64,000 nt of DNA. It comes from Acidobacteriota bacterium. Lineage in GTDB: Bacteria; Acidobacteriota; JAAYUB01. Positions within the stretch are counted from its first letter, which is position 1. Each line of letters opens with the position of its first letter. Shown in pieces: positions 1-64,000 of this stretch. The stretch spans positions 4,378,971 to 4,442,970 of the forward strand of contig JAXGLX010000002.1 of NCBI GenBank assembly GCA_040768985.1. The letters run 5' to 3'. The translations under genes were made by a program, and so were the position numbers. The notes under the pieces are model-generated. The model did no database searches. It had not been told where the DNA came from and saw only the letters and a program-made list of their open reading frames with translations.

Positions 1-810
1 GATCATCCGCATGTCCTCCGGCGCGGCGATGATGATCGCCCGCTGGAGCGGTCCGAACGGCACCAGAAAGAGCCGGCTGGCGGGCTGCCAGGCCTGCAGC
101 ACCCGGACGATGCGCCGGACCTTGTCCTGGACGCTGGCGGCGTCCACCGTCACGTTGTGGAAATGGATGTAGGTGACGGGGCAGCCCCGCTGCGCCATGA
201 GCCGCGCCGCCACGGGGCTGTCGATGCCTCCCGAAACGAGGGCGAGCACCCGCCCCGAGACGCCCACCGGCAGGCCGCCGGGGCCGCGGTGCTGTCCGAA
301 GAAGACGAGGATGCTGTCGGGCAGCACGTCCACGTGCACCGGCAGCTCCGGCGCGGACAGGTCCACCGTCCAGCCGCGCGCCACCATGATATGGCCCAGC
401 TCGCGGCCGATCGCCGGCGAGTCGAGGGGAAATCCCTTCCAGGCCCGGCGGCAGCGGATGCCGAATGTGCGCGGCGGCCGGGTCTCGGCGAAGTTGGCGA
501 TGAAGGCCTGCAGGGCGGCGAAATCACCGGGCAGGCGGTGCGCGAAGGCGAAGGTCTCGACACCGGGGATCCAGGCCAGCAGCCGCGCGACCGCGGCCGG
601 ATCGTCGCCGGGCCGCAGCGGCACGAGGTACTTGCCCATGGTTTCCTGAATGTCCCGCGCGCCCAGCGTCTCGAAGGCGGCGACGAGATTCCGGAGCAGG
701 CGTCGGCCGAACCGGATCCGGTTCTTCCCCTTGAGGAAGAGTTCGGACGAATGGACCAGGACCACGTCGTAGGGACAAACACTCGACTGCGTGTCGGACG
801 GCGCGTGCAT
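1..810 (-). CDS. thiI: tRNA 4-thiouridine synthase ThiI, N-terminal part (C-terminus runs off the window edge)
   Basis: Own minus-strand translation from ATG at 810..808; not in the ORF track because there is no stop in the window. Reads MHAPSDTQSSVCPYDVVLVHSSELFLKGKNR..., then the PP-loop motif LVSGGIDSPVA. Open to position 1. Confidence 0.8.
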   Translation of the reverse strand, partial: MHAPSDTQSSVCPYDVVLVHSSELFLKGKNRIRFGRRLLRNLVAAFETLGARDIQETMGKYLVPLRPGDDPAAVARLLAWIPGVETFAFAHRLPGDFAALQAFIANFAETRPPRTFGIRCRRAWKGFPLDSPAIGRELGHIMVARGWTVDLSAPELPVHVDVLPDSILVFFGQHRGPGGLPVGVSGRVLALVSGGIDSPVAARLMAQRGCPVTYIHFHNVTVDAASVQDKVRRIVRVLQAWQPASRLFLVPFGPLQRAIIIAAPEDMRMI

Positions 811-942
811 GGGCTTCCTGGGTCGGGCCGGTTTGCCGCGTGGTGCGGATGGTTACATTGTATCAGGTTACGGTCCGGAGCGGGAGGGGCTTGCAAAGCC
901 GCCGGGCCTGGGCTAAGATGGCCGCCATCGGGAGCTGACACC

Positions 943-1959
943 ATGGAGATGCGACGACACAAGGTTGTGGTTCTGGGCGCCGGCGGCTGGGGCACCGCGC
1001 TGGCGGTGGTGCTGCACGGCAACGGCCACAAGGTGCGGATCTGGGCCTACGAGCAGGACGAGGTGGACAACATCCGCGTCCACCGCGAGAACCGGCGGTT
1101 CCTGCCCGGCGTGACGATCCCGGCGGGAATCGACGCCTCCGTCGACATGGCCCGGCTGCTCAACGGCGTCACCCTCATCGTGAACGCCACGCCGGCCCAG
1201 TACACCCGCGGCGTGCTGCGCCGGCTCGCGGCCTGCAAGGTCACGCCCTGCCCGGTGGTCAACGTCGCCAAGGGGATCGAGAACAAGACGCTCAAGCGGA
1301 TGTCCCAGGTGATGGTCGAGGAGCTGCCGGTCTTCTTCCACGGCCTCCTGGCCACGCTGTCGGGACCGAGCCACGCCGAAGAGGTGGGCCGGTCCATCCC
1401 CACCGCCGTGGTCGTGGCGGCGACGAATCCGCGCGTACCGCCGCTGGTCCAGCAGGCGTTCATGTGCGAGAAGCTGCGGGTCTACTCCAGCGACGACCTG
1501 GTGGGCGTGGAGCTGGCCGGATCCGTCAAGAACATCATCGCCGTGGCGGCCGGCATCTGCGACGGCCTCGGCTTCGGCGACAACGCCAAGGGGGCGCTGC
1601 TCACCCGCGGCCTGGCCGAGATCAGCCGCCTGGGCGTGGCCATGGGCGCCAAGCCGGCCACCTTCGCCGGCTTGGCGGGGATGGGTGACCTCGTGACCAC
1701 CTGCACCAGCCGGCACTCGCGCAATCGCTTTGTCGGGGAGCAGATCGGCCGGGGGCGCAAACTGCCCGAGATTCTCGCGGAGATGGTGATGGTCGCCGAG
1801 GGCGTGGCGACCACCGAGTCGGCCTATGCCCTTAGCCAGCAGCACGGGGTGGAAATGCCCATCACCGCCGAGGTGTACGCGGCCCTCTTCGAAGGCAAGG
1901 ATCCCCGCGAAGCCGCCCGGAGTTTGATGAGCCGCCCCGCCAAACCGGAGAACTGGTAG
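943..1959 (+). CDS. gpsA: NAD(P)H-dependent glycerol-3-phosphate dehydrogenase
   Basis: Internal ATG of ORF 157..1959. MEMRRHKVVVLGAGGWGTALA Rossmann N-terminus, and GpsA-like LSGPSHAEEV and NRFVGEQIGRG motifs. Confidence 0.95.
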   Translation: MEMRRHKVVVLGAGGWGTALAVVLHGNGHKVRIWAYEQDEVDNIRVHRENRRFLPGVTIPAGIDASVDMARLLNGVTLIVNATPAQYTRGVLRRLAACKVTPCPVVNVAKGIENKTLKRMSQVMVEELPVFFHGLLATLSGPSHAEEVGRSIPTAVVVAATNPRVPPLVQQAFMCEKLRVYSSDDLVGVELAGSVKNIIAVAAGICDGLGFGDNAKGALLTRGLAEISRLGVAMGAKPATFAGLAGMGDLVTTCTSRHSRNRFVGEQIGRGRKLPEILAEMVMVAEGVATTESAYALSQQHGVEMPITAEVYAALFEGKDPREAARSLMSRPAKPENW

Positions 1960-1965
1960 GTCGGT

Positions 1966-2526
1966 TTGCTCGAAGCCCGAGCGGCACTGGAAATCCTCGT
2001 CGCCAAGCACCGGGTGTTTTTCGCCCGTCTGGCCCGGAAATATCTGCAGGATTCGACCCTGGCGGAGGACTGCCTCCAGGACGGCTTTCGCAAGTTCCTG
2101 GAGTCGAACCGCGCCTTCGCCGACGAACGGGAGGCGGAGAAGTATCTCTGCCGGGTGCTCATCAACCATTTCATCGACGAGCTCCGCCGCCGCCGGACGC
2201 AGGTCCGGAGCACGTGCGCGTTCGACGCGGAGCAGCACGATCATACCGCCCCGGGCGCCGGTCCCGAGATCCGGGTGATCGCCCGCCAGACCGCCGAGCT
2301 TAAACAGAATCTGGCCGGCCGGCTGAGCCGCCGGCTGGACCGCCTGCCGGCGTTCCAGCGCGAACTCATCTACCTGATGCTGCTGCGGGAGCCGCCGCTG
2401 TCGCTCCGGCAGGTGAGCCAGTTGAAGAAGATCCCCATCAGCACGCTCCACAGCCGGTTCCGGAACGCCATCGACCGCCTCCGGGAGCTGTGTCGGGAAC
2501 TGGGGGAGGAATGGAAAAATTTGTGA
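1966..2526 (+). CDS. ECF (sigma-70 family) RNA polymerase sigma factor
   Basis: 186 aa with a TTG start 6 nt after the gpsA stop. Region 2-like DCLQDGFRKFL and a region 4 HTH (LSLRQVSQLKKIPISTLHSRFRNAIDRLRE). Confidence 0.85.
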   Translation: MLEARAALEILVAKHRVFFARLARKYLQDSTLAEDCLQDGFRKFLESNRAFADEREAEKYLCRVLINHFIDELRRRRTQVRSTCAFDAEQHDHTAPGAGPEIRVIARQTAELKQNLAGRLSRRLDRLPAFQRELIYLMLLREPPLSLRQVSQLKKIPISTLHSRFRNAIDRLRELCRELGEEWKNL

Positions 2527-2602
2527 AAAGTTCGGACACCCGGCGGCCTGATCCGTTTATACAGGTGACGGCACCCGGTGGGGGCGCCGAGGAGCGTGAA
2601 CC

Positions 2603-3355
2603 ATGATGGACTGCGACCCGGTCAAAATCTCGCTGTTCCTCAACGGGGAAATGCCGCCCGAAGAGATGGACGCGATGCTGGATCACCTGGAGGCGTGCCC
2701 CGAGTGCCGCGCGACGTTCGACGACCTGCTGAAGTTCAAGACGCTGGCGCCGGAGATCCGGTCGGAACTCTCCGGCGGGTTCTTCAAATTCGCCGCGCTG
2801 AGCCCGGCGCTGCGGCGCCGGGCCTGGCTTTTCGGCGCGGCGGCTGCGGCGGTCGTGGTGCTGGTGGCGGGCTTGTTCATCCTGCGCCACGTGGCCATGC
2901 GGCAGTTGGGCGGCCCCCTGGCCGACCTGATGGAGACGGAGGCCATCGCCTACGTGCCGCCGGCGGCGCGGGGCGGGGAGGCGGCGCCCGACTCCGCCCG
3001 CGAGCGGATCATGGCCGGGTACGTCGGGAGGGATTACGAACGGTTCATCGCCGGCGCGGCCGAGTGGTTAAAGCACTATCCCGACGACGAGGACGTGATG
3101 CTCCACGCCGGCGTGGCGGCCTACCTCGAGGGGCGCCATTCCATCGCGGCCATATATCTGCAGTGGGCGGTCGAGACGGGCGGGCCGCCCCGGCCCGAAG
3201 AGGAGTGGTACCTGGCCAACGCGCTGCTGCGCCAGCGGCAGTACGCCGCGGCGCGCCCGCTGCTCGAGCACCTGTCCCAGTTGGAGCACCCGTACGCCGC
3301 GCGGGCCCGGGCGATCCTTGCCGCGCTGGACAAGCAGGCGACCGTCAAGGGGTGA
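2603..3355 (+). CDS. Anti-sigma factor (zinc-finger ZAS type) with one TM segment and a TPR-like C-terminal domain
   Basis: HLEACPECRATF matches the Hx3Cx2C motif. Hydrophobic stretch AAAAAVVVLVAGLFIL. GAGGAG RBS before the ATG. Lies immediately downstream of the ECF sigma gene. Confidence 0.7.
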   Translation: MMDCDPVKISLFLNGEMPPEEMDAMLDHLEACPECRATFDDLLKFKTLAPEIRSELSGGFFKFAALSPALRRRAWLFGAAAAAVVVLVAGLFILRHVAMRQLGGPLADLMETEAIAYVPPAARGGEAAPDSARERIMAGYVGRDYERFIAGAAEWLKHYPDDEDVMLHAGVAAYLEGRHSIAAIYLQWAVETGGPPRPEEEWYLANALLRQRQYAAARPLLEHLSQLEHPYAARARAILAALDKQATVKG

Positions 3356-3361
3356 CCGCTC

Positions 3362-3541
3362 GTTTCTGGGAATTGTTGATAGTTGATGGTTGATTGTTGA
3401 TGGTGGTATAGGTTCGCAAGTTCACAGTTCGCCGGTTCACAGGTTCGCCGGTCTCCGTCTCCCGATTCACCGATTCACCCATTCACCGATTCACCGATTC
3501 ACCCATTCACCGATTCACCGATTCACCGATTCACCGTTTCC
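3362..3541. repeat. Mosaic intergenic repeat block, including an (SATTCACC)n octamer array at 3463..3536
   Basis: Direct reading shows TTGATGG-type heptamers, GGTTCRC units, GTCTCC units, then about 9 tandem octamers GATTCACC/CATTCACC. Confidence 0.9.
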
Positions 3542-4537
3542 TCAGTGCTGCCGCTTCAGGATGAAGTCGGTGATCTGCACCAGCGTCTTGCGGTGCGGCG
3601 ACGACGGGAAGGTCAGCAGCTCGGTGCGGGCCTGGTCGGCGTAGGCGTGGGCGCAGGCCATGGTCCGCTCCAGGCAGCCGGCGCGGCGCAACTCGCGCAG
3701 CAGGGCGTCGGGCTGGACGCTGGTGAAGCCCTGCTCGGCCACGACGGTTTCCACCATGCGGCGCGCGGCGGCGCCGTCCGACTGGAGCAGGTAGATCACC
3801 GGCAGGGTCAGCTTTCCCTCGCGCAGGTCGCCCATGACCGGCTTGCCCAGCTTCTGCTCGTCGGCGGTGTAGTCGAGGACGTCGTCCACGACCTGGAAGG
3901 CCAGGCCCAGGTTGAGGCCGATCCGGGTGAGCCGGTCGATGGTCGCGTCGTCGGCGCGGGCCGAGACGGCGGGCAGCGCGGTCGCCGCCGAGAACAGGTG
4001 CGCTGTCTTGCGGGCGGCGATGTCGAGGCTGGTTTCGGCGGTGAGGTCCAGCCGGCCCAGGACGTCGGCCTGGATCAGTTCCCCCTCCACCATTTTCCGG
4101 CTCACGTCCAGCAGCACGTCGAGGATCCGGAAGTTCTGCTGGGCCACCCCGACCTGGAACGCGGTCATGTACAGCCAGTCGCCCAGCAGCACCGACATGT
4201 GGTTGCCGTAGGCGGCGTTGACCGACGGGGAGCCCCGCCGGGTGTCGGCCTCGTCGATGATGTCGTCGTGGACCAGCGAGGCGGTGTGGATCAGCTCCAC
4301 CAGCGCCCCCAGCGGGTAGAGACGCTCGGGCTCGCAGCCGATCATGCGGCCGGCCAGGATCAGCAGCGCCGGCCGCAGCTTCTTGCCGCTCTGCCGGGCG
4401 ACATAGCGGCCGAGCTGGTCCACGATCCCCACGGAGGAATCGAGGTAGCCGTCGAAGCAGGTCTGGACCCGCTCGAGATCGGGCTGGATGCGCTTCAGGA
4501 TCAGGTTGGCGTTCACGGGCACATTCCTTTTCGTCAA
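3542..4537 (-). CDS. Polyprenyl (hexa/hepta/octaprenyl) diphosphate synthase
   Basis: Two DDxxD motifs (LVHDDIIDEAD and FQVVDDVLD) and overall IspB/HepT-like sequence. The start is uncertain: TTG at 4537, or in-frame GTGs 15-21 nt downstream. Confidence 0.9.
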   Translation of the reverse strand: MTKRNVPVNANLILKRIQPDLERVQTCFDGYLDSSVGIVDQLGRYVARQSGKKLRPALLILAGRMIGCEPERLYPLGALVELIHTASLVHDDIIDEADTRRGSPSVNAAYGNHMSVLLGDWLYMTAFQVGVAQQNFRILDVLLDVSRKMVEGELIQADVLGRLDLTAETSLDIAARKTAHLFSAATALPAVSARADDATIDRLTRIGLNLGLAFQVVDDVLDYTADEQKLGKPVMGDLREGKLTLPVIYLLQSDGAAARRMVETVVAEQGFTSVQPDALLRELRRAGCLERTMACAHAYADQARTELLTFPSSPHRKTLVQITDFILKRQH

Positions 4538-4576
4538 CGGAGCGAAATTATAACTTAAGGATTGGCATTAGACAAC

Positions 4577-4800
4577 GAATCGGTGAATGGGTGAATCGGT
4601 GAATGGGTGAATCGGTGAATCGGTGGATCGGGAGACGGCAGACGAGACCCAAGCCCTGAACCGCGAGCCCCGAGCTCCGAACCCTGAGCCCCGAGCCCCG
4701 AACCCCTTAACGCTTGTGCCGATGTCCGAATTCCGATGTCCGATGTCCTAAGTCCGCGTCACGGGAACGAGCCTCTAGCCTCGAGTCTCGAGCTTCGATC
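4577..4800. repeat. Mosaic intergenic repeat block
   Basis: In order: (GGTGAATS)n, GGGAGAC units, CCCGAGC/CCCGAAC units, (CGATGTC)n, then GCCTCTAGCCTCGAG modules. Confidence 0.9.
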
Positions 4801-4801
4801 C

Positions 4802-5335
4802 TCACTTCTTCTCAAACACCTCGTGCGTCAGAACCGAATCGGCGTGGAACGGGTGGGTGAGCTGGAGGATGGGCGTGCGCCCCTCGGCGAAAGCGCCCAT
4901 GAGGTCCTGGATTCCCGCGTCGATCTCCCGCTGGAAGACGCGGTCCACGGAGCGCACGCCGTCGTTGATGAGCCACTCGTCCACGATGGGCACTTTGACC
5001 AGCAAGGCATAGCTCCGGACCCACTCCCGGATCAGCTCGTCGAGATGGTCCCGCCGGCCGAACTTGTGGCAGTAGTACGCGTAGTTGTCCAGCACGGAGC
5101 GGTCGCACACCACCATGTCGGCGCAGGCGCCCGCCTCCAGCTCCGCCACGATGTGCCGGTGGAGGATCCAGAGCTGGCCCTCCTCCGACGTCGCCTCATT
5201 GATGGGGAAGGGGCTGTGGCGAGCCATCTCCACGACCAGTTCCACCCGGTGGCCGCGCTTCTGCAATTCGGTGCAGAGCGAGAAGGCCAGCGCGGTCTTG
5301 CCGCAGCCGTGGGTGCCGATGATGGCAATTTTCAT
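4802..5335 (-). CDS. P-loop NTPase (AAA_28/NadR-like ATP-binding protein)
   Basis: Walker A motif IIGTHGCGKT at the N-terminus. 177 aa. GGAGG RBS upstream of the ATG. Confidence 0.7.
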   Translation of the reverse strand: MKIAIIGTHGCGKTALAFSLCTELQKRGHRVELVVEMARHSPFPINEATSEEGQLWILHRHIVAELEAGACADMVVCDRSVLDNYAYYCHKFGRRDHLDELIREWVRSYALLVKVPIVDEWLINDGVRSVDRVFQREIDAGIQDLMGAFAEGRTPILQLTHPFHADSVLTHEVFEKK

Positions 5336-5360
5336 GGGAGCCTCCGGGATTAACAGTCAA

Positions 5361-5486
5361 TTGGTGCATAGGTGAATCGGTGAATCGGTGAATGGGTGAA
5401 TCGGAAGACAGAATGAACGTACCGGCCAGCCGGTGAACCTGTAAACCTGCGAACCTGTGAACCTGTGAACCCTCAACTCACAACCC
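5361..5486. repeat. Mosaic intergenic repeat block
   Basis: (GGTGAATS)n at 5363..5404, then (GAACCTG)n, then CTCAAC units. Confidence 0.9.
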
Positions 5487-6284
5487 TCAACTCTCAACAT
5501 CTTGCCGGAACCGGCCGAACAGCCGCCAGAAATTTTCCGTGGTGCGGCGGGCCAGCTCGGCCTCGTCCAGGCCGTGCACCCGGGCGAGCGCCGCGGCCAC
5601 GTGGCGGACGAACGCCGGCTCGTTGCGCCGCCCGCGCACGGGCACCGGCGCCAGGTACGGCGCGTCGGTCTCCACCAGCAGCCGGTCCGCCGGCACCGCG
5701 GCGGCGGCGGCGCGGACGTTGTCGCCCTTGGGGAACGTGATGGGGCCGGCGAACGAGATGTGGAACCCCAGGGCCAGGCAGCGCGCCGCCATGGCCGGGT
5801 CGCCGGCGAAGCAGTGCATGATGCCGCCCGGGTTGGGCGGCGTCCAGTGACGCTCCAGGATGTCCAGCAGGTCGGCGGTGGCGTCCCGGGCGTGGACGAT
5901 CACGGGCCGGTCCGCCTCCCGCGCCATGCCCAAGAGGTCGCGGAAGACCCCGCGCTGGACGTCCCGCGGGGAGTGGTCGTAGTAGTAGTCAAGCCCGATC
6001 TCGCCCACCGCCCACACCTCCGGTTCCCGCAGCCGATCCGCCAGGCGGGCGTACCACGCCTCGGAGGCGATCCGGGCGTCGTGGGGGTGGATGCCGGCGG
6101 TGGTGGCGAGGCCCGGGTGACGGCGGCACAGCGCCAGCGCCTGGTCCATGGAGCCGCTCTCCGGGTGGGCGTTGCCGATGGCGAGGATGAACGCGATGCC
6201 GGCGTCGCGCGCCCGCTCCAGCACGGCGTCACGGTCGGCGTCGAAGGCGTCCATCTCGAGATGGGCGTGGGAGTCGACGAGCAT
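5487..6284 (-). CDS. tatD: TatD-family metal-dependent hydrolase/DNase
   Basis: Internal ATG at 6284..6282 of ORF 5487..6737. MLVDSHAHLEMDAF with the HxH motif; TatD-like GEIGLDYYY and VETDAPYL. The start overlaps the larC stop as TGATG. Confidence 0.9.
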   Translation of the reverse strand: MLVDSHAHLEMDAFDADRDAVLERARDAGIAFILAIGNAHPESGSMDQALALCRRHPGLATTAGIHPHDARIASEAWYARLADRLREPEVWAVGEIGLDYYYDHSPRDVQRGVFRDLLGMAREADRPVIVHARDATADLLDILERHWTPPNPGGIMHCFAGDPAMAARCLALGFHISFAGPITFPKGDNVRAAAAAVPADRLLVETDAPYLAPVPVRGRRNEPAFVRHVAAALARVHGLDEAELARRTTENFWRLFGRFRQDVES

Positions 6285-7648
6285 CAGGCATCCCCGGCTT
6301 CGAGACGGCGGACCAGGTTGTCCCAGCCGGCGGCGACCGCGGCGGCAGCGGCCTGGTAGACGGCGGCGGCGGGCACGCCCGCGGCGGCCGCGAGGCGGCG
6401 GCAGTCCTCGAACTCGGGCGTGGCCTTGAGCAAGCGGCCGCGCCGCAGGCCCGCCTTGACCGAGACCGCGCCGTACGGCGTGTCCACGGCGAGGTTCCGC
6501 CGGTCCAGCACCTCCCGGGCGCAGTGGTGCGTCCGCACGCCGAAGGTGGTGCTCCGCGCCAGCAGCTCCTCGGCGAAGCGCGGGGCGTCGGCGGGGCGGC
6601 ACAGGAGCGTGAGCAGGGTGCCGGGCCGGGACTTCTTCATCTGGACGGGCGTGAGGAACACGTCCAGGGCGCCGGCGGCGCGCAGGGTGTCGGCCAGTTC
6701 GCCCACCAGTTCGGGGATCATGTCGTCCAGGTTGCACTCCAGCACGGACACCTCGGTGTCGGCGCCGGCGTCCGCCGTTTCAATGGCGAGCAGGCGGAGC
6801 GCGTTGGGCCCGTCGGGATGCTCCCGGCCGCCGGCGCCCCAGCCGGTCCGGAGCAGGGTGCCGGCGGGCAGACGGCCGGGCGCCGCTACCAAAGTCCGCA
6901 GCACCGCGGCGCCGGTGGGGGTGACGAGCTCGCCGGCGAAGTGCGCCGAGTAGACCGGGAAGCCGCGCAGCAGCTCGGCGGTGGCGGGCGCCGGCACCGG
7001 CAGCACGCCGTGGGCGCACCGGACCGTGCCGGAGCCGACGTTGGCGGCGGAGCAGGCGAATCCGTCGAAGCCCAGCCCGTCGAGGGCCAGGCAGATGCCC
7101 ACGATGTCCACAATGGAGTCCACCGCGCCCACCTCGTGAAAGTGGACCGTCTCGGGCGGCCGGCCGTGGATCTTTCCTTCAGCCACGGCCAGGTGTTCGA
7201 AGATCGCCGTGGCGCGCTCGCGCACCGCCGGCGCCAGCGGGGCGGCCGCGATCATGTCCCGGATCTGGGCGAACGTCCGATGATCGTGGGTTGGGGGTTG
7301 AGAGAGAGTTGAGAGTTGATGGTTGATGGTTGATGGTTGATCGCGTTGCTCGTGCTCGTGCTCGTGCTCGTGATCGTGATCGTAATCGTGTTCGTGCTCG
7401 CCGGCGCGTGCTCGATCGTGTACGCGCCCGTGGACATGTTTATGCTCCTGCCCCTCGACGTGCACCGTCAGCCGCGTGGCGGCGATGCCGCCCCGGAGCA
7501 CCCGGCCGACCTCCAGCCGGTAGCCGGTGACGGGGAGCGCGGCCAGTCCCTGCCGGACGGCTTCGAAGTCGGCACCGAGGTCCAGCAAAGCGCCCAGGAT
7601 CATGTCGCCGCTGCAGCCGGAGAACAGGTCGAAGTAGAGGATCTTCAT
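6284..7648 (-). CDS. larC: Nickel insertion protein LarC (DUF111; pyridinium-3,5-bisthiocarboxylate mononucleotide nickel chelatase)
   Basis: MKILYFDLFSGCSGDMILGALLDLG N-terminus and HFHEVGAVDSIVDIVG. A His-rich loop is encoded by repeat-type DNA at 7291..7400. Confidence 0.9.
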   Translation of the reverse strand: MKILYFDLFSGCSGDMILGALLDLGADFEAVRQGLAALPVTGYRLEVGRVLRGGIAATRLTVHVEGQEHKHVHGRVHDRARAGEHEHDYDHDHEHEHEHEQRDQPSTINHQLSTLSQPPTHDHRTFAQIRDMIAAAPLAPAVRERATAIFEHLAVAEGKIHGRPPETVHFHEVGAVDSIVDIVGICLALDGLGFDGFACSAANVGSGTVRCAHGVLPVPAPATAELLRGFPVYSAHFAGELVTPTGAAVLRTLVAAPGRLPAGTLLRTGWGAGGREHPDGPNALRLLAIETADAGADTEVSVLECNLDDMIPELVGELADTLRAAGALDVFLTPVQMKKSRPGTLLTLLCRPADAPRFAEELLARSTTFGVRTHHCAREVLDRRNLAVDTPYGAVSVKAGLRRGRLLKATPEFEDCRRLAAAAGVPAAAVYQAAAAAVAAGWDNLVRRLEAGDA

Positions 7649-7698
7649 GCACTGCCTCGAGGGGTCGGATGTTTCGGAATGCGCGGCCCGCGGCGGGA

Positions 7699-8433
7699 TC
7701 ATCCCGCCAGCCGCCGGTCCAGCTCAGGCAGGATCTCGCCGGACGGCCCGGTCAGCGTCACGTCCATGATGGGGCTGAGCGGCGTCTCGGCCACGTTGAC
7801 CTCGATGAGCCGGGCGCCCGCGGAGCGGGCCATCATGGGCAGCCCGGCCACCGGGTACACCAGGCCCGACGTCCCCACCACCAGCACCACGTCGGCGGCG
7901 GCGACGGCCTCGGCGCCGGCCTGGTACGCGTCCATGGGCAGACTCTCGCCGAACCAGACCACCCCCGGGCGGAGCAGGGCGCCGCAGGCGCAGCGCGGCG
8001 GGAGCTTGGGGAGCGGCACCCGTTCGTCCAGTTCATCCCGGCCGCAGGCGGTGCAGCGCACCCGCCAGATGTCGCCGTGCACGCAGTGGACGGCACGGCT
8101 GCCGGCGCGCCGGTGCAAGCCGTCCACGTTTTGAGTCACGAGGGTGAAGACCGGGAAGCGGCTCTCCCAGCGGGCCAGCGTCTCGTGCCCCGCGTTGGGG
8201 GCGCAGCCGGCGATGAGCTGGCGGCGCCAGTCGTACCACTCCCAGACGAGGCGCGGGTCGCGGGCGAAGGCGGCGGGGGTGGCCAGCTCCTCGGCCCGGA
8301 AGTTCTTCCACAGGCCGCCGGCGCCGCGGAACGTGGGGACGCCGCTTTCGGCGGAGATGCCGGCGCCGGTGACGACGGCCACGGCCCGGGCCCCGCGCAG
8401 CCAGTCGGCGGCCTGATCCAGTTTGTCGGTCAT
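7699..8433 (-). CDS. cobB: NAD-dependent protein deacylase (Sir2/CobB family)
   Basis: GAGISAESGVPTFRG, TQNVDGLH, and zinc-ribbon Cys pairs CTACG...CACG. Start taken at MTDKLDQ (ATG 8433..8431). Confidence 0.9.
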   Translation of the reverse strand: MTDKLDQAADWLRGARAVAVVTGAGISAESGVPTFRGAGGLWKNFRAEELATPAAFARDPRLVWEWYDWRRQLIAGCAPNAGHETLARWESRFPVFTLVTQNVDGLHRRAGSRAVHCVHGDIWRVRCTACGRDELDERVPLPKLPPRCACGALLRPGVVWFGESLPMDAYQAGAEAVAAADVVLVVGTSGLVYPVAGLPMMARSAGARLIEVNVAETPLSPIMDVTLTGPSGEILPELDRRLAG

Positions 8434-8567
8434 GCGCCCCGCTCCCGTGCGGCCGGTTCTTCCGCGCGCCGGCCGCGGCCGGCGCGCCGCCTGTCTCGAC
8501 AAGCCGGCCGGCTTTGTTATAATATACGCCGTTGGCGATTACAAGCCTCCATCCACCGGGAGTTTGC

Positions 8568-9695
8568 GTGAGCGTGCCCGCCGACCTCGACATCCGGTAC
8601 CCCCAGTGCACCGTCCCCGTTTTCTTCGCCGACGGACGGGAGCCGGCCGATCTGGAGCGGGCGGTGATCCGGCCGCTGGCGCCGGACCGGATCGCCGTCG
8701 TCTCCGATGCCAACGTCTTCGCCCGGCACGGCTACGCGCTCGAGGCGCTGCTGACGCGGGCCGGCCACGCCGTCGCCACCGTGGTGCTCCAGCCGGGCGA
8801 AGGCACCAAATCGATGGAGGTGGCCGCCGAAGTGGCCGGCTCCTTCTGCGAGAACGGACTGAGCCGGCGCTCGCTGGTGCTGGCCCTGGGCGGCGGGGTA
8901 GTGGGCGACCTGGCCGGTTTCGTGGCCGGGATCTACATGCGCGGCGTCCGCTACGTCCAACTCCCCACGTCGCTGCTGGCGCAGGTGGACAGCGCCGTCG
9001 GCGGCAAGGTGGGCGTCAACCTGCCCGGCGCCAAAAACATGCTGGGCCTCTTTTGCCAGCCCGCCGCGGTCTGGGTGGACGTCCGCTACCTCGACACGCT
9101 GCCGGAGGCCGAGTACCGCGGCGCCTTCGGCGAGGTGCTCAAGTACGCCCTGACCCTCGACGCGATCCTGTACGAGCGGCTGGCGGCGCTGCCCGCCGTG
9201 GCGGCGGTCCGCGGCGACCCGGCCTTCAACGCCGAGCTGGTGCGGCGGTGCGTCGCGCGCAAGGCCGAGGTGGCGGCCGCCGACGAGACGGAGCAGGGGC
9301 TGCGCCGGGTGCTCAACTTCGGCCACACCGCCGGCCACGCCCTGGAGGCGGCCGGCGAGTACCGCCGCTTCCGCCACGGCGAGGCGGTGGCGGTGGGCAT
9401 GGTGGTGGCGCAGGAACTGGGCCGGCGGCTGGGTTGCGTCGACGCGGCGTGGGCCGAAACCAGCATCGGGTTGGTCCGGCGGCTGCTGCCGCCGCCGGCG
9501 CTGGACGGCCTCGACACCGGGGCGCTCATGGCTGTCATGGCCCACGACAAGAAGTGGTCCCGGCGCCGCCAGTGCTTCGTCTTCTCCACGGGGCCGGGCC
9601 GCCATCGCATCGAAGAGGACGTCCCCGCCGAGGCGGTCGCCGAGGCCTTCCGGCACGTGCTGGCGGCGGGACCGGCCGCGCCGCCGCCGGCCTAG
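8568..9695 (+). CDS. aroB: 3-dehydroquinate synthase
   Basis: LGGGVVGDLAGFVAGIYMRGVRYVQLPTSLLAQVDSAVGGKVGVN and NFGHTAGHALE. GTG at 8568 is preceded by GGGAG; an alternative TTG lies at 8532. Confidence 0.9.
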   Translation: MSVPADLDIRYPQCTVPVFFADGREPADLERAVIRPLAPDRIAVVSDANVFARHGYALEALLTRAGHAVATVVLQPGEGTKSMEVAAEVAGSFCENGLSRRSLVLALGGGVVGDLAGFVAGIYMRGVRYVQLPTSLLAQVDSAVGGKVGVNLPGAKNMLGLFCQPAAVWVDVRYLDTLPEAEYRGAFGEVLKYALTLDAILYERLAALPAVAAVRGDPAFNAELVRRCVARKAEVAAADETEQGLRRVLNFGHTAGHALEAAGEYRRFRHGEAVAVGMVVAQELGRRLGCVDAAWAETSIGLVRRLLPPPALDGLDTGALMAVMAHDKKWSRRRQCFVFSTGPGRHRIEEDVPAEAVAEAFRHVLAAGPAAPPPA

Positions 9696-9777
9696 CGGCG
9701 GGATCCGGAGGCGCCCCCTGAGCGAACCGCTGCCGTCCCCCGCACCATCCCCCCACAAGGGCCGCCAGGTCCGGGCG

Positions 9778-10449
9778 ATGTTCGCCGGGATCGCCCATCG
9801 CTACGACCTGCTCAACCACCTCCTGTCGCTGGGCACCGACGTCCACTGGCGCCGCGCGGCGGCGCGCCGGTGGGCGGCGCGGCTGCCGGCGGGACGGCCG
9901 GAGCTGCTGGACCTGTGCTGCGGCACCGGCGACCTGGCCCGGCTCATGGCCCGCTACGGGCCGGTGACCGGCTGCGACTTCTGCCTGCCCATGCTGGCGC
10001 GGGGGCGCGACAAGCTGCGCCGCCGCGCGCCCGGCGGTCACGCCGTCCGCCTGGCCGCGGGCGACGCCCTGGCGCTGCCGTTCCCCGACGGCAGCTTCGA
10101 CGGGCTGATGGTGGCCTTCGGCGTGCGCAATTTCGCCGACCTGGACACCGGGCTCCGGGAGATGCACCGCGTGCTACGCCCCGGCGGGATGGCGGGCATC
10201 CTGGAGTTTTCCCAGCCGACCCTGCCGGTGTTCCGGCCGCTGTTCCTGTTCTACTTCCACCGGGTGCTGCCGGCGCTGGGGCGGCTGGTCTCGGGCCGCG
10301 GCGGCGCCTACCGCTATCTGCCCGAGTCGGTGGCCGCGTTCCCCGACGCCCCGGCGTTTGCCGCGCAACTCGAAGCGGCGGGTTTTCACGACGTGGCCTG
10401 GCGGCGCTTCACCTTCGGCGTGGCTGCGCTGCACACGGCCCGGCGGTGA
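9778..10449 (+). CDS. ubiE: Demethylmenaquinone/ubiquinone C-methyltransferase (UbiE/MenG family)
   Basis: MFAGIAHRYDLLNHLLSLG, the SAM motif LDLCCGTGDL, and FGVRNFAD. The conserved upstream residues KGRQVRA have no canonical start codon, so the true start may be a non-canonical codon upstream. Confidence 0.85.
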   Translation: MFAGIAHRYDLLNHLLSLGTDVHWRRAAARRWAARLPAGRPELLDLCCGTGDLARLMARYGPVTGCDFCLPMLARGRDKLRRRAPGGHAVRLAAGDALALPFPDGSFDGLMVAFGVRNFADLDTGLREMHRVLRPGGMAGILEFSQPTLPVFRPLFLFYFHRVLPALGRLVSGRGGAYRYLPESVAAFPDAPAFAAQLEAAGFHDVAWRRFTFGVAALHTARR

Positions 10450-10493
10450 CGGCCGGCGCTGGAGCCGCGCCGCATTCGATTACTTTCGACAGC

Positions 10494-12233
10494 TCAATAT
10501 TTCGAAGGCCAGAAGGGGGGCCAGCCCGGATCGTCGGGTACCTCGGCCTGGCGGTGCTCGTAGAGCCAGGTGGTGGCGCCGCCCGGCAGGGGCCACCGGC
10601 GGCGGAGGACGAACCGCTCCGGGTGCTGCCGGACGAACGCCGTGAGGCGGGCGTTGTCGGCGGTGTTCCAGACCGGCCCCTGGTTGCCGTCGGCCAGCAG
10701 GATCCACCGGTATGGCTTGAACGCGGCGCCGTCGGGGTCGAAGACGCTGATCCGCCAGACGGCCAGCTCCTGCTTCATGAGCGCGGCCGTGGCCCGGAAG
10801 CTCCAGACGTTGAAGCGCGGGGCGTCGGGCACCAGGCCGAGACTGGCCCGGCCCGGGGCAGGATGCTCCCCGATGTGGCGCACGATCGCCGCCAGCCGCC
10901 AGTCCTCGCGCCGGGGCGGCGTCCATATCTCGAAGGCGTCCTGCTGGTAGACGAACCAGGCGTCCGGCCAGTGGCGGATGGATTCCGCCGGCACGCCGGC
11001 CGGCGTGTCGCGGAGGAACCGTTCGGCGAAGGCGTCCGCCGCCGCCGGCGCCACCTGCAGCCGCGGGGGGATCAGCGGACAGCCGAACGTGAGCAGCAGG
11101 AACTGGACGGCGGCGACACCGGCGCAGGCGCCGGCCAGCGTCCGCCGCAGCCACGCCCGTTTCAGGCCGAACACGAAGCCCGCGATCAGGAGCGACACCG
11201 CCGGCAGCACGGGACTGATGTGCCGGGGCGCCTTGTTCGCCAGCAGGGTGAAGACGACGTACGGCACCGCCACCCACACCAGCGCCAGCGCCAGGGAGCC
11301 GGCGGCGACCGCATCCGTCCGCCGGCGCGCCAGCCGGATCAGCGCCGCCGCCACCGCCGCGAGGAACACCAGGAAGAGCGGTCCGAACAGATGCCAGCCG
11401 CACAGGGCGCGGAGGTAGTAGCTCCAGCCGGCCAGGCTCCACACCGCCGGGTCCCCCTCGACGGGACCCAGCCCCTGGGTGACCGGCAGGAACTGGGCCG
11501 CCAGAAATCCGGCCCGGTGCAGGTACCACGGCCAGGCGACGGCGGCGGCCGCCACCGCGGCCCAGGCCACGTTGTCGGCGGCGGCGCGTCGGGCCGCCGC
11601 GTCGGGCGCCCGGCGCCAGGCCTGGACCGCCAGCAGCGCCAGCGGTCCGGCGGTGTAAAACAGGACGGTCCATTTGGTGAGCAGCCCCAGCCCGAAGACG
11701 ATCCCGAGCCCCACCGTGAGCCGGCGGCGGCTGAATCCCTCCGCGGCCGCGGCCAGGGCGACGATCAGGGCGGTGAGGGCCACCGTTTCGAAGTCGATGA
11801 CCACGTCGCGGCTCAGCCACACCACGTGCGGCCACGCGGCGGTGAGACCGGCGGCCAGCAGCCCTGCCTCGGCCCGGCCCGTGGCGCGCCGGCCGAGATA
11901 GAACACCGAGCCCAGCAGCGCGGCCAGGAACGGCAGATGGATCAGCGTGGCCGTGTCGGGCCCGGCGCGCAGGGCCAGCAGGGGCGCCAGCAGGATGTAG
12001 AACAGGGGCGGGTAGAAGGGCGACAGGCCCAGCAGCGCCGTCAGGCCGCCGCCGCCGTGGCGAAAGAAGTCGAGGAACCGCAGGGCGTGGGTCAGGTGGA
12101 GGGCGCTGTCCCACATGGGCGGGCGGTCGTTGGCCGCCAGCCACCACAGCTGCGCGGCAACCAGGGCCAGGCCCAGTCCGCCCAGCGCTAGCCAGATCCG
12201 GCGGGGTGTGTTGGCGGGAGCCGGCGCGCGCAT
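10494..12233 (-). CDS. GT-C fold glycosyltransferase (ArnT/PMT-like, polytopic membrane protein)
   Basis: 579 aa with many hydrophobic segments. ArnT/PMT-like N-terminal region (DRPPMWDSALHL...) and a soluble C-terminal domain. Confidence 0.75.
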   Translation of the reverse strand: MRAPAPANTPRRIWLALGGLGLALVAAQLWWLAANDRPPMWDSALHLTHALRFLDFFRHGGGGLTALLGLSPFYPPLFYILLAPLLALRAGPDTATLIHLPFLAALLGSVFYLGRRATGRAEAGLLAAGLTAAWPHVVWLSRDVVIDFETVALTALIVALAAAAEGFSRRRLTVGLGIVFGLGLLTKWTVLFYTAGPLALLAVQAWRRAPDAAARRAAADNVAWAAVAAAAVAWPWYLHRAGFLAAQFLPVTQGLGPVEGDPAVWSLAGWSYYLRALCGWHLFGPLFLVFLAAVAAALIRLARRRTDAVAAGSLALALVWVAVPYVVFTLLANKAPRHISPVLPAVSLLIAGFVFGLKRAWLRRTLAGACAGVAAVQFLLLTFGCPLIPPRLQVAPAAADAFAERFLRDTPAGVPAESIRHWPDAWFVYQQDAFEIWTPPRREDWRLAAIVRHIGEHPAPGRASLGLVPDAPRFNVWSFRATAALMKQELAVWRISVFDPDGAAFKPYRWILLADGNQGPVWNTADNARLTAFVRQHPERFVLRRRWPLPGGATTWLYEHRQAEVPDDPGWPPFWPSKY

Positions 12234-12242
12234 GGTCCGCCG

Positions 12243-12635
12243 TTACAGGTACGGCGTGTCGATCACCCGGTTGAGCAGCATGAGCAGCTCGTCCGGGTCA
12301 CTGAAGCCGCCCAGGGCGTGGCCCTTGCACCCCTTGCGGCTGCAGGCGTCCACCTTGCCGCCGCCCTTGATCCCCAGGGTGAACATGGGGGCGGCGCACA
12401 GGGTGCACGGATAGTCGCGGTTGAGCGGGGCGTTGCAGTGGGGGCATTGGAACGCGACCACCGCGCCGTCGGCGACGTCGAAGGGGAGCCGGACGGCGTA
12501 GTCATTGAAGTAGGTGCTCAGCGCGACGGTTCCCGTGCGGCCGGCGTCGTCGCGGAGCTTCAGCTCGATCCACTCGCCGCTTGTGAGCGCGGCCCGGCAG
12601 TGGGGGCAGACAGTTTCCAGCAGGATCTTTTTCAT
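12243..12635 (-). CDS. Cys-rich zinc-ribbon protein, function unknown
   Basis: 130 aa with CPHC x2, CTLC and C..C pairs. Packed tightly between the acyl-CoA ligase gene (16 nt gap) and the GT-C gene (9 nt gap). Confidence 0.5.
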   Translation of the reverse strand: MKKILLETVCPHCRAALTSGEWIELKLRDDAGRTGTVALSTYFNDYAVRLPFDVADGAVVAFQCPHCNAPLNRDYPCTLCAAPMFTLGIKGGGKVDACSRKGCKGHALGGFSDPDELLMLLNRVIDTPYL

Positions 12636-12651
12636 GGCGATGCCTCGACCT

Positions 12652-14358
12652 TCAGATTTTCATGATCTTCTGGGTGTACAGGAACCGCTTGATCTTCCGG
12701 GTGGTGGTCTTGTCGAACTCCTCCCAGCGGACGGCGAACCGGCGCACCCGCTTGTAGGGCGGCAGTCCGGCGCAGCGGCGGCGGACTTCGGCGCGCAGGA
12801 TCTCCTCCACCAGCTCGTCGGAGAGCGACACCCCCTTCTCCCGGCAGTGGCGGTCCACCGCCTCCATGTTGGGCACGATGATGGCCTGGATTTCCTCCAC
12901 CTCGGGGCCGGCGGCCTCCGGGCCCTCCCAGACCAGGCTCTCCAGAATGAACGGCGACCCGTTGAGGTAGTACTCCACCTCCTCCGGGTAGACGTTCTTG
13001 CCGTTGGCCAGCACGATCACCGCCTTCTTGCGGCCCTGGATGTGGACGAACCCGTCGTCGTCGATGTAGCCGAGGTCGCCGGTGTGGAGCCAGCCGTCGC
13101 GGATCATCTCGGCGGTGGCCGCGGGGTTTTCGAAATAGCCCTGCATGATGTTGGGCCCGCGGGCGCAGATCTCGCCGTCCACGATCCGGATGTCCACGTG
13201 CGGCAGCGGCAGCCCGGCGGCGCCGTCCTTGAACAGCTTCGAACGGTTCACCGCGAGGATGGGGGCGCACTCGGTCAGGCCGTAGCCCTGGATGCAGTGG
13301 ATGCCCAGCTCGCGGAAGAACTTCACCACGTCGGGGTCCACGGCCGCCCCGCCGCTGACGAGCAGGCGCAGCCGGCCGCCGAATTTTTCGTGCACGGCGC
13401 CGAACACCTTCTTGCGCAGGTCCAGGCCCAGCAGCCCGGTCACCCCCACCAGCCCCTTGGCCAGCCGGAACTTGCCCCGGCCGCGCTGGTCGATCCCCTC
13501 CTGGATCTTGCGGTACATCGACTCGAACAGCAGCGGCACGCCCAGCATCATCGTGGGCTGCACCTCGCGCATGGTGTCGGCCACGCGCCGCAGGTTGTCG
13601 CAGTAGACGATGGTGCAGCCGCGGTAGAGCGGCGTCAGCAGGCCGCAGGTGCACTCGTAGGTATGGTGCAGCGGCAGCACCGACAGGAACGTGTCGTGCT
13701 CGTCGATGTAGACGGCGCGGCACATGTCCATCATGTTGGCGGTAATGTTGCGGTGGCTCAGCATGACGCCCTTGGAGCTGCCCATGGTGCCGGAGGTGTA
13801 GATGATGGCCGCCGTCGCTTCCGGGTCGATGGCCGGCGCCGGCGCGCCCTCGGCGCGGATCCGTTCCGCGCCCTCCTCCAGCAGCCGCGCCAGCGACAGC
13901 ACGCTGCCGTCGTGGGCGGGGGCGTCCATGGCGATCACCGTCTGGAGCCGGGGCAGCGCGGCGCGGATCTCCCGGACCGGGTCGGCGAAACGCTCCGAGG
14001 TGACGAGCAGCTCGGCGCGGGTGGCGTCGAGGATGTGGCGCACCTCGCCCTCGCGCAGGTCCTTGTCCACCGGCACGTTGATGCCGCCGCGGCCGGCCCC
14101 GGCCAGGTACGCCAGCGCCCACTCCCAGCGGCCCTCGGAGTAGATGCCCATGGTCTTGCCCGGGCCGTGTCCGTGGAGGGCCAGCGCCGCTTCCAGCGCC
14201 GCCACCCGGCGGGTGAACTCGGCGTAGGTGATGCCGGTCCACGTGTCGCCGTCCTTGACCCGGAAGGCGTCGCGGGGGCCGTACAGGCGGGCGCTCTGGG
14301 CCAGCATGTCCCGCAGGTCCCGGATCTCCCGCACGTCATACCAGGGGTAATTAGGCAT
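12652..14358 (-). CDS. AMP-dependent synthetase / long-chain fatty-acid--CoA ligase
   Basis: AMP-binding motif IIYTSGTMGSSKGVMLSHRN, plus TGDLGYIDDDGF and GKNVYPEEVE. AAGGA RBS. Confidence 0.85.
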   Translation of the reverse strand: MPNYPWYDVREIRDLRDMLAQSARLYGPRDAFRVKDGDTWTGITYAEFTRRVAALEAALALHGHGPGKTMGIYSEGRWEWALAYLAGAGRGGINVPVDKDLREGEVRHILDATRAELLVTSERFADPVREIRAALPRLQTVIAMDAPAHDGSVLSLARLLEEGAERIRAEGAPAPAIDPEATAAIIYTSGTMGSSKGVMLSHRNITANMMDMCRAVYIDEHDTFLSVLPLHHTYECTCGLLTPLYRGCTIVYCDNLRRVADTMREVQPTMMLGVPLLFESMYRKIQEGIDQRGRGKFRLAKGLVGVTGLLGLDLRKKVFGAVHEKFGGRLRLLVSGGAAVDPDVVKFFRELGIHCIQGYGLTECAPILAVNRSKLFKDGAAGLPLPHVDIRIVDGEICARGPNIMQGYFENPAATAEMIRDGWLHTGDLGYIDDDGFVHIQGRKKAVIVLANGKNVYPEEVEYYLNGSPFILESLVWEGPEAAGPEVEEIQAIIVPNMEAVDRHCREKGVSLSDELVEEILRAEVRRRCAGLPPYKRVRRFAVRWEEFDKTTTRKIKRFLYTQKIMKI

Positions 14359-14447
14359 GCTTGTTCCTTTCCATAAAAATCGTTGACCACAGAGGACCCG
14401 GAGGACGCAGTGTGGTGTCTGGCCTGGAGATATTGAAAAACGTTTCC

Positions 14448-14456
14448 ATTATATCA
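14448..14456 (-). promoter_or_regulatory. Extended -10 promoter element (TGATATAAT on the minus strand) upstream of the acyl-CoA ligase operon
   Basis: The minus strand reads GGTGATATAATGG about 90 nt upstream of the ATG at 14358. The -35 is weak (TGATCA at 17 nt spacing). Confidence 0.45.
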
Positions 14457-14967
14457 CCGGCTGGAAATTCTGATCAGACAGATGGCCGTCGGCGGCCCGG
14501 GCGGGACAATGGAGCGGGCCCCGGTGACCGACGGCGTCGAGTCATGGCCGTTGCTGCTCCAGCCAGGCCCTGTCCGGCGCCAGCCGCCGGCTCAGGCCGG
14601 GGTGAACGGCCGCTTGAGCCGGTCGTCGGCTCCCGGTGTGCCGGCGCTCGTGCGCGATGCCGCCCCTGTCCTACGGGCGATATCCGATGTCCGATTTCCA
14701 ATGTCCGATATCCGAGATCGTCAAGAATTGTAGTATCATGCAGCAATAAATGTACCCAAATGCACCCGTCCCGGCAGGCGGCCGATGGCCGGCCGCTGGC
14801 GGCGCGCCCGATCCGGCGGCGGTTTCCGGGCGGCAAGGCGCGGCGGAGACCGTCTGGCACCGGAATTGAAATACTAGCGGCGAGCGACGGGCACCGAGGC
14901 GGACGGCCCGACGGGGCGATGGGACGGCCCGCACGGAACCGGTGACAACGAACGATCAGGAGGAACC

Positions 14968-15327
14968 ATGACCAACACAACCCGGCTGATGCTCTACTGG
15001 ACCCCGCGGGCGCTGGGCATCCTGTTCGCCGCCTTCATCAGTCTCTTCGCCCTGGACGTGTTCGAAGGCGGCTTCCGCTTCCCCGAGACCCTCATCGCCC
15101 TGGGGATGCACCTCATCCCGACGTTGCTGGTGGTGATCACGCTGGTGGCCGCCTGGCGTTGGGCGTGGGTGGGCGCGGTGGTGTTCTTCGGACTGGCGGT
15201 GCTGTACCTGGTTCTGGCCTGGGGACGCTTCCACTGGGCTGCCTATGCCACCATCTCCGGCCCGCTGGCGGTGCTGGGCGGGCTGTTCCTGCTGAACTGG
15301 ATCTTGCGGGAACAGTTGAAGGTGTAA
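14968..15327 (+). CDS. Small integral membrane protein (3-4 TM), function unknown
   Basis: 119 aa and strongly hydrophobic. AGGAGG RBS 5 nt upstream of the ATG. Confidence 0.6.
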   Translation: MTNTTRLMLYWTPRALGILFAAFISLFALDVFEGGFRFPETLIALGMHLIPTLLVVITLVAAWRWAWVGAVVFFGLAVLYLVLAWGRFHWAAYATISGPLAVLGGLFLLNWILREQLKV

Positions 15328-15344
15328 CCGCCGTCGTCGGCGGC

Positions 15345-15629
15345 ATGGCAGGGGAAGGGTGAATCGGCGAATGGGTGAATCGGGAGACGGGAGACGAGAG
15401 AGGGGAGACGGCAGACGGGAGACGTGGGAGACGGGAGACGTCGGATGGTAAATGATTGACCGCAGACGAATCAACCATCCACGATCAACTATCAACGATC
15501 AACTATCAACGATCAACTATCAACGATCAACTATCAACGGTCAACTATCAACCATCAACCCTCCACGAATGGGAACGAACCCCGAACACCGACTCACCGA
15601 TTCACCCATTCACCCATTCACCCATTCAC
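15345..15629. repeat. Mosaic intergenic repeat block
   Basis: (GGTGAATS)n, (GGGAGAC)n, (ATCAACKATCAACT)n, then CATTCACC units. Confidence 0.9.
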
Positions 15630-16802
15630 CTACCCCAATACCCTAAAGAACATGCATTTGAGATAGTGCGTCTCCGGCATCGCCGGCAGCACCGGGTGGT
15701 CCAGCGCCTGGCACCCCTCGGCCACGAGCTGCACGTCGCGGCCCGCCTCGGCCGCGGCGGCGATCGCCTCGCGGAGCAGCATCTCCCGGGTGGTGAACGA
15801 CGAGCACGACGCCGCGGCCAGCACCCCGCCGGGTGTCACCCGGGCCAGCGCCAGGGCGATGTGGCGGCGGTAGATCGCCAGGGCGTCGTCGAGGAAGCGC
15901 TTCTTCTTGGCAAACGCCGGCGGGTCCAGGACGACGAAATCGAAGCGGCGCGTCTCGGTGGCGAGATACGTCTCCACGTTTTCCGTGACCGTCTCCAGCC
16001 GGTCCGCCCAGCCGTTGGCCGCGGCCGAGGCCCGCGCCAGCTCCAGCGCCGCCGCGTCGCCGTCGACGCACACGGCGCGGACGGCGCCGGCGGCGAGCAG
16101 GGTGTGGGCCCAGAGCCCGGAGTAGCTGAACAGGTCCAGGACGGACTCGCCTTCCCGGACCAGGTGGCCGAGCAGCCGCCGGTTCTCGCGGTGGTCCAGG
16201 AAGAGGCCGGTCTTGCGCCCGGCCCAACAGTCCACCACCATCCGGACGCCGTCGTGGTCCACGGTGACGGGCCCGTCCCAGCGGCCGGAAAGCAACCGCG
16301 TCTCCACGGCGAGCCCTTCGAGGCGGCGGAGCAGGTTGGTGTTGCGCAGGATCACCGTGTCCACCCCGAGGCGGCCCGACAGCTCTTCGGCCACGAGGTC
16401 CGTCCACCGCTCCATGCCGGCCACGCTCTGGGAGATCACGAGCACCGGGCCGTAGCGGTCCGCCACGAGCCCCGGCAGGCCGTCGCTCTCGCCGTACACC
16501 AGGCGCGCCACCGCCGCGCCGGGTCGGACCCGCTCCCGCCACGCCAGCGCCGCCGCCAGACGCCGCCGCACCAGCGCCGCGTCGGGCTCGCGGTCGGCCG
16601 AGTCCACGACCCGGACCGCGATGTGCGACAGCGGATTGGCGTAGCCCACGCCCAGGAACTCGCCGGCGCCCGACTCGAGGCGCACCGCCTCGCCGGGCGT
16701 GACGCCGGCGAGCGCCGCCGAGTCGAAGTCACCGCGCCAGGCCCAGCGATGGCCGCGGCGGATGCGGGTGTGGTAGTCCTTTTCCATACGGAGCGTGCGC
16801 AT
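15630..16802 (-). CDS. rlmI: Class I SAM-dependent rRNA (cytosine-C5) methyltransferase, RlmI-like (PUA + MTase)
   Basis: GLPGLVADRYG, KTGLFLDHRENR, LDLFSYSGLW and VVLDPPAFAKKK. ATG at 16802; an alternative TTG lies at 16808. Confidence 0.85.
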   Translation of the reverse strand: MRTLRMEKDYHTRIRRGHRWAWRGDFDSAALAGVTPGEAVRLESGAGEFLGVGYANPLSHIAVRVVDSADREPDAALVRRRLAAALAWRERVRPGAAVARLVYGESDGLPGLVADRYGPVLVISQSVAGMERWTDLVAEELSGRLGVDTVILRNTNLLRRLEGLAVETRLLSGRWDGPVTVDHDGVRMVVDCWAGRKTGLFLDHRENRRLLGHLVREGESVLDLFSYSGLWAHTLLAAGAVRAVCVDGDAAALELARASAAANGWADRLETVTENVETYLATETRRFDFVVLDPPAFAKKKRFLDDALAIYRRHIALALARVTPGGVLAAASCSSFTTREMLLREAIAAAAEAGRDVQLVAEGCQALDHPVLPAMPETHYLKCMFFRVLG

Positions 16803-17035
16803 GCCCAAAGTGTAGCATAGGAAAACTTTTCACCACAGAGGACACAGAGGGCACAGAGGACGCAGAGAGGGGATTCTGGCTTTTTAATTATTTAGCCGAG
16901 TCACGGATTGCTGGAATCCAAGCAATTTCATTTTTTTCACAAAATTACAAATTATTATCGGACGGAGCGGCCCTGCGTTCGTTTGATCAATTAGATGCTG
17001 ATGCATCAGAATCGTCCAAGTGGGGGAGACACGAA

Positions 17036-17434
17036 GTGAAGCGGATGGATGCTCTCAACATCATCACCGGTAAAGTGTTGACCGCCGCATTTCGGGTGCA
17101 TTCTGCCCTGGGGCCGGGCTTGCTCGAGAGCGCCTACCAGGCGTGTCTGGCTTACGAACTGCATCAGATGAGGTTGAAAGCGGATGTTCAGGTCGCTCTG
17201 CCCGTCACCTATGACCAGATTCGGCTGGAGGTCGGATACCGTTTGGATATCGTAGTGGAACAGCAGGTGATTCTGGAATTGAAAGCTGTCAACCAGTTGC
17301 TCCCGATCCATGAAGCCCAACTGCTGTCCTATTTAAAATTGAGCGGACTGCCAGTGGGGCTCCTGATCAACTTTCACGAGGTCCGCCTCAAGGATGGCAT
17401 TCGGCGCCTCATCAACACGAAGCCATCTCCCTGA
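17036..17434 (+). CDS. GxxExxY protein (PD-(D/E)XK nuclease fold), copy 1
   Basis: GLLESAY matches GxxExxY. D..E.K core in RLDIVVEQQVILELKAV. GTG start with a GGGGGAG RBS. The gene and its AT-rich upstream region have visibly lower GC than the neighbours. Confidence 0.85.
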   Translation: MKRMDALNIITGKVLTAAFRVHSALGPGLLESAYQACLAYELHQMRLKADVQVALPVTYDQIRLEVGYRLDIVVEQQVILELKAVNQLLPIHEAQLLSYLKLSGLPVGLLINFHEVRLKDGIRRLINTKPSP

Positions 17435-17553
17435 TCAGCCTAGAACACCCCCGGGAAATGGAAGACGTGGGTCGACGTCTCCAACACAGATGCCTTCTGC
17501 GTCCTCTGCGTACTCCGCGGTGACAATAATTGTGTCTTCGGTGCACGCGCTGC

Positions 17554-18909
17554 TCATTTCAGCATCACGGCTTCGATGGACGGGCCGTCGGTGCGCCGCT
17601 TGTCGGCCCACTTGAGGAGCAGGGCGAAGGCGAAGCCCAGCACGCCCAGCGCCGCGAACAGGAGCATCGTCGAGGTGTAGTCCACCACCGGCTTGCCGTC
17701 GGCGCCGGTGACCGTGTGGGCGTCGGCGATCTTGCCGGCGATCCAGGGGAAGAGCATGAGCCCGACGTTCTGGATGTAGCCGATCACGCCGAACGCCGTC
17801 CCCAGCCGCGACTCGGGCACCATCATGGGGATGGCCGCCCAGAGCGCCGCCGGCACCAGACTCAGCGCCACGCCCACGACGAAGATGGGCACCACCGGCG
17901 GGAAGCGGGTGTAGCCCAGCAGCAGGTGGCAGGGCACCAGCAGGAGGGCGCCGATCACCATCAGGGTGGCGCGCTTCCCCTTGTGGTCCACGAACCAGCC
18001 CAGGATGGGGGTGAAGATCATGGTGCCGAAGATCAGCGCCGAGGTGTAATGGCCGGCGGCCGTCTCGGTGTAGCCGAACTTCTGGACCAGGATGTCGGGG
18101 GCGAACGACTGGAACGGGAAGACCGCCGAGTAGAAGGTCACGCACAGCAGCGAGATGAACCAGAACGACGGGCTGAACGAGAACGCTTCGCGCAGGCGGA
18201 AGGCCTCCTCCGGGGCCGGCCCGCCGGCCGGCTGCGGCGGGCGGCCGATCCGCTCCAGCGCCAGGTAGACGAAGAAGCTGAAGAAGCCGAGCAGCATGAC
18301 CACCGCGGCGAACCACAGCGCGCCCTGCAGGCCCCACGCCTCGGCCGCCGGCGCCTGGACGTTGAGCGCCAGGAAGGTGCCCAGGCGCATGATGGTGAGG
18401 TTCATCCCGTAGGCGAACGCCAGCTCCTTCCCCTTGAACCAGCGCGCCAGCACCTTGTTATTCACCACCAGGATCGCCTCGGCGCCCACGCCGTAGATGG
18501 TGCGGCCCAGGAGCATCACTTTCAGCTCCGGGCTCCAGTCCGGCAGGAACGCCGTCTGGAGCCAGGGGTAGAGGGGCCCCAGCAGGTCGGGCAGCCCCTC
18601 CCACGCGCCGACCGCGGTGAGGAGCGCGCCGAGGAAGCAGAGGAAGCCGTAGAGGATCCCCGAAATCTTCAGACCCAGCTTATCCACCAGGACGCCGGCC
18701 AGGAGCAGCATCAACAGGAAGACGTTGGCCGCGGCATAGGCGGAAAACAGCAACCCGTACTCCGAGCCGGTGAAGTGGAGCTGCTCCTTGATCATGGTTC
18801 CCAGCGGCGTGATGGAGTCGTAGATGAAGTACTGGGCGAAGCAGATCAGGCTCATGACCACCAGCACCAGCCAGCGGAAGCCGGGGTTCTGCTTGGGCGT
18901 CTCGCTCAT
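17554..18909 (-). CDS. MFS transporter
   Basis: 451 aa with about 12 hydrophobic segments; MFS-like loop VLVDKLGLK. AGGAGG RBS. Confidence 0.85.
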   Translation of the reverse strand: MSETPKQNPGFRWLVLVVMSLICFAQYFIYDSITPLGTMIKEQLHFTGSEYGLLFSAYAAANVFLLMLLLAGVLVDKLGLKISGILYGFLCFLGALLTAVGAWEGLPDLLGPLYPWLQTAFLPDWSPELKVMLLGRTIYGVGAEAILVVNNKVLARWFKGKELAFAYGMNLTIMRLGTFLALNVQAPAAEAWGLQGALWFAAVVMLLGFFSFFVYLALERIGRPPQPAGGPAPEEAFRLREAFSFSPSFWFISLLCVTFYSAVFPFQSFAPDILVQKFGYTETAAGHYTSALIFGTMIFTPILGWFVDHKGKRATLMVIGALLLVPCHLLLGYTRFPPVVPIFVVGVALSLVPAALWAAIPMMVPESRLGTAFGVIGYIQNVGLMLFPWIAGKIADAHTVTGADGKPVVDYTSTMLLFAALGVLGFAFALLLKWADKRRTDGPSIEAVMLK

Positions 18910-18987
18910 GGGGCCTCCTGGGGGGGGACTTCGATGCGCCAGTTTATCACAGGGAACAGTGAACAGTGAGGGGTGAATGGGTGAGTC

Positions 18988-19180
18988 GGGAGACGGGAGA
19001 CGGTTTTCGATCCGGGTTCAGAACATTAAAAAAAACTCTGTGTTCTCTGCGTACTCCGTGGTGAAGGCCGGCTGACCGATGTCCGATTTCCGATGTCCGA
19101 AGTCCGCATGGCGGGAACGAGCCTCTAGCCTCGAGCCTCTAGCCTCGATTACGATCACGATTACGAATCACGAGCACGAG
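18988..19180 (+). repeat. About 195-bp composite repeat element, copy A
   Basis: Aligns by eye at about 95% identity to the reverse complement of 23043..23232. Module order: GGGAGAC units, GTTCAGAACATTAAAAAAA, CTCTGTG units, GGTGAAGGCCGGCTGACC, CGATGTC units, GCCTCTAGCCTCGA, ACGATT/ACGAGC units. Confidence 0.9.
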
Positions 19181-19301
19181 GCCGGAACCCGGAACCTGGA
19201 ACCTGGAACCTGTGAACCTGCAAACGACGGTGATTCTGTCTGCCGCCTTGACTTTTTCGTCCCCCTGGGGGATAATCCGCGTTTGTCTGCGAGGAGGATG
19301 C

Positions 19302-19790
19302 ATGGCTGGAAAACAGGAAGTGCACGAGGGGATCGTTCAGCTCGAGAAGGGTCTCAAGCTGATTCACAAGGGCAAGTACCAGGAGGCCGTGCCCGTGTTC
19401 AAGGCGCTGCAAGGCCGCAGCGACCTGCCGCCCGGGCTCAGCCAGCGGGCCGGGGTGTACCTCCGGGCCTGCCACCGCCATACGGCGCCGCCGCCGAAAG
19501 CGTCCACCGAGTTCGGCGACCTGCTGGACCGGATCGCCTGCCAACTGAACCTGGGCGAGACCGCCGCCGCGGCCGAACTGCTCAAGAAGGCCCGCAAGCA
19601 GGATCCGAAGTCCGCCCAGGTGGCCTACCTGGAGGCGGTGCGGTTCACGCTGGAGCGGAACATCGACAAGGCGATAGTGGCGCTGGCCGAGGCGCTGAAC
19701 CTCGATCCCGCCATCCGGTTTCAGGCACGGAGCGACATGGACCTGGAACCGCTCCACCACCTGGACGAGTTCCGCCGCCTCATCGGCTGA
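19302..19790 (+). CDS. TPR-like repeat protein, function unknown
   Basis: ATG at 19302 preceded by GAGGAGGA. 162 aa, helical and TPR-like (KGKYQEAVPVFKAL..., NIDKAIVALAEALNLDP). Confidence 0.55.
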   Translation: MAGKQEVHEGIVQLEKGLKLIHKGKYQEAVPVFKALQGRSDLPPGLSQRAGVYLRACHRHTAPPPKASTEFGDLLDRIACQLNLGETAAAAELLKKARKQDPKSAQVAYLEAVRFTLERNIDKAIVALAEALNLDPAIRFQARSDMDLEPLHHLDEFRRLIG

Positions 19791-19792
19791 CC

Positions 19793-19884
19793 GTAGTTCA
19801 GGCGTCTCGCCTGACGTAGCTCCGGCATCCTGCCTGACGTAGTTCAGGCGTCCCGCCTGACGTGGCTCAGGCATCTTGCCTGAG
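19793..19884 (+). repeat. REP-like array: 4 tandem 23-bp hairpin units
   Basis: Units GTAGTTCAGGCGTCYCGCCTGAC and GTGGCTCAGGCATCTTGCCTGAG. Each contains the palindrome CAGGCR-N4-YGCCTG. Confidence 0.9.
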
Positions 19885-19922
19885 TGGTCCCTGGCCGGCA
19901 AATCGGCGCCGCTGGAGGTTCC

Positions 19923-21404
19923 ATGGACGACGCCCTGCACGTGCTGATTCTCGCCGCCGGCAAGGGGACGCGGATGCGCTCCGCCCGCCCCAAGGTGCTC
20001 CACACCGTCTGCGAACTTCCCATGCTGGAATGGGTCCTCGTTGCCGCCGAGTCGCTGCGGCCCGCCTCCGTCACCACCGTCGTCGGCGACGGCGCTGACG
20101 CCGTCCGTGCCGCCTTCGGCGGCCGCTGCGGCTGGGTGAAGCAGGCACCGCAACTGGGTTCCGGCCACGCCGTGGCCCAGGCGCTGCCCGCCCTCGATGG
20201 CCGCGCCGGCGACCTGCTCGTCCTCATGGGCGACGTGCCGCTGCTGGACGCCGCCACCCTGAGGCGGCTGGCCGACGCCCACCGCGCCGCGCGCCCCGCC
20301 GTCACGGTGCTCACGGCCACGCCCGCCGAGCCGGCCGCCTACGGCCGGGTGCTGCGCGGCGCCGACGGCCGCGTCACGGCCATCCGCGAAGCCCGCGACG
20401 CCTCGACCGAAGAACTGCGGGTGCGCGAGATCAACACCGGCATCTACGTGTTCGCCCTCGACGCCCTGCGCCCGCGCCTGGCGCGCCTCCGGCCCGACAA
20501 CGCCCAGGGCGAGTACTACCTCACCGACCTCGTGGCGCTCCTCCACGGCGACGGCCTCCGGGTGGACGGCCTGCCCGCCGCCGACCCGGCCGAGGCGATG
20601 GGGATCAACCACCGCGGCGACCTGGCCGAGGCCGAGGCGGTGCTCCAGCGGCGGATCGTCCGCCACTGGATGCTGGCCGGCGTCACGGTCCACCGCCCCG
20701 AGCGGATCTGGATCGGCCCCCACGTCCGCCTAGAGCCCGACACCACCCTGTGGTGGGACGTCACCCTCTCCGGCGCCACCAGCGCCGGCCCGCGGTGCGA
20801 GATCGGCCCCGGCAGCCACCTGGAGAACGCCCGCCTCGGCGCCGGCGTCAGGGTTGAGCACTCGGTGATCCGCGACGCCGAGGTGGCCGACGGCACCACC
20901 GTGGGGCCGTACGCCCACATCCGCGGCGGCGCCCGGGTCGGCCCCGACAACCGGGTGGGCAACTTCGTCGAGATCAAGAAGAGCACCACCGGCGCCGGCA
21001 CCAAGGCGGCCCACCTGGCCTACCTCGGCGACGCCGCCATCGGCGCCGGCGTCAACGTGGGCGCCGGCACCATCACCTGCAACTACGACGGCGTGCGCAA
21101 GCACCCCACCGTCATCGGCGACGGCGCCTTCATCGGCTCCGACTCGATCCTGGTGGCGCCGCTCACCATCGGCGCCGGCGCCTACACCGCCGCCGGTTCC
21201 GCCGTCACGAACGACGTCCCGCCCGACGCCCTGGCCGTGGGCCGCGCCCGCCAGCGCAACATCGACGGCTGGGCGGCGAAGCGCCGCGCCCAGCTCGAGG
21301 GGGGCGAAGCGTCCGAATCCTCACCACAAAGTCACAAAGGGCACGAAGAGAGTAAGGAGGGAGGAGATAGGGGTGAACGGAAGACGGTGAACAGTGAACA
21401 GTGA
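19923..21404 (+). CDS. glmU: Bifunctional UDP-N-acetylglucosamine pyrophosphorylase / glucosamine-1-phosphate N-acetyltransferase
   Basis: MDDALHVLILAAGKGTRM, then a C-terminal hexapeptide-repeat domain (NFVEIKKS, AHLAYLGDA, ITCNYDG). The last ~35 codons are encoded by repeat-type DNA. Confidence 0.95.
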   Translation: MDDALHVLILAAGKGTRMRSARPKVLHTVCELPMLEWVLVAAESLRPASVTTVVGDGADAVRAAFGGRCGWVKQAPQLGSGHAVAQALPALDGRAGDLLVLMGDVPLLDAATLRRLADAHRAARPAVTVLTATPAEPAAYGRVLRGADGRVTAIREARDASTEELRVREINTGIYVFALDALRPRLARLRPDNAQGEYYLTDLVALLHGDGLRVDGLPAADPAEAMGINHRGDLAEAEAVLQRRIVRHWMLAGVTVHRPERIWIGPHVRLEPDTTLWWDVTLSGATSAGPRCEIGPGSHLENARLGAGVRVEHSVIRDAEVADGTTVGPYAHIRGGARVGPDNRVGNFVEIKKSTTGAGTKAAHLAYLGDAAIGAGVNVGAGTITCNYDGVRKHPTVIGDGAFIGSDSILVAPLTIGAGAYTAAGSAVTNDVPPDALAVGRARQRNIDGWAAKRRAQLEGGEASESSPQSHKGHEESKEGGDRGERKTVNSEQ

Positions 21405-22430
21405 ACAGTGGGGATGTTCACAGGTTCCAGGTTTGCGGGTTGATCGTTGATTGTTGATGGTTGATGGATCGTCAGTCGCCACTCCGTCCCTCGGCTTTCC
21501 ATTGACAAAAAGAAGCGCTTGGCGCCTTCGCGTCTTGGCGCGCCATCTCTTCCTCCGCGCCCTCTGCGCCTCCGCGGTGAATGATCGGGGCTCGAGACTC
21601 AAGGCTCGTTCCCAGTGATCAACGATCAACAATCAACCATCAACCAACCATCAACCGTCTCGGACATCGGACATCGGACATCGGACATCGGCACAAGCGG
21701 TTCGGGTCTCGCGGTTCGGGGTTCGGCTCCTCCGTCTCCCGTCTCCCCGATTCACCGATTCCCCGATTCACCGATTCCCCGATTCACCGACTCACCGATT
21801 CACCGACCCACCGATTCCCCTCTCAACCATCAACCGTCCCAGACTTCACCACAGAGAGGCACAGAGGACACAGAGTTTTTTTAATGTTCTGAACCCTAAT
21901 CGAAAACCGTCTCCCGTCTCTCCTCTCCCGTCTCCCGATTCCCCGATTCGCCCTCCTCGCACTCCAAATAGCCATTAAAATATAAGCAATCACCAGTAAC
22001 CAATAAACTCGCTCCTTCTTCCCTCGCCCTTCCATTGACAATAAATGCCTTCTTGGCGCCTTCGCGTCTTGGCGCGCCAACTCTTCCTCCGCGCCCTCTG
22101 CGCCTCCGCGGTGAATAATCGAAACTCGCGGCTCGTTCCCGTAATGCGGACTTCGGACATCGGAAATCGGACATCGGCACAAGCGGTTCGGGGCTCGTTC
22201 CCAACCTCAACCTTCAACCGTATCGGACATCACCGCAGAGGCGCAGAGGACGCGGAGGCTTTTTATGTTCTGATCCCTGATCGTAAGTCGTCTCCCGTCT
22301 CCCGTCTCCCGATTCACCGACTCACCGATTCACCCATTCACCGACTCACCGATTCATCGACTCACCGATTCACCGATTCACTAACCCTGCGAACCATCAA
22401 CCATCACCTGTTGGCGAACCGGGATCTTCC
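21405..22430. repeat. About 1-kb mosaic intergenic repeat region
   Basis: Concatenated modules: GTGAACA, TGATGGT, CGGACAT, ATTCACC/ATTCCCC, CACAGAGG and CGTCTCC. Also two copies of a ~100-bp block, CCATTGACAA..CTTGGCGCCTTCGCGTCTTGGCGCGCCA, at about 21480 and about 22010. Confidence 0.9.
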
Positions 22431-22501
22431 CCATGCCGCTTGTGATACTATTGAATCAAACGAACGGCCCGTGGCGACGGCCATCCTGCAGGAGGGATGC
22501 C

Positions 22502-22999
22502 ATGGCAACCGATTTTCAAGGAAAAGTGATCCGAGCGCTGAACGATGTGGACCAGCAGAACATGGACCTGCTGGACCAGGTGATCGATGCGGCGAACGAG
22601 GTCGCCTCCGGCGATACGGCCAACGTGACCATCGACGAACCCCAGCCGGAGGGGCCCGGCGATGTGTCCCCCGGTGAGATGCAGCGCTGGGACACCATCG
22701 TGGGCGGCGGCGATGTGCCTCCCGGTGAAACGCAGCGCTGGGACACCATCGTGGACGGCGGCGAAGTGCCCCCCGGTGAAATGCAGCGCCGGGACACCAT
22801 CGTGGGCGGCGGCCAGGGCGCCTCGACGGCCGGCACCGGTGGCGTGGCCCTGCTCGAGTTCGCCAAGGACGCCATCCAGACAGCGGCCTCGAACATCTCG
22901 GGCGCCGGCACAGAAGAGATCCAGGCGCGGAAAATCGCCGAGCGCAAGATGGAATCGGCCGACGAAGCGGCCGACGACGACGACGACGAGAAGAAGTGA
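22502..22999 (+). CDS. Acidic orphan protein with 3 x 17-aa tandem repeats
   Basis: ATG preceded by GGAGGG. 51-bp repeats at 22658..22810 encode GDVSPGEMQRWDTIVGG, GDVPPGETQRWDTIVDG and GEVPPGEMQRRDTIVGG. C-terminus is DEAADDDDDEKK. I recognise no family. Confidence 0.5.
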   Translation: MATDFQGKVIRALNDVDQQNMDLLDQVIDAANEVASGDTANVTIDEPQPEGPGDVSPGEMQRWDTIVGGGDVPPGETQRWDTIVDGGEVPPGEMQRRDTIVGGGQGASTAGTGGVALLEFAKDAIQTAASNISGAGTEEIQARKIAERKMESADEAADDDDDEKK

Positions 23000-23700
23000 G
23001 GAGTTGGGAGATAGGAGATAGGAGATAGGAGTGAACCGTTCGCGTGCTCGTGATTCGTAATCGTGATCGTAATCGAGGCTCGAGACTCGAGGCTGGAGGC
23101 TCGTTCCCGCCATGCGGACTTCGGACATCGGAAATCGGACATCGGTCAGCCGGCCTTCACCACGGAGTACGCAGAGGACACAGAGTTTTTTTAATGTTCT
23201 GAACCCTAATCGAAAACCGTCTCCCGTCTCCCGTCTTACGTCTCCCGTCTTACGTCTCCCGTCTCCCGATTCCCCGATGCTCCCTCTTCAATGACAAATG
23301 ACAAATGAAATATGACCAATGACAAATGGATCGAAGATGGTGCCAGGCTCTGTCACAAATCGGACATCGGACAGCAGGATCCGGGTCTCGCGGTTCGGGG
23401 TTCGGCTCTCGTCTCCCGTCTCCCGATTCCCCGATTCACCCTCCTCGCACTCCAAATAGCCAACATAATATCAGCAATCATCAACAACCAATACACTCGC
23501 CGCTTCTTCCCTCGCCCTTCCATTGACAATAAATGCCTTCTTGGCGTCTTCGCGTCTTGGCGCGCCATCTCTTCCTCCGCGCCTCGGAGGATTCACCGCA
23601 GAGGCGCAGAGGACGCGGAGAAGACTCTGATTGTGTTCGAACAACAATTGGATCTGCGCTGTGTCCTCAGTGTCCTCTGTGGTGAGTCTTTAGGGTGGAT
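23000..23700. repeat. Mosaic intergenic repeat region, including inverted copy B (23043..23232) of the ~195-bp element
   Basis: The reverse complement of 23043..23232 matches 18988..19180. Further modules: ATGACAA units, CGGACAT, ATTCACC, the CCATTGACAATAAATGCCTTCTTGGCG block, and CGCAGAGG. Confidence 0.9.
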
Positions 23701-23720
23701 GATTCCGTCCGAGATTTCCC

Positions 23721-23749
23721 TTGACATCGCCTCACCCCGCCGGTAAAAT
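23721..23749 (+). promoter_or_regulatory. Near-consensus sigma-70 promoter (TTGACA-17 nt-TAAAAT) upstream of rplM-rpsI
   Basis: TTGACA at 23721..23726, an exact 17-nt spacer, and TAAAAT at 23744..23749. It lies about 360 nt upstream of the rplM ATG. Confidence 0.55.
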
Positions 23750-23934
23750 CTCGCTCCCGTTGAATGGGTTACCTGGATTGCCGTTCGACGCATGTCCTTT
23801 CGGGCTCTTTGAGGCGCGCGACCCGCGCGCGAAACCACGGCGGACCCGCTGCCGGTCCGCCGGCCCAAATCCAGGGAATCGGGACTGACGGCTTTTCCTG
23901 AATCGTACCGTTTGTTCTCGAATCTTCCGTTCGG

Positions 23935-24048
23935 GTGGCTCAGGTCTCCCGCCTGAGGTAGTTCAGGCGTCTCGCCTGACGTGGCTCAGGCATCTTGCCT
24001 GAGACGAACCGAACCGGCGAAACGGGTAGTTCAGGCGTCCCGCCTGAG
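23935..24048 (+). repeat. REP-like array: 4 units of the 23-bp hairpin repeat (3 tandem, a 22-nt spacer, then 1)
   Basis: GTGGCTCAGGTCTCCCGCCTGAG, GTAGTTCAGGCGTCTCGCCTGAC, GTGGCTCAGGCATCTTGCCTGAG ... GTAGTTCAGGCGTCCCGCCTGAG. Confidence 0.9.
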
Positions 24049-24110
24049 AACCGCCGTCGCGGCGCGTGACCCGCGTCCTGAATAAGGAACAGTTACTTGC
24101 GGAGTATAAA

Positions 24111-24545
24111 ATGAAAACCTACGTCCCCAAGAAAGACGACATCCAGCGCCAGTGGTACGTCGTGGACGCCAAGGGGCAGGTCCTGGGCCGGCTGGCCACC
24201 CAGGTCGCCCACGTCCTGACCGGCAAGCACAAGCCGGGCTACGTCCCCTTCCTGGACACCGGCGATTTCGTCATCATCGTCAACGCCGGCGACGTGACCA
24301 TCACCGGCCGGAAGCAGGAGCAGAAAATGTACCGCCGCCACACCGGCTACCCGGGCGGGCTGAAGGAGACCCAGATGAAGAAGGTCTTCAGCCAGCGCCC
24401 CGAAGCGGTGATCAAGGAGGCGGTGTGGGGCATGATGCCCAAGACGAAGCTGGGCCGCGCCATGATCAAGAAGCTCAAGGTGTACAAGGGCGCCAACCAC
24501 CGGCACCAGGCCCAGCAGCCCGTCGAGCTGAAAATTCAACAGTAA
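24111..24545 (+). CDS. rplM: 50S ribosomal protein L13
   Basis: MKTYVPKKDDIQRQWYVVDAKGQVLGRLAT... is the canonical L13 sequence. GGAG RBS. Confidence 0.97.
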   Translation: MKTYVPKKDDIQRQWYVVDAKGQVLGRLATQVAHVLTGKHKPGYVPFLDTGDFVIIVNAGDVTITGRKQEQKMYRRHTGYPGGLKETQMKKVFSQRPEAVIKEAVWGMMPKTKLGRAMIKKLKVYKGANHRHQAQQPVELKIQQ

Positions 24546-24557
24546 GGAGAGAGGACC

Positions 24558-24950
24558 TTGAGCAGCGTGCAATACTACGGAACCGGCCGGCGGAAGACCT
24601 CGGTGGCCCGCGTGTTCCTGCGCCCCGGCTCCGGCAAGATCTTCGTCAACCGCCACAACTACGAAGAATACTTCAAGACCAGCTCGCAGCGGACGCTCAT
24701 CCGGCAGCCGCTCCTGCTGACCGAGAACATGGACAAGTTCGACATCCAGGCCACCGTCGTCGGCGGCGGCCTGATGGGCCAGGCGGTGGCCGTCCGCCAC
24801 GGCATCGCCCGCGCGCTGGTGGAGTTCAACCTGGAACTCCGCCTGCGCCTGAAGCAGGCCAAGTACCTGACGCGCGACCCGCGCAAGAAGGAACGGAAGA
24901 AGTACGGGCAGCCCGGCGCCCGCCGCCGCTACCAGTTCTCGAAGCGCTAG
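24558..24950 (+). CDS. rpsI: 30S ribosomal protein S9
   Basis: [23 protein letters not shown] ... [11 protein letters not shown] is the canonical S9 sequence. TTG start after GGAGAGAGG. Confidence 0.97.
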
Positions 24951-25085
24951 CGTGGCTCAGGCATCTTGCCTGTAGCTCAGGCCTCCGGCCTGCTGTAGCT
25001 CAGGCATCTTGCCTGATGTGGCTCAGGCCTCCGGCCTGATGTGGTTCAGGCGTCCCGCCTGATGTGACTCAGGCGTCCCGCCTGA
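24951..25085 (+). repeat. REP-like array: 6 tandem hairpin units of about 22-23 bp
   Basis: Units are of the type GTGGCTCAGGCATCTTGCCTG, TAGCTCAGGCCTCCGGCCTGCT ... GTGACTCAGGCGTCCCGCCTGAC. The array starts immediately after the rpsI stop. Confidence 0.9.
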
Positions 25086-25210
25086 CGAGGACATGAAACG
25101 GCGAGCCGAAGATCCGGTGAGCCGGCAGTGGAACGAATCAGGCGCCGCGCCTGAGTTTGGATACGCAAATCACCCGGGCGTCGGGCCCGGGAATAGATCA
25201 GGAGGCACCG

Positions 25211-26245
25211 TTGGTCGCTGTAACCATGAAAGCACTGCTCGAAGCGGGCGTCCACTTCGGGCACCAGACCCGCCGCTGGAATCCCAAGATGAAGCCTTAC
25301 ATCTTCGGGGACCGCAACGGCATCCACATCATCGACCTGCAGAGAACCCTGCAACTGTTCAAGGAGGCGACGGACTTCGTCGCCGAGAGCGCCCGCCAGG
25401 GGAAGCGGATCCTGTTCGTGGGCACCAAGCGGCAGGCCCAGGACGCGGTCAAGGAAGAGGCCGAGCGCTGCGGCATGTACTACATCAACAACCGCTGGCT
25501 GGGCGGCCTGCTCACCAACTGGGCCACCGTCAGCCGGTCGCTGGAAAAGTACAAGGCCCTCGAGGAGAAGAAGGAAGCCAACTACGCCGACGAGATCTCC
25601 AAGAAGGCCGTCGCCCGCCTGGAGCGGATCCGCAAGAAGCTCGAAAAGAACCTGTCCGGCATCCGTCATCTCGACAACATCCCGGAGCTGGTGATCATCG
25701 TCGACCCGAGCAAGGAGCAGATCGCGGTGCTGGAGTCCAGGAAGAAGGGCGTGCCCATCGTCGCCCTGGTGGACACCAACTGCAACCCCGAGCCCATCGA
25801 CTACGTGATCCCGGGCAACGACGACGCGCTGCGCTCGGTGCGGCTCATCGTCTCGAAGCTCTCCGACGCGGTGATCGAAGGCGTGACCATGCGGAAGTCC
25901 GAGCTGGAACAGGCGGCCAAGGAAGAGGCCACCGGCGAGAAGCCCGAGACGCCCGAGGGCGTGCTCGAGGAGATCCCCGCCGCGGCCGCGCCCGCCCAAC
26001 GGCCCGCCGGTGACCGGCGTCCCGTCGGCGACCGCCGCCCCGACACCCGCCGTCCCTCCGACCGGACGCCGCGCGCCCCCCGGCCGCCGCGCAAGCACGT
26101 GCCGCGCGAGATCATCGGCGAGATGCCGCCGCCGGCCGTTCCGGGCGATGCGGCGCCCGTGGCCCCGCCGGCCCCGCCGGCCGAGCCCGCCGCGACGGCC
26201 CCGCCGGCTCCGCCGGCCGAGCCGGCCGAGCCCCCCGCCGAGTAG
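25211..26245 (+). CDS. rpsB: 30S ribosomal protein S2 with a Pro/Ala/Arg-rich C-terminal extension
   Basis: TTG start after AGGAGG gives LVAVTMKALLEAGVHFGHQTRRWNPKM, the canonical S2 N-terminus. About 100 extra low-complexity C-terminal residues (RPAGDRRPVGDRRP..PPAPPAEPA). Confidence 0.95.
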   Translation: MVAVTMKALLEAGVHFGHQTRRWNPKMKPYIFGDRNGIHIIDLQRTLQLFKEATDFVAESARQGKRILFVGTKRQAQDAVKEEAERCGMYYINNRWLGGLLTNWATVSRSLEKYKALEEKKEANYADEISKKAVARLERIRKKLEKNLSGIRHLDNIPELVIIVDPSKEQIAVLESRKKGVPIVALVDTNCNPEPIDYVIPGNDDALRSVRLIVSKLSDAVIEGVTMRKSELEQAAKEEATGEKPETPEGVLEEIPAAAAPAQRPAGDRRPVGDRRPDTRRPSDRTPRAPRPPRKHVPREIIGEMPPPAVPGDAAPVAPPAPPAEPAATAPPAPPAEPAEPPAE

Positions 26246-26271
26246 ACCGGCGCGCGCAGACGCCGGTTTCG

Positions 26272-26632
26272 GCACGCCAAGACGCCAAGACGCAAAGCGG
26301 ATTTATTGTTTTTGTCTCGGTCCGCTGCGTCTTGGCGTAGGAAGCGGATCCGGACGAGTCGAAACGGGAATTGGCCCACGAAGGCGCCAAGGCGCAAAGC
26401 GGATTTTGGGTTTTTATCTCAAGCCGGTGCGTCTTGGCGTTAGAAGCGGATCCGGACGAGTCGAAACGGGAATTGGCCCACGAAGGCGCCAAGGCGCAAA
26501 GCGGATCTTGGGTTTTTGTCTCAAAGCGTTGCGCCTGGGCGTAGAAGGGTGAATCCGGACGAACCGAAGCGATATCGTCCGTCCGAACCGAACGGGATTC
26601 AAAACAAAAAAAGTGTTCTTTGCGCCTTCGCG
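26272..26632 (+). repeat. About 3 tandem copies of a 102-bp hairpin-containing repeat, plus a tail, upstream of GxxExxY copy 2
   Basis: The period was measured from recurring CACGAAGGCGCCAAGGCGCAAAGCGG at 26377 and 26479. Each unit contains the inverted repeat CGCCAAGACGCAAAGCGGA...TCCGCTGCGTCTTGGCG around a T-rich loop. Confidence 0.9.
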
Positions 26633-26787
26633 TCGTTGTGAGCGTATTTAAGGCGCCCGGTTACGAGAGTTCTTTGATATCGATTTGAATAATTTTCGGG
26701 CCGGGATGAAAAAACCGGTGGAAAACGTCGGACACCCGCCGGGCCGATCCGTTGGATAGGGTATATCCCATCGAACGGAGGCGAAAC

Positions 26788-27189
26788 ATGACCGAAGCCC
26801 GGGTGATGACCACAAACGATGTGGCCCGCGAGGTGGTGGACGCCGCCCTGCAGGTGCACCGCGCCCTGGGGCCGGGCCTGTTGGAACGCGTCTACGAGGC
26901 GGTCCTGGCCTACGAGCTGGGCCGCCGCGGCTTGGACGTCCGGCGCCAGATGCCCGTGCCCGTGGTGTACGACGGCCGCACCTTCGACGTGGGCCACCGC
27001 CTGGACCTGGTGGTGGCTGACCGCGTGGTGGTGGAGATCAAGTCGGTGGAGACGCTCCTCCCCGTCCACTTCAAGCAGGTGCTCACCTACCTGAAGCTCA
27101 CGGGGCTGCACCTGGGGCTGCTGATCAATTTCAACGAGGCGCTGCTCCGCGACGGCCTCCACCGTCTGGTCATGGGACTGCCCGAGTAA
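26788..27189 (+). CDS. GxxExxY protein (PD-(D/E)XK nuclease fold), copy 2
   Basis: GLLERVY matches GxxExxY. D..E.K core in RLDLVVADRVVVEIKSV. ATG at 26788 after GGAGG. Clearly paralogous to 17036..17434. Confidence 0.85.
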   Translation: MTEARVMTTNDVAREVVDAALQVHRALGPGLLERVYEAVLAYELGRRGLDVRRQMPVPVVYDGRTFDVGHRLDLVVADRVVVEIKSVETLLPVHFKQVLTYLKLTGLHLGLLINFNEALLRDGLHRLVMGLPE

Positions 27190-27192
27190 ATC

Positions 27193-27585
27193 GGCTCACG
27201 AAGACGCCGGTTCAGGCTCACCAAGGCGCAAAGACGCAAAGCAGATTTATTGTTTTTGTCTTAGCCTGTTGAGTCTTGGCGTTGAAAGTGGATCCGGAAG
27301 AGCCGAACCGGGAAGTGGCTCACGAAGCCGCCAAGACGCCAAGCGGATTTTGGGTTTTTGTCTCGGGCCGTCGCGTCTCGGCGTTGAAAGTGGATCCGGA
27401 AGAGCCGAACCGGGAAGTGGCTCACGAAGCCGCCAAGACGCCAAGCGGATTTTGGGTTTTTGTCTCGGGCCGTCGCGTCTCGGCGTTGGAGAACAAACCC
27501 GGTTGATCCGGAACGTCCTCGTCCGCCCGACCCGAACGGAACTCAAAAAACAAAAAGTATTCTTTGCGTCTTGGCGTCTTGGCGA
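27193..27585 (+). repeat. About 3 tandem copies of the same 102-bp hairpin repeat, plus a tail, downstream of GxxExxY copy 2
   Basis: CACGAAGCCGCCAAGACGCCAAGCGG recurs at 27321 and 27423, giving a 102-bp period. These two units appear identical: the ORF track shows a perfect 34-aa duplication in ORF 27276..27506. Confidence 0.9.
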
Positions 27586-27765
27586 TGGATTCACACGCTC
27601 TTTAAATGAATCGGGCATGTTGTTTCGGTTTGAGGCGCAAAGACGCAACGACGGGCAGAGAATGGATCGACCGCCCGAATGTCCCGGCGCTGAAACACAA
27701 AAAATGTCTGCTTGGCGCCTTTGCGCCTTGGCGAGAAACAGAATTCTGAGTTTAGGAGATACGAT

Positions 27766-28668
27766 ATGGAAATCACTGCAGCGATGGTGAAGGAGCTTCG
27801 CGAGAAAACCGCCGCCGGCATGATGGACTGCAAGAAGGCCCTCGTGGAATGCGGCGGCGATATGGACAAGGCCGTCGACTACCTCCGCACCAAGGGCCTG
27901 GCCGCCGCGGCCAAGAAGGCCCACCGGAGCACCAACGAGGGCGTCGTCGCCGCCTGGACCGATGACGGGCAGACCCTGGGCACGCTCGTGGAGATCAACT
28001 GCGAGACCGACTTCGTCGCCCGCAACGAGAAGTTCCGCGAGCTGGCCGCCAATCTGGCCTACCACGTGGGCCAGGCCGCTCCGGCCTACGTCCGCTGCGA
28101 GGACGCCCCCGCCGGCGCCCACGACGCCACGCTCTGCCTCATGGATCAGCCCTACGTCCACGACGCCGCCCTGGCGGTGAAGGACTACGTCGCCGCCTCC
28201 ATCGCCGTGATCGGCGAGAACATCGTGGTGCGTCGCTTCGTCCGCCACCAGGCCCCGGCCGGCGGGTTCTTCGCCACCTACATCCACTCGAACCACAAGC
28301 TGGGCGTGCTGGTGGAAATCGCCGGCGCCGCCGGTGACGCCGCCCGTGAGGCCGGCCGCAACGTGGCCATGCAGGTCGCCGCGGCCAACCCGCGCTGGGT
28401 CCGCCGCGAGGACGTCCCCGCCGACGTGCTGGAGCACGAGCGGGTCATCTTCCGCGAGCAGATGAAGGAGAGCGGCAAGCCCGCCCAGGTGATCGAGAAG
28501 ATCGTCGAGGGGAAGCTGGACAAGTTCTTCAAGGAAAACTGCCTCGTGGAGCAGGTCTACATCCGCGACGACAAGCTCACGGTGAAGGCGTACCTCGAGT
28601 CGCTGGCTCCTGCCGCCGGCGCCCTCGACGTCCGCCGCTTCTCCAGACTGCAGGTTGGGGAAGAATAA
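27766..28668 (+). CDS. tsf: Translation elongation factor Ts
   Basis: MEITAAMVKELREKTAAGMMDCKKALVECGGDMDKAVDYLRTKG is the canonical EF-Ts UBA-like N-terminus. AGGAG RBS. Confidence 0.95.
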   Translation: MEITAAMVKELREKTAAGMMDCKKALVECGGDMDKAVDYLRTKGLAAAAKKAHRSTNEGVVAAWTDDGQTLGTLVEINCETDFVARNEKFRELAANLAYHVGQAAPAYVRCEDAPAGAHDATLCLMDQPYVHDAALAVKDYVAASIAVIGENIVVRRFVRHQAPAGGFFATYIHSNHKLGVLVEIAGAAGDAAREAGRNVAMQVAAANPRWVRREDVPADVLEHERVIFREQMKESGKPAQVIEKIVEGKLDKFFKENCLVEQVYIRDDKLTVKAYLESLAPAAGALDVRRFSRLQVGEE

Positions 28669-28694
28669 GCCAATAACCGGATCTCGAATCCATC

Positions 28695-28728
28695 CGCCGG
28701 TCCGTCCCCACGGGCCGGCGTTTTTTTT
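28695..28728 (+). terminator. Rho-independent terminator after tsf
   Basis: CGCCGGTCCG-TCCCCA-CGGGCCGGCG gives a 10-bp GC-rich stem with a 6-nt loop, followed by T8. Confidence 0.85.
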
Positions 28729-28911
28729 CACCACAGAGACACAGAGGACACAGAGGAATTCATCTGTCATTGGGCATCGGTCATTTTTCATTTAATGGTT
28801 TTGGGACCCGGGACCTGGACTTTGTGACCTGGATGCTGAGAGTTGGGACTTGGGGCCTGAGAGTTTGGACTCGGGAGTTGGGATCCGGATGCTGAGACTT
28901 GATGCCGAAAC

Positions 28912-29270
28912 CCCAGCACCCAGGTCCCAGGTCCCAGTTCCCAGCACCCAGGTCCCAGTCCCCAGCACCCAGTCCCCAGTCCCCAGCACCCAGTCCCCAG
29001 TCCCCAGTCCCCAGTCCCCAGCACCCAGTTCCCAGCACCCAGTCCCCAGCACCCAGTCCCCAGCACCCAGGTCCCAGCACCCAGTCCCCGGTTCCCAGTT
29101 CCCAGGTCCCAGCACCCAGGTCCCAGCACCCAGTTCCCAGGTCCCAGCACCCAGTCCCCGGTTCCCAGTTCCCAGGTCCCAGCACCCAGGTCCCAGCACC
29201 CAGGTCCCAGGTCCCAGCACCCAGGTCCCAGTTCCCAGGTCCCAGTTCCCAGGTCCCAGTTCCCACTTCC
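28912..29270. repeat. About 51 tandem heptamers CCCAGNN (minus strand NNCTGGG)
   Basis: Direct reading shows CCCAGCA/CCCAGGT/CCCAGTT/CCCAGTC units without interruption. This produces open frames on both strands. Confidence 0.95.
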
Positions 29271-29442
29271 CATCATCAAAAACAGCCTCTTCTCCAAATA
29301 GCCAATAAAATATAAGCAATCACCAATAACCAATAGTTGGAAATGCCCGATGTCAAATGCCCGATGAAAAATGTCTAATGAATTCCTCTGTGCCCTCCGT
29401 GCCCTCTGTGGTGAAATCTCCCCATCCCAACCCTCGGATTCC

Positions 29443-29470
29443 TTGACTTTCCAACGCTTTCCACTAGAAT
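29443..29470 (+). promoter_or_regulatory. Candidate sigma-70 promoter (TTGACT-16 nt-TAGAAT) upstream of the nucleotide-sugar dehydrogenase gene
   Basis: TTGACT at 29443..29448 and TAGAAT at 29465..29470. It lies about 380 nt upstream of the ATG at 29851. Confidence 0.4.
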
Positions 29471-29850
29471 GATCTGTTCGATTTGTGCCTCCGCGCGCCG
29501 CCGCCTGGAGTACAATTAGAACGACCGTGTATGCGGACGACGGCACAACCCACCAACCCCCTTTTCTTGAGCCGCCGTGCTCTTGACGGCGGAGCTGCAT
29601 CCTCACCACAAAGGCACAAAGAACACAAAGGCTGTTTATGTTCTGAACCCGAATCGTGAACCGTCTCCCCGCCCATTCACCCATTCACCAACCCCGCTAG
29701 TCCGAAATGCCCAATGAAAAATGACCAATGCCATATGAAAAATGATCAGTTAATTCCTCTGTGTCCTCTGTGCCTTTGTGGTGAATCCGCCTGCATTCTT
29801 TTCTATCAACTATCAACCATCAACCATCAACCTGCCCCCGAGGTAACTAA

Positions 29851-31674
29851 ATGCCCTCCACTTTCCAAGACCTGAAAACCAAAATTGACGCCAAGACCGC
29901 AACGGTCGGCATCATCGGCCTCGGCTACGTGGGCCTCCCCCTGGCCATGGCCTTTGTCGAGAAGGGCGTCCGGGTGATCGGCTTCGACGTCGACGCCGAC
30001 AAGCCCGCGCGCCTGGCGCGCGGCGAAAGCTACATCCGCCACCTCGGCGCCGACCGTGTCGCCGCCATGGCCCGCTCGGGGCTCTTCGCCGCCACCACCG
30101 ACTTTGCGCGTCTCGCCGAGCCCGACGCCATCCTCATCTGCGTGCCCACGCCCCTCACCCCCCAGCGCGAGCCCGACATGACCTACGTCACCGCGTCCGC
30201 CCGGCAGGTGCGCGCGTCTTTGCGTCCCGGCCAGCTCGTGGTGCTCGAGAGCACCACCTACCCCGGCACCACCGACGAGCTGGTGCGGGGGATCCTGGAC
30301 GAAGCGAACCTCGAGTGCGGGCAGGACTACTTTCTGGCCTTTTCCCCCGAGCGCGAGGACCCGGGGCGCGAGGACTACACCACCACCACCACGCCGAAAG
30401 TCGTGGGGGGCGTCGACGCGGCGTCGGGGGATCTGGCCCAGGCGCTCTACGACCTCGTGATCGCCCGCACGGTGCGCGTCTCCTCGGCGCGCGCCGCCGA
30501 GTCGGCCAAGCTCACCGAGAACATCTTCCGGGCGGTGAACATCGCCCTGGTGAACGAGCTCAAGATGGTCTACGACCGGATGGGCATCGACGTCTGGGAG
30601 GTGCTCGACGCCGCCGAGACCAAGCCGTTCGGCTTCATGCGCTTCAACCCCGGCCCCGGCTGGGGCGGCCATTGTCTGCGAGGCGGCGAATGGGTTCGAG
30701 TCCGGGGCCTGGGATTGAACGGGCCGGTGCGGTTCGAGGATCTCTTCGACGCGTTGAAGAATGATCAGCCCGTCGCCGTCACCCCCAAGGGAATGTACCT
30801 GCATCCCCGAGGACTCGAGGCCCTGGCGCTCGATCCGCGGTCCGGCGATGTCGACTACCTGCCGGTGGAGGTCCTGTACCGCGGATTTTACGAAGGATCG
30901 GGCGTCTGCCTCACCACCGACGACAACCGCCGCCTGTTCCTGACCGACGGTCACCCCATGCTGGTCAAGAATGCAGCAGGCTTTGAGATCGTCTCAGCCC
31001 GCGATCTTCAAGCCGGTCAGCAACTGCCTGTCTTGAGCGAGGATGAAAACCCAGAATTGTCCTTGGCGTCTTTGCGCGCCATAGAAACCCTCGCCATGAA
31101 CGAACCGGTCTATTCTCTGGAAGTTGAGCGGGCGCATACGTTCACTACGACGGGGGGCATTGTCGTCCACAATTGTATCCCGCTGGACCCGTTCTATCTG
31201 TCCTGGAAGGCGCGGGAGCACGGCGAGTCGCCGAAATTCATCGAGCTGGCCGGCGACGTGAACCTGCGCATGCCCCACTACGTGGTGGGCAAGCTCCAGG
31301 CGGCGCTCAACGACCGCGGCCGCGCGGTGAAGGGGAGCCGGGTGCTGGTGCTCGGCATCGCCTACAAGCGCGACATCGACGACCCGCGCGAGAGCCCCGC
31401 CTTCGAGATCATCGACCTGCTGCTGCAACTCGGCGCCCACGTCTCGTATCATGACCCCCACATCCCCGCGGCGCCGCGGATGCGCACCTGGCCGAAGCTC
31501 CCGCCCATGCAGAGCACGCCGCTGACCCCCGCGACCCTGGCCGGGTGCGACGCCGTCCTCATCGTCACCGACCACCGCAACGTGGATTACTCCCTCGTGG
31601 CCAAACACGCCCCGCTCGTCATCGACACCCGCGGCCTCTACCGGGCGCCGCTCCCCAACGTCGTCAAGGCATGA
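29851..31674 (+). CDS. Nucleotide-sugar 6-dehydrogenase (UDP-N-acetyl-D-mannosamine/glucosamine dehydrogenase family) interrupted by a mini-intein
   Basis: N-terminal TVGIIGLGYVGLPLAMAF Rossmann fold. The active-site motif GPGWGGH-C-IPLDP is split by 167 aa. The C-terminal domain (VLVLGIAYKRDIDDPRESP) is intact. Confidence 0.9.
   Translation: MPSTFQDLKTKIDAKTATVGIIGLGYVGLPLAMAFVEKGVRVIGFDVDADKPARLARGESYIRHLGADRVAAMARSGLFAATTDFARLAEPDAILICVPTPLTPQREPDMTYVTASARQVRASLRPGQLVVLESTTYPGTTDELVRGILDEANLECGQDYFLAFSPEREDPGREDYTTTTTPKVVGGVDAASGDLAQALYDLVIARTVRVSSARAAESAKLTENIFRAVNIALVNELKMVYDRMGIDVWEVLDAAETKPFGFMRFNPGPGWGGHCLRGGEWVRVRGLGLNGPVRFEDLFDALKNDQPVAVTPKGMYLHPRGLEALALDPRSGDVDYLPVEVLYRGFYEGSGVCLTTDDNRRLFLTDGHPMLVKNAAGFEIVSARDLQAGQQLPVLSEDENPELSLASLRAIETLAMNEPVYSLEVERAHTFTTTGGIVVHNCIPLDPFYLSWKAREHGESPKFIELAGDVNLRMPHYVVGKLQAALNDRGRAVKGSRVLVLGIAYKRDIDDPRESPAFEIIDLLLQLGAHVSYHDPHIPAAPRMRTWPKLPPMQSTPLTPATLAGCDAVLIVTDHRNVDYSLVAKHAPLVIDTRGLYRAPLPNVVKA
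30673..31173 (+). mobile_element. Mini-intein (167 aa, no homing-endonuclease domain)
   Basis: Starts at Cys275 (CLRGGEW). Block B is LFLTDGHPML, block F is VYSLEVERAHTF, and block G is GGIVVHN ending at Asn441, followed by the +1 Cys442 (CIPLDP). Confidence 0.9.
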
Positions 31675-32079
31675 CGCGCCGAAATGAACCACAGAGCACT
31701 TACCGTCTTGGACGGCGACTGACCACACCGAGAAGCCATCCTTATCTCATCAACCCGAAGCTATCCGCTGACCTCAGGGCATCGACTCATTCGGCGCGTC
31801 GTCATACTGACGTATGCGGGTTCCACTGCGCGATGACATAGGTCCTCATCGTGGCTTTGTCTAGCTGGAACGCGCTATTGAGCAGTAAAAGTGCTCTTTC
31901 AGGTCTCTTCCCTGTTGGATACTTTTTCTGTGCATTTCCCAGCTAGAGTCTTTAGTATGCACCCGGAAGACATTCGAGAGATGTGCAGGAAGAATACGGG
32001 AAACTGAACTTCCAATCCGAGACGCGATTGGGATCGAATCGATGATAACCGAGCGCTTAGCATGCTGTAATTCTGAGAG

Positions 32080-33279
32080 GTGGCGATGAGAATTGGAGAT
32101 TTACTGACTTCGATTGGCCCAGAGAAGTTTTTCGACCCTACAGATGAGCATCGGGCTTTGCGCAAGATGGTCCAACATCTAGCGGCATCAGAGTTGGAAC
32201 CTAATGCCGCCCGTGATGATGAATCCGAACAGTTTAACGAAAAATTGTTCCGCCGATTCGGCTCTGAGTTCAATCTGTTTGGACTGACTGTTCCCGCTGA
32301 TTTAGGAGGCGCCGGACTTGATCCCGTTGCGTCGGTACTCGTCACCGAGGAACTTTCAGTCGTCGACGCGGGTTTCGCCCTGTCATACATGGCCCACGAT
32401 GTCCTGTTTGTTCACAACTTTTTCCAGGGCGCCTCACCAGAGCAGATCAAACGGGTGTTGCCTCATGTCATCGATGGTTCCTGGATTTCCGGAATCGCCA
32501 TGACAGAGCCGGAAGCCGGAACCGATGTTCTGGGAATGCGCACGACGGCTCGACGAACTGCCAGCGGGTACATTCTAAACGGGGTGAAGCAGTTTATAAC
32601 CAATGCCGGACCGGGAGACATCTTCATCGTATATGCCAAAACCGGTTCAGATGACAAATCCATCAGCGCATTTCTTGTGGAGACAGATCGGAAAGGCGTA
32701 TCGATCGGAAAGCCGGAAAAGAAACTCGGCATGCGCACTTCGCCCACGGCGCAATTGGTATTCGATGAAGTTGTTGTTCCATCCGAGAACATAGTGGGAG
32801 CTGAAGGTCGCGGTTTAGTCCACATGATGCGCAATCTGGAAATCGAACGGGTGGTTCTGGCGGCCCAGAGCCTCGGAATCGCGCGGCGCTGCCTGGAGGT
32901 GGGCGCCACTTACGCCATTACACAGCGCAAACAGTTCGGTCAACCGCTCAGTCATTTTGGACAAATCCAGAAGATTCTTGCCGAAGGATTCGCAGACTTT
33001 CAGGCTGCGCGGGCTTTGGTTTATGCGGTGGCCCATCAGATCGATTTCAACGAGCGACGCAGCGCCGGTGCCGCTGCCGCTAAGCTGATGGCGGCGCAGA
33101 TGGCGGAGCGCGTGGGACGTGACATCATTCAGGTTCTGGGAGGATATGGCTACACACGGGAATATCCCGTGGAGCGCCTGTACCGTGACGCCATTCTCAT
33201 CAGCATCGGCGGCGGGACCAATGAAGCGATGGAGAAGAATCTGGTGAAGGATATGGCGCTCTGTTTTAAGGATCAGTGA
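32080..33279 (+). CDS. Acyl-CoA dehydrogenase (short/branched-chain type)
   Basis: GIAMTEPEAGTDV, QFITNAG and the C-terminal GGYGYTREYPVERLYRDA are typical ACAD motifs. Start is GTG 32080 or ATG 32086. Confidence 0.9.
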   Translation: MAMRIGDLLTSIGPEKFFDPTDEHRALRKMVQHLAASELEPNAARDDESEQFNEKLFRRFGSEFNLFGLTVPADLGGAGLDPVASVLVTEELSVVDAGFALSYMAHDVLFVHNFFQGASPEQIKRVLPHVIDGSWISGIAMTEPEAGTDVLGMRTTARRTASGYILNGVKQFITNAGPGDIFIVYAKTGSDDKSISAFLVETDRKGVSIGKPEKKLGMRTSPTAQLVFDEVVVPSENIVGAEGRGLVHMMRNLEIERVVLAAQSLGIARRCLEVGATYAITQRKQFGQPLSHFGQIQKILAEGFADFQAARALVYAVAHQIDFNERRSAGAAAAKLMAAQMAERVGRDIIQVLGGYGYTREYPVERLYRDAILISIGGGTNEAMEKNLVKDMALCFKDQ

Positions 33280-33309
33280 GCTTTTGATGAAGAAAATGGG
33301 GGTCCGACC

Positions 33310-34086
33310 ATGAACAATCCTAATGTCTTGATAGAAGTGAACGATCATGTGGCCGTGATGACCATCTCCCGGCCGGAGGCACTGAACGCGATAAATCAGG
33401 ATCTCTTGCTGCAAATGGAAGCAGCGATCGAGAATATCGAGGCAGACCGTCAGATTCGAGTGTTGGTGATCACCGGAGCCGGCCGGTCGTTTGTGGCGGG
33501 GGGTGATATCGCTGCGATGTCTAGAATGGATCCCTTTGAGGGACGAGCGTTCGTCCAGTTGGGACAACGGATTCTGGGCCGAATCGAAAACTCGCGGATG
33601 CCGGTTCTGGCAGCTGTGAACGGTTTTGCTCTGGGTGGCGGCTGCGAGTTGGCTCTGGCCTGCGACATCCGATATGCCTCGGACCGGGCGACGTTCGGCC
33701 AGCCCGAAGTCAACCTGGGGATCACACCAGGATTTGCCGGTTCACAACGCCTGGCCCGGATCTGCGGGCCGGGTGTGGCCAAAGATCTGGTGCTCACGGG
33801 CCGGGTTATTGACGCGCAACAGGCGCTGACAATCGGTTTGGTTGCGGCGGTATATCCGGCGGATGAATTATTGTCGAAAGTTATGGAGACAGCGGCTTTA
33901 GTTGCATCCCGATCTCCGGTGGCGGTTCAGATGGCCAAGTCGGCGATAAACAGAGGATATGATTCGACCTTTCAGACAGGAAGTCAGTACGAGGTCGAAG
34001 CATTCGCCCTCTGCATGTCGCACGCCGACTCGAAAGAGGGATTGAGCGCCTTTCTGGAGAAGCGGAAGCCGAAATGGAGTTCTTGA
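33310..34086 (+). CDS. Enoyl-CoA hydratase/isomerase (crotonase family)
   Basis: VLVITGAGRSFVAGGDI, AAVNGFALGGGCELALACD and FGQPEVNLGITPGFAGSQRL. Confidence 0.9.
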   Translation: MNNPNVLIEVNDHVAVMTISRPEALNAINQDLLLQMEAAIENIEADRQIRVLVITGAGRSFVAGGDIAAMSRMDPFEGRAFVQLGQRILGRIENSRMPVLAAVNGFALGGGCELALACDIRYASDRATFGQPEVNLGITPGFAGSQRLARICGPGVAKDLVLTGRVIDAQQALTIGLVAAVYPADELLSKVMETAALVASRSPVAVQMAKSAINRGYDSTFQTGSQYEVEAFALCMSHADSKEGLSAFLEKRKPKWSS

Positions 34087-34131
34087 ATTGCTTCCCATCG
34101 TTCAGTCTCGCACTCAAACAGGGAGGTTCCA

Positions 34132-34851
34132 ATGATCAGCTCTTATGCCGTGGTCAAAACAGACCGGGTGAGCCAGGATGCTGAAATACGTGAATTTGCC
34201 GTGATCGCTGAAGATGTGACCATCGGTCCTGGATGTATCATTCACCCGCATGTTGTAATCGAATCGGGTGTCGTGCTTGAGGAGGAGGTCGAGATTTTCT
34301 CCGGCGCCGTGATCGGTAAAGTGCCCAAGGGCGCGGGAGCGACGGCACGACAGCCTGAATTTAAACAAGGCGTTAAAATCGGCCGGTGCACTTCAATCGG
34401 ACCGCATGCGGTCATCTTTCAGGACGTCGTGATCGGTCAACACTGCCTGATCGGCGATGGCGCGTCGATTCGCGAGCAGTGCGCCATCGGCGACTATTCT
34501 CTGATCAGCCGCTATGTCACCATCAACTACAACACGACGGTCGGACATCACACCAAAATCATGGATCTGACCCACATCACCGGCAACATGAAAGTGGGGA
34601 ACAATGTGTTCGTCAGCATTCTAGTGTCGACCACCAACGACAATGCCATCGGCACCCAGGGCTACCGGGAAGAGGAGATCCGCGGCCCGTACATCCAAGA
34701 TGGTGCCATGATCGGTTGCGGGGCCAAACTGCTGCCCGGGGTGGTCGTCGGATCGGGATCCATCGTGGGTGCCGGTGCGGTCGTAACCAAAGATATCCCG
34801 AATGGAAAGCTGGCGATCGGCATGCCGGCTAGAGTGATACGTGATGTATGA
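34132..34851 (+). CDS. Left-handed beta-helix (hexapeptide repeat) acyltransferase, LpxD-like
   Basis: Repeated [LIV]-G-x4 hexapeptide pattern throughout: IGPGCIIHPHVVI, IGPHAVIFQDVVIGQHCLIGDGASI and VGSGSIVGAGAVV. Confidence 0.8.
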   Translation: MISSYAVVKTDRVSQDAEIREFAVIAEDVTIGPGCIIHPHVVIESGVVLEEEVEIFSGAVIGKVPKGAGATARQPEFKQGVKIGRCTSIGPHAVIFQDVVIGQHCLIGDGASIREQCAIGDYSLISRYVTINYNTTVGHHTKIMDLTHITGNMKVGNNVFVSILVSTTNDNAIGTQGYREEEIRGPYIQDGAMIGCGAKLLPGVVVGSGSIVGAGAVVTKDIPNGKLAIGMPARVIRDV

Positions 34852-34880
34852 GAAGATTTCACATACCGGGTGATTAAACG

Positions 34881-35318
34881 ATGTCGTTAAATTTATGCAA
34901 AATCATTGCGTTACCCAAGAACACCGATCCCCGCGGTAACCTAACCTTCATTGAAGGCGGGGTTCATGTGCCATTTCTTATTCAGCGGGTTTACTATTTG
35001 TACGATGTGCCTGGAGGAGCAGAGCGGGGGGGGCATGCCCACAAAGAACTCCACCAGTTAATAATCGCAATGTCCGGCAGTTTTGATGTGGTTCTGGACG
35101 ATGGATCGGAGAAGAAACGTTTCCACCTCAATCGTTCATATTTCGGTCTCTATGTTTGTCCGATGATATGGCGTGAGTTGGATAACTTTTCTTCTGGATC
35201 GGTATGCATGGTGCTGGCCTCGAATCGTTATAATGAAAACGATTATTACCGCGAATACGCAAATTTTCTAAATGTCATCCACGACAGGAGCAATTCAAGT
35301 AGCTGTCATGGATCATAG
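34881..35318 (+). CDS. Sugar 3,4-ketoisomerase (FdtA/WxcM-like cupin)
   Basis: [42 protein letters not shown] is the FdtA/QdtA signature. Confidence 0.85.
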
Positions 35319-35325
35319 GCAAGTT

Positions 35326-36432
35326 ATGAGAATTCCGTTCCTTGAGCTGCTGCCAGCATATCGTGAGTTGCAGTCGGAATTGGATGCGGCCTTCCATCGG
35401 GTCATGGCCTCGGGACAATACTTACTAGGGCCGGAGCTGGAGTCTTTTGAAGCGGAATTTGCCGCCTATTGCGGTACTCGGGAATGTGTGGGAGTGGGTA
35501 GTGGATTGGATGCCCTCCACCTTATTCTGCGTGCCTGCGACATCGGGCCGGGCGATGAGGTGGTCGTCCCTGCCCACACGTTCATTGCCACCTGGCTGGC
35601 GGTGACGTTCACCGGGGCACGGCCGGTACCGGTGGAGCCGGATCCGAGAACATTCAACCTTGACCCAGAGCGACTCGATGTGGCGATCACACCGAAGACC
35701 AAAGCCGTCATTCCAGTTCATTTGTATGGCCATCCGGCGGATATGGATGCCATCACAGCCACTGCCCGCCGTCACGGCATACTAGTAATTGAAGATGCCG
35801 CTCAAGCACACGGTGCCTCATACCGTGGCAGGCGATGCGGAGGACTCGGAGACGCTGCGGGCTTCAGTTTCTACCCCGCTAAAAACCTTGGGGCTTTCGC
35901 TGATGCAGGCGCCGTGACTACAAATTCTGGCAAGCTGGCAGACAAGATCCGAACGCTGCGGAATTATGGTTCGCGGAAAAAATATTACAATGAATGCATC
36001 GGGTACAACTCACGAATGGACGAGTTGCAGGCCGCCATGCTGCGGGTAAAACTTCGATATCTCAATGAATGGAATGAGCGGCATCGGACTATTGCCCGAG
36101 AATATAGCAAACTACTGGCAGAAACGCCCGACCTTCTACTCCCTCAGGTTGCCGAATGGGCTGAGCCGGTATGGCACCAGTTTGTGATCCGCCACCCCAA
36201 GCGAGATGAATTGAAAGATCAGCTTGCCGCACAAGGAATCGACACACTGATCCATTATCCTGTACCCCCGCACCTTTCGAAAGCTTATGCATTCATGGGA
36301 TTTGACAGCGGTGCGTTTCCTGTGACTGAGGATATCGTACGAACAGTTTTGAGCATGCCGATTGGCCCACATCTCACGACGGAACAATGTCACATTGTGA
36401 CCAATGCTGTCAGATCAAGAGGATTCATTTAA
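35326..36432 (+). CDS. DegT/DnrJ/EryC1/StrS-family sugar aminotransferase (FdtB/QdtB-like)
   Basis: [33 protein letters not shown], and [16 protein letters not shown] (PLP lysine region). An alternative ATG lies at 35308. Confidence 0.9.
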
Positions 36433-36465
36433 GCATTTTTTAGCGTTGAGAAAACACACAGCTTA

Positions 36466-38091
36466 GTGGATAAATCACTTAATACTGCAAAAGTTTTCAA
36501 AGAGTCCGAAGGACAGCGGGCAGCGGAAGAGAATCAAACAGAAAATGCTGCCGCAGCGCCCGATGCCTCCGATGTGCTAGACGATTCTTGCTCTGCTTCA
36601 GGTTACCGCGAGGTCCTTAAGGCGACGTCGATCACCGGCGTTTCATCGCTTGTCCAAATACTCTTGCGTATGGTGAAATCCAAGGTGATCGCCGTTGCCG
36701 TGGGGCCGACGGGCATAGGGATGTTCGGAGTATTGACCTCCGCAACCGGACTCATCAGCACCTTAGTCGGTTTGGGAATTAACAGCAGCGGTGTCCGGCA
36801 GATAGCGTCCGCCGACGGGGATGAGGACCATACGGCCCGGGTAGTCCGCACATTGCGGCGCACTTCGTCGGTGCTGGGACTTTTGGGAACAATTGTTGTG
36901 CTGATCTTTGCAAAGCCGATCGCCCGACTCACGACCGGCTCTGAGGAATATGCCGGCTATTTGATGCTGTTGGCACCTTTGATTTTTTTCACAACGGTCA
37001 ACGGGGGGCAGATAGCGCTGCTACGAGGGCTTCGACTCATCTCGACCTTGGCGCGACTCAGCATCATCGGGGCGGTTGTGGGGACTGGACTGGCTGTGCC
37101 GTTCGTGCTCATCTTGGGACTGGACGGCATCGCACCGGCCATGCTGGTGACTGCTGCTGTTACATTGGGGGCATCTTGGTTTTACGCAAGGCAGGTCAAG
37201 ATACCCGATGTTACTCTGACCCCCGGCCAGTTTAGAGACGAGGTGAGCAGACTGCTTGGGTTGGGAGTGGTCTTTCTCTTGACGGGTGTCCAAACAAATG
37301 CGGTTCAGTTCACAATCAGAACAGTACTGCTATATCTAACCGACCTCGTGACCGTCGGCCAGTTCCTTGCAGCGACCATGCTGTCTCATGTGTACGTCGG
37401 GTTTGTCCTTCAGGCGATGGGTATGGACTACCTTCCCCGACTAACCCGCAACCATCACGACGCGAGATCTTGCAACCGGCTGGTCAACGAGCAGACTGAG
37501 GTTGCGTTGCTCGTGGCCGGCCCAGGTATTGTGGCCTTGGCAGTTTTTGCACCCTTGCTGATCCCGGTTTTTTACAGTGCTCAATTTTCAGCCGCCATCG
37601 AGGTGTTTCGATGGCAGTGTCTGGGAGTCTTGATTAAAGTAGCGAGTTGGCCGATTGGATTCGTGCTCATCGCTAAGGGAATGCGCCGGACGTACCTTGT
37701 CACTGAGACGGTATCGAATGTCTTGTATCTGGCTATTTTCTTCATCTTTGCTAAAACATTTGGTTTGATCGGGGCGGCGCTTGCATATGCGGCTCTTTAC
37801 CTATTCTATCTAGCCATGGTGTTGATTCTGGTTCACAAGGTCACTGGATTCTGGTGGTCAGCCTGCGCACAGACTGTACTTGTCACTACTGTTGCATCAT
37901 ATGTCAGTACGCTGGCGATAAATGCGTGGGTACCCAGTCCGTGGGGCGCGATTGTCGGTTTCTGCTTAGTTATTGCCACTTGCCTATGGGCTTACCATCA
38001 GCTATGCCGACGTCTTGACTTGCCGCTTGCACGATTCGTCGTCCGGAAACTCAAGCAGATCACCCAGCGTACACCATTCCGGAGAGGGTGA
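36466..38091 (+). CDS. wzx: Polysaccharide flippase (Wzx-like, MOP superfamily)
   Basis: 541 aa, polytopic. N-terminal LLRMVKSKVIAVAVGPTGIGMFG is typical of O-antigen translocases. Confidence 0.8.
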   Translation: MDKSLNTAKVFKESEGQRAAEENQTENAAAAPDASDVLDDSCSASGYREVLKATSITGVSSLVQILLRMVKSKVIAVAVGPTGIGMFGVLTSATGLISTLVGLGINSSGVRQIASADGDEDHTARVVRTLRRTSSVLGLLGTIVVLIFAKPIARLTTGSEEYAGYLMLLAPLIFFTTVNGGQIALLRGLRLISTLARLSIIGAVVGTGLAVPFVLILGLDGIAPAMLVTAAVTLGASWFYARQVKIPDVTLTPGQFRDEVSRLLGLGVVFLLTGVQTNAVQFTIRTVLLYLTDLVTVGQFLAATMLSHVYVGFVLQAMGMDYLPRLTRNHHDARSCNRLVNEQTEVALLVAGPGIVALAVFAPLLIPVFYSAQFSAAIEVFRWQCLGVLIKVASWPIGFVLIAKGMRRTYLVTETVSNVLYLAIFFIFAKTFGLIGAALAYAALYLFYLAMVLILVHKVTGFWWSACAQTVLVTTVASYVSTLAINAWVPSPWGAIVGFCLVIATCLWAYHQLCRRLDLPLARFVVRKLKQITQRTPFRRG

Positions 38092-38095
38092 ACCG

Positions 38096-39115
38096 GTGGG
38101 AGCTCAGAAAAATGATCGCCCGCTGGTCACGTTTGCACTTTTCGCATACAACCAGGAGCAGTACATTCGGGAAGCAGTCCAGGGCGCATTTTCACAGACG
38201 TACTCGCCTCTGGAAATCATCCTTTCCGATGACCACTCCGCTGATCGAACTTTCGATATCATATTGGAGATGGCCGCCGACTACGTCGGTCCCCACCAGG
38301 TCCGCGTGCGGCGCAACGAAGAGAACTTGGGAATAGCCGGCCACGTGAACATGGTCATGGCTCAAGCGGCGGGTGAGTTGGTGGTGATGGCTGCGGGTGA
38401 CGACGTGTCGATTCCTTCAAGGACGGAGCGTTTGTTGTCCCTCTGGCTGAAGGAAGAGAGAAAACCGGACGGACTCTTCTCGGGTTATACGGCTGTATCG
38501 GCGGGTAGGTGCAAAACCATCAAACCCACTGGGAATTACTCAATCGATTATTGCTTCCATCACACGGCACTCAATCTACTAGGTGCCACCGCTGCCTGGA
38601 CCAGGCGGCTCTGGGAAACATGGGGGCCTCTTCCTGCGGATGGCTTGTGCGAAGATCGGAACCTTTCTTTCAGGGCTCTACTGGGGGGCGGTCTCGCGTA
38701 CACCCCCGAAGCAATGGTGCGGTACCGCTCATCGGTCAAACCGGCGCTTTCTGGAGATGCCCAATGGCTCACTAGAACACTCTGGAGATGGAAGCGCGAG
38801 CTTCACTTCTACGATGACTATGCCAAAGATCTTCATGCGGCAGGGAAAATGGAGCAACAGGCCGTTGATACGGATAAATTGCTCAACCTGCTCTCTCAAC
38901 GTAAAGCGCTCCTAGCCTGCGACTGCCAACTTCTTGCCGGTGGCAGGAAAGATATACTGCGTTATTGTCTCAGATTGATTTTCAATAAGGCCTGGCTCGA
39001 TGCCAGTGTAAGAAGCCGAGTGTATATTGTATTGACTCTCGTCCGTTGGTGCGTGCTGCGCACAAAGGATGCCCCCACTCTCGACACTCGGAATCATCGT
39101 GCACTGCGTAGATAA
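38096..39115 (+). CDS. Family 2 glycosyltransferase
   Basis: GTG start after GGAGAGGG. LVTFALFAYNQEQYIREAVQGAFSQTYSPLEIILSDDHSAD (GT-A with a DxD region), then GDDVS. Confidence 0.85.
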   Translation: MGAQKNDRPLVTFALFAYNQEQYIREAVQGAFSQTYSPLEIILSDDHSADRTFDIILEMAADYVGPHQVRVRRNEENLGIAGHVNMVMAQAAGELVVMAAGDDVSIPSRTERLLSLWLKEERKPDGLFSGYTAVSAGRCKTIKPTGNYSIDYCFHHTALNLLGATAAWTRRLWETWGPLPADGLCEDRNLSFRALLGGGLAYTPEAMVRYRSSVKPALSGDAQWLTRTLWRWKRELHFYDDYAKDLHAAGKMEQQAVDTDKLLNLLSQRKALLACDCQLLAGGRKDILRYCLRLIFNKAWLDASVRSRVYIVLTLVRWCVLRTKDAPTLDTRNHRALRR

Positions 39116-39307
39116 GTTACTAGTGTGGGAGCTACCAATGTTGCCCTCCTCATTTGACCATCAAGAGGCAGGTCATTTTTTAGGATGGAGCAAAGTTGCG
39201 TGTTCACACGGAACTGACATTTTGCTATCAGATATACAACGCGTTACTCGGGCGAACAAGGGCCTCCGAATATTTGAGTGTACAAATTCGACATCAGCGG
39301 CATGTGA

Positions 39308-40729
39308 ATGAACCGAACGTTCGTATTTTGGTTCTATTGGGGGGCGGAGATCAGGGTTTTTGTCTTCAGTGGGCTTATCGATTACCTTTTAGATCATGGA
39401 GAAGTTGTTGTCTGCGCGAGGTTCCTCAATCAAGACCTGATGTCATCGGCCGATCCTAGAGTCAGATGGATCCAATCCACACTAACTAAGGGGTCCCCCT
39501 GGCAATCACGTTTGCACTCTTTTGCTAACCGTGTCCATTTATTGTGGTTACGCAATCGTTTCGAGGGTATGGCTGTTCTTGATCGAGCAGCAGCGGCGGG
39601 TGATACAGAACCACAGAATACGCTACGTGAGGTTGGCGCAAAAGCTTGTGCACGCCGGCCACTGGTTAATATTGTTAATAAACTTGCATCGAGAGCGCTC
39701 GACACAACCGTGGAAGATCTCAACTGGTTGTCAACTATGGACCTATCGAAAAGAACGATGCTCTTGGTATCCAGCGATTATCTGAGCGTTGCAGGTGTAC
39801 GTACCATATGGGCAGCTAAAAAGCGAAAGCAGACAACAGTTTTCTATCCTTCAAACTGGAGAGATGTTTACAAGGGAGCCCGCTTATCCCCTCCCTTCAA
39901 CGACTGGATCATGTGGAACGCAAAAATGGTGGATGCAGCACGAAGGAATAATCCATGGTTAGGCGACGCTAGATTCAAAGAAGCAGGTTCAACACAGTTC
40001 GATTCGCATTTTCGCTCTGATTGGCTTGTTCCGCGTGACAATTTCTGCAAGATACTGGGCACCGACCCCCAAAGACCATTAATATGCTACTCGGCCGTGA
40101 GTGATTCAGCGTTTAAGGGGGAAGCTGAAATTGTGGAGCAAATTATTGATGCTCTTCAAAAATCTGAAATTGGGCGCTCGGTTCAAGTTGTGGTTAGACT
40201 CAATCCTGCGGGTAGCGACCCCGGTTATCGTGACCTTTGTCTAAAATACCCACAGACATGTTTTATACAATCACCTGAATGGTGGATAGAACGTCCACCA
40301 GATGGCTCACCGATTTGGCGATCGAACACTCCTGCCGATGCTCGGATGATGGCTAATCTTATCGAACATTGCTGTGCCAATGTTGGGCTTCCATCAACTA
40401 TGATGTTGGACTTTGCGGTGAAAGGTCGGCCTTCGGTCTGCATCGGATTTGACCCGAGTGAATGCAAAGGGGGAAATACTCGTGTGAAAAATTTCCTTGA
40501 TCAGGAGTTCATCCGACCTGCGTTGGAACAGAATGTGTGGCCTGTAGCCAATTCGGCGACCGATGTGGCTGAACTACTTGTCAAGTGTATAAAAGGGACT
40601 ATTACGGAAAATAAAGCTGCCTACGATTTCGTGACAGCGACAGTGGGCTCATGTGATGGAAAAGTTCACCAGCGGTTGGCACAGGATATTATCTCAATCT
40701 GCGATCGAGTGCGCCAAACAAGGCGGTGA
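39308..40729 (+). CDS. Hypothetical protein (473 aa), possibly a GT-B-like glycosyl- or phospho-transferase
   Basis: Long ORF with island-like codon usage inside the glycosyltransferase block. I recognise no motif with confidence. Confidence 0.5.
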   Translation: MNRTFVFWFYWGAEIRVFVFSGLIDYLLDHGEVVVCARFLNQDLMSSADPRVRWIQSTLTKGSPWQSRLHSFANRVHLLWLRNRFEGMAVLDRAAAAGDTEPQNTLREVGAKACARRPLVNIVNKLASRALDTTVEDLNWLSTMDLSKRTMLLVSSDYLSVAGVRTIWAAKKRKQTTVFYPSNWRDVYKGARLSPPFNDWIMWNAKMVDAARRNNPWLGDARFKEAGSTQFDSHFRSDWLVPRDNFCKILGTDPQRPLICYSAVSDSAFKGEAEIVEQIIDALQKSEIGRSVQVVVRLNPAGSDPGYRDLCLKYPQTCFIQSPEWWIERPPDGSPIWRSNTPADARMMANLIEHCCANVGLPSTMMLDFAVKGRPSVCIGFDPSECKGGNTRVKNFLDQEFIRPALEQNVWPVANSATDVAELLVKCIKGTITENKAAYDFVTATVGSCDGKVHQRLAQDIISICDRVRQTRR

Positions 40730-40783
40730 GAAACTTTGAATGTGGTGCGATTGATAACCAACTTGAATTGGGAGGACGGATAA

Positions 40784-41962
40784 GTGCGCATACAGTTTGT
40801 CTCTCATGAGGCTGTGGGTATTGAAAAGGCGATGGACCACGGTGGCGTGGGCATCTCACAGCGTGTCGTTGCCGAGGGTCTGGCAAGGAGAGGACATCAT
40901 GTGGAACTCCTGCTGCCGTCCGACAAGGAGTGGAACAATGAATATGCTGGTGTCAAACTCCGTGGATGGAAATCTGACAGGCGACGATTTGTGGGGATAT
41001 TCCGGAACATGAAACGCCAGAAGCAGTTGGCGGCCGATTTTGCCAAGGGCGACAGTGACGCATTCACTATTATTCCTGATGTCGGTTGTGTAAGTTGGCC
41101 ATATCCCCTAGCTTCGATAAAGGTCATTAAGTTCACATGCACACATCTATTACAGAAGCACGAAGCTCAACATGATCGACCCAATTATCTAAGAGCAATC
41201 GCGGAAAAACTCATGGTACCCCGCGCCAACGCCTTTTTCTCTATCAGCGCGCGAACTGCAGATGTCTCTGCCCATCTTTTTAAAATTGCGAGAGATCAGA
41301 TTGTAGTGATTCCGAATGCCGTTGACACAGAAATGTTCCGGCCGCCGGAGAATGAATCCCGCGATCCCAATCTGCTCCTTTATACGGGGACAGTGTGTGA
41401 GAAGAAGGGGGCTTGGGAGACAGTAGCGGCGCTCCGGATTCTTGAAGAGCGCTATCCTAATCTCAAACTTCTGATGATCGGACGGAATGGAGTGGATTAC
41501 AACAATAGAGGCGACTTCATCGGACGAATAAAGACGGCTTTTCCTGATACATGTCACTCCCGTGTCGAGTTCAGAGGTCATGTTAAGAACGATGAACTTC
41601 CATCTATCTATCAGAAGGCTGCGGTAGTTGTGCTGCCATCGTATTACGAGTCTTTCGGGCGCACGACTATTGAAGCGATGGCGTGTGGGGCAGCGGTGGT
41701 CCGAAGTGATTCACCACCAGCATCAGAGATTATATCAGATGGTATCGATGGTCTTCTCTGCCGGACAAAAGATGCTGAAGATCTTGCTAAGAAGATCGAT
41801 ACCCTCCTTTGTTCGCCAGAACTCAGACAGAGTTTAGGTGCCAAAGCACGAAAGACAGCAGTGACCCGCTTCTCTGTGGGTGTTGTCGTGGAAATGACCG
41901 AAGCATTTCTGAAAAACCTGCTTGACGAAGAGAGAAGGTGTAACGACTTTCACTTAAGTTGA
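40784..41962 (+). CDS. Family 4 (GT-B) glycosyltransferase
   Basis: VVLPSYYESFGRTTIEAMACGAAVVRSDSPPASEIISDGIDGLL (EX7E motif). GTG start after GGAGGA. Confidence 0.85.
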   Translation: MRIQFVSHEAVGIEKAMDHGGVGISQRVVAEGLARRGHHVELLLPSDKEWNNEYAGVKLRGWKSDRRRFVGIFRNMKRQKQLAADFAKGDSDAFTIIPDVGCVSWPYPLASIKVIKFTCTHLLQKHEAQHDRPNYLRAIAEKLMVPRANAFFSISARTADVSAHLFKIARDQIVVIPNAVDTEMFRPPENESRDPNLLLYTGTVCEKKGAWETVAALRILEERYPNLKLLMIGRNGVDYNNRGDFIGRIKTAFPDTCHSRVEFRGHVKNDELPSIYQKAAVVVLPSYYESFGRTTIEAMACGAAVVRSDSPPASEIISDGIDGLLCRTKDAEDLAKKIDTLLCSPELRQSLGAKARKTAVTRFSVGVVVEMTEAFLKNLLDEERRCNDFHLS

Positions 41963-41974
41963 TTAGAGGATAAG

Positions 41975-42976
41975 TTGCCCAACCAAAATACTATAGTTTC
42001 GGGATCTCGGGATTTCGAGGCAAATCTAGTACTTGCTGTTAATAAAGTTGTTCACGATTTAGAGGGTTTTTCATACCACATCAAACACGAAGCAATGTTC
42101 GCTTTGGAAAGTCCGCGATGGCAGGCTGTCACAAAGCGTTTCATTGTTGATTGTCTCCAGCAAGTAGTAGTATTGGACATTGGCTCAGGAACCGGATTTG
42201 TGCCTCAGATCATTGCACCACAACTGAAAATCGGTGATCTGTGCATCTGTTCAGATGTCTCCGCCACAATGCTCCAAGTATGTAGAGATAGGTTATCTGA
42301 AACGGAAGTAAATTGCGGACTAAAATTCCTTCTTCTCGACGGGGAACGGATCAGCCAAAATTCAGAATATTTCACCCATGTTACAATGAACTCGGTTCTT
42401 CATCACCTAGCAAATATCGATTCCTTACTCATCGAAGTAGACCGGGTACTTTGTCCTGGCGGCAGGGTTTTCATTGGACATGAACCCAATGCTGCTTTCT
42501 ACAGAAGCCGTTTTCTTCGTTGGGTAACACGTATTGTCCGTGTATTTTTAGATCCTCTCCACGCCCCGAAGAATATCTGCTCCTTTTATAAATTTCGGAC
42601 AAATAACTCGATGAAAACAAACCGAATTGAGGCAGAGAGTGCATTCGAGAGCGCATTTGTGGAAGAAGTCAACCAAAGTCTCCTGAGAGAGGGTATCATT
42701 CAGAAACCACTATCGAAAAAAGAGATTGGCAACATAGTTGACTTGCGTTCGGCAGGAGGTTCAGGCGTCACTCAGGGAATAGATATCGAGAAAGAAATAA
42801 TGAGTAAACTGAACGAATACCAGGTCGAGTTCTTTCAGACTTACAATCATCTTGGCAAAGTAAGCAACAAAAATTTTGTAACAAGAGCAATTGATCACAC
42901 ACTTAGATTGCTATTTCCACACACAGGCGGAACCTTCTTCGTGGTTCTGCGAAAATCAATGGCAAAGCGGGGATGA
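41975..42976 (+). CDS. Class I SAM-dependent methyltransferase
   Basis: VLDIGSGTGF motif I and LCPGGRVFIGHEPN. TTG start after AGAGGA. Confidence 0.8.
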   Translation: MPNQNTIVSGSRDFEANLVLAVNKVVHDLEGFSYHIKHEAMFALESPRWQAVTKRFIVDCLQQVVVLDIGSGTGFVPQIIAPQLKIGDLCICSDVSATMLQVCRDRLSETEVNCGLKFLLLDGERISQNSEYFTHVTMNSVLHHLANIDSLLIEVDRVLCPGGRVFIGHEPNAAFYRSRFLRWVTRIVRVFLDPLHAPKNICSFYKFRTNNSMKTNRIEAESAFESAFVEEVNQSLLREGIIQKPLSKKEIGNIVDLRSAGGSGVTQGIDIEKEIMSKLNEYQVEFFQTYNHLGKVSNKNFVTRAIDHTLRLLFPHTGGTFFVVLRKSMAKRG

Positions 42977-43218
42977 ATTTAATTTGAGATTCGCTACGTG
43001 TTAACGACAATATCGAGATCAGCTTTTCGATCGGAATGAAAAGATATGAAGAGAGATTCGAGTTTGAACAAATTGAGATTTTTCAATGCGCCAAATGATG
43101 TCTCTTCTTTGAAGTAGCGAGACAAGATGAACAAGATGGAGTGATTTGAATAATCGACTTCATTCTGTAATTAATGTGAACCTGATCGGATAATTTTCGC
43201 TGAGATAATCGTCTCCTT

Positions 43219-44403
43219 TTGAATAGTAGCAAAGCATCTAACGAGGACAAGACACAAGTAGCCGATCGGCCGCGTGTGTTATTCATTGTAGGCACAATGT
43301 CTCTTGGGGGTGCCGAAAATCTGGTTTTCGAGTGGTGTCGCGCTTTATACAACGAGAAGGTTTCCTGCGCGATTGTCTGTCTGATTCGACGGGAAGGTCA
43401 CTACCTCTCGTTAGTTGAGGAAATGGGTATTCCGGTATTTGAGATTTCACAGGCAAAATCATCCAAGATAAGTTTCACCTGGAAGCTTGGTGCCCTGATT
43501 GCATCTTATGGTGCATCGATCGTCCATAGCCAGTGTAGCTGGTCATTAACCCAACAAGCTTTAGCGTCTAAACTTGGTCGAGCCAAGGCGTTTCTGCTTA
43601 CAATGCACAGTGCTTTTGCACCGGGAAGCAGAACAGTTCGTTTGAAAAGAAAAATTGCAAATTTAATAGCGGCTCCCTTCATCAACAAGATCATCGGTGT
43701 ATCCGATAATGTGAGTATACATGCCGCAGAGTGGACCGGAAAAGACTCTCGAAACATTGTGACTATCCGAAATGGGATAGATCTTACAGCTTTTGACACA
43801 TGTCGCAGCCAACGACATTCGATGAGAGCGGAATTTGGGGTTGCCGATGACGTCCCCCTGTTGATCAATGTGGCAAATCTGACGGCACATAAAGACCATG
43901 CAACGCTTTTTACGGCTTTCAAAATCTTGTTGCAACGGTGGCCTTTGGCGCACCTACTTATTGTAGGAGATGGTCAGCTCCGCGAAACTTTAGCGCAATT
44001 GGCCTTGGACCTCAGAATTTCTAAGTCTTTAACATTTGTTGGTCGCAGAACAGATGTGCCTGCCATCCTGGGTGCGGGTGATGTCTTTGTTCTTTCTTCG
44101 ATCCGGGAAGGCTTTGGCCTTGCGCTGGTAGAAGCTGGTGCAGCCTCAATTCCGGTGGTTGCAACTCGCGTCGGTGGTATTCCAGAAGTGGTGCGTCATG
44201 GAGAAACAGGACTTCTTGTCCCGCCTGGAGATCCGCCCAAACTTGCAGAATCAATCGAGATTATTCTTAGTAAAGAGGACTTTGGTCGGGAAATGGGTTC
44301 CGCCGGGCGTAGGTTTGTTACCGACCGCTTTGGAATCGATCGTTGTTTTTCAGAGTATCTCGACCTCTACAAAGGGGTGCTTGGTGCAGAATGGGAAGCA
44401 TAG
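43219..44403 (+). CDS. Family 4 (GT-B) glycosyltransferase
   Basis: MSLGGAENLV N-terminal region and VFVLSSIREGFGLALVEAGAASIPVVATRVGGIPEVV (EX7E). The start codon is uncertain: TTG 43219 or an internal GTG near 43273. Confidence 0.85.
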   Translation: MNSSKASNEDKTQVADRPRVLFIVGTMSLGGAENLVFEWCRALYNEKVSCAIVCLIRREGHYLSLVEEMGIPVFEISQAKSSKISFTWKLGALIASYGASIVHSQCSWSLTQQALASKLGRAKAFLLTMHSAFAPGSRTVRLKRKIANLIAAPFINKIIGVSDNVSIHAAEWTGKDSRNIVTIRNGIDLTAFDTCRSQRHSMRAEFGVADDVPLLINVANLTAHKDHATLFTAFKILLQRWPLAHLLIVGDGQLRETLAQLALDLRISKSLTFVGRRTDVPAILGAGDVFVLSSIREGFGLALVEAGAASIPVVATRVGGIPEVVRHGETGLLVPPGDPPKLAESIEIILSKEDFGREMGSAGRRFVTDRFGIDRCFSEYLDLYKGVLGAEWEA

Positions 44404-44500
44404 GATTATAAAAGAAAAGTACTTTTCTGAAGGTGACACCCGGATTCACAGAGACCATTTTTTCGAGCCACTACAACAAGTCAAGATGTGATTTTGCATA

Positions 44501-45865
44501 ATGACTAATTACTATCCAACGTTGACCCAATCATATAAATCGGTAGGAGGCTACACTCAGAATGTGGGTGTTGCGGTACCAACAGCATCTGTGTCTAAAT
44601 GGGAATTGGTTCTCCTCGGGGCTTGGATTGCATCATTTACGGTGGGGCTTGATGCTTTTTTTGATTTAAAACTGTTTGACATCATAGGTGCCATTACAAT
44701 TTGGCGCTACAGATCAATTGTTTTATGCGGATTCAAGGAAAAGTCAAAAACAGGTGTTACGCTCCGCTGGGTATCGATCATGTTCTCAATTGGAGTCTTA
44801 ATAGCAATACTCAGGGTTGGCGAACCTATATTTGTTGCAATCGTCTTGTTACGGTTAGCAAGACTATTTAGTTATTTTTCAGCTTTACTGATCTTTCGTG
44901 CACTTCCTTTTAATGCAAGACAATTGCGGATTGTCATTTGGATATTTTGCGGCTCATGTTTGGCCCAAGCAATTCTAATTCTCCTGCAGGAACAAGGACT
45001 GGTGCCGCTTTTCTGGTCAATTGCAGAAATGGCAATCTATGGCCGGATCTATTCAACTGGGACATTGGGCCTCAACCACCTTAACCAAGTCTTGTTCATG
45101 GTCGTCGGCCTCTGTGCGACGCTTTCATTGGTTTTCACTGGACGAGCTAGAAGATCTCTTCGTCTTGTCATCGTCGGCGTTGGATGCCCCATGATGTTAT
45201 TTGCTATGCTAGTTGGCGAAGCGAGAAGCGGTCTAGTAGCACTTGCCGTCATGAGTTCGATTATAGCGATTCGAATGAAAAAACTCATATTGATTGTGTT
45301 AATCATACCGCTATCTATTGTAATCGATGCGTCACTGGGCTTAGACATACAAGCGCGTATCTCCAATATGTGGGAACAAAAATTCACGCAGAGAATGGTA
45401 CCCGGTCTCCCAGGAGCCGAAACAATCGAGGCATTAGACGCTCCGCGCCCTCTGATTTGGAGAAAGTCTGTGAATAGGCTTGTGGAAGATCCCATAATTT
45501 TGCTTGTTGGTGCGGGTTTTCAAAATTATAAGGGACTTGGGGCTGGAGGTGTAGCTGCAGGCCACAATCTCTACCTTCATGTGTTAGTTGAGCTTGGAAT
45601 AATGGGCTTAGCATCATTCTTGGCCTTTCTAATGGTATTGTACCGATCACTTAAAAGTGGAAAACATGACTCAGCCGATTCATCTAGGATCAAAATGTTT
45701 GGGCTTACTCTGTTCATCACATTGCTCGTTCTTGGTCTGTTTAATGAAAGTTTGTACCCTCAACGCGCCATCATGGGGTTTATGGGATTTGCTTTAGCGT
45801 ACATTGCAGTTGCGGGACACCGAGGGTGGACTATCCAGCCTTATCAGAGGGTTGGGGTTCATTAG
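44501..45865 (+). CDS. O-antigen polymerase/ligase-family membrane protein (Wzy-like)
   Basis: 454 aa, polytopic. GAGFQNYKGLGAGGVAAGHNLYLHVLVELGIMGL resembles the Wzy_C/O-antigen ligase signature. Confidence 0.7.
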   Translation: MTNYYPTLTQSYKSVGGYTQNVGVAVPTASVSKWELVLLGAWIASFTVGLDAFFDLKLFDIIGAITIWRYRSIVLCGFKEKSKTGVTLRWVSIMFSIGVLIAILRVGEPIFVAIVLLRLARLFSYFSALLIFRALPFNARQLRIVIWIFCGSCLAQAILILLQEQGLVPLFWSIAEMAIYGRIYSTGTLGLNHLNQVLFMVVGLCATLSLVFTGRARRSLRLVIVGVGCPMMLFAMLVGEARSGLVALAVMSSIIAIRMKKLILIVLIIPLSIVIDASLGLDIQARISNMWEQKFTQRMVPGLPGAETIEALDAPRPLIWRKSVNRLVEDPIILLVGAGFQNYKGLGAGGVAAGHNLYLHVLVELGIMGLASFLAFLMVLYRSLKSGKHDSADSSRIKMFGLTLFITLLVLGLFNESLYPQRAIMGFMGFALAYIAVAGHRGWTIQPYQRVGVH

Positions 45866-45915
45866 CTGCCTATCACAGTTGACTGCTGGTTTATTCATCC
45901 AATAATCAGAACAGC

Positions 45916-47061
45916 ATGAAGCTCCTTATCGTCACTGAATGTGGGCACTACCGACGTGCAGAGCGAGTGCTGGCGCCCAGGCACTTTGTGAGAGAGATCT
46001 CTCTATGGGCCAGGATGTTCGATTCGGTGGTTCTGATTACGCGGTTTCCGTCTTGGCAGGAGCCGGCGGATTTGGTGGAATATGGTTGTGAGAATATCAC
46101 TTTCCGTGTCGGCAATGGTGCCTTCGGAACGAACTTGATTGAAGTGTTACGGTCACTCGCCCGTTCAACGGTGGCAGTTTGCAAGATTGTAAGCGAGTAC
46201 ACTCGCGCTGATGCCGTGCACATTCGATGCCCCTCTCGGCATGGGTTGCTGGCGCTCTTGGTGTGGCTTCTGGCACCCAAGCCTTGCTACGTGAAATGGG
46301 CTGGTAATTGGGATTTTCAGGGAGGCGTGCCATGGAGTCTCCGGTTGCAGCGGTGGCTGGTGAGGCGGATGAAAGGCGCTGTAGTAGCCACAGTTTATGG
46401 GAGATTGGACGACGATCCGCCGCACATCCACGAGACGCTCACAACAAGCCTCAACGAGGAAGAAATTAAAAGGTGCTTAGAGCTTGACCGGAAGCATTCT
46501 CCGAACGAACTCCGGCTCCTTTGGGTGGGCAGATCCTCGGCCAACAAGAACACACGTGTCCTGCTGGATGTTGTAGAGCGAGTATTTCGCGCATTTCCAC
46601 TAGTCACTTTGCATCTTGTGGGGGACGGTCCTGATTTGATGGATTTGAAGGCGGAAGCTGAAGCCAGGGGAATTGGTCAAAGGATGGTGTTTCACGGTTC
46701 TCAACCCTGGCAACGATTGTGTGAACTGTACGCGAGTGCCAGGCTCCTGCTGTTGCCCTCGTTGTCGGAGGGATTCCCCAAAGTCGTGATAGAGGCCGCA
46801 CTTTTTGGCACTCCATCTATTGTGTTCGCCTGTGGTGCGCTTCCGGACATCGTCAAGAACAAGGGGGTTGCAGTTGAACCAATAGGGGATACCCAGGAAT
46901 ACGTGCAAGCAGTTTTGGATCTTTTGGCAGACGAAGCACGATGGGAGGATTTATCTGTCAATGCTCGCAACTGGGCCTCACAGATCTCTATTGAGTCTGT
47001 GGTGGATGGGTATCGGAGGATGATTGAAACTTCTTGGAATGTAAAGCTCCTTCAAGGCTAG
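45916..47061 (+). CDS. Family 4 (GT-B) glycosyltransferase
   Basis: LLLLPSLSEGFPKVVIEAALFGTPSIVFACGALPDIV (EX7E region). Confidence 0.8.
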   Translation: MKLLIVTECGHYRRAERVLAPRHFVREISLWARMFDSVVLITRFPSWQEPADLVEYGCENITFRVGNGAFGTNLIEVLRSLARSTVAVCKIVSEYTRADAVHIRCPSRHGLLALLVWLLAPKPCYVKWAGNWDFQGGVPWSLRLQRWLVRRMKGAVVATVYGRLDDDPPHIHETLTTSLNEEEIKRCLELDRKHSPNELRLLWVGRSSANKNTRVLLDVVERVFRAFPLVTLHLVGDGPDLMDLKAEAEARGIGQRMVFHGSQPWQRLCELYASARLLLLPSLSEGFPKVVIEAALFGTPSIVFACGALPDIVKNKGVAVEPIGDTQEYVQAVLDLLADEARWEDLSVNARNWASQISIESVVDGYRRMIETSWNVKLLQG

Positions 47062-47062
47062 G

Positions 47063-48238
47063 TTGAAAGCAGTTATTCTGCCTGAAATGAGCGATATCCG
47101 ACGAACCGAAAACCCGCTAACCGCTTCCTCCAGAGTTGTGATCGTGGCGGGACAGCTCGACATTGGAGGAGCGGAGCGCGAATTGATCACCTTTCTGGAA
47201 GCCGCACAAAGTTGCAGATTTGAATTCCGGGTGATTTGTCTTGCTCCCGGAGGAGAGTTTCGTGCCGATGTCGAACAATTTTCTGGCAGCGCAGTTCTCA
47301 CACCACCGACGGCGAGTAAGCTCGGCCGATTACGCTGGATGTGGCGGACGCTGCGTTCGCTCAATCCGGCTTTGGTTCATTGCTGGAATCTGTTTCCAAT
47401 TTTCTATATCCCACCGTCCCACTGGCGTAGCTATCCACTGATTGGTTTTCTTCAATGCATCCCTTCACAATGGCCGGCCGGCATGATTGCAAAGAAAATT
47501 CTTCGCCGACTTGCTCGCGTTCCCGAAGGTTTGGTGTCCAATTCCTCTGCTGCTCTGGATGAACTTGCACTGCTCGGGATTCCGACCGGCCCGTCTGTTG
47601 TGGTCAGAAATGGGGTGCGGAGTAGTTTTTTCAATGGCAAAGCGGGAGAGGAGTTCAATCGGATCTCGGGTCAGGATACTGTACTGATTGGCTTGGGAAG
47701 ACTGATCAGCCGCAAGCGGGCAGACTGGATGATACGTGCCCTTGCGATTCTTCGCAAAGAACGGCTACCTCTTTCGCTCTGGTTGGTTGGCGATGGCCCT
47801 GAACGGGTGAGTCTGGCACATCTTGCAGAAGAGTTGGGTGTCGAATCCAAAGTTGTGTTTTGGGGCAACCGAAATGATGTGCCCGACCTGCTTTCAGCAG
47901 CAGACATCATGGTTCACTGCGCCTGGGCCGAGGGACTGCCGAATGCGGTGCAGGAAGCAATGGCTGCTGGACTGCCCATCGTAGCATCGAGGACAAGTGG
48001 AATTCCGGAAATCGTTGAAGATTCTGTTGAAGGGATATTATTCGATCCTGACGACTTCAATGGATTTGTTGGTTCACTCCGCAAACTGGTGAGTGATGCT
48101 GATCTCCAGGTACGCATGGGTAGTGCTGCGCGTGAAAAGGCTCAACGGGACTTTTCGCCTGAGACGATGGCGATTATGATGATCGAGTTCTATGAAACCA
48201 TCCTCGATTCTTGGTCTGGCAAAAGGGGCATTAGGTGA
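47063..48238 (+). CDS. Family 4 (GT-B) glycosyltransferase
   Basis: QLDIGGAEREL N-terminus and IMVHCAWAEGLPNAVQEAMAAGLPIVASRTSGIPEIVED. Start is TTG 47063 or ATG 47087. Confidence 0.85.
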   Translation: MKAVILPEMSDIRRTENPLTASSRVVIVAGQLDIGGAERELITFLEAAQSCRFEFRVICLAPGGEFRADVEQFSGSAVLTPPTASKLGRLRWMWRTLRSLNPALVHCWNLFPIFYIPPSHWRSYPLIGFLQCIPSQWPAGMIAKKILRRLARVPEGLVSNSSAALDELALLGIPTGPSVVVRNGVRSSFFNGKAGEEFNRISGQDTVLIGLGRLISRKRADWMIRALAILRKERLPLSLWLVGDGPERVSLAHLAEELGVESKVVFWGNRNDVPDLLSAADIMVHCAWAEGLPNAVQEAMAAGLPIVASRTSGIPEIVEDSVEGILFDPDDFNGFVGSLRKLVSDADLQVRMGSAAREKAQRDFSPETMAIMMIEFYETILDSWSGKRGIR

Positions 48239-49358
48239 GACCGTGACGGCAAGTGTCACAAATAATCAGAAGCTTATACCGAGTCTGTTTATTATTGGGA
48301 ATTTTTCCTCCGGTTGGGACTCAGCTTCGCCGCAGTCATGTGAGTTTTTAGCCAATGCGCTGAAGCAGTCCGGTGTCTCTGTTTTCACCGCGAGCAGAGT
48401 ACAAAATCGTGCCCTCCGGTTGATTGACATGCTTCTTTCCCTAGTGCGCAACAGAGACTTATTCGAGGTTGCTATCATCGATGTGTTTAGTACCAGCGGT
48501 TTAGTATGGGCGGAGGCTTCAGCGGCTGTGGGAAGCAAGTTGGGTAAATCGATTGTGCTCGTTCTGCGTGGGGGGAACCTGCTTCGTAGGTATCAGAAAT
48601 CTCCGTCTCGCCTTGAACGGTTATTCAGCAAAGCAAATGCAATCGTGAGTCCCTCGGGTTATCTGGCCGAAGGCTTTCGAAACAGAGGCTTCTGCGTGCA
48701 CGTCATTCCCAATCCAGTCGAGTTGAATTCACTACCGTTTAGGGAAAGATCGACAGTCATACCGCGAGCCATTTGGATGCGTTGTTTTGACCGGGACACT
48801 TACAATCCCCAGATGGCTGTGAGAGCAATTGGAAAAATCCGAGAGACATTTCCAGATGCTCAGCTTGTGATGGTGGGGCCAGATCGCGGCGCACTTACTG
48901 ATATTCGTCATCTCGCGAAGCGCCTCGGTGTGAGCGACGCCATCGAGTTTCCTGGGTATCTTCGTAAGCCCGAGTTGCTAAATCGGGCACATGAGTGTGA
49001 CATCCTGCTCAACACCAATAATGTGGACAATATGCCAGTAAGCGTGATCGAAAGCCAGGCCATGGGGCTGTGCGTGGTATGTACGGCGGTCGGCGGCGTC
49101 CCTCATCTTGTGACTCATGAAGTGGACGGTATGCTTGTGCCAAGCGATGATGATGAAGCAATGGCAGCGGCAGTGGTCCGACTGGTGAGGGATCCAGATC
49201 TTGCTGCCAGAATCTCAAGAAACGCGCGCGCACGGTCCGAGCAGTATTCGTGGCCGAAAGTGTTTGAGATGTGGAAACGTCTCCTGTCAGCGATCACGTC
49301 TAAGGCAAAAGGAAATATTACAGGACAGAACGCTAACAGCAGTCATGGATCTAGCTGA
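48192..49358 (+). CDS. Family 4 (GT-B) glycosyltransferase
   Basis: ILLNTNNVDNMPVSVIESQAMGLCVVCTAVGGVPHLV. ATG 48192 overlaps the previous gene by 47 nt; the alternative GTG at 48243 lies just after its stop. Confidence 0.8.
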   Translation: MKPSSILGLAKGALGETVTASVTNNQKLIPSLFIIGNFSSGWDSASPQSCEFLANALKQSGVSVFTASRVQNRALRLIDMLLSLVRNRDLFEVAIIDVFSTSGLVWAEASAAVGSKLGKSIVLVLRGGNLLRRYQKSPSRLERLFSKANAIVSPSGYLAEGFRNRGFCVHVIPNPVELNSLPFRERSTVIPRAIWMRCFDRDTYNPQMAVRAIGKIRETFPDAQLVMVGPDRGALTDIRHLAKRLGVSDAIEFPGYLRKPELLNRAHECDILLNTNNVDNMPVSVIESQAMGLCVVCTAVGGVPHLVTHEVDGMLVPSDDDEAMAAAVVRLVRDPDLAARISRNARARSEQYSWPKVFEMWKRLLSAITSKAKGNITGQNANSSHGSS

Positions 49359-50769
49359 CTTTATCTATTTCCGCTCTCCTGTACTCGCTCAAAACCTGGC
49401 TGTTTCATGGTATGGATGGAGCACGGCGAGGCGTCGTTACCGAGGTGAATTTCTGAATTTTGTGGAACAGGTCAAAGCCCGAGAGCGCTGGTCCCGTGAA
49501 GACCTTGAATCGTATCAAGACAAGCAAATCCTTAAACTGTGCCACAGCGCATCGGCGAGTCCGTTTTACCGCAAGCGATTCGAGTACGCGGGATTCAAGC
49601 CGGAGAGAGACGCCCACCGTGAGGGCTTGAAGAAACTGCCGTTCCTCACAAAAGCGGAGTATCGCTCTTGCGCGGATGAACTGTTGACTCGCAGGCCGGA
49701 ACGGGGTGTTGTCACCTTCAAGTCGAGTGGAACGACGGGAACTCCATGCAGAATCCTGCGTTCCCAACGCACGGATCAACACATCTGGGCCTATTGGGAG
49801 GCCCGTTGCTGGAATTGGTTTGGATCCAACTGGCGCTCGCGGAAAGCGGTGTTTGGCGTCCGCAAGGTGCATCCGGTAGACCGTCAGCGGCCTCCTTTCT
49901 GGCGCCGTGACTGGTTGACCGGCGTTTGCTATTTTTCTGTCTATCATCTCCGGCGGGACAATTTACGCGCATACTGCGAGGCGCTGCAGGAGTTCCAGCC
50001 TGAACAGGTGCTGGCTTACCCGAGTGCGATCTGGCCCGTTGTGTCGTTTGCTTTGAATGAAGGAATCAAGCTCCCGGTGGTAAAGGGAGTCGTCACTACA
50101 TCAGAGACGCTGCTCGATCAACAGAAAGCTGCCCTCGAGGCGGCGTTCTCATGCCAGGTATACGACCAGTATGGTGCGGCCGAAGCCTGCGTGTTCGGCG
50201 CAACGTGCGAACACGGTCGGCTCCACCTGTCGCCGGACTACGCGTTTGTTGAAATCCTGCTTCCAGATGGTCGACCAGCCAAACCAGGTGAAGCAGGTGA
50301 AATTGTCTGCACAGGATTCATGAACGATTTGCAGCCACTCATCCGGTATCGGTTGGGTGATGTGGTGCGGCTTTCGGACAAACAGGATTGCCCCTGTGGT
50401 CGCCAGATGCCGATTCTGGACCGAATCGAAGGTCGAGTGGAAGATACGCTCTGGACATTGAATGGTGATCCTGTGATTCGGTTTGACACCGTGTTTAAAG
50501 GGATTGATGGTGTGGTTGAGGGGCAGGTGGCGCAGCTTGCTCGTGGTGAATTCGAGATCCGAGTAGTGATTGACGGCCGGTTCTCAGCATCTGAATCGTC
50601 CCGTCTGGTAAGCAACATGAATACGCATCTTGGCCCGGGTCACAAGGTCTCGGTTCGAGTGGTTGATGGCATACCCAGGACCAATGCTGGGAAATTCAAA
50701 GCCGTCTCAAACGAAGTTCAACTCCAGCCTCATTCTCTGCATGTACAGAGCAATCAAGGAAATCGTTGA
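49345..50769 (+). CDS. Adenylate-forming enzyme, phenylacetate-CoA ligase / CapK-like
   Basis: Start at MDLADFIYF. FKSSGTTGTPCRI is a P-loop-like AMP-binding motif. The length and the C-terminal GKFKAV are typical of the PaaK/CapK family. Confidence 0.75.
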   Translation: MDLADFIYFRSPVLAQNLAVSWYGWSTARRRYRGEFLNFVEQVKARERWSREDLESYQDKQILKLCHSASASPFYRKRFEYAGFKPERDAHREGLKKLPFLTKAEYRSCADELLTRRPERGVVTFKSSGTTGTPCRILRSQRTDQHIWAYWEARCWNWFGSNWRSRKAVFGVRKVHPVDRQRPPFWRRDWLTGVCYFSVYHLRRDNLRAYCEALQEFQPEQVLAYPSAIWPVVSFALNEGIKLPVVKGVVTTSETLLDQQKAALEAAFSCQVYDQYGAAEACVFGATCEHGRLHLSPDYAFVEILLPDGRPAKPGEAGEIVCTGFMNDLQPLIRYRLGDVVRLSDKQDCPCGRQMPILDRIEGRVEDTLWTLNGDPVIRFDTVFKGIDGVVEGQVAQLARGEFEIRVVIDGRFSASESSRLVSNMNTHLGPGHKVSVRVVDGIPRTNAGKFKAVSNEVQLQPHSLHVQSNQGNR

Positions 50770-50778
50770 AATAATGGT

Positions 50779-51882
50779 ATGAATGTCGATCTTGTAGCCG
50801 GAGCACGGCCCAACTTTATGAAATTGGCCCCTGTTGAACGGGCAATTCGAAATCTCGGCACAATCAATGTACGGATCATTCACACGGGGCAGCATTACGA
50901 CCCTGAAATGAATGAAGTGTTTTTTTCGGAGCTGGGTATTCCCAATCCCGATGCCCATCTCGGTGCCGGCTCCGGCACCCATGGTGTGCAGACCGCCCGC
51001 ATTCTCGAGAGCTACGAACGGCGGCTTCTTGAGGATCAACCGGACGCGACTGTGGTATTCGGTGATGTCAACTCCACTATCGCCTGCGCCCTGGCGGCGG
51101 TGAAGCTGGGGGTCCGAGTCGTGCACGTGGAAGCCGGATTACGCAGTTTTGACCGTTCCATGCCGGAAGAGATCAACCGGGTGCTGACGGATGCAATTGC
51201 TGATTGCTTGCTGGTTTCGGAGCCGTCGGGTGTCGAAAACCTCATCCGTGAAGGGGTTCCGGCAGAAAAGATCCACTTGGTGGGCAACGTCATGATCGAC
51301 ACCCTGAAACAAGAATTGAACCGGTCACGCGTACTAGATTATCCGGCCAAGCTGGGATTGTCGCGCGGCGAATACGGTCTGGTCACACTTCACCGCCCCG
51401 CGAACGTGGATGATCCAGTGGTACTCAAGCGACTTGTGGACCTTTTTGTGGAGTTGGCGGGTCATCTGCCGCTGGTGTTCCCCATCCATCCCCGGACTCA
51501 AACAGCTTTGGAGCGCGCGAATCTAGTGAATATGCTCCAGAAATCGGGTCGAATTCTCTGTCTCAATCCTATATCTTATCGTGAAAATCTGGCGCTTATG
51601 GAAGCGTGCCGGATCGTGCTCACTGACTCGGGTGGCATACAGGAAGAGACTACGGTATTGAATATACCTTGCCTAACAATGCGCCCTAACACTGAGCGAC
51701 CAGTTACCGTCTCTCTCGGTACTAGCCGTCTGGTGGGAAATAACGCTGAGCAGATTCGCGCTGCGTTTACTGATGTCATTGAGGGCCGTTGGACTGTTGC
51801 GCAACCAGTGCCCTTGTGGGATGGGCATGCAGGCGAACGTGTTGCTTGCGTCATCGCGCATTTTCTCCATAGTCGCCATTAG
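50779..51882 (+). CDS. wecB: UDP-N-acetylglucosamine 2-epimerase (non-hydrolysing)
   Basis: GARPNFMKLAPV, IHTGQHYDPEMNEVFF, VFGDVNSTIACALAA, HVEAGLRSFDRSMPEEINR and DSGGIQEE. Confidence 0.92.
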   Translation: MNVDLVAGARPNFMKLAPVERAIRNLGTINVRIIHTGQHYDPEMNEVFFSELGIPNPDAHLGAGSGTHGVQTARILESYERRLLEDQPDATVVFGDVNSTIACALAAVKLGVRVVHVEAGLRSFDRSMPEEINRVLTDAIADCLLVSEPSGVENLIREGVPAEKIHLVGNVMIDTLKQELNRSRVLDYPAKLGLSRGEYGLVTLHRPANVDDPVVLKRLVDLFVELAGHLPLVFPIHPRTQTALERANLVNMLQKSGRILCLNPISYRENLALMEACRIVLTDSGGIQEETTVLNIPCLTMRPNTERPVTVSLGTSRLVGNNAEQIRAAFTDVIEGRWTVAQPVPLWDGHAGERVACVIAHFLHSRH

Positions 51883-51926
51883 GCGAGTAGCATGCGATCG
51901 GCAAATCAGTCATCAGAATTCCAGCG

Positions 51927-53138
51927 TTGAAACTCCTTATCATTCATCAGGCATTTGCATCACCAGACAGTGCGGGTGGTACGCGACATTTCGAACTGGC
52001 TCAACATCTGGTCCGCTCCGGTCACAGTGTAACAATCGTTGCGAGCGACGTGAACTATCTGACCGGGGTGCGTCAATCTGATGATGGAATCAGAGAAGAG
52101 AATATCGACGGGGTTCGAGTTGTTCGTGCGCGGACGTTGCCGATGCTACACCGGAGCTTCGTGTGGCGGGTCGCCTCGTTCCTCGGTTTCATGGGATCGT
52201 CTATTCTGGCTAGTCTGAAGGCAGGTCGTCCCGATCTGGTCATGGGGACTTCGCCACCGATTTTTCAAGGAGTGTCTGCTTGGTTGGTGTCGCTGATCCG
52301 TAAAAAACCATTTTTACTCGAGATCCGCGATCTGTGGCCAGAGTTCGCCATCGACATGGGAGTGCTTCGCAATAAAACCCTGATCGCTTGGTCCAGAAGA
52401 CTGGAAGGATTTTTATACTCCCGGGCTGATCACCTGCTGGTAAATTCTCCAGCTTATTGCGAATACCTGCTAGAGAAGAACCTACCCCCTCACAAAATAT
52501 CACTTGTGGCGAACGGCGCAGATCCGGAGGCGTTCGATCCCAATGCAACCGGAACCGCTTTTCGCAGCAAATGGGCGCCGGATGCCCAGTTCGTGGTGAC
52601 ATATGCTGGTGCGCTGGGTTTGGCAAACGACATTTCAACGCTAATTGAGACGGCGGCGATGTTGCGGGATACGGGACTAAAAATCTTAGTTGTAGGTGAT
52701 GGCAAGGAGAGAATAAACCTGGAACGCCAAGCCAAAGAGCGAAGGCTTGAAAATGTTTCCTTTGTCGGCACCGTTTCTAAGACCGAGATGCCTGAGGTTC
52801 TGGCCGCATCTGACGCCGGCCTTGCGATTCTGAAAAATATTCCAATGTTCACCACAACCTATCCGAACAAGGTCTTCGACTACATGGCAGCAGGCCGACC
52901 GGTTATTCTGGCCATCGACGGAGTGATCCGGCGAGTAGTGGAAGAATCGGGTGCCGGGGTCTTTGTGCGTCCTGGCGATGCGTCGGCTCTCTCCGCCGCA
53001 ATCCAACATCTTGCTGCATTACCTGACCGCGGTAAGGCAATGGGTATGGCGGGGCGGCGTGTTGTTGAGGAACGCTTCAATCGAAGAAAGCAGGCCAGCG
53101 AATTCCAGATGCTCCTGGAGCGGCTTGTTGAAAGGTGA
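51927..53138 (+). CDS. Family 4 glycosyltransferase (WbuB/WcaI-like)
   Basis: LKLLIIHQAFASPDSAGGTRHFELAQHLVRSGHSVTIVA N-terminus. TTG start. Confidence 0.85.
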   Translation: MKLLIIHQAFASPDSAGGTRHFELAQHLVRSGHSVTIVASDVNYLTGVRQSDDGIREENIDGVRVVRARTLPMLHRSFVWRVASFLGFMGSSILASLKAGRPDLVMGTSPPIFQGVSAWLVSLIRKKPFLLEIRDLWPEFAIDMGVLRNKTLIAWSRRLEGFLYSRADHLLVNSPAYCEYLLEKNLPPHKISLVANGADPEAFDPNATGTAFRSKWAPDAQFVVTYAGALGLANDISTLIETAAMLRDTGLKILVVGDGKERINLERQAKERRLENVSFVGTVSKTEMPEVLAASDAGLAILKNIPMFTTTYPNKVFDYMAAGRPVILAIDGVIRRVVEESGAGVFVRPGDASALSAAIQHLAALPDRGKAMGMAGRRVVEERFNRRKQASEFQMLLERLVER

Positions 53139-53144
53139 CACTCC

Positions 53145-53777
53145 GTGGGCTTTTATCATCGCGTCGGTAAGCGTGTTCTGGATCTGATGATCGTGCTCGC
53201 TTTACTTCCTTTCTGGTTGCTGTTTTGGATCATTGCGGCATCATTGGTCCGATTGCAATTGGGCGTACCGGTTCATTTCCGGCAGACGCGACCGGGTCGA
53301 TTTGGCGAGCCGTTTGTGTTGTTGAAACTGCGCACGATGACCAATGAGACCAGAAATGACGGCCAGCTTCTTCCGGACGAGCAACGATTGACCAGGTTGG
53401 GAGTATTTCTCCGTACGATCAGTCTCGATGAGTTCCCCACGCTGTGGAATGTTCTAAAGGGAAACATGAGTCTGGTTGGACCGCGACCTCTGTTGATGCA
53501 ATATCTCCCCCTCTACTCGTCTGAACAAGCGCGACGCCATGAAGTCAAACCGGGTATCACCGGCTGGGCGCAGGTGAATGGGCGAAACGCACTGTCATGG
53601 GAAGAGAAATTCCGGCTGGACGTCTGGTATGTGGATCACCTTTCTTTCTGGTTGGATGTCCGAATACTCTGGCGAACATTGATTCAAGTGATCCGGCGTC
53701 AAGGAATCAGCGCCGACGGCCATGCCACGATGCCTCCCTTTACAGGTACTCAGGAGGATACCCGTGAAACCACGTGA
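53145..53777 (+). CDS. Undecaprenyl-phosphate sugar phosphotransferase (small PglC/WbaP-C-type initiating transferase)
   Basis: KRVLDLMIVL, the reentrant helix region, PFVLLKLRTM, DEFPTLWNVLKGNMSLVGPRP and PGITGWAQVNGRN. Confidence 0.9.
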   Translation: MGFYHRVGKRVLDLMIVLALLPFWLLFWIIAASLVRLQLGVPVHFRQTRPGRFGEPFVLLKLRTMTNETRNDGQLLPDEQRLTRLGVFLRTISLDEFPTLWNVLKGNMSLVGPRPLLMQYLPLYSSEQARRHEVKPGITGWAQVNGRNALSWEEKFRLDVWYVDHLSFWLDVRILWRTLIQVIRRQGISADGHATMPPFTGTQEDTRETT

Positions 53778-54384
53778 CCCCATCCATGTGCTGGGTGCCG
53801 GCGGGCACGCTAAAGTCGTTGTGGCGGCGCTTCGGTCCGCCGGTTTGGATGTGGCTGGGATATACGATGACGATCCGGTGACTCACGGTCATCATGTGCT
53901 CGGGGTTCCTGTTCTGGGCGGATTGCATATGCTGGCTTCCTTGGGCCATATTCAAGCTGTGTGCGCAATCGGCAACAATGAGACACGTCGGAAAGTTGTA
54001 TCCTCACTTGAATCCATCCAGTGGGTCTCGGTGATCCATCCCGCGGCGTGGGTCCACGAATCGGCAAAGATAGGTTCGGGGACTGTGGTGTTTGCGGGGG
54101 CGATGGTTCAACCCGACACAGTCATCGGTGCGCATTCCATCGTGAACACGGGCGCGACGGTGGATCACGATTGCCAGCTTGGCAATTTCATCCATCTGGC
54201 GCCTGGAGTTCACTTGGCCGGTGGTGTCACCGTAAATGAGGGTTCGTTCTTGGGCATCGGCGCTGTGGCTATCCCCGGTGTTCACATCGGTGCATGGACG
54301 ACAGTAGGGGCAGGCGCGGCAGTATTGAGTGATTTGTCTGATGGCGTCACGGCTGTCGGAGTACCGGCACGAGCCATTCGATAA
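53764..54384 (+). CDS. PglD/NeuD-family sugar N-acetyltransferase (hexapeptide repeat)
   Basis: GTG start overlapping the previous gene by 14 nt. N-terminal Rossmann-like IHVLGAGGHAKVVV, then an LbH C-terminal domain (IGAHSIVNTGATVDHDCQLGNFIHLAPGVHLAGGV). Confidence 0.8.
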   Translation: MKPRDPIHVLGAGGHAKVVVAALRSAGLDVAGIYDDDPVTHGHHVLGVPVLGGLHMLASLGHIQAVCAIGNNETRRKVVSSLESIQWVSVIHPAAWVHESAKIGSGTVVFAGAMVQPDTVIGAHSIVNTGATVDHDCQLGNFIHLAPGVHLAGGVTVNEGSFLGIGAVAIPGVHIGAWTTVGAGAAVLSDLSDGVTAVGVPARAIR

Positions 54385-54439
54385 GCATCTTCATTCGATC
54401 GCTTTGTTGGGAACACCAATTATCTAACTATAAAACGAA

Positions 54440-55354
54440 ATGGTTGTGATCCTCCACATGCCCAATTCAGAGGCAGCTCAACATCGTGTATTGCAGTTGC
54501 ATGTGTTGACAGAGGCCACTATTCAAAATATTCAGGAATGCCTGACCGCGGTTGGTATTGCTTGCCTGACTTTAAAAGGTCCACATTTAGCGTACAGCGT
54601 CTATCCGCTACCCTTGGAACGTGTGTGGTGCGACCTGGATATATTGGTCAGATCAAATGAAGTTAGAAAAGCTGTCGATGTACTTGTTCAAAATGGTTGG
54701 CGGCGCATACCTGAAGTCAGACAACGAAGATTCAGCGGGAAACATAGTTATAACTACAAAATCTTGAGTCCTTTCGGCGTCTCTGTCGAACTACATCGGG
54801 ATTTCACTTCTCATGACCGCTACCCTGTGCCCATTGAGGATTTTTTCCAGAGGGCCGAATCGTTTCGATTCTTGGAAACTGAAGCGCGGGGGCTGGCTCC
54901 GGCTGATTTGCTGCTCCATCTGTGTCTTCACATGACCGGCAGTTATTTCCTGGTGGAACCCAAGCATGTCAGGGATATTGCCCTGCTGTTGGCGGCTCGA
55001 CCAATCGACTGGCGGTTGTTTGTTGAGAATGCAAAAAATGCCGGCGCCAAGGCAGGCTGCTGGATGTCGTTACGTGCGGCGATGGCTCAGCACGGAGCCT
55101 TGGTGCCCGAATGGGTGTTGGCGGAGCTGGAGCCGACACAGCGGCGGCAGCGATGGCTGGAGCGCTGGCTGGATCCGGCAGTGTTTCCCATCTACAGAGG
55201 ACCAGCACAAAGCATGTGGGAATATCAGTGGCGGCTGGGACTCGCGCTTATGGACCACCCGAGAGACTGGATTCCGCTGTTGATGAAATACGGAGCGCGG
55301 CGGATCATGGACCTGGTGGGGCGGATCGGATCTACTCGGAGTTGCGAGTTGTGA
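54440..55354 (+). CDS. Uncharacterised nucleotidyltransferase-family protein (NTP_transf_5-like)
   Basis: LKGPHLAYSVYPLPLERVWCDLDILV resembles the family signature. GC rises across its 3' half. Confidence 0.55.
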   Translation: MVVILHMPNSEAAQHRVLQLHVLTEATIQNIQECLTAVGIACLTLKGPHLAYSVYPLPLERVWCDLDILVRSNEVRKAVDVLVQNGWRRIPEVRQRRFSGKHSYNYKILSPFGVSVELHRDFTSHDRYPVPIEDFFQRAESFRFLETEARGLAPADLLLHLCLHMTGSYFLVEPKHVRDIALLLAARPIDWRLFVENAKNAGAKAGCWMSLRAAMAQHGALVPEWVLAELEPTQRRQRWLERWLDPAVFPIYRGPAQSMWEYQWRLGLALMDHPRDWIPLLMKYGARRIMDLVGRIGSTRSCEL

Positions 55355-55424
55355 GTTGAGTATTGATTACTGTTCATCAATGTCTCATTGAAAATTGCAC
55401 GAACAAAATCTGAAATTGTCGCGG

Positions 55425-55829
55425 ATGCAGTATTGGCTGCCGCTGGTGCTATGGCTGACGGGGATGGCGGCGGCGACGTCGATACCCGGCGACCTGATTC
55501 CCACCTTGCCGGTGCCGGGACTGGACAAAGTCTTGCACGCCTTGCTGTACGGCGGGCTGGCCTTCCTGCTGCAGCGCTGGCTGCGCGGCGGGCTGAGGCG
55601 TCCGCCGGCGCGACCGCTGCTGCTGGCGGGAATCGTTTGCGGCATCTATGCGGTGCTGGACGAGCTGCACCAGCTGGCCATCCCCAAGCGGACATTCAGC
55701 TTCGTGGATCTGGCCGCGGATGCAGCGGGAATCGGAATCGGGCTGGCGGTTGCGGCCGTCATGCTCGCGCGAAGACGCAAAGACGCGAAGGCAGTTGAGG
55801 AAGGTGGATTGAGCGGGGAGAGGGGTTGA
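55425..55829 (+). CDS. VanZ-family membrane protein
   Basis: LDKVLHALLYGGLAFLL and GIYAVLDELHQLAIPKRTFSFVDLAADAAGIGIG are the VanZ signature. ATG 55425; an upstream TTG lies at 55395. Confidence 0.75.
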   Translation: MQYWLPLVLWLTGMAAATSIPGDLIPTLPVPGLDKVLHALLYGGLAFLLQRWLRGGLRRPPARPLLLAGIVCGIYAVLDELHQLAIPKRTFSFVDLAADAAGIGIGLAVAAVMLARRRKDAKAVEEGGLSGERG

Positions 55830-56110
55830 GAGTTGAGGGGAGGGCGGTAGAATTGGCAGAATATCAGGGTACGCAGGATCAGGTAGACGTTTGGATGTTG
55901 GAAGGTTGGAAAGTTGGAAAGGTGGGATTGGGGAACGCTAAAACCTTCGAACCTTTAAACCTTCGAACCTTTGAACCTTTGAACCTTTGAACCTTCGAAC
56001 CTTCGAACCTTCGAACCTTTAAACCTTCCAACAGTACCGATTCCGATTACGAGCACGATTACGAGTGCGATTACGATGACGATTACGAGCACGAGCACGA
56101 ATGAGAACAC
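55830..56110. repeat. Mosaic intergenic repeat block; includes copy A of the promoter-like element (TAGAAT at 55848..55853)
   Basis: GTTGAG units, CGGTAGAATTGGCAGAATATCAGG..GACGTTTGGATGTTGGAAGGTTGGAAAG, (GAACCTTY)n, and ACGATT/ACGAGC hexamers. Confidence 0.9.
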
Positions 56111-56130
56111 GATGGGAGAGATGAACGAGG

Positions 56131-57255
<1,125 letters not shown>

Positions 57256-57256
57256 C

Positions 57257-57705
57257 GGCACGCCAAGACGCGAAGGCGCAAGGCAATATTTATGGTCAAT
57301 GGAAGGGCGAGATGGATTTGGGCAAAATGGATGAGTTGGTGAGCGGCTGATGGGGAGATATTGGCGCGCAAAGACGCGAAGGCGCAAAGCAGGATTTTGG
57401 GTCAATGGAAGGGCGAGGGAAAAAGAGGCGGTGTTTATTGGTTGTTGGTGATTGCTTATATGTTATTGGCTATTTGGAAGCGAGCTGGGTTTGGGTGAAT
57501 GAGTGAGTCGGTGAATCGGTGAATCGGTGAGTCGGTGAAAGGGTGTGTCGGTGAATCGGTGAATTGGTGAATGGGTGAATCGGTGAATTGAGACACGAGA
57601 GACGGGAGACGAATCAGTCATCAACCATCAACTCTCAACTCTCAACTCTCAACCGTTGCGAACCTGCAAACCTGCGAACCTGTGAACCTGAGAACCTGAG
57701 AACCA
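57257..57705. repeat. Mosaic intergenic repeat block
   Basis: CGCCAAGACGCGAAGGCGCAA..GGTCAATGGAAGGGCGAG x2, the TTTATTGGTTGTTGGTGATTGCTTATATGTTATTGGCTATTTGG block, (GGTGAATS)n at 57493..57588, GGGAGAC, TCAACYC and GAACCTG units. Confidence 0.9.
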
Positions 57706-57895
57706 TTCAATCGATTAACATGCCTAATACAAATAGTACTTTAAGAGCGATTGTGACGGGAGACACAAACAGCGGCAATCTGTTTTGTGTCCGTCGTGGC
57801 TTTGTGGTGAAATAGACGCTCGAGAGAAAGCAGGACACGGACGATGGCTGTCGTCCGTGTACATTGGCTGAGCCGTTCGATATGCAGGGGATCTC

Positions 57896-59758
57896 GTGAT
57901 GGTGGAACGCATGATAAAAGGTGTATGGCGGCGGCGGCTGTTTTTCCTGGCGGGGGACGCCGGGCTGATCCTGTTTTCGTTCGCCGCCTGCTTCTTCGTT
58001 CGCTTCGAGTTTTCCTTCCCCAAGGGGTTTCCCGCCCAGGCGGCGACCTGGCTGCCCGTGCTGTTCGTCCTCAAGGTGCTCCTGCTCTGGGCGTTCGGGC
58101 TCTACCGGGTGGCCTGGTCCTACGTCGGGCTCAGGGAAATGGCTGGGATATTGAAGGCGGGGGCAATCTGGACTGTGGCCGCCTTCGCCCTGGTCCAGGC
58201 GGACCAGTGGCTGGGCTGGGTGCCGTCGCTGCCCCGCAGCGTGGTGCTCCTGGACGGAGTGTTCAGCGTGCTCCTCATCAGCGCCTTCCGCATCGCCCGG
58301 CGCGTCTGGCGCGAGGTGCTGCGGGAGCAGCGCGCCGGCGTGCGCACCCTGCTCGTGGGCGCCGGGCCCACCGGCGAGCGGCTGGCCCGGGAGTTTCTGC
58401 GCGCCACCGAGATCGACTACGACCCGGTGGCGTTCGTGGACGACGACCCCGGCAAGGCCCGCGCCACCATCCACGGCCTGCCCGTGGCGGGCACCCTGGC
58501 CGACATCCCGGCGGTGGTGGCCGAGTACCGCGTGGAAGCCGCCATCATGGGCATCACCACCGCCAAGCACGTGCTGGTGCAGAAGGTGTTCGAGGCGCTG
58601 CACGCCGCCGGGGTGCGCCGCATCAAGGTGGTGCCCCACATCGACCGCCTGCCCGAGGAGTCGGTGTCGGTGCGCGACCTGCACGACATCCGGATCGAGG
58701 ATCTGCTCTACCGCGAGCCGGTGACCACCGATTCGGCCGCCATCGCCGCGTTCCTGGCGGGCCGCCGGGTACTGGTCACGGGCGCGGCCGGCTCCATCGG
58801 GTCGGAGGTCGTCCGCCAGGTCCTCGGCTTCCGTCCCGCCGAGCTGGTCCTGTTCGACGTGGACGAGACGGGCGTCCACAACATGCTGGCCGAGGCGCGG
58901 CGACTGGCCCCGGCGGGTACGGTTGTGCACCCGTTCGTGGGCGACGTGCGCTCCGCCCGGTCGCTGGCGGCCGTGTTCGGCGCCCACCGGCCCGAGGTGG
59001 TCTTCCACGCCGCCGCCTACAAGCACGTCCCCCTGATGGAGGCGTTCCCCGGCGAGGCGCTGGAGACTAACGTCGGCGGCACCCACGCCCTGGGGCGGGC
59101 GGCGCTGGCGCACGGGGTGGAGCGGTTCGTGAACATCTCCACCGACAAGGCGGTGAACCCCACCAGCGTCATGGGCGCCTCGAAGCGCCTGGCCGAGATG
59201 GTCTGCTGCACGCTGAACCGCGGCGACGGCACCCGGTTCGTCTCGGTCCGCTTCGGCAACGTGCTGGGGAGCCGCGGCTCCGTGGTGCCCATGTTCCTGG
59301 AACAGATCCGCCGGGGCGGACCCGTCACCGTGACCCACCCGGAGATGCAGCGCTACTTCATGACCATTCCCGAGGCGGTGAACCTGGTGTTCCAGGCCGC
59401 GTCCATGGGGCAGGGGGGCGAGGTGCTCGTCCTGGACATGGGCGAGCCGGTGCGGATTCTGAAATTGGCCGAGGATCTGATCCGCCTCAACGGCATGGAG
59501 CCGTACGCCGACATCCCCGTCGAGTGCGTGGGGCTGCGCCCGGGGGAGAAGCTCTTCGAGGAGCTGCTCACCGCCGAGGAGGGGACCACCGCCACGGCCC
59601 ACGCCAAGGTGTTCGTGGCCCGGAACGCCAGCGGCTTCGAGGCGGCGGCGCTGGCGCCGCTGCTCGCGGAGCTGCACGCCGCGGCCGCGGGCGGCAACGG
59701 CGCGGTGCGGACGTTCCTCGCCAAGTACGTGCCGTTTTATCAGGAGCCGGTGAAGTAG
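57896..59758 (+). CDS. Membrane-anchored UDP-GlcNAc 4,6-dehydratase (PglF/CapD/WbpM family)
   Basis: Four N-terminal TM segments. TGAAGSIGSEV Rossmann fold, YKHVPLME, and STDKAVNPTSVMGASKRLAE. Start is GTG 57896 or ATG 57899. Confidence 0.9.
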   Translation: MMVERMIKGVWRRRLFFLAGDAGLILFSFAACFFVRFEFSFPKGFPAQAATWLPVLFVLKVLLLWAFGLYRVAWSYVGLREMAGILKAGAIWTVAAFALVQADQWLGWVPSLPRSVVLLDGVFSVLLISAFRIARRVWREVLREQRAGVRTLLVGAGPTGERLAREFLRATEIDYDPVAFVDDDPGKARATIHGLPVAGTLADIPAVVAEYRVEAAIMGITTAKHVLVQKVFEALHAAGVRRIKVVPHIDRLPEESVSVRDLHDIRIEDLLYREPVTTDSAAIAAFLAGRRVLVTGAAGSIGSEVVRQVLGFRPAELVLFDVDETGVHNMLAEARRLAPAGTVVHPFVGDVRSARSLAAVFGAHRPEVVFHAAAYKHVPLMEAFPGEALETNVGGTHALGRAALAHGVERFVNISTDKAVNPTSVMGASKRLAEMVCCTLNRGDGTRFVSVRFGNVLGSRGSVVPMFLEQIRRGGPVTVTHPEMQRYFMTIPEAVNLVFQAASMGQGGEVLVLDMGEPVRILKLAEDLIRLNGMEPYADIPVECVGLRPGEKLFEELLTAEEGTTATAHAKVFVARNASGFEAAALAPLLAELHAAAAGGNGAVRTFLAKYVPFYQEPVK

Positions 59759-59953
59759 CGGAGGGGGATAAAGCCGCGCCAAGGCGCCAAGACGCAAAGA
59801 AGACACTTTTTTTGTCAATGGAAAGAAGCGGTCGGCGGGTGCCGGCCGTTTTCAATTTTAAGAGTTTGAAAGTTGGAAGGTTTGAAGGTTAGAACGTTCG
59901 CAGGATCACAGGTTCGAAAGTTCGCAGGTTCGGGGACGGTTGAGGGTTGATAG

Positions 59954-59982
59954 TTGATGGTTGATGGAGGAATCGGTAGAAT
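59954..59982 (+). promoter_or_regulatory. Promoter-like TTGATG-17 nt-TAGAAT carried on a dispersed repeat (copy B)
   Basis: TTGATG at 59954..59959 and TAGAAT at 59977..59982. The same arrangement occurs at 63915..63943, and a similar one at about 55826..55853. Confidence 0.35.
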
Positions 59983-60015
59983 GGGCGGAAAATAAGAATT
60001 CACAGGATCCAGGAG

Positions 60016-60345
60016 ACGTTTGAAGGTTTGAAAGTTGAAAGGTTGGAATGTTGGGATTGGGGAACGTTATAACCTTATCAAGAAAACGTTTGAAGGTTTG
60101 AAAGTTGAAAGGTTGGAAGGTTGGGATTGGGGAACGTTATAACCTTATCAAGAAAACGTTTGAAGGTTTGAAAGTTGAAAGGTTGGAATGTTGGGATTGG
60201 GGAACGTTATAACCTTATCAAGAAAACGTTTGAAGGTTTGAAAGTTGAAAGGTTGGAATGTTGGGATTGGGGAACGTTATAACCTTATCAAGAAAACGTT
60301 TGAAGGTTTGAAAGTTGAAAGGTTGGAATGTTGGGATTGGGGAAC
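60016..60345 (+). repeat. 70-bp tandem repeat, about 4.7 copies
   Basis: ACGTTTGAAGGTTTGAAAGTTGAAAGGTTGGAATGTTGGGATTGGGGAACGTTATAACCTTATCAAGAAA. ACGTT recurs at 60016, 60086, 60156, 60226 and 60296. I saw one substitution, in copy 2. Confidence 0.95.
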
Positions 60346-60590
60346 GTTCAAACCTTCAAACCTTTAAACATTCAAACAGTTCCGAACACGATTACGAATT
60401 ACGATCACGATTACGATCACGATGACGATTACGAGCACGAACATTCGGGATGGGAACGAGCCTCTAGCCTCGAGCCTCTAGCCTCGATTACGAGTACGAT
60501 TACGAATTACGATCACGATTACGAGCACGAAATCCGATTTCCGAAGTCCGATGTCCGAATTCCGATGTCCGAATCCCATGGGGAGGGAAC
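60346..60590. repeat. Mosaic intergenic repeat block
   Basis: AAACCTTCAAACC units, ACGATT/ACGAGC hexamers, GCCTCTAGCCTCGAGCCTCTAGCCTCG, and CGATGTCCGAAT units. Confidence 0.9.
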
Positions 60591-60595
60591 CGACG

Positions 60596-62926
60596 ATGGC
60601 GAAGACGAAACGTACCGGTGAGGCGGTGAAGTCACGGGCGGTGGACTGGACGGTGGTGCTGGCGGGGATACCCGACCTGCCGCTGGGTAACGAGGCGCTG
60701 CCGCTGGAGCTGGCGGCGGCCCGTCCGTCGGGTGTCTGGCCCATCGAGGCCGGCGCCGCTTCGGCCGCGTTCGGGGCCGGGGGCGAGGTGCGGATCGAGG
60801 CGTTCAACGCCCTCGACGACGAGGACGCCGACGGCGTGCTGGGCGCGCCCGCCGAAGCGCCGTCCGCGCCCGGGGAGGCGGCGCTGGGGCCGCAGCTGGA
60901 GCTTGCCGACGACGCGGCGTGGCTCAAGTACCGCCTCGCCGCGCGGCCGATGGCAAAGGGCGCGGCCCGGGGGCTGGAGCTCGCGGCCGGGCCCGAGGCG
61001 GTGCTGGCCGATTACCGCTGCCACAATCGGGAGGAAAACGCGCGGGCGGCGGTGCGGGAAGATCTCGCCGCGCCGCGCCTGGCGGTGCGCGCCGCGGACG
61101 TGCTGACCCTGGGGCCACGCGACGCGCTCGCGTGGCGGGTGCGGGGGGAGCTGGCCTTGCGCCTCACCGTGGGGTGGGCGCCCCTCTGGCGCGCGGCTCT
61201 GGGCGCCGTGGCCCGGCTCCTGCCGCCGGAGCGGCTGCTGGCGGCGGAGGCCGCGGCCGGGGCCGCGGCGGATTTCGCCGTGACCCTTTGCGACGACTTC
61301 CAGGTGGTCTTCACAAGGCCGGAGCCGGGCCGGGTGCGCGTGGCGGTGCAGAAGATCGAGGCCCGGGGGGTGGCGGCGGGGGCGCCGCTGGCGCTCCAGG
61401 TGGCCCTCGACGGCGGGGCGGACCTGGCGGCCGCGGCCGAAAGCGCCTGGGCGGCGGTGTGCGGCGGGCCGGTGGGGCGCATCGAGAAGATCCTGAAGCG
61501 GGCGTCACTGGAGGAGCTGGGCGAGGCGGAGCGGGCGCTGCTGGAGCAACTCCTGGAGCGGGTGCGCCTCGGCCGCACGTTCCGGACGTTGGGCGCGGTG
61601 GCCCGGCGCTGGACGGCGCTCCGCGGCCGGGTGGAGGCGGCGGTGGCGGCGGCGGCCGAAGCGCAGGCGGCGGCGGGCTTCCGCTACGAGTACCTGCGCC
61701 TCCACACCGGGACCACGCTCTTCCAGGCGGTGCTGGATGACGCGGACTTCCGCGCCTGCCATCCGGCGCTGGTGCGACTGGACCTGGCGCCGGCGCTGGA
61801 TTTAGCGCGCGCGCACCCGGAGCGCCTCGCGCTGGAGCGATTCTTGCGCGAGGACGTGCGGCTCAGGCGGCGCGCGTGGGGGCTGGCGGTGACGCTGGGT
61901 CCGTGGACGGCGGCCGGCCGCGACGTGACCGAGCGCCGCGCGGTGGTCCAGCGCGACGGGGCGGGGCGGGAGCGGGTGGCGGTGTCGATCCGGCGGCGCT
62001 ACGAGGCGGCGTGGGGGCGGCGGACGGCGGCGTGGACGGCGGATCTCTCCGCCGAGATGCCGGAGTTTGCCGCGGCGCACCGGCCGGCGGCGGACGAGTT
62101 CCGCTTCGCCCTGCGCCTGCAGTGGGAGTGGGGGGAGCGCAAACTCGCGCGCGCGGACCTGGCGGAGGCGCTGGACCTGGCCATGGTCTGGGGGGCGCTC
62201 ACCCCGGCGGGCGCGGCGGAGGTGGCCGCGTCGCTCGCGGCAGAGCTGGCCGCCCGGGAGCCGGCGGTCATGAGCGTCGCGCTGGAGCTGGACGACGCGG
62301 CGCTCCGGGCGCTGCTGCCGCGCCTGGCCGCCGGCGGTGACGCGGCGGCGGCGCGGGCGCTGGCCCGGGCCATGCCGCGCCTGGAGCGGTACGCGGCGCG
62401 CCGCGAGCCGGCCCGCCGGGAAGCGCTCTACGCGCCCCTCTGGCGCGAGTACCTGCGCCGCAGCCGGGAGCCGCTCCGGGCGTACGCCGCCGCGGCCCGC
62501 CGCCACGGGGCGGCGGCGCCGGGGGGGCAGCACCTGGCTTTCCGTGAGGGAGGCGGCGGGACGCGGGATCCGCTGTTCGGCGAGTTTCACACCTTCGCCG
62601 GGCAGATCCGCTACCACGGCGCCACGGCCGCGGCCGGCGACCATTCGGGGATCGTTCAGGCGTGGCGGCGCCTGCGGCGGGGCTTCCGGCGGCTGGAGGC
62701 GGCGCTGGCCGCCCCCGACGGCGACGGCGCGCGGGCGGTCGAGGCGGCGCTGGCCGACGCGGCGCCGTTCTGGGGACAGTCGCTGCTCGCGCGGGCCGGC
62801 GGCGCGTACCTCGTCGCCGAGGCGGCGGCGGCCGGGCGGCTCGGGGAGGTGGCGCGGACGCTCACCATCGAGTTGCCGCGGCAGGAGAGAACAGTGGTGG
62901 TGACGACATCGGCGGAAGGAGAGTGA
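60596..62926 (+). CDS. Large hypothetical protein (776 aa, Ala/Arg/Leu-rich, no TM segment and no recognisable domain)
   Basis: ATG at 60596 after GGGAGGG. The only long frame here with protein-like composition (FQVVFTRPEPGRVRVAVQKIEARG, FRYEYLRLHTGTTLFQAVLDDADF). The opposite-strand ORFs are Arg/Pro/Gly junk. Confidence 0.55.
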   Translation: MAKTKRTGEAVKSRAVDWTVVLAGIPDLPLGNEALPLELAAARPSGVWPIEAGAASAAFGAGGEVRIEAFNALDDEDADGVLGAPAEAPSAPGEAALGPQLELADDAAWLKYRLAARPMAKGAARGLELAAGPEAVLADYRCHNREENARAAVREDLAAPRLAVRAADVLTLGPRDALAWRVRGELALRLTVGWAPLWRAALGAVARLLPPERLLAAEAAAGAAADFAVTLCDDFQVVFTRPEPGRVRVAVQKIEARGVAAGAPLALQVALDGGADLAAAAESAWAAVCGGPVGRIEKILKRASLEELGEAERALLEQLLERVRLGRTFRTLGAVARRWTALRGRVEAAVAAAAEAQAAAGFRYEYLRLHTGTTLFQAVLDDADFRACHPALVRLDLAPALDLARAHPERLALERFLREDVRLRRRAWGLAVTLGPWTAAGRDVTERRAVVQRDGAGRERVAVSIRRRYEAAWGRRTAAWTADLSAEMPEFAAAHRPAADEFRFALRLQWEWGERKLARADLAEALDLAMVWGALTPAGAAEVAASLAAELAAREPAVMSVALELDDAALRALLPRLAAGGDAAAARALARAMPRLERYAARREPARREALYAPLWREYLRRSREPLRAYAAAARRHGAAAPGGQHLAFREGGGGTRDPLFGEFHTFAGQIRYHGATAAAGDHSGIVQAWRRLRRGFRRLEAALAAPDGDGARAVEAALADAAPFWGQSLLARAGGAYLVAEAAAAGRLGEVARTLTIELPRQERTVVVTTSAEGE

Positions 62927-62969
62927 AGGGCACGCCAAGACGCGAAGGCGCAAAGAAGACTTTTTTGGG

Positions 62970-63545
62970 TTAATGTCTGACAATGGGGTTAAATCCCTCG
63001 CCTTCAGGCGAAAACTTGAGTTAGAGTACGATGTATGGAGTATTATCGAACGTCGGCTCATACCCGCTACGATGTGAAGTATCATTTTGTATGGATCACC
63101 AAATACCGCAAAGCAATCTTGCGGGGGCCGGTGGCGGAACGGCTGCGGGATTTGGTTCGGGAAGTGTGCCAGAGCAACGACATCGAGATCATGCAGGGGC
63201 ACGTGGCCAAGGACCATGTGCACTTGTTTGTGTCGGCGCCGCCCCACCTGTCACCGAGCAAGATCATGCAATACATCAAAGGGAAGACCTCGCGCAAGCT
63301 GATGATGGAATACCAGCACATCCAGAAGGCGTTCTGGGGACGGCATATCTGGGGGCGGGGCTACTTTGTCGCTAGCTCGGGCAACGTCACGGACGAGGTG
63401 ATCCAGGAGTACATCCGGCTGCAACAAGAGGGCGAGCCGCGGGGCGGAGGGGACAGTTTCAGGGTCGAGGAAGGCTGACATCGGCTTCCAGCCGGTGTCA
63501 GCCGGAATCAATGTCTTTCAAGCCCTCGCCTTCAGGCGAGGGTGG
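62970..63545 (+). mobile_element. IS200-type insertion sequence (tnpA only) with subterminal hairpins
   Basis: Left hairpin TCGCC-TTCA-GGCGA at 62998..63011. Right hairpin CCCTCGCC-TTCA-GGCGAGGG at 63523..63542. Both are preceded by AATGTCT and are in the same orientation. GC is lower than the surroundings. The element boundaries are approximate. Confidence 0.75.
63035..63478 (+). CDS. tnpA: IS200/IS605-family Y1 (HUH) transposase TnpA
   Basis: YHFVWITKYRK, the HUH motif DHVHLFVSAPP, and the C-terminal GYFVASSGNVTDEVIQEYIRLQ with the catalytic Tyr region. Confidence 0.92.
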   Translation: MEYYRTSAHTRYDVKYHFVWITKYRKAILRGPVAERLRDLVREVCQSNDIEIMQGHVAKDHVHLFVSAPPHLSPSKIMQYIKGKTSRKLMMEYQHIQKAFWGRHIWGRGYFVASSGNVTDEVIQEYIRLQQEGEPRGGGDSFRVEEG

Positions 63546-63549
63546 TTGA

Positions 63550-64000
63550 CTGGAAAGGTGAGCGGGGGCGGGGCAGACCGGGCACGCAAAGGCGCCATGA
63601 ATAGCTCGCCAAGGCGCAGAGACGCAAAGAAGACTTTTTTGGGTCAATGGAAAGAAGCGGTCGGCGGGTGCCGGCTGAAATTTTTTGGGTGAATGGGTGA
63701 ATGGGTGAATCGGGGAGTCGGTGAATGGGTGAATCGGGGAGTCGGTGAATGGGTGAATAGGTGAATAGGTGAATCGGGATACGGGATACGGGATACGGGA
63801 GACGGGAGAGGGTTCTTGGTTCGGGGACAGAACATAAAAAGCCTCTGTGTCCTCTGCGTACTCCGTGGTGAAGGCCGGCTGTCCGAGGGTCGGGGACGGT
63901 TGATGGGTTGATAGTTGATGGTTGATGGAGGAATCGGTAGAATGGGCGGAAAATCAAAGTTCGTAGGATTAGGAAGACGTTTGAAGGTTTGAAAGTTGAA
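63550..64000. repeat. Mosaic intergenic repeat block running to the window edge; includes promoter-like copy C (63915..63943)
   Basis: CGCAAAGAAGACTTTTTTGGGTCAATGGAAAGAAGCGGTCGGCGGGTGCCGGC (also at 59790..59845), (GGTGAATS)n at 63688..63776, GGGATAC/GGGAGAC units, CTCTGTG units, TTGATGG units, then GACGTTTGAAGGTTTGAAAGTTGAA. Confidence 0.9.

Follow-up and report, generated by a model that had tools for sequence, protein, structure and literature searches.

Ordered mosaics of short tandem repeats between the genes of a high-GC Acidobacteriota-like bacterium

Introduction

For 35 years, short tandem repeats with units of 5-11 nt have been recorded from scattered bacterial taxa, and there is no consensus on their origin or role. 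How such DNA comes to occupy the spaces between bacterial genes, and whether it serves the genes beside it, is the question raised by a stretch of 64,000 nt (the window) from the genome of an uncultured Acidobacteriota-like bacterium of about 70% GC. A sequence-only reading of the window had described its intergenic gaps as concatenations of a few short tandem modules in either orientation, and had recognised in them neither REP/BIME, nor a MITE family, nor CRISPR.

CRISPR loci consist of 24-48 nt repeats with unique spacers of similar length, and REP units are imperfect palindromes some 20-40 nt long. STRR, the short tandemly repeated repetitive sequences of heterocystous cyanobacteria, and the broader class of 5-11-nt long simple sequence repeats (SSRs), as far as the work of Mrazek et al. 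2007 is summarised in PMC4679880, occur in scattered taxa with large genomes, and slippage has been proposed as their origin. The GGGNATC heptamers of Xanthomonas and Nostoc are of a single unit type and have G-quadruplex potential (PMC4692102). The TAACTGA repeats of marine Beggiatoaceae, cyanobacteria and Bacteroidetes lie in 2-6 copies a few nucleotides upstream of start codons, where a role in translation has been proposed, though untested (PMC4679880). Finally, hepta- and octanucleotide sites of Geobacter metallireducens form short arrays that have been read as regulator binding sites (PMC2700814).

The intergenic mosaic described here is an unusually dense case of a known, poorly understood class of bacterial satellite DNA. 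We present a comparative analysis of its arrays, of the order in which they are joined, and of their turnover among strains and relatives. Taken together, these comparisons suggest that the mosaic is probably lineage-specific satellite DNA of the STRR or long-SSR kind, combined with REP-like hairpins, which would arise by slippage and recombination, be weakly constrained and act as a substrate for recombination.

Results

Extent and vocabulary of the arrays

The high-GC part of the window comprises 40,280 bp, of which 9,604 (24%) are intergenic. Arrays with periods of 6-9 nt, called with Tandem Repeats Finder, occupy 34% of these intergenic bases, as against a mean of 0.01% (maximum 0.2%) in first-order Markov resamples and 0.9% of the coding DNA of the whole window. 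The tandem modules described earlier are thus confirmed, far above chance, and nearly every high-GC gap is indeed filled from a small vocabulary used in either orientation. Dispersed matches of at least 50 bp cover 54% of intergenic and 0.7% of coding bases, and tandem and dispersed repeats together account for 68% of the high-GC intergenic DNA. Among the best non-overlapping intergenic arrays the period is most often 7 nt (n = 30) or 8 nt (n = 25), and less often 9 nt (n = 7) or 6 nt (n = 2); higher-order periods of 14, 16, 24, 35 and 70 nt are superimposed within arrays. About 11 unit families recur, in both orientations. The GGTGAATC family contributes nine arrays to the 64 kb, GGGAGAC eight and CGGACAT seven, and these three units are also present on other contigs of the lineage. 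The low-GC island at 31.7-55.4 kb has little intergenic DNA, and its gaps of 405, 242 and 192 bp contain zero arrays, as had been noted.

Tandem Repeats Finder placed the (GGTGAATS)n arrays at 3462-3540, 4577-4631, 5359-5404, 15357-15380, 57494-57588 and 63686-63774, and recovered all the other modules named earlier. The array at 3462..3540 (minus strand) consists of 9.9 units of GGTGAATC and abuts the stop codon of the gene at 3542-4537, and that at 57494..57588 (plus strand) has 12 units of GGTGAATC followed by GGGAGAC, TCAACYC and TGCGAACC arrays. At 63686..63807 (plus strand), 11 units with a 24-nt higher-order period precede (CGGGATA/CGGGAGA)n; in L226 this locus is continued by the full composite described below. 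Writing A for GGTGAATC, B for GGGAGAC, H for CACAGAGGA and I for a 48-nt block, the convergent gap 15357..15630 reads A+ B+(x8) D+(x13) A-, with A arrays at both gene ends, pointing inward. Also on the plus strand, about 50 units of CCCAGTT with a 35-nt higher-order period (28919..29272) sit in a foldback whose arms are CACAGAGGA and AATGACA arrays (28727-28793 and 29719-29785), and 4.9 copies of a 70-nt higher-order repeat, 98% identical and built of 8-nt GTTGGAAG-type subunits, occupy 60016..60356.

Two gaps of about 1 kb had been thought to hold nothing but modules, which proved too strong. Arrays make up just 44% of 21405-22430 and 25% of 23000-24060, and with dispersed non-tandem blocks included the repeat shares are 95% and 62%. 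The first gap (21405..22501) reads, in plus-strand order, J D- I- H- G- D+ C+ B- A-(x9) D+ H+ B- A- I- H- C+ D+ B- A-(x9), and represents a diverged, old duplication of about 530 bp (21476-21838 against 22009-22405, 68% identity). It includes, on the minus strand, a (GGTGAATC/GGGGAATC)n array at 21747..21817 with a 16-nt higher-order period and a (GGTGAATC/GGTGAGTC)n array of nine units at 22309..22381. The repeat part of the second gap (23000..23700) starts with (AGGAGAT)n right after the stop codon and continues through the composite described below, an array of K, C-B-A once more, the 48-nt block and lastly a hairpin of inverted H units. The stretch at 23682-23933 is unique and corresponds to the predicted rplM promoter (23721-23749, 11/12 consensus) and leader.

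The 48-nt block (CCATTGACAATAAATGCC...GGCGCGCCA; 22032..22079, plus strand) has nine related copies in the window. Its recurrence, already remarked on, was borne out, with an exact match at 22032, one mismatch at 23520, a related copy at 21518 and complements at 57261, 57367 and 62933. The block was rejected as a promoter: TTGACA is present, the -10 element is missing and a promoter scan does not flag it.

An ordered composite

Rather than being shuffled, as had been supposed, the modules follow a strongly non-random order with a fixed syntax and conserved linkers. A GGTGAATC array is followed by a GGGAGAC array in 10 cases, whereas 2000 permutations average 0.56 and never exceed 4. The full composite consists of ACGATT hexamers, GCCTCGA heptamers, the linker GAGGCTCGTTCCC, CGGACAT, CACAGAGGA with a T-run, GGGAGAC and GGTGAATC (E-G-linker-C-H-Trun-B-A), and recurs at many loci on several contigs in both orientations, so that neither units nor composite are confined to one contig. 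An alignment of its core (A2) comprises nine sequences from four contigs, and a full or nearly full core is present at seven distinct loci; the core is restricted to the high-GC lineage.

The core at 23055..23145 (plus strand; ACGATT-type hexamers, GCCTCGA heptamers, GAGGCTCGTTCCC and CGGACAT heptamers; nhmmer, 98 bits; aligned in A2) begins 56 nt past the stop codon of the gene at 22502-22999. A second full copy was found with nhmmer at 19076..19166 (minus strand), and the 198-bp block 18981-19178 matches 23043-23239 at 95.5% identity in the opposite orientation, with no target-site duplication and with ends that fall within arrays. A further copy at 4726..4802 (minus strand) starts at the stop codon of the minus-strand gene at 4802-5335 and is followed by B and A arrays (4577-4640). 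Homology between composite copies stops inside arrays, and the copies lack fixed termini and have neither terminal inverted repeats nor target duplications. The linker GAGGCTCGTTCCC is without variation across copies and contigs, an invariance that counts against the explanation we favour.

Placement at gene ends

Of 15 copies of the composite core, 12 follow a gene in sense orientation, at a distance of 0-85 nt on its 3' side (one-sided binomial, about 0.018); a partial core at 60445..60505 (minus strand), antisense to both neighbouring genes, is an exception. Gene-abutting GGTGAATC arrays point away from the gene in 9 of 10 cases, and the start of an array is frequently the stop codon itself. 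The 3' bias of the core may point to a functional role; moreover, this placement and the polarity of the arrays are not predicted by purely neutral spread and thus count against the satellite explanation that we favour.

Throughout the region from 55 to 64 kb the polarity is reversed, and the genes there are also on the plus strand; coupling to replication and coupling to transcription are confounded within 64 kb.

The composite might be a cis-acting element with a function at the 3' ends of genes or between operons, such as a factor-dependent terminator or insulator, a stabiliser of mRNA 3' ends, or a platform for ribosomes or for RNA- or DNA-binding proteins. Besides the location of the core, the arrays that start at stop codons and the invariant linker, this explanation draws on regularly spaced Shine-Dalgarno-like motifs in the sense arrays (GGUGA, GGAG, AGGAG), on the retention of the composite at the orthologous site in the sister species L236, and on the finding that canonical intrinsic terminators are not enriched but at background (11 against 9.7 expected). 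However, three core copies are divergent or antisense, the polarity is reversed over 55-64 kb, where the genes are also on the plus strand, unit numbers vary freely, relatives with the same genes lack the composite, and the composite outpaces both the neighbouring promoter and leader and third codon positions in divergence (see below). The core of one copy (23000-23215) folds no better than its shuffles (z = +0.74), and an Rfam 15 scan of the window gave zero matches at the gathering score, with only chance-level miRNA hits (E up to 1); we therefore rejected a structured RNA. Long hairpins in the first gap (z = -3.8 and -2.3) have their source in inverted CACAGAGGA-type arrays, an inconstant feature. 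C-rich Rho-utilisation tracts were also rejected: the first 200 nt past stop codons are mostly G-rich (C/G below 1) and therefore not rut-like. We thus regard a cis-acting role as unlikely. A more elaborate version, in which the composite would be an oriented 3'-end boundary module (a factor-dependent terminator or insulator, or a landing pad for ribosomes or proteins) and genes would travel with it as cassettes by integron-independent array recombination, appears more improbable still. The protein-binding or non-B-DNA function suggested by the earlier reading finds no support in the rapid divergence of the composite or in the folding of the one core examined.

Turnover among strains and relatives

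Strains that are 95-99% identical differ by indels of 7, 8, 9, 23 and about 28 nt inside arrays. In strain L001, the array at 21747..21817 differs by one 8-nt unit, and a 220-bp segment is duplicated with its junction at a GAGA microhomology. In the same strain an RHH/ParE toxin-antitoxin cassette, bringing its own composite, replaces the B array just upstream of the 22309..22381 array, having been inserted between B/A arrays. As judged from comparisons of assemblies, on which all our slippage and recombination events rest, arrays vary as whole units and multi-unit blocks are gained or lost, larger blocks become duplicated nearby, and accessory cassettes and rearrangements are located at repeats. 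The active generating mechanism suggested earlier is therefore upheld in its ordinary sense by whole-unit indels, segmental duplication and the higher-order periods of 14, 16, 24 and 70 nt.

Could assembly errors have produced these structures, a reservation already attached to the first description? The copy number of the 354-bp (CCCAGTT)n varies among assemblies and the array may be collapsed in some of them. The mosaic, however, was recovered in at least eight independent assemblies (JGI, ENA) and in the sister species, and most arrays are shorter than a sequencing read; an artefact is barely credible. JGI 3300027536, 3300027592 and 3300010350 are among the samples from which the lineage derives.

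At the orthologous site in L236 the composite is present with 72-77% identity in aligned columns and with module-level indels, whereas the adjacent promoter and leader are 83% identical and third codon positions of the neighbouring rplM and rpsI 93%. The composite has thus diverged more than either. A 107-nt hairpin (23591-23700), whose loop sequence is found once in the window, and a 132-nt sub-block, both found in the window, are missing from L236; GGGAGAC arrays lie at the boundaries of the sub-block, an arrangement consistent with recombination. Within the species, intergenic DNA has diverged about half as much as the third codon positions beside it, a comparison that would speak against our reading but is confounded by recombination mosaicism, so that the lower rate is uninterpretable. 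Purifying selection, considered on the basis of the strain comparisons, was rejected, as the sister species shows fast divergence instead.

Relatives at 73-79% S2 identity carry 0-5 bp of array per kb, against 49-80 in the lineage, and their gaps in the conserved rplM-to-NTP-transferase gene block measure 19-150 bp. The lack of the repeats in these relatives dates the expansion.

Hairpin repeats, GxxExxY genes and an insertion sequence

The 6-9-nt arrays are direct and non-palindromic. Palindromic hairpin elements do occur among the modules, namely CGCCAAGACGC and 23-nt units at 19783-19883, 23934-24003 and 24955-25085; only the 23-nt units and the CGCCAAGRCGC hairpins fit a REP-type palindrome. 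The tandem 23-nt units at 24955..25085 (plus strand; TCAGGC-N5-GCCTGA) lie between rpsI and rpsB, and every strain locus that covers the site has one unit more than the window. At 26279..26562 (plus strand) a 102-nt unit is repeated 2.8 times, each unit being a CGCCAAGRCGC...GCGTCTTGGCG hairpin. Together with a second set at 27215-27488, it brackets a GxxExxY/PDDEXK_3 gene as direct repeats of about 400 bp, between rpsB and tsf, which are adjacent in relatives. The earlier exclusions therefore hold in part. The mosaic is not CRISPR (units are contiguous without spacers, and the proteins scanned included none with cas-like domains), nor a classical MITE, and no RAYT was identified, but some of the vocabulary is of REP/BIME-like hairpin form.

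An IS200/IS605-family insertion sequence at 62971..63551 (plus strand), with TnpA at 63035-63478, is inserted into an I block and stands outside the repeat vocabulary; it is multi-copy and has sharp boundaries. Its Y1 protein reaches 160.6 bits against the IS200 model, for which the cut-off is 55, and 35.2 against the REP-associated model, for which it is 80. A RAYT/REP link was rejected, the sole Y1 transposase being an ordinary IS200 TnpA whose hairpin is confined to both ends of the IS and is not dispersed.

These elements bear on a further possibility, that the composites and hairpins belong to non-autonomous elements of MITE/PATE-like or foldback type, which a transposase or nuclease of the genome (candidates being the IS200 TnpA and the GxxExxY PD-(D/E)XK proteins) would move in trans, with the tandem arrays as internal parts. 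Composites do occur in both orientations with their internal order kept and with identities of up to 95.5%, and IS200 is multi-copy in the genome. Inverted repeats of CACAGAGGA bracket a GxxExxY gene (16836-16866 and 17491-17515) and also form both the 107-nt hairpin that L236 lacks and the 0.9-kb foldback. The segment that contains this GxxExxY gene (17036-17434) is almost identical from strain to strain, beside genes that differ by 12-13% at third positions. Against mobility, the composite has neither defined ends nor terminal inverted repeats nor target duplications, strains differ by tandem duplication and unit indels and not by clean insertions, and the TnpA is, as its scores indicate, not REP-associated. 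GxxExxY genes were not found on the other array-bearing contigs examined or at control loci, and the nuclease was rejected as a general partner of the arrays. We consider movement of this kind doubtful.

Comparable arrays elsewhere

Since GGTGAATC-type octamer arrays are found in unrelated metagenomic contigs, the arrays could in principle stem from a sequence-specific process common to bacteria. The pattern (GARTCGGK)3 is present in at least 119 contigs from metagenomes, whose GC ranges between 0.34 and 0.74, two low-GC contigs also have CGGACAT-like arrays, and several units resemble repeats of Chloroflexus, Mesorhizobium, Xanthomonas and cyanobacteria (PMC6749651, PMC4692102). In viral contigs, however, the target gave 4 matches against 4 and 5 for two composition-matched permuted units, indicating that any octamer array occurs at that background rate. 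One-mismatch resemblance to published units would arise by chance, and the composite core is limited to the high-GC lineage. A universal octamer was accordingly rejected, and the wider process is very improbable.

Discussion

The reading that we favour, satellite DNA of the lineage, would operate as follows. Replication slippage would expand and contract arrays, and unequal or ectopic homologous recombination, or gene conversion, between arrays would copy composite blocks to new gaps. The same recombination may homogenise blocks and insert or delete DNA between arrays. Sequence constraint would be weak and persistence due mainly to spread and tolerance, with inflated gaps and a portable homology for cassette insertion and rearrangement as side effects.

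A literature search for the exact unit sequences found none; the kind of repeat has, on the other hand, already been described. Features of STRR and long SSRs that are present here are head-to-tail 5-11-nt units, confinement to non-coding DNA, dispersed recurrence and polymorphic unit number. In heptamers being commonest and in the same units recurring at many intergenic loci, the arrays again resemble those repeats to the extent that they are summarised in PMC4679880. The mosaic differs from STRR in its Acidobacteriota-like host, in about 11 families instead of few, in octamers as common as heptamers, in fixed-order arrays with conserved linkers and in the one third of intergenic DNA that is array. 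The cyanobacterial STRR units CCCCAGT, TTGGTCA and CAACAGT have as their nearest counterparts here CCCAGTT, AATGACA and GTGAACA. Whatever the rotation, each of the latter differs by one base or more, so that these are not strict cyanobacterial STRR.

Like the GGGNATC repeats, the arrays are intergenic, strand-asymmetric (G-rich/C-rich), nearer to the upstream ORF, variable in length and conserved in position (PMC4692102); unlike them, they comprise many units, most without G-runs, joined into composites. With TAACTGA they share intergenic heptamer direct repeats placed relative to gene boundaries, but here arrays and core lie mostly after stop codons, units are many and arrays are long. Geobacter metallireducens also has several classes of 3-5 tandem 7-9-nt units, often in opposite-strand pairs, with insertion sequences at a fixed distance from the sites and a unit, TWGTTGAY, similar to the GGTTGAT found here (PMC2700814); the mosaics described here are long and fill gaps. 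Enterobacterial BIMEs and REPs likewise form intergenic mosaics of few motifs in defined combinations, with tandem hairpins within operons comparable to the 23-nt and 102-nt units, whereas most modules here are non-palindromic direct arrays and a REP-associated tyrosine transposase was not found. The 8-nt subunits inside a 70-nt unit of 98% identity, the rapid turnover of copy number, and positions that are conserved between species while content diverges recall eukaryotic satellites with higher-order repeats. Unlike those satellites, the arrays span tens to hundreds of bp and are interspersed every few genes.

The lineage is an extreme and tractable case, with ordered families, turnover among strains and a sister species, repeat-free relatives, and cassettes located at repeats. 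It could reveal how a compact bacterial genome is invaded by satellite-like DNA and comes to have twice the non-coding fraction, and whether such DNA turns into a substrate for gene insertion or a gene-end signal. The repeats also break short-read assemblies and yield spurious ORFs, which is relevant to the binning and annotation of this group.

Repeat content of the high-GC intergenic DNA

The window comprises a high-GC part (1-31.7 kb and 55.4-64 kb; coding GC3 about 0.9) and a low-GC island, 24 kb long, that carries polysaccharide genes. Tandem Repeats Finder returned 209 rows, nearly all in intergenic gaps of the high-GC part, a redundant count in which the same array can give overlapping rows at different periods. 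Every array and block listed in the sequence-only reading was found at its reported position. Intergenic DNA makes up 23.8% of the 40,280 bp of the high-GC part; 34% of its bases lie within arrays of period 6-9, most commonly heptamers (30 arrays) and octamers (25), and 68% in tandem or dispersed repeat. The period 6-9 share is about 0.01% in Markov resamples and 0.9% in coding DNA of the whole window. The two largest gaps had been described as holding modules and nothing else. Repeat makes up 95% of 21405-22430, with arrays covering 44% of the gap, and 62% of 23000-24060, with arrays covering 25%; the unique remainder of the latter consists of the rplM promoter (23721-23749) and leader. The island (31700-55400; GC 43-55%) carries glycosyltransferase/polysaccharide genes on a single strand with tiny gaps, lacks the repeats and has the look of a recent acquisition; strain L001 shares its start.

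Module families and the composite

Clustering of the units gave about 11 recurrent families, to which we assigned letters: A (GGTGAATC), B (GGGAGAC), C (CGGACAT), D (TCAACCA), E (ACGATT/ACGAGC), F (GAACCTT), G (GCCTCGA), H (CACAGAGGA), I (CGCCAAGA), J (GTGAACA), K (AATGACA) and P (CCCAGTT). The modules are not all of one type, as the I family and a set of 23-nt units are hairpins, and H arrays frequently form inverted pairs. Nor are they shuffled, as had been proposed: a B array in the same orientation comes after A in 10 cases (permutation mean 0.56, maximum 4 in 2000), and the order E-G-C recurs. Nine sequences from the window and the related contigs L001, L129 and L154 align over a common E-G-linker-C core with an invariant linker, GAGGCTCGTTCCC, of which the window holds seven occurrences (0.13 expected); 3' of this core lie variable arrays, then B and A. 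We refer to the whole ordered series as the composite. Matches to a profile of the core were confined to contigs of this high-GC lineage.

Contrast with relatives

The exact L13 protein is present on 18 metagenome contigs, and alignment of the eight that were retrieved shows 95-99% identity to the window. Among species-representative genomes, the nearest are two MAGs of uncultured Acidobacteriota, with S2 identities of 79% and 64%; a partial MAG protein with 95% identity is likewise labelled Acidobacteriota. Relatives with 73-79% S2 identity keep the order L13-S9-S2-EF-Ts-TPR-NTP-transferase with internal gaps of 19-150 bp, and in the window this block is rearranged and split by stretches of repeats totalling 0.2-1.5 kb and by small accessory genes. 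Array cover across the relatives' loci is 0-5 bp per kb versus 49-80 here, and their intergenic fraction, counted from called genes, is about 9-16% versus 24%.

Turnover of arrays and blocks

Between strains, arrays vary by whole units (7, 8, 9, 23 or about 28 nt). L001 has an additional 220-bp copy of a C-B-A-D block with GAGA microhomology at the joint. Inserted between B/A arrays in its counterpart of the 21405-22501 gap, L001 also carries a toxin-antitoxin cassette (RHH/ParE) that has a promoter and an E-G-C-B-A composite of its own. In the window itself, two loci share a 198-bp block in inverse orientation with 95.5% identity and no target duplication, and the homology stops within arrays. 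Arrays also show higher-order periods, such as a 70-nt unit made of 8-nt subunits (4.9 copies, 98% identity).

The sister species L236, 93% identical to the window at rplM/rpsI third positions, carries this composite too, in the orthologous position upstream of rplM; the elements therefore predate that split and have been retained in place. L236 has a D array where the window has a C array, lacks both a 132-nt sub-block that B arrays delimit in the window and the 107-nt H-type hairpin, and has one 23-nt hairpin unit versus four. Identity over aligned columns is 72-77% in the composite versus 83% in the promoter/leader, and the elements diverge faster than neighbouring synonymous-type sites. 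In the rpsI-rpsB gap of L236 (1630-1820) and of L237, a closer relative (860-1050), a GGCGARCC-type octamer run replaces the 23-nt hairpin array of window 24951-25156, a single hairpin unit being common to both; the unit that has expanded at this site is a different one.

Known repeats and a possible origin

Intergenic tandem repeats with 5-11-nt units are known from scattered taxa, among them the cyanobacterial STRR, summarised in PMC4679880. Others are GGGNATC repeats in Xanthomonas and Nostoc (PMC4692102), TAACTGA repeats in Beggiatoaceae (PMC4679880), GATAGRA repeats in Chloroflexus (PMC6749651, PMC4692102), which have the same unit as the window's AGGAGAT array (22999-23031), AGGGGAGT repeats in Mesorhizobium (PMC6749651, PMC4692102) and several classes of tandem sites in Geobacter metallireducens (PMC2700814). 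They have no accepted function, and proposals for their origin usually invoke slippage (PMC4692102, PMC4679880, PMC6749651, PMC2700814). Our literature search found no report of such repeats for Acidobacteria and no paper with these unit sequences. Unusual here are the number of unit families, the fixed order with conserved linkers, the share of intergenic DNA that the repeats take up and how clearly the lineage differs from its near relatives.

Satellite-like DNA of the STRR/long-SSR kind offers the simplest account. Arrays would grow and shrink by slippage; unequal and ectopic recombination, anchored in arrays, would copy and homogenise blocks; and the portable homology so created could promote cassette insertion and rearrangement at repeat sites. 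We infer the slippage and recombination steps from the comparisons between strains, copies and species.

A REP-associated transposase as the source was rejected: none is present, and the hairpin of the IS200 element is not dispersed. The Y1 transposase (63035-63478) is an ordinary IS200 TnpA (147 aa) in an element of 581 bp with sharp boundaries (62971-63551). That the element is multi-copy is indicated by the tendency of contigs to break at it. The element begins with TTAATGTCTGACAATGG and closes with GGTGGTTGACT, has identical ends at 10 loci with differing flanks, and is inserted within a CGCCAAGA-type block. GGTGAATC-type arrays occur on at least 119 metagenome contigs, whose GC ranges from 0.34 to 0.74. 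In viral contigs permuted control units are equally frequent; it follows that arrays of this kind arise everywhere at a low background level, and their wide spread is uninformative as to a shared mechanism.

Hints of a possible function

Three features argue for more than satellite turnover, although the samples are small and effects of replication and transcription are inseparable in 64 kb. In 12 of 15 independent copies the composite core is in sense orientation and lies 0-85 nt 3' of a stop codon (one-sided binomial about 0.018); the G-rich strand of gene-abutting A arrays reads away from the gene in 9 of 10; and the modules keep a coherent polarity across tens of kb, flipping in 19.9-31.7 kb. 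Third-codon-position GC skew (+ strand) flips together with it, being negative in 8 of 8 genes of 19884-31674 and mostly positive on both sides; possible explanations are inversion of the segment and the codon usage of highly expressed genes. Checks for particular functions gave negative results: the sequence after stop codons is not C-rich, the core of one copy showed no excess RNA structure, and the window gave no Rfam match and no enrichment of canonical terminators.

Genes beside the repeats

Two GxxExxY/PDDEXK_3 genes, 17036-17434 (+) and 26752-27189 (+), are 50% identical to one another and look like inserted cassettes. Inverted CACAGAGGA arrays (16836-16866/17491-17515) flank the first, and its segment is near-identical between strains, with third codon positions of neighbouring genes differing by 12-13%. 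The second lies between rpsB and tsf, which are adjacent in relatives, with direct repeats of about 400 bp on both sides. The promoter of the L001 RHH antitoxin/ParE toxin pair (7521-8032), TTGTGT-N17-TATACT, overlaps CAATGTAAACATTG, a palindrome that resembles an operator.

The gene that separates the two largest gaps, 22502-22999 (+), encodes a 165-aa acidic protein without a family match, conserved in all strains, with a poly-Asp tail and a 17-residue repeat present three times (51-nt period, 22657-22813). In two relatives (L208, L211/L212), ORFs of 163 and 180 aa without Pfam match lie nearby. UDP-glucose dehydrogenase (29851-31674) contains an intein; the protein is 607 aa in the window and most strains (mini-intein), and 918 aa in strain L003 (5956-8712), with a faint Pfam match to the LAGLIDADG homing-endonuclease domain; about 930 bp inserted near window 31041-31096 make up the extra length. 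Finally, a 791-aa ORF (60551-62926, +; GC 0.78) without Pfam or NCBIfam match has its start adjoining CGGACAT-type arrays and contains many GC-rich 3-18-nt repeats.

Follow-up and report, generated by a model that had tools for sequence, protein, structure and literature searches.

The gap between rpsB and tsf

The genes for ribosomal protein S2 (rpsB) and elongation factor EF-Ts (tsf) are neighbours as a rule. In the 64-kb window, by which we mean the whole stretch of DNA analyzed, the two are separated by 1,520 nt (26246-27765), and the gap contains, in order, a tandem array of a 102-bp repeat, a gene for a 133-aa GxxExxY/PD-(D/E)XK protein, and a second, co-oriented array (Table 1). The original prediction, which had read the locus as rpsB and tsf split by 1.5 kb with an array-gene-array insert, was borne out by the profile matches, the coordinates, and Tandem Repeats Finder. 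Its assignment of the 133-aa gene to the GxxExxY family was likewise supported by scores far above the profile cut-offs (141.7 bits against 35 for TIGR04256 and 137.4 bits against 22 for PF13366), and the ribosome-binding site that it had assigned to the gene was located as GGAGG at 26777-26781, 6 nt before the ATG. Searches of the PADLOC and PHROGs libraries gave no match.

Table 1. Positions of the genes, repeat modules, and signals described in the text.
Feature	Position	Strand	Remarks
Second GxxExxY cassette	16830..17520	+	5' arm CACAGAGG x4 plus GGATTCTGGCTTTTT; 3' arm of the CCTCTGCG type
rpsB, ribosomal protein S2	25226-26245	+	Ribosomal_S2 5e-96, TIGR01011 2.6e-99; Pro/Ala-rich C-terminal extension
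Module A: head, 2.8 tandem 102-bp units, tail	26272..26632	+	U1 26272-26373, U2 26374-26475, U3 26476-26577
Outer 5' arm	26275..26313	+	Tandem CGCCAAGA octamers, then GGATTTATTGTTTTT
Module A tail	26594..26632	+	A-rich run plus CTTTGCGCCTTCGCG; head motif copied inverted
Cassette gene leader	26633..26787	+	88% mean column identity (alignment of W, X, Y, and Y2)
GxxExxY/PDDEXK_3 gene, 133 aa	26788-27189	+	PDDEXK_3 (PF13366) 3.8e-40, TIGR04256 1.2e-41
Module B: head, 2.7 tandem 102-bp units, tail	27214..27585	+	D1 27214-27315, D2 27316-27417, D3 27418-27519
Outer 3' arm	27546..27584	+	AAAAACAAAAAGTATT, then CTTTGCGTCTTGGCGTCTTGGCG; partner of 26275-26313
Module C: single short octamer-arm hairpin	27633..27735	+	Immediately precedes the tsf RBS; inverted repeats I2 and I16
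tsf, EF-Ts	27766-28668	+	EF_TS 1.9e-64, TIGR00116 1.3e-81; RBS AGGAG 27754-27758
Intrinsic-terminator-like hairpin plus T-run	28695-28720	+	After tsf; only such + strand site between rpsB and this point

Repeat modules and their predicted folding

Tandem Repeats Finder delimited the first array at 26279-26562 (period 102, 2.8 copies, 87% matches) and the second at 27215-27488 (period 102, 2.7 copies, 91% matches), in agreement with the three or so co-oriented copies predicted on each side. The modules that hold the arrays, A and B, align without a gap over 397 nt (26238-26634 and 27182-27578) with 80.4% identity, and in each of modules A, B, and C, which contain no ORF, the head and the tail are inverted relative to each other. 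Tandem CGCNAAGR octamers make up the head of each array, and the head sequence returns as its inverted complement in the array tail; the tail described earlier as common to both arrays was also found. The stretch at 27278-27488 is perfectly 102-periodic, which confirms that the downstream units D2 and D3 are identical. The recent expansion that had been deduced from this identity holds for that pair only and does not extend to the array-gene-array layout, which is older than the split of three lineages, as described below.

A regular period with a palindromic core in each unit could also be expected of a CRISPR-like or small-RNA locus, and the two differences in unit number observed between contigs could represent assembler collapse of identical units, as in an assembly artefact. 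We consider all of these very improbable, because the whole 102-bp period repeats with the inter-hairpin segments included, leaving no unique spacers; because no Rfam family was matched, either by the whole window at gathering thresholds or by the gap at E <= 1; and because more than 30 contigs that were assembled independently (JGI, ENA, NCBI, and Logan) show the same layout.

The best complementarity between a head and a tail was that of the first head (26275-26313) with the second tail (27546-27584), which extends over 39 nt with 87% matching, and this pairing of the outer arms was present in the MFE structure of the whole gap as well as in the centroid structure, with module C folding on its own. 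With the first head paired to the second tail in this way, both arrays and the gene are predicted to lie inside one long stem. The RNA folding z-scores of the six units were uneven, ranging from -2.8 to +0.6, and only about three units clearly exceeded shuffled sequence, so that the six strong hairpins of the original prediction were an overstatement. Pairing extended to 84% of the stem positions in 18 units of four lineages, with the middle of the stem often broken, and the covariation was weak (4 compensated pairs, a number reached in 6 of 500 shuffles), several stems having decayed.

As for transcription signals, a search for the sigma-70-type consensus revealed no promoter for the cassette gene or tsf in the gap, and no terminator-like site was present on the + strand at 26246-27765. 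The array stems themselves are not terminator-like, because none of them precedes a U-tract. Having no recognisable promoter or terminator, the cassette is therefore likely to be transcribed within rpsB-tsf.

At both outer junctions in the window, the 7-nt sequence GTTTCGG was examined as a target-site duplication and rejected, as it is absent from lineages X and Y, and no convincing target-site duplication was found around the insert. The direct repeat between A and B appears to start in the last codons of both rpsB and the cassette gene (CCGAGTAR), which is probably a coincidence, because GxxExxY homologues at other loci have a native Pro-Glu at the C terminus as well.

Distribution of the repeats

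Within the 64 kb, the unit-specific segments of the 102-bp repeat occur only in this gap (0 expected by chance), and a metagenome scan for the unit core returned this locus plus two other matches; the latter, in AT-rich DNA without the octamers, were rejected as chance. The 102-bp unit is therefore not a common genome-wide repeat, as judged from the window and the scan. The octamer pair CGCNAAGR, in contrast, is not specific to the gap, with 39 matches in the window against 1.1 expected, often beginning 6-30 nt past stop codons. This dispersal is what would be expected if the arrays were host elements of the REP/BIME or STRR type that stabilise or attenuate the mRNA and set the S2:EF-Ts ratio, with the GxxExxY gene as an unrelated passenger, and a precedent for such elements exists in the cyanobacterial STRR hairpins between co-transcribed genes (PMC2670836). 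We regard this explanation as rather unlikely, given that the 102-bp unit is found only beside the GxxExxY gene and given the findings in relatives and in other phyla presented below.

The window contains many families of 6-8-nt short tandem repeats. A second GxxExxY cassette is also present (Table 1), the gene of which (17036-17434) is 50% identical to that in the gap (tblastn 1.6e-38) and is bounded by inverted repeats at 16836-16867 and 17491-17515. There are far more octamer modules lacking a gene than there are GxxExxY genes, and other short tandem-repeat arms bracket ordinary genes, such as a polyprenyl synthetase gene (3542-4537), so that repeat arms are not exclusive to cassettes in this genome. 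The only Y1_Tnp ORF in the window is located 35 kb away from the gap, is IS200-like, and has end hairpins of its own.

The GxxExxY gene and its protein

GxxExxY/PDDEXK_3 is a very large family (at least 7,916 matches at E <= 1e-10 among 8,000 candidates scored) with almost no literature, and its function is listed as unknown (PMC3424549). A search of viral contigs yielded no more than 8 loci with homologues. In family alignments of 28 and 78 sequences, G30-L-L-E33-R-V-Y36, D73, and E83-I-K85 showed no variation or almost none. In the AF2 model (pLDDT 93), the cassette protein has a restriction-endonuclease-like fold: the best Foldseek match was Cas4 SSO0001 (PDB 4ic1; E 5e-3, probability 0.99, TM 0.52), and the top PDB fold matches, which reach only E >= 5e-3, were PD-(D/E)XK nucleases (Cas4 4ic1, Bax1, a splicing endonuclease, and Hjc). 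A PDB sequence search with the same protein returned nothing meaningful. The cassette protein shares a restriction-endonuclease-like core and a D...ExK motif with Cas4/RecB-type nucleases, and in a published pipeline a cas4 gene was confused with a GxxExxY domain (PMC8934634). It differs from Cas4 in its length (133 aa compared with about 200) and in having no CRISPR context, and a Cas4-like Fe-S cluster is unlikely, because the family alignments contain no conserved cysteines.

Filled and empty alleles in relatives

Relatives were gathered by exact-protein look-ups; a one-genome-per-species scan with the tsf protein yielded no useful relatives, all of the matches listed being at most 50% identical. 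The comparison of the rpsB-tsf spacing that the original prediction had called for revealed the cassette at the same site in Acidobacteriota lineages W, X, and Y, whose rpsB/tsf are 92-95% identical and which differ by 5-8% in DNA, and a spacer of 156 nt with one octamer-arm hairpin and no cassette in a sister clade. The array-gene-array layout thus predates the split of W, X, and Y, and the number of units varies from 1 to 3 per side among lineages and contigs. The dS of the cassette gene was about that of the flanking genes or somewhat higher, and its dN/dS was 0.11-0.51 between lineages; the gene is evidently maintained by purifying selection and has been passed on vertically in the three lineages. 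The leader was nearly invariant over about 110 nt before the ATG in the alignment of W, X, Y, and Y2, in which a small stem ahead of the RBS varied on both sides. Homologues at least 86% identical to the gene were all located at this one locus, and direct evidence of cassette movement was not found in this lineage.

It may be conceived from these features that the module has been domesticated and is no longer mobile, with the GxxExxY protein acting as a host nuclease, possibly an RNA endonuclease that cuts the adjacent hairpins in cis on the rpsB-tsf transcript. Vertical inheritance with the dN/dS values above, an intact catalytic triad, the strongly conserved leader, and the lack of recent paralogues would fit such a role, and the fold search also returned, though weakly, PD-(D/E)XK enzymes that cut RNA, tRNA splicing endonucleases among them. 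We nonetheless consider domestication improbable, since the sister clade does without the module with no visible replacement and since the gene is found wedged into unrelated operons in other genomes, as described in the following section.

The empty allele was represented by 12 contigs listed, with 8 places read, from two backgrounds, and in rpsB these contigs fall together with lineage X, which carries the cassette (97.5-98.8%). By alignment with the spacer of one of them (L092), its sole hairpin is the counterpart of module C. The hairpin is therefore native to the bare spacer, as the 156-nt spacer of the sister clade carries this counterpart, and the whole package is dispensable, being absent from that clade. 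The retention of one hairpin by the empty allele could be taken in favour of the arrays being host elements. Against that explanation, no allele with arrays and without the gene was seen at this locus in about 45 contigs listed (about 33 places read), and the gene-less arrays that would have counted against the original prediction were thus not encountered. The hairpin octamers and the tsf RBS region of the empty allele differ from those of the filled alleles; the empty allele did not arise by clean excision, and recombinational allele replacement is therefore as likely as deletion.

GxxExxY genes with arms in other phyla

Unrelated GxxExxY loci were compared, including those of Gemmatimonadota, Bacteroidota, and Desulfacinum. 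Octamer arms were present on both sides of the gene at 7 of 8 loci (L113; L115, Desulfacinum hydrothermale; L116; L117, Gemmatirosa; L119, Bacteroides; L120, Bernardetia; and L121), the remaining locus, L118 (Sphingomonas), having only an approximate upstream arm, and the purine-rich arm was upstream on the coding strand at all 8. Among 31 tandem-octamer pairs, 29 were located no farther than 260 nt from the gene (binomial p ~1e-24, for overlapping pairs with an effective sample of about 8 loci), and control loci totalling 835 kb contained 6 such pairs. The density of the arms beside GxxExxY genes in these phyla is about 900 times the background, which further argues against the arrays being host elements with the gene as a passenger. 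Moreover, about 25 of 29 over-called homologue proteins contained peptides that, as judged by eye, resemble translated arms. By our own reading of a dozen loci, the flavour of the arms roughly tracks protein relatedness: homologues about 60-70% identical mostly have CGCCAAG-type arms, with L115 and L116 as exceptions, and more distant homologues have CACAGAGG- or CGCAGAGG-type arms. With regard to the hairpins at these loci, Rfam returned only sub-threshold matches to eukaryotic miRNA precursors, which represent generic long hairpins, and a literature search for the arm sequences returned nothing relevant.

Elsewhere, the GxxExxY gene is wedged into unrelated operons, such as between fabD and fabG, downstream of radA, and between two genes for tRNA synthetases, which is the pattern of a selfish insert. 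The occurrence of the gene-plus-hairpin package in unrelated bacteria suggests an undescribed kind of selfish gene cassette.

Proposed origin and mode of action

It is probable, in our assessment, that the rpsB-tsf spacer represents an old insertion of a hairpin-bounded gene cassette. The cassette comprises the GxxExxY gene of the PD-(D/E)XK fold, its conserved leader and RBS, and bracketing modules with arms of tandem CRCNNAGR octamers, the purine-rich arm coming first on the coding strand. In all likelihood, it inserted beside the native octamer-arm hairpin of the spacer, which has been kept as module C. The flanking module is represented by two direct paralogues, A and B (80% identical), each of which was evidently amplified internally with the 102-bp period by slippage or unequal recombination; the 1-3 units per side among strains and the one identical pair in the window indicate that this amplification is ongoing. 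The original prediction had offered a choice between a gene inserted into a pre-existing hairpin array and a gene and array forming a single selfish unit, and each appears to be partly right, the former in that a hairpin is native to the spacer and the latter in that arms flank such genes elsewhere. The native spacer hairpin, the arms around unrelated GxxExxY genes, and the absence of gene-less arrays, taken together, indicate that the gene and the arms travel as a unit.

The excision of intervening sequences (IVSs) from rRNA by RNase III is established, and Correia elements are also cut by RNase III. In the transcript of the cassette, the outer arms and the local hairpins may form long double-stranded RNA stems, and it is possible by analogy that RNase III cuts them in the same manner. 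Such cutting would free the cassette RNA, and rpsB and tsf would end up on two mRNAs, each capped by a hairpin. At the DNA level, the arms might be extruded as hairpins or cruciforms and recognised by the predicted nuclease, and this recognition could provide a homing-like route into similar hairpins. The many octamer modules that lack a gene in this genome would then have served as landing sites or have arisen as derivatives.

More tentatively, and with some doubt on our part, GxxExxY nucleases with CRCNNAGR arms could constitute an undescribed cross-phylum class of hairpin-targeting mobile cassettes, in which the abundant octamer hairpins lacking a gene would serve as landing sites or have arisen as non-autonomous derivatives and in which 23S_rRNA_IVP genes would occupy the same kind of shell. 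If this were true, the long-known intergenic STRR-like short tandem-repeat hairpins would be footprints of GxxExxY cassettes, and the present locus may explain the origin of some of them. The filled and empty alleles, together with the counterparts in other phyla, give the GxxExxY family, for which no function is known, a concrete and testable context, that of a nuclease-family gene carried in short-tandem-repeat hairpin arms and tending to wedge into housekeeping operons. The locus also offers a natural case of an essential S2/EF-Ts operon bearing 1.4 kb of structured foreign RNA.

Comparison with known systems

IVSs with ORFs are found in the 23S rRNA of Leptospira and Coxiella, and these ORFs gave the Pfam family 23S_rRNA_IVP its name. 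The cassette resembles them in having a small ORF inside long inverted repeats that could pair in the host transcript (39-nt arms, 87%, predicted folds), in being inserted in a highly expressed housekeeping transcription unit, and in differing in presence between close relatives. It differs from them in that its host is an mRNA operon, between rpsB and tsf, and not an rRNA gene (no rRNA was found in the 64-kb window), in that its ORF encodes a PD-(D/E)XK protein and not a four-helix bundle, and in that its arms are tandem octamers with flanking modules amplified into 102-bp arrays. In the same lineage, 23S_rRNA_IVP genes are present in analogous short-tandem-repeat arms just downstream of tsf.

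The modules recall the REP/BIME elements of enterobacteria, with their RAYT transposases, and the miniature Correia/NEMIS elements of Neisseria, which are co-transcribed palindromes dispersed between genes within operons and sometimes arranged in tandem; of the present repeats, the octamer head is dispersed and the 102-bp unit is confined to one locus. Unlike REP/BIME, the modules have no associated RAYT, the sole Y1 transposase in the window (63035-63478) being an ordinary IS200-like one, and unlike in both groups, their associated gene is of the PD-(D/E)XK type. The STRRs of cyanobacteria, whose function is unknown but which have been proposed to act in translational coupling or in the stability of transcripts, are similar to the present arms in consisting of tandem 7-8-nt units that form hairpins between co-transcribed genes (PMC2670836), co-transcription being deduced in our case. 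The present arms differ from STRRs in occurring in Acidobacteriota, in the CRCNNAGR consensus of their octamers, and in their link to a specific nuclease gene family, which is unreported for STRRs in the literature searched. A likeness to integron cassettes, which is architectural only, is seen in the small, promoterless-looking ORF co-oriented with the surrounding transcription and in the imperfect palindromes of equal polarity on both sides; GxxExxY cassettes, in contrast, are found one at a time within housekeeping operons and do not form arrays at an attI site.

Gene and hairpin modules between rpsB and tsf

The original prediction of a GxxExxY gene, with its own GGAGG ribosome-binding site, lying between two same-orientation 102-bp arrays and separating rpsB from tsf by about 1.5 kb was confirmed. 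The gap was 1,520 nt long and contained a PDDEXK_3 gene of 133 aa with GGAGG 6 nt upstream of its ATG, and Tandem Repeats Finder detected the 102-bp period, in a common orientation, in 2.8 copies upstream (87% matches) and 2.7 copies downstream (91% matches). The expected pair of identical downstream units was also present, as 27278–27488 was perfectly 102-periodic. Each array begins with a head, made up of two or three CGCNAAGR octamers in tandem and then GGATTTWKKGTTTTTG, and ends in a tail (AAAAACAAAAAGTRTT, then CTTTGCG...) representing the head's inverted complement; the internal units each consist of the head repeated plus an imperfect 11+5-bp stem. The upstream and downstream modules (A and B) were 80.4% identical in register, and a third, short module of the same design (C) precedes the tsf ribosome-binding site.

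The strongest complementarity within the gap was between the A head (26275–26313) and the B tail (27546–27584), with 39 nt at 87%, and in the whole-gap RNA fold (MFE and centroid) this pair closed a stem enclosing both arrays and the gene. The supposition of six strong hairpins was not borne out, because folding z-scores of the units ranged from −2.8 to +0.6. Among 18 units of four lineages, 84% of stem positions were paired, the mid-stem was often broken and compensatory changes occurred at 4 stem pairs, a number reached in 6 of 500 shuffles. No Rfam model matched the cassette hairpins. The gap yielded no sigma-70-like promoter and none of its stems was followed by a U-tract, the sole terminator-like site found being 3′ of tsf. 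The cassette (gene and flanking modules) may be co-transcribed with rpsB and tsf. RNase III cuts the long stems of rRNA intervening sequences and, by analogy, the long stems here could be processing or stability elements of that type.

Features in the window
Feature	Position	Remarks
Intergenic repeat regions (examples)	3375–3540, 4577–4706, 5359–5498, 15381–15630, 21440–22380, 55940–56100, 57494–57704, 63686–63930	
Pair bracketing polyprenyl synthetase gene	3462–3540 / 4577–4631	short repeats
Second GxxExxY element	16830–17520	encloses gene
Second GxxExxY gene	17036–17434	50% identical
23-bp palindromic arrays	19783–19883, 23934–24003, 24955–25085	GCTCAGGCATCTCGCCTGA type, tandem
~80-nt dispersed segment	21500–21580, 22035–22115, 23520–23570	CCATTGACAAnAA...CTTGGCGCCTTCGCGTCTTGGCGCGCC...
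188-aa ORF	22433–22999	no Pfam match
51-bp coding repeat	22657–22813	3.1 copies, 90%, within 188-aa ORF
rpsB	25226–26245	
S2 C-terminal extension	25940–26245	~100 residues, Pro/Ala/Arg-rich
Module A	26238–26634	
Upstream 102-bp period	26279–26562	
GxxExxY gene	26788–27189	
Module B	27182–27578	
Downstream 102-bp period	27215–27488	
Module C	27633–27735	
tsf	27766–28668	
Gene-less shells	28728–29420, 29604–29795	
CCCAGTT array	28913–29272	7-nt unit, in first shell
UDP-glucose dehydrogenase gene	29851–31674	607 aa, split by mini-intein (Intein_splicing domain)
70-bp unit	60016–60356	intergenic, x4.9, 98% identity
IS200-like element	within 62929–63660	end hairpins CCCTCGCCTTCAGGCGAGGG
Y1 transposase ORF	63035–63478	

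The 102-bp unit is not genome-wide. Its specific segments (GATTTTGGGTTTTTGTCTC, GGATCCGGAMGAG...) and tail were confined to the gap within the 64 kb (chance expectation, none), and a metagenome-collection scan with the conserved core returned this locus and two further matches, rejected as chance in AT-rich DNA. The octamer head is dispersed, with CGCCAAGR-CGCMAAG matching 39 times in the window versus 1.1 expected, at about 10 further intergenic sites, several of them beginning 6–30 nt past a stop codon.

Inheritance and loss in relatives

The exact cassette protein was found on 15 metagenome contigs, between rpsB and tsf in 10 of 10 places read; outside the species group, no tsf relative exceeded 52% identity among the matches listed. 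The rpsB and tsf genes separated four lineages at 92–99% nucleotide identity. The gene was present in W (the window's own lineage), X (95% identity) and Y with Y2 (89–90%), and was intact, with D73, E83 and K85, in every cassette-bearing lineage; its dN/dS was 0.11–0.51, its dS was similar to or higher than that of the flanks, and the ~110 nt preceding its start codon were nearly invariant. W, X and Y shared the array-gene-array layout with 2–3 units upstream and 1–3 downstream, and X had one additional tail copy. The modules have expanded locally in tandem and the expansion is still polymorphic. Part of the variation inside W could reflect identical units that the assembler collapsed.

The gene is lacking in Z and Z3. 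In the Z clade (8 places read out of 12 contigs listed), the spacer was 156 nt with a single octamer-arm hairpin that aligns with module C, and the tsf ribosome-binding region differed; no allele with arrays and no gene was seen among the relatives' places read. Since Z groups with X in rpsB (97.5–98.8%), either Z lost the cassette or recombination replaced the allele. Several observations speak against an actively mobile element at this locus: recent paralogues were absent, no target duplication was found, the empty allele is no clean excision product and further short tandem-repeat arms are numerous in the genome, one pair surrounding a polyprenyl synthetase gene. The insert is a conserved nuclease-family gene with hairpin modules that is dispensable and vertically inherited.

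The S2 extension encoded by rpsB varies in length between relatives (S2 of 317–344 aa) and holds 9- and 18-nt repeats.

Gene and arms in other organisms

The main new result is that GxxExxY homologues of unrelated organisms are bracketed by similar arms, the purine-rich arm lying upstream on the coding strand.

Arms of GxxExxY homologues at loci on other contigs
Locus	Source	Arms	Context
L113	metagenome contig	CGCCAAG/CGCAAAG	between two tRNA synthetase genes
L115	Desulfacinum hydrothermale	CACAAAGA CACCAAGA CACTAAGA	hairpins, two upstream, one downstream
L116	metagenome contig	CGCAGAGG	
L117	Gemmatirosa	CGCAGAGG	hairpins either side
L118	Sphingomonas	CGCGAAGG, approximate, upstream; no downstream arm seen	between fabD and fabG
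L119	Bacteroides finegoldii	CACAGAGG	after radA
L120	Bernardetia	CACAGAGA	
L121	viral-collection contig	CACAAAGA/CACGAAGG	

Of the 31 tandem-octamer pairs at these eight loci, 29 lay no more than 260 nt from the gene, in a zone comprising 12% of the sequence (binomial p ~1e-24, with an effective sample of only about eight loci because the pairs overlap); six loci passed the strict tandem-pair pattern, and 835 kb of unrelated control loci contained only 6 pairs. Furthermore, of 29 homologue proteins that had been over-called, about 25 carried, as judged by eye, peptides resembling translated arms (e.g., RRQDAK, SHAKPQSRQDA, LCVFAPLRE), and more distant homologues on viral contigs had inverted arms of other short tandem units. 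The gene and arms are associated across phyla.

The second GxxExxY gene in the window has arms of another flavour, with CACAGAGG x4 then GGATTCTGGCTTTTT on its upstream side and repeats of the CCTCTGCG type on its downstream side, the CACAGAGG and CCTCTGCG octamers being inverted relative to each other. It is antisense to both neighbours (methyltransferase and MFS transporter genes). Downstream of tsf, the two gene-less shells are bounded by 5′ arms of the CACAGAGG type and 3′ arms of the CCTCTGTG type; in relatives (L091, L101, L129, L130), the tsf–ugd spacer has one or two 23S_rRNA_IVP genes instead, and such genes directly 3′ of tsf in this lineage have analogous shells (GTTCRCAA octamers; GTTGAGG heptamers). 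The adjoining UDP-glucose dehydrogenase is 441 aa without an intein in lineage X, and 918 aa with a LAGLIDADG-bearing intein in L003 and L130.

The AlphaFold model of the protein was confident (pLDDT 93), and its closest solved fold was the Cas4 protein SSO0001 (E 5e-3, TM 0.52), with weaker matches to Bax1, tRNA splicing endonucleases, lambda exonuclease and Hjc. Searches of PDB sequences, PADLOC and PHROGs with the protein gave no finds, and a superfamily survey lists PDDEXK_3 as of unknown function with multiple horizontal transfers (PMC3424549). The putative nuclease might act on the arms and thereby spread the cassette.

The closest analogues include ORF-bearing rRNA intervening sequences, REP/BIME and Correia elements, and STRRs, cyanobacterial hairpins between co-transcribed genes (PMC2670836), whereas the likeness to integron cassettes is architectural only; none of these fits the cassette as a family. 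The gene-arm association was not described in the literature searched, which covers part of published papers. The cross-phylum package has a fair chance of being a distinct, undescribed element class.

Other repeats in the window

Intergenic DNA throughout the window is composed of about 10 families of 6–8-nt tandem repeats (CCGATTCA, GTTGATG, TCGGACA, CGTCTCC, AACCTTCG, CGATTA...), each in both orientations and often as nested inverted pairs. The 70-bp unit is itself made of GTTTGAAG / GTTGGAA short repeats, the 23-bp arrays flank rplM-rpsI on both sides and lie upstream of glmU, and the ~80-nt segment, in three copies, has a complementary octamer form beside a TTGACA motif. The IS200-like element is inserted between two directly oriented CGCCAAG-type modules.

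Follow-up and report, generated by a model that had tools for sequence, protein, structure and literature searches.

Ten inteins hosted by UDP-glucose dehydrogenases (COG1004) are listed in the tables of Novikova et al. 2016 (PMC4760082), all of them in Euryarchaeota. This agrees with an earlier reading of the DNA described here, made from the letters alone (the sequence-only reading), which placed most known inteins of this kind in archaea. The host class "UDP-glucose dehydrogenase" is also present in InBase (Perler 2002, as cited in PMC2874743). Inteins are rarely found at catalytic residues, and some have been argued to be regulatory (Novikova et al., PMC4760082); in other inteins, splicing is reported to respond to redox state, zinc and temperature (PMC6195587, PMC7360933). 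No earlier report of an intein in bacterial UDP-sugar dehydrogenases or in Thermoanaerobaculia was found in the literature covered, most subscription journals and InBase lying outside that coverage.

The window analyzed here is a stretch of 64,000 nt from an Acidobacteriota bacterium (GCA_040768985.1, contig JAXGLX010000002.1, positions 4,378,971 to 4,442,970, forward strand). One of its genes encodes a dehydrogenase with a 167-aa insert, which is very probably a genuine class-1-type mini-intein derived from a LAGLIDADG homing intein, and which presumably splices. The host is bacterial (Acidobacteriota/Thermoanaerobaculia-like), whereas the UDP-glucose dehydrogenase inteins have been tabulated for Euryarchaeota. 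The host genes are also different, with a WecC/Cap5O/WbpA-like paralog in the window (GGHCIPxDP) and Ugd/AglM in the archaea (GGSCFPKD), and the window copy is a 167-aa mini form, unlike the archaeal UDP-glucose dehydrogenase intein class. Both belong to the same enzyme superfamily, and the insertion point is shared with at least one archaeon. The AglM/Ugd protein of Methanonatronarchaeum thermophilum (WP_086637739.1, P0180), a match of the profile search, reads GFGGS/C...IIIHN/CFPKD (slashes mark splice junctions) and is colinear with the window protein over both junctions.

Solved archaeal mini-inteins include those of Pho RadA (2lqm, 4e2t), Pho and Pab CDC21-1 (6rpq, 6rpp), Mvu TFIIB (5o9i), Pho PolII (5bkh) and Tvo VMA (4o1s), as well as a hyperthermophile intein (7oec). 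They have the same Hint fold, size and Cys1/TxxH/HN layout as the window element and give the best profile hits (E = 1e-8 to 3e-12), but only 16-22 % sequence identity to it, and they occupy other insertion sites in other host proteins. The window intein can also be likened to the conditionally splicing inteins of mycobacterial DnaB, SufB and Pho RadA (PMC6195587 and PMC7360933, PMC8891592, and PMC4760082, respectively). In common are a location in an active-site motif and Cys nucleophiles, for which trapping by oxidation or by metals is conceivable. For the window element, in contrast, the population data point to a dispensable selfish element.

The interrupted dehydrogenase gene

The precursor matches the Pfam UDPG_MGDP_dh_N, central and C domains, and its reading frame, coordinates and key residues are as the sequence-only reading had given them (Table 1). 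The junctions read ...NPGPGWGGH/CLRGGEWV...GGIVVHN/CIPLDPFYLSW. On the unspliced precursor TIGR03026 scores 397 bits, broken into two stretches, and after in silico removal of the insert it scores 413 bits (cut-off 189.8) in a single stretch (residues 18-428, model positions 2-413 of 413). Similarly, the PF00984 match extends from residues 214-276 in the precursor to 214-304 with the insert removed (1-92 of 94). The in silico splice proposed earlier gives a gap-free 440-aa enzyme, which has the N, central and C domains and the GGxCxP(x)D cysteine motif that define nucleotide-sugar 6-dehydrogenases. The region of Cys442 aligns without gaps to the GGHC(L/I)P motif of PDB 4r16 and 3g79, placing the insert, as had been claimed, directly before the family cysteine that would serve as the +1 residue. 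This cysteine is the established catalytic nucleophile of UDP-glucose/GDP-mannose dehydrogenases.

Table 1. Features of the intein-containing dehydrogenase gene and the adjoining locus (positions in the window).
Feature	Position	Strand	Details
Precursor gene (nucleotide-sugar 6-dehydrogenase plus mini-intein)	29851..31674	+	607 aa plus stop
N-extein	29851..30672	+	Residues 1-274, ending ...NPGPGWGGH; GC3 0.93
Probable class-1-type mini-intein	30673..31173	+	167 aa, Cys275 to Asn441; between GGH and CIPLDP
Cys1 (Cys275), predicted N-terminal splicing nucleophile, block A	30673..30675	+	From the sequence; Cys in 64/64 family members
Block B TxxH (Thr365-Asp-Gly-His368)	30943..30954	+	Pairs in alignment with TxxH of the Pho RadA and CDC21-1 inteins
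Point at which the endonuclease region was lost (..LSE/DENP..)	31036..31053	+	Placed by alignment with the 478-aa P0004 and P0005 inteins; at the Hint-fold linker
C-terminal splicing segment, mosaic, lowest GC of the gene	31042..31173	+	Residues 398-441
Block F (VYSLEVERAHTF)	31108..31143	+	Alignments to solved inteins
Block G (GIVVHN)	31156..31173	+	Penultimate His440, terminal Asn441 (ends at nt 31173); HN in 62/64 members
Cys+1 (Cys442)	31174..31176	+	Predicted C-extein splicing nucleophile and Cys of the GGxCxP(x)D active-site motif
C-extein	31174..31674	+	Residues 442-607 plus stop; GC3 0.94
Low-GC polysaccharide biosynthesis island	32080..53138	+	Gene content; same order follows the intein-free allele in L001

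Relatives of the spliced enzyme in the PDB are 4r16, 3g79 and Cap5O (3ojl), and by sequence it is nearer to the UDP-N-acetyl-hexosamine dehydrogenases (WecC, Cap5O, WbpA type) than to UDP-glucose dehydrogenase. All of the WecC/TviB/AglM equivalog scores are under the NCBIfam cut-off (NF008286, 252 vs 459; NF040825, 244 vs 750; NF011729, 206 vs 592; NF041297, 190 vs 670), so a specific substrate is not assignable by equivalog, and our best guess is a UDP-N-acetyl-hexosamine.

Hint fold and splicing motifs of the insert

The family profile had 16 matches in the PDB, all to inteins (best E = 2.8e-12), and it is decisive for intein identity. For the window sequence alone, PF14890 (E = 3.9e-8, 33.7 bits) and TIGR01445 (19.5) were just below their curated cut-offs of 35.8 and 24.5, and TIGR01443 was above its own (27.6 bits vs 15.6). 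PF14890 is also listed for P0001-P0005 in precomputed annotation. The AF2 model of the insert has a compact Hint (horseshoe beta) fold (pLDDT 96.3, pTM 0.88). The top Foldseek hits were inteins, with the mini-inteins of Mvu TFIIB, Pho RadA, 7oec and Tvo VMA at TM 0.83-0.89, and below them came other domains of Hint fold (Hedgehog autoprocessing, BIL). Together with the splicing blocks, these results bear out the earlier description of the insert as a Hint-fold intein. In a six-frame hmmsearch of the window with the family profile, the precursor reading frame was the sole match and no other Hint domains were found.

Blocks B, F and G had also been assigned correctly. In alignment to solved inteins, LTDGHPML of block B pairs with VTPSHPVL and VTPTHPFF, VYSLEV..HTF of block F with VYDLVIPETHNF, and IVVHN of block G with LVLHN. 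Both Cys1 and Cys+1 are found in all 64 dehydrogenase inteins and TxxH in 60 of the 64, with T91 and H94 of block B invariant in set A2. Position F:4 is Ser422, where the solved inteins aligned (CDC21-1, RadA) have Asp. A conserved Asp at F:4 is common in class 1 but not universal. Since Ser is found at F:4 family-wide (at least 59 of 64 members, full-length ones included) and the family is under selection, it is probably tolerated, and we treat it as a peculiarity of the family and not as a disqualifier.

This Ser, the mosaic C-terminal segment described below and the curated HMM scores just under cut-off could instead mark a degenerate remnant that no longer splices, having lost its endonuclease and acquired a foreign C-terminal segment, in which case the gene would be an effective pseudogene or yield cleavage products only. 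We consider this very unlikely, as Cys1, TxxH, HN and Cys+1 are all intact, purifying selection acts on exteins and intein alike (omega 0.03-0.21 in three mini-intein alleles), the Ser is common to full-length members as well, and the modeled fold is compact and confident.

Class 3 inteins (WCT) need no nucleophile at position 1 and have Cys at F:4, Trp in block B and Thr in block G; this class was rejected because Cys1 is present and F:4 is Ser rather than Cys. Bacterial intein-like (BIL) domains are Hint domains of variable, non-conserved proteins, and a BIL domain was rejected because of the conserved insertion site, the invariant +1 Cys and the existence of empty alleles. Inteins, unlike BIL domains, end in HN plus Cys+1 and have empty sites in other alleles. 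More generally, the sequence-only reading had raised the a priori possibility that the segment is no intein, and nothing beyond this speaks for a domain integral to the lineage, for a BIL domain or for a chimeric assembly. Close homologs lack the segment, 64 proteins from two subfamilies have the insertion exactly and in frame at a single conserved codon, and the 167-aa element recurs with unchanged junctions in two independent metagenome assemblies (L008, L009), which refutes this explanation and also a chance pattern.

Empty, mini and full-length alleles at one codon

At least 64 dehydrogenases from two subfamilies carry the element, an archaeal AglM/Ugd among them, and in 64 of the 64 intein-bearing dehydrogenases retrieved it is inserted at one and the same site. 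Thirty-six members are full-length, about 29-30 of these with LAGLIDADG motifs, and the mini-inteins of the family are 159–190 aa long with Cys1/Cys+1. The nearest relatives of the window gene come from Thermoanaerobaculia/Acidobacteriota MAGs. Among the alleles are intein-free ones (P0007 and P0008, 96 % and 93 % identical) which join precisely as GGH/CIPLDP. The empty site in L001 reads GGCCCCGGCTGGGGCGGCCAC/TGCATCCCGCTGGACCCGTTC, and the window gene spliced in silico matches this junction at 40 of 42 nt.

The same codon holds 478-aa LAGLIDADG inteins in P0004 (918 aa, L004) and P0005 (925 aa, L005, GCA_964412195.1, an uncultured Acidobacteriota MAG), whose exteins are 95 % and 85 % identical to those of the window protein. 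The N-terminal splicing region of the P0004 intein is 96 % identical in protein and 94.7 % identical in nucleotide sequence to that of the window copy. Both long inteins keep about 311 aa and both LAGLIDADG motifs (..GYFLAEGC.. and ..LLAGLLRGDGDV..) that the window copy lacks; the 167-aa intein has no Pfam match to a LAGLIDADG domain, in keeping with its earlier description as a mini-intein. These alignments show that the window intein derives from a LAGLIDADG homing intein which near-identical alleles retain. The window copy cannot home alone, because the endonuclease and DNA-recognition region of about 311 aa is lost.

The C-terminal end has a different history. The last ~40 residues of the P0004 and P0005 inteins are only ~55 % identical to those of the window copy, and at the nucleotide level the C-terminal segment is ~60 % identical to that of L004. 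A simple in-frame deletion of an L004-type intein was rejected, since the N-terminal part is 94.7 % identical in nucleotides and the last 35 codons only 62 %, with dS saturated. Sliding identity to L004 (15 codons) falls from 0.98-1.00 to 0.58-0.71, then rises again within the C-extein. The C-terminal segment thus differs in ancestry from the N-terminal part, making the window intein a recombinant, and no closer donor was found among 28 aligned inteins. Such a mosaic segment could in principle mismatch the N-terminal part and slow splicing, but the same mosaic is kept in three assemblies with omega ~0.13-0.17. The derivation from a LAGLIDADG intein, the mosaic segment and the closeness to UDP-N-acetyl-hexosamine dehydrogenases had all gone unnoticed in the sequence-only reading.

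That reading had reported a lower GC content in the 3' half of the intein, which is correct but too modest. Over its full length the intein has a GC of 0.61 and a GC3 of 0.72, compared to 0.69 and 0.93-0.94 in both exteins, with the lowest values in the last 35 intein codons (GC 0.55, GC3 0.66). All five alleles examined show the same difference, with intein GC3 at 0.62-0.74 and extein GC3 at 0.91-0.99. Purifying selection acts on the intein, with an omega of 0.12 between the window and L009 (33 synonymous and 14 non-synonymous differences) compared to 0.21 in the exteins. This selection is explained by the need of the element to splice at all in a gene that the host requires. Among exteins that are 92–96 % identical, empty, mini and full alleles are intermixed, with three occupied/empty sister pairs on the extein tree, and this allele pattern is that of a selfish element.

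Proposed splicing and the polysaccharide locus

We infer that splicing does take place and that the unspliced precursor has no activity. Following the canonical class 1 pathway, the whole 607-aa precursor would be translated before the Hint domain folds. Cys275 would then attack the carbonyl of the preceding His274 in an N-S acyl shift assisted by the TxxH block, and the N-extein would be passed to Cys442 by transesterification. Cyclization of Asn441 would free the intein, and an S-N shift would restore a normal peptide bond. The predicted products are the 440-aa dehydrogenase with an intact GGHCIPLDP motif and a free intein of ~18 kDa (110 Da per residue). The ancestor is the LAGLIDADG homing intein that still circulates at this codon among near relatives in the Thermoanaerobaculia (Acidobacteriota); the window copy has lost the ~311-aa endonuclease/DNA-recognition region and carries a C-terminal segment of other ancestry. 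It persists because imprecise loss, or loss of splicing, would destroy the host enzyme, which accounts for the purifying selection on the intein.

The gene adjoins a low-GC island (about 32-57 kb, GC 0.44-0.55) which is, as had been supposed, a polysaccharide locus. It encodes an acyl-CoA dehydrogenase, an enoyl-CoA hydratase, a hexapeptide acyltransferase, FdtA, a DegT aminotransferase and a Wzx-type flippase, as well as eight glycosyltransferases, a methyltransferase and a UDP-GlcNAc 2-epimerase. From this neighborhood the sequence-only reading had proposed that splicing gates the uronic-acid supply of the locus. Such a post-translational switch could be redox-based, for example through a Cys275-Cys442 disulfide, and it would fit with two Cys nucleophiles of which Cys+1 is the enzyme's own catalytic residue, with purifying selection on the intein, with the rarity of inteins at catalytic residues and the regulatory roles argued for some of them (PMC4760082), and with the redox, zinc and temperature control described for other inteins (PMC6195587, PMC7360933). 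However, in L001 the same set of downstream genes follows a 96 %-identical allele that has no intein, and because intein-free alleles serve the same locus, a gate on its precursor supply is unsupported. Empty and occupied alleles form sister pairs three times, and intein state does not track polysaccharide cluster type. Furthermore, any intein in a gene that the host needs should show purifying selection, and no sensor feature was found in the window intein, whose single internal Cys (residue 348) is not conserved. The foreign GC3 and the intact LAGLIDADG relatives point to a mobile selfish element, and conditional splicing is improbable.

The window intein is a further member of a known mobile intein family and not a new kind of regulator; no new regulatory mechanism is revealed on present evidence. 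It is a long shot that the element is more than a selfish passenger. In that event, the family might constitute a redox/thiol switch (a Cys275-Cys442 disulfide trap) tying the supply of uronic-acid sugars to the cellular redox state, with the F:4 Ser perhaps a mechanistic variant of class 1 tuned for it, or, more modestly, an allele catalogued only from Euryarchaeota might be actively cycling in Thermoanaerobaculia and across two dehydrogenase paralogs. Such cycling, if true, would imply inter-domain and inter-paralog homing at a nearly invariant active-site codon.

The gene should be annotated as a nucleotide-sugar dehydrogenase that contains an intein and whose mature product would have 440 aa, and not as an unusually long enzyme. 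An allele tabulated for Euryarchaeota only now extends to Acidobacteriota and to a second dehydrogenase paralog, and its insertion point at a catalytic residue is one of the uncommon cases. The small Cys1/Cys+1 mini-inteins of the family are candidates for protein engineering. Finally, this one site has a compact natural series that comprises the empty form, the full-length homing intein and several mini forms of independent origin, providing good material for the study of the homing cycle, endonuclease loss and the recombination of splicing halves.

An intein in the active site of a nucleotide-sugar dehydrogenase

The nucleotide-sugar 6-dehydrogenase of the window is very probably interrupted by a true mini-intein that is able to splice and descends from a homing intein of the LAGLIDADG type. 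The coordinates and motifs quoted in the sequence-only reading were all exact when the ORF was read again. In the unspliced precursor the central dehydrogenase domain of Pfam is broken at residue 276 and the TIGR03026 match falls into two pieces. When 30673..31173 was deleted in silico, PF00984 matched residues 214-304 of the product (1-92 of 94), and TIGR03026 matched residues 18-428 (2-413 of 413) with 413 bits (cut-off 189.8). As that reading had anticipated, the active-site motif became contiguous: the spliced protein aligned gap-free through GGHC(I/L)P to its solved relatives in the PDB, namely P. horikoshii UDP-ManNAcA dehydrogenase (4r16, E = 2.9e-61), 3g79 and S. aureus Cap5O (3ojl).

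Features of the dehydrogenase region in the window
Feature	Position	Strand	Description
Small ORF	26752-27189		145 aa, upstream of tsf
Tandem repeat	27215-27488		102-bp unit, 2.7 copies, 91 % matches; immediately upstream of tsf
tsf	27712-28668
Tandem repeat	28913-29272		between tsf and dehydrogenase; period 7 (CCCAGTT, ~50 copies) nested in period 35 (~10 copies); 78-83 % matches
Precursor ORF	29851..31674	+	607 aa
N-extein	residues 1-274	+	ends ...NPGPGWGGH
Intein	residues 275-441, nt 30673..31173	+	CLRGGEWV... to ...GGIVVHN
C-extein	from residue 442	+	starts CIPLDPFYLSW
Variable locus	31700-57000		polysaccharide genes

The proposed search with Hint and intein profiles also spoke for an intein. 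TIGR01443, which describes the intein C-terminal region, scored 27.6 bits (cut-off 15.6), while PF14890 (33.7 bits, E = 3.9e-8; gathering score 35.8) and TIGR01445 (19.5 bits; cut-off 24.5) fell slightly below their thresholds. A profile built from 11 mini-inteins of the family (A2) matched 16 PDB sequences, all 16 of them inteins, the best being Pho CDC21-1 (2.8e-12) and then Pho RadA (3.7e-11), and alignments to solved inteins bore out block B (TDGH, that is TxxH), block F and block G. An AlphaFold2 model built from A2 (mean pLDDT 96.3, pTM 0.88) was matched by Foldseek to the solved mini-inteins Mvu TFIIB (5o9i), Pho RadA (2lqm/4e2t), 7oec and Tvo VMA (4o1s) at TM 0.83-0.89, with Hedgehog Hint and BIL domains scoring lower. 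Block F position 4 is Ser422 in the window (31114-31116), whereas the aligned solved inteins have Asp; Ser occupies this position in at least 59 of 64 family members and is a family hallmark.

Every catalytic position of the window intein is intact. Its omega was 0.12 against the allele at homologous locus L009 (33 synonymous, 14 non-synonymous differences) and 0.03 against that at L008, with ~0.13-0.17 for the C-terminal segment alone, so that purifying selection is as strong on the intein as on the exteins (0.12-0.21 among three mini-intein alleles). Such selection fits a host that needs the enzyme, in which splicing must therefore persist. The element is thus predicted to splice, and a remnant that has lost this ability is very improbable.

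One codon, three allele states: empty, mini and full-length

Among the closest homologues recovered with the 607-aa precursor as query, the gene takes three forms. Proteins of the same length carry the same mini-intein (P0002, 97 % identical; P0003, 91 %), those of 440-441 aa are empty and join exactly as GGH-CIPLDP in alignment (P0007, 96 %; P0008, 93-94 %), and those of 918-925 aa (P0004, P0005) contain an extra LAGLIDADG domain (PF14528), with ~311 additional residues from ..PV(L/C)SE to the C-terminal splicing segment. An intein is present in 28 of the best 120 homologues, always at one single site; 11 are mini (167-222 aa) and 17 full-length (477-484 aa). The mini forms have more than one origin: P0010 arose by deletion from a P0012-type intein, and P0018 likewise from one of the P0020 type.

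The downstream gene order of L001 is that of the window, which identifies it as the same locus without the intein. The joined extein junctions of the window match this empty allele at 40/42 nt, and both mismatches are synonymous. They abut the insertion point (window 30670-30675 and 31171-31176) at third codon positions, His274 being CAT in the spliced window sequence vs CAC and Cys+1 TGT vs TGC; occupied alleles also vary at both positions. In the extein tree, occupied and empty alleles form three sister pairs: P0004 (full) with P0007, P0003 (mini) with P0008, and P0005 (full) with P0023 (empty). Such a distribution of alleles is the mark that a mobile homing element leaves in a population.

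The sequence-only reading had named several ways in which it could be wrong. A domain integral to the enzyme, which all close homologues would carry, is ruled out by the interleaved occupied and empty alleles, P0007 and P0008 being intein-free. An assembly chimera at 30673 or 31173 is ruled out by the allele pattern and by the same junctions recurring in the independent assemblies L008 and L009. The chance that there is no intein here, or an artefact, is negligible.

Composition sets the intein apart from its host gene. Both window exteins have a GC of 0.69 and a GC3 of 0.93-0.94; the values are 0.61 and 0.72 in the intein and 0.55 and 0.66 in its last 35 codons, a stronger drop than the lower GC first remarked on for its 3' half. 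Intein GC3 (0.62-0.74) lies far under extein GC3 (0.91-0.99) in every allele with DNA.

In protein sequence the N-part of the intein (residues 275-404/406) shares 96 % identity with the full-length L004 intein, and in DNA 94.7 %; its dS of 0.13 is below the extein dS of 0.31. Identity to L004 is 62 % in the last 35 codons, where dS is saturated and the divergence spans ~40 codons (31042-31173), and it is restored at once in the C-extein. The break falls at the endonuclease-deletion junction (..LSE-DENPEL..). This abrupt contrast marks the mini-intein as a mosaic. Its N-terminal splicing half has undergone a recent exchange with a homing intein of the L004 type, and its C-terminal half is of other, unsampled ancestry inside the same subclade, which implies recombination between intein alleles. 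Deletion first and recombination first are both compatible with the data.

A swappable locus and the question of regulated splicing

Upstream of the dehydrogenase lie tsf and a repeat-rich spacer. On both strands the heptamer repeat there reads as spurious ORFs (GTWDLGAG.., PSTQ..), and it coincides with strong negative GC skew. By visual comparison, the small ORF upstream of tsf is probably the counterpart of a PDDEXK_3 (PF13366) gene at the syntenic position of L008. Downstream, a low-GC island (~32-57 kb; GC 0.44-0.55 vs ~0.68) encodes a polysaccharide pathway, with an acyl-CoA dehydrogenase, enoyl-CoA hydratase, hexapeptide acyltransferase, FdtA isomerase, DegT aminotransferase, Wzx-type flippase, eight glycosyltransferases, a methyltransferase and a UDP-GlcNAc 2-epimerase. 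At L004, L005, L008 and L009 the same dehydrogenase precedes a different set (NTP_transf_5, Glycos_transf_4, NTP_transferase, epimerase, DegT, PglD and flippase), so that it marks the conserved border of a locus whose gene content is swapped, resembling O-antigen/capsule locus swapping beside gnd/ugd in enterobacteria. Intein state is independent of cluster type: one cluster is common to the window (mini) and L001 (empty), the other to L008, L009 (mini), L004 and L005 (full).

Because 167 residues part GGH from the catalytic Cys, it is reasonable to regard the precursor as inactive. The sequence-only reading went further and saw in splicing a possible post-translational gate on uronic-acid precursor supply for the polysaccharide locus. 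Other inteins are documented to splice conditionally (PMC6195587, PMC7360933, PMC8891592), but here the same locus is served by intein-free alleles, the composition, polymorphism and endonuclease-bearing relatives are those of a selfish element, and no additional Cys or sensor feature is conserved among the aligned family inteins. We found nothing pointing to regulated splicing or to retention for regulation, and such a gate is unlikely.

Distribution and relation to known inteins

HMMER, run exhaustively over 1.84 billion cluster representatives, found 1308 matches at E <= 1e-3, of which 163 reached E <= 1e-10; the best 150 include 36 dehydrogenases with an intein at the same site (34 plus P0001 and P0019). 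Two dehydrogenase subfamilies carry it, GGH-C..HN-C(I/L)PxDP and GG(S/F)-C..(HN/HQ)-CFPKD. The same set holds the intein-bearing AglM/Ugd UDP-glucose 6-dehydrogenase of the archaeon Methanonatronarchaeum thermophilum (WP_086637739.1), which is colinear with the window protein in an alignment spanning the two splice junctions. Among species-representative genomes, the family occurs in Thermoanaerobaculia MAGs (Thermoanaerobaculales, Sulfomarinibacteraceae) and other Acidobacteriota MAGs, and a Ugd-type paralogue on Elusimicrobia contig L018 is interrupted at the equivalent point by a related intein (GFGGF-C...VVHN-CFPKD). Two dehydrogenases lie side by side on L018, at 695-1993 (-) and 2089-4521 (+), one WecC/WbpA-like and intein-free, the other Ugd-type with the intein at the catalytic Cys; the middle region of this intein is ~370 aa, with no LAGLIDADG motif obvious by eye. 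Across all 64 retrieved inteins, Cys1 and Cys+1 are invariant (64/64 each), the terminal HN is found in 62 and TxxH in 60, and both LAGLIDADG motifs are kept in ~29-30 of 36 full-length forms.

Intein hosts have included UDP-glucose dehydrogenase in published listings since InBase (Perler 2002, cited in PMC2874743), and the table of Novikova et al. 2016 (PMC4760082) gives ten UDP-GlcDH inteins, in Euryarchaeota only. Several metagenomic homologues bear the JGI pipeline label 'UDP-N-acetyl-D-mannosaminuronate dehydrogenase/intein/homing endonuclease'. In the literature covered, which is incomplete, we found no published description of this intein in bacteria, Thermoanaerobaculia or a WecC/WbpA-like paralogue. 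The window element belongs to a known kind; it is a bacterial, mini and mosaic form whose insertion site is shared with an archaeal enzyme. Its general interest is modest, and for intein specialists the natural series of empty, full and mini alleles at a catalytic codon has some value.
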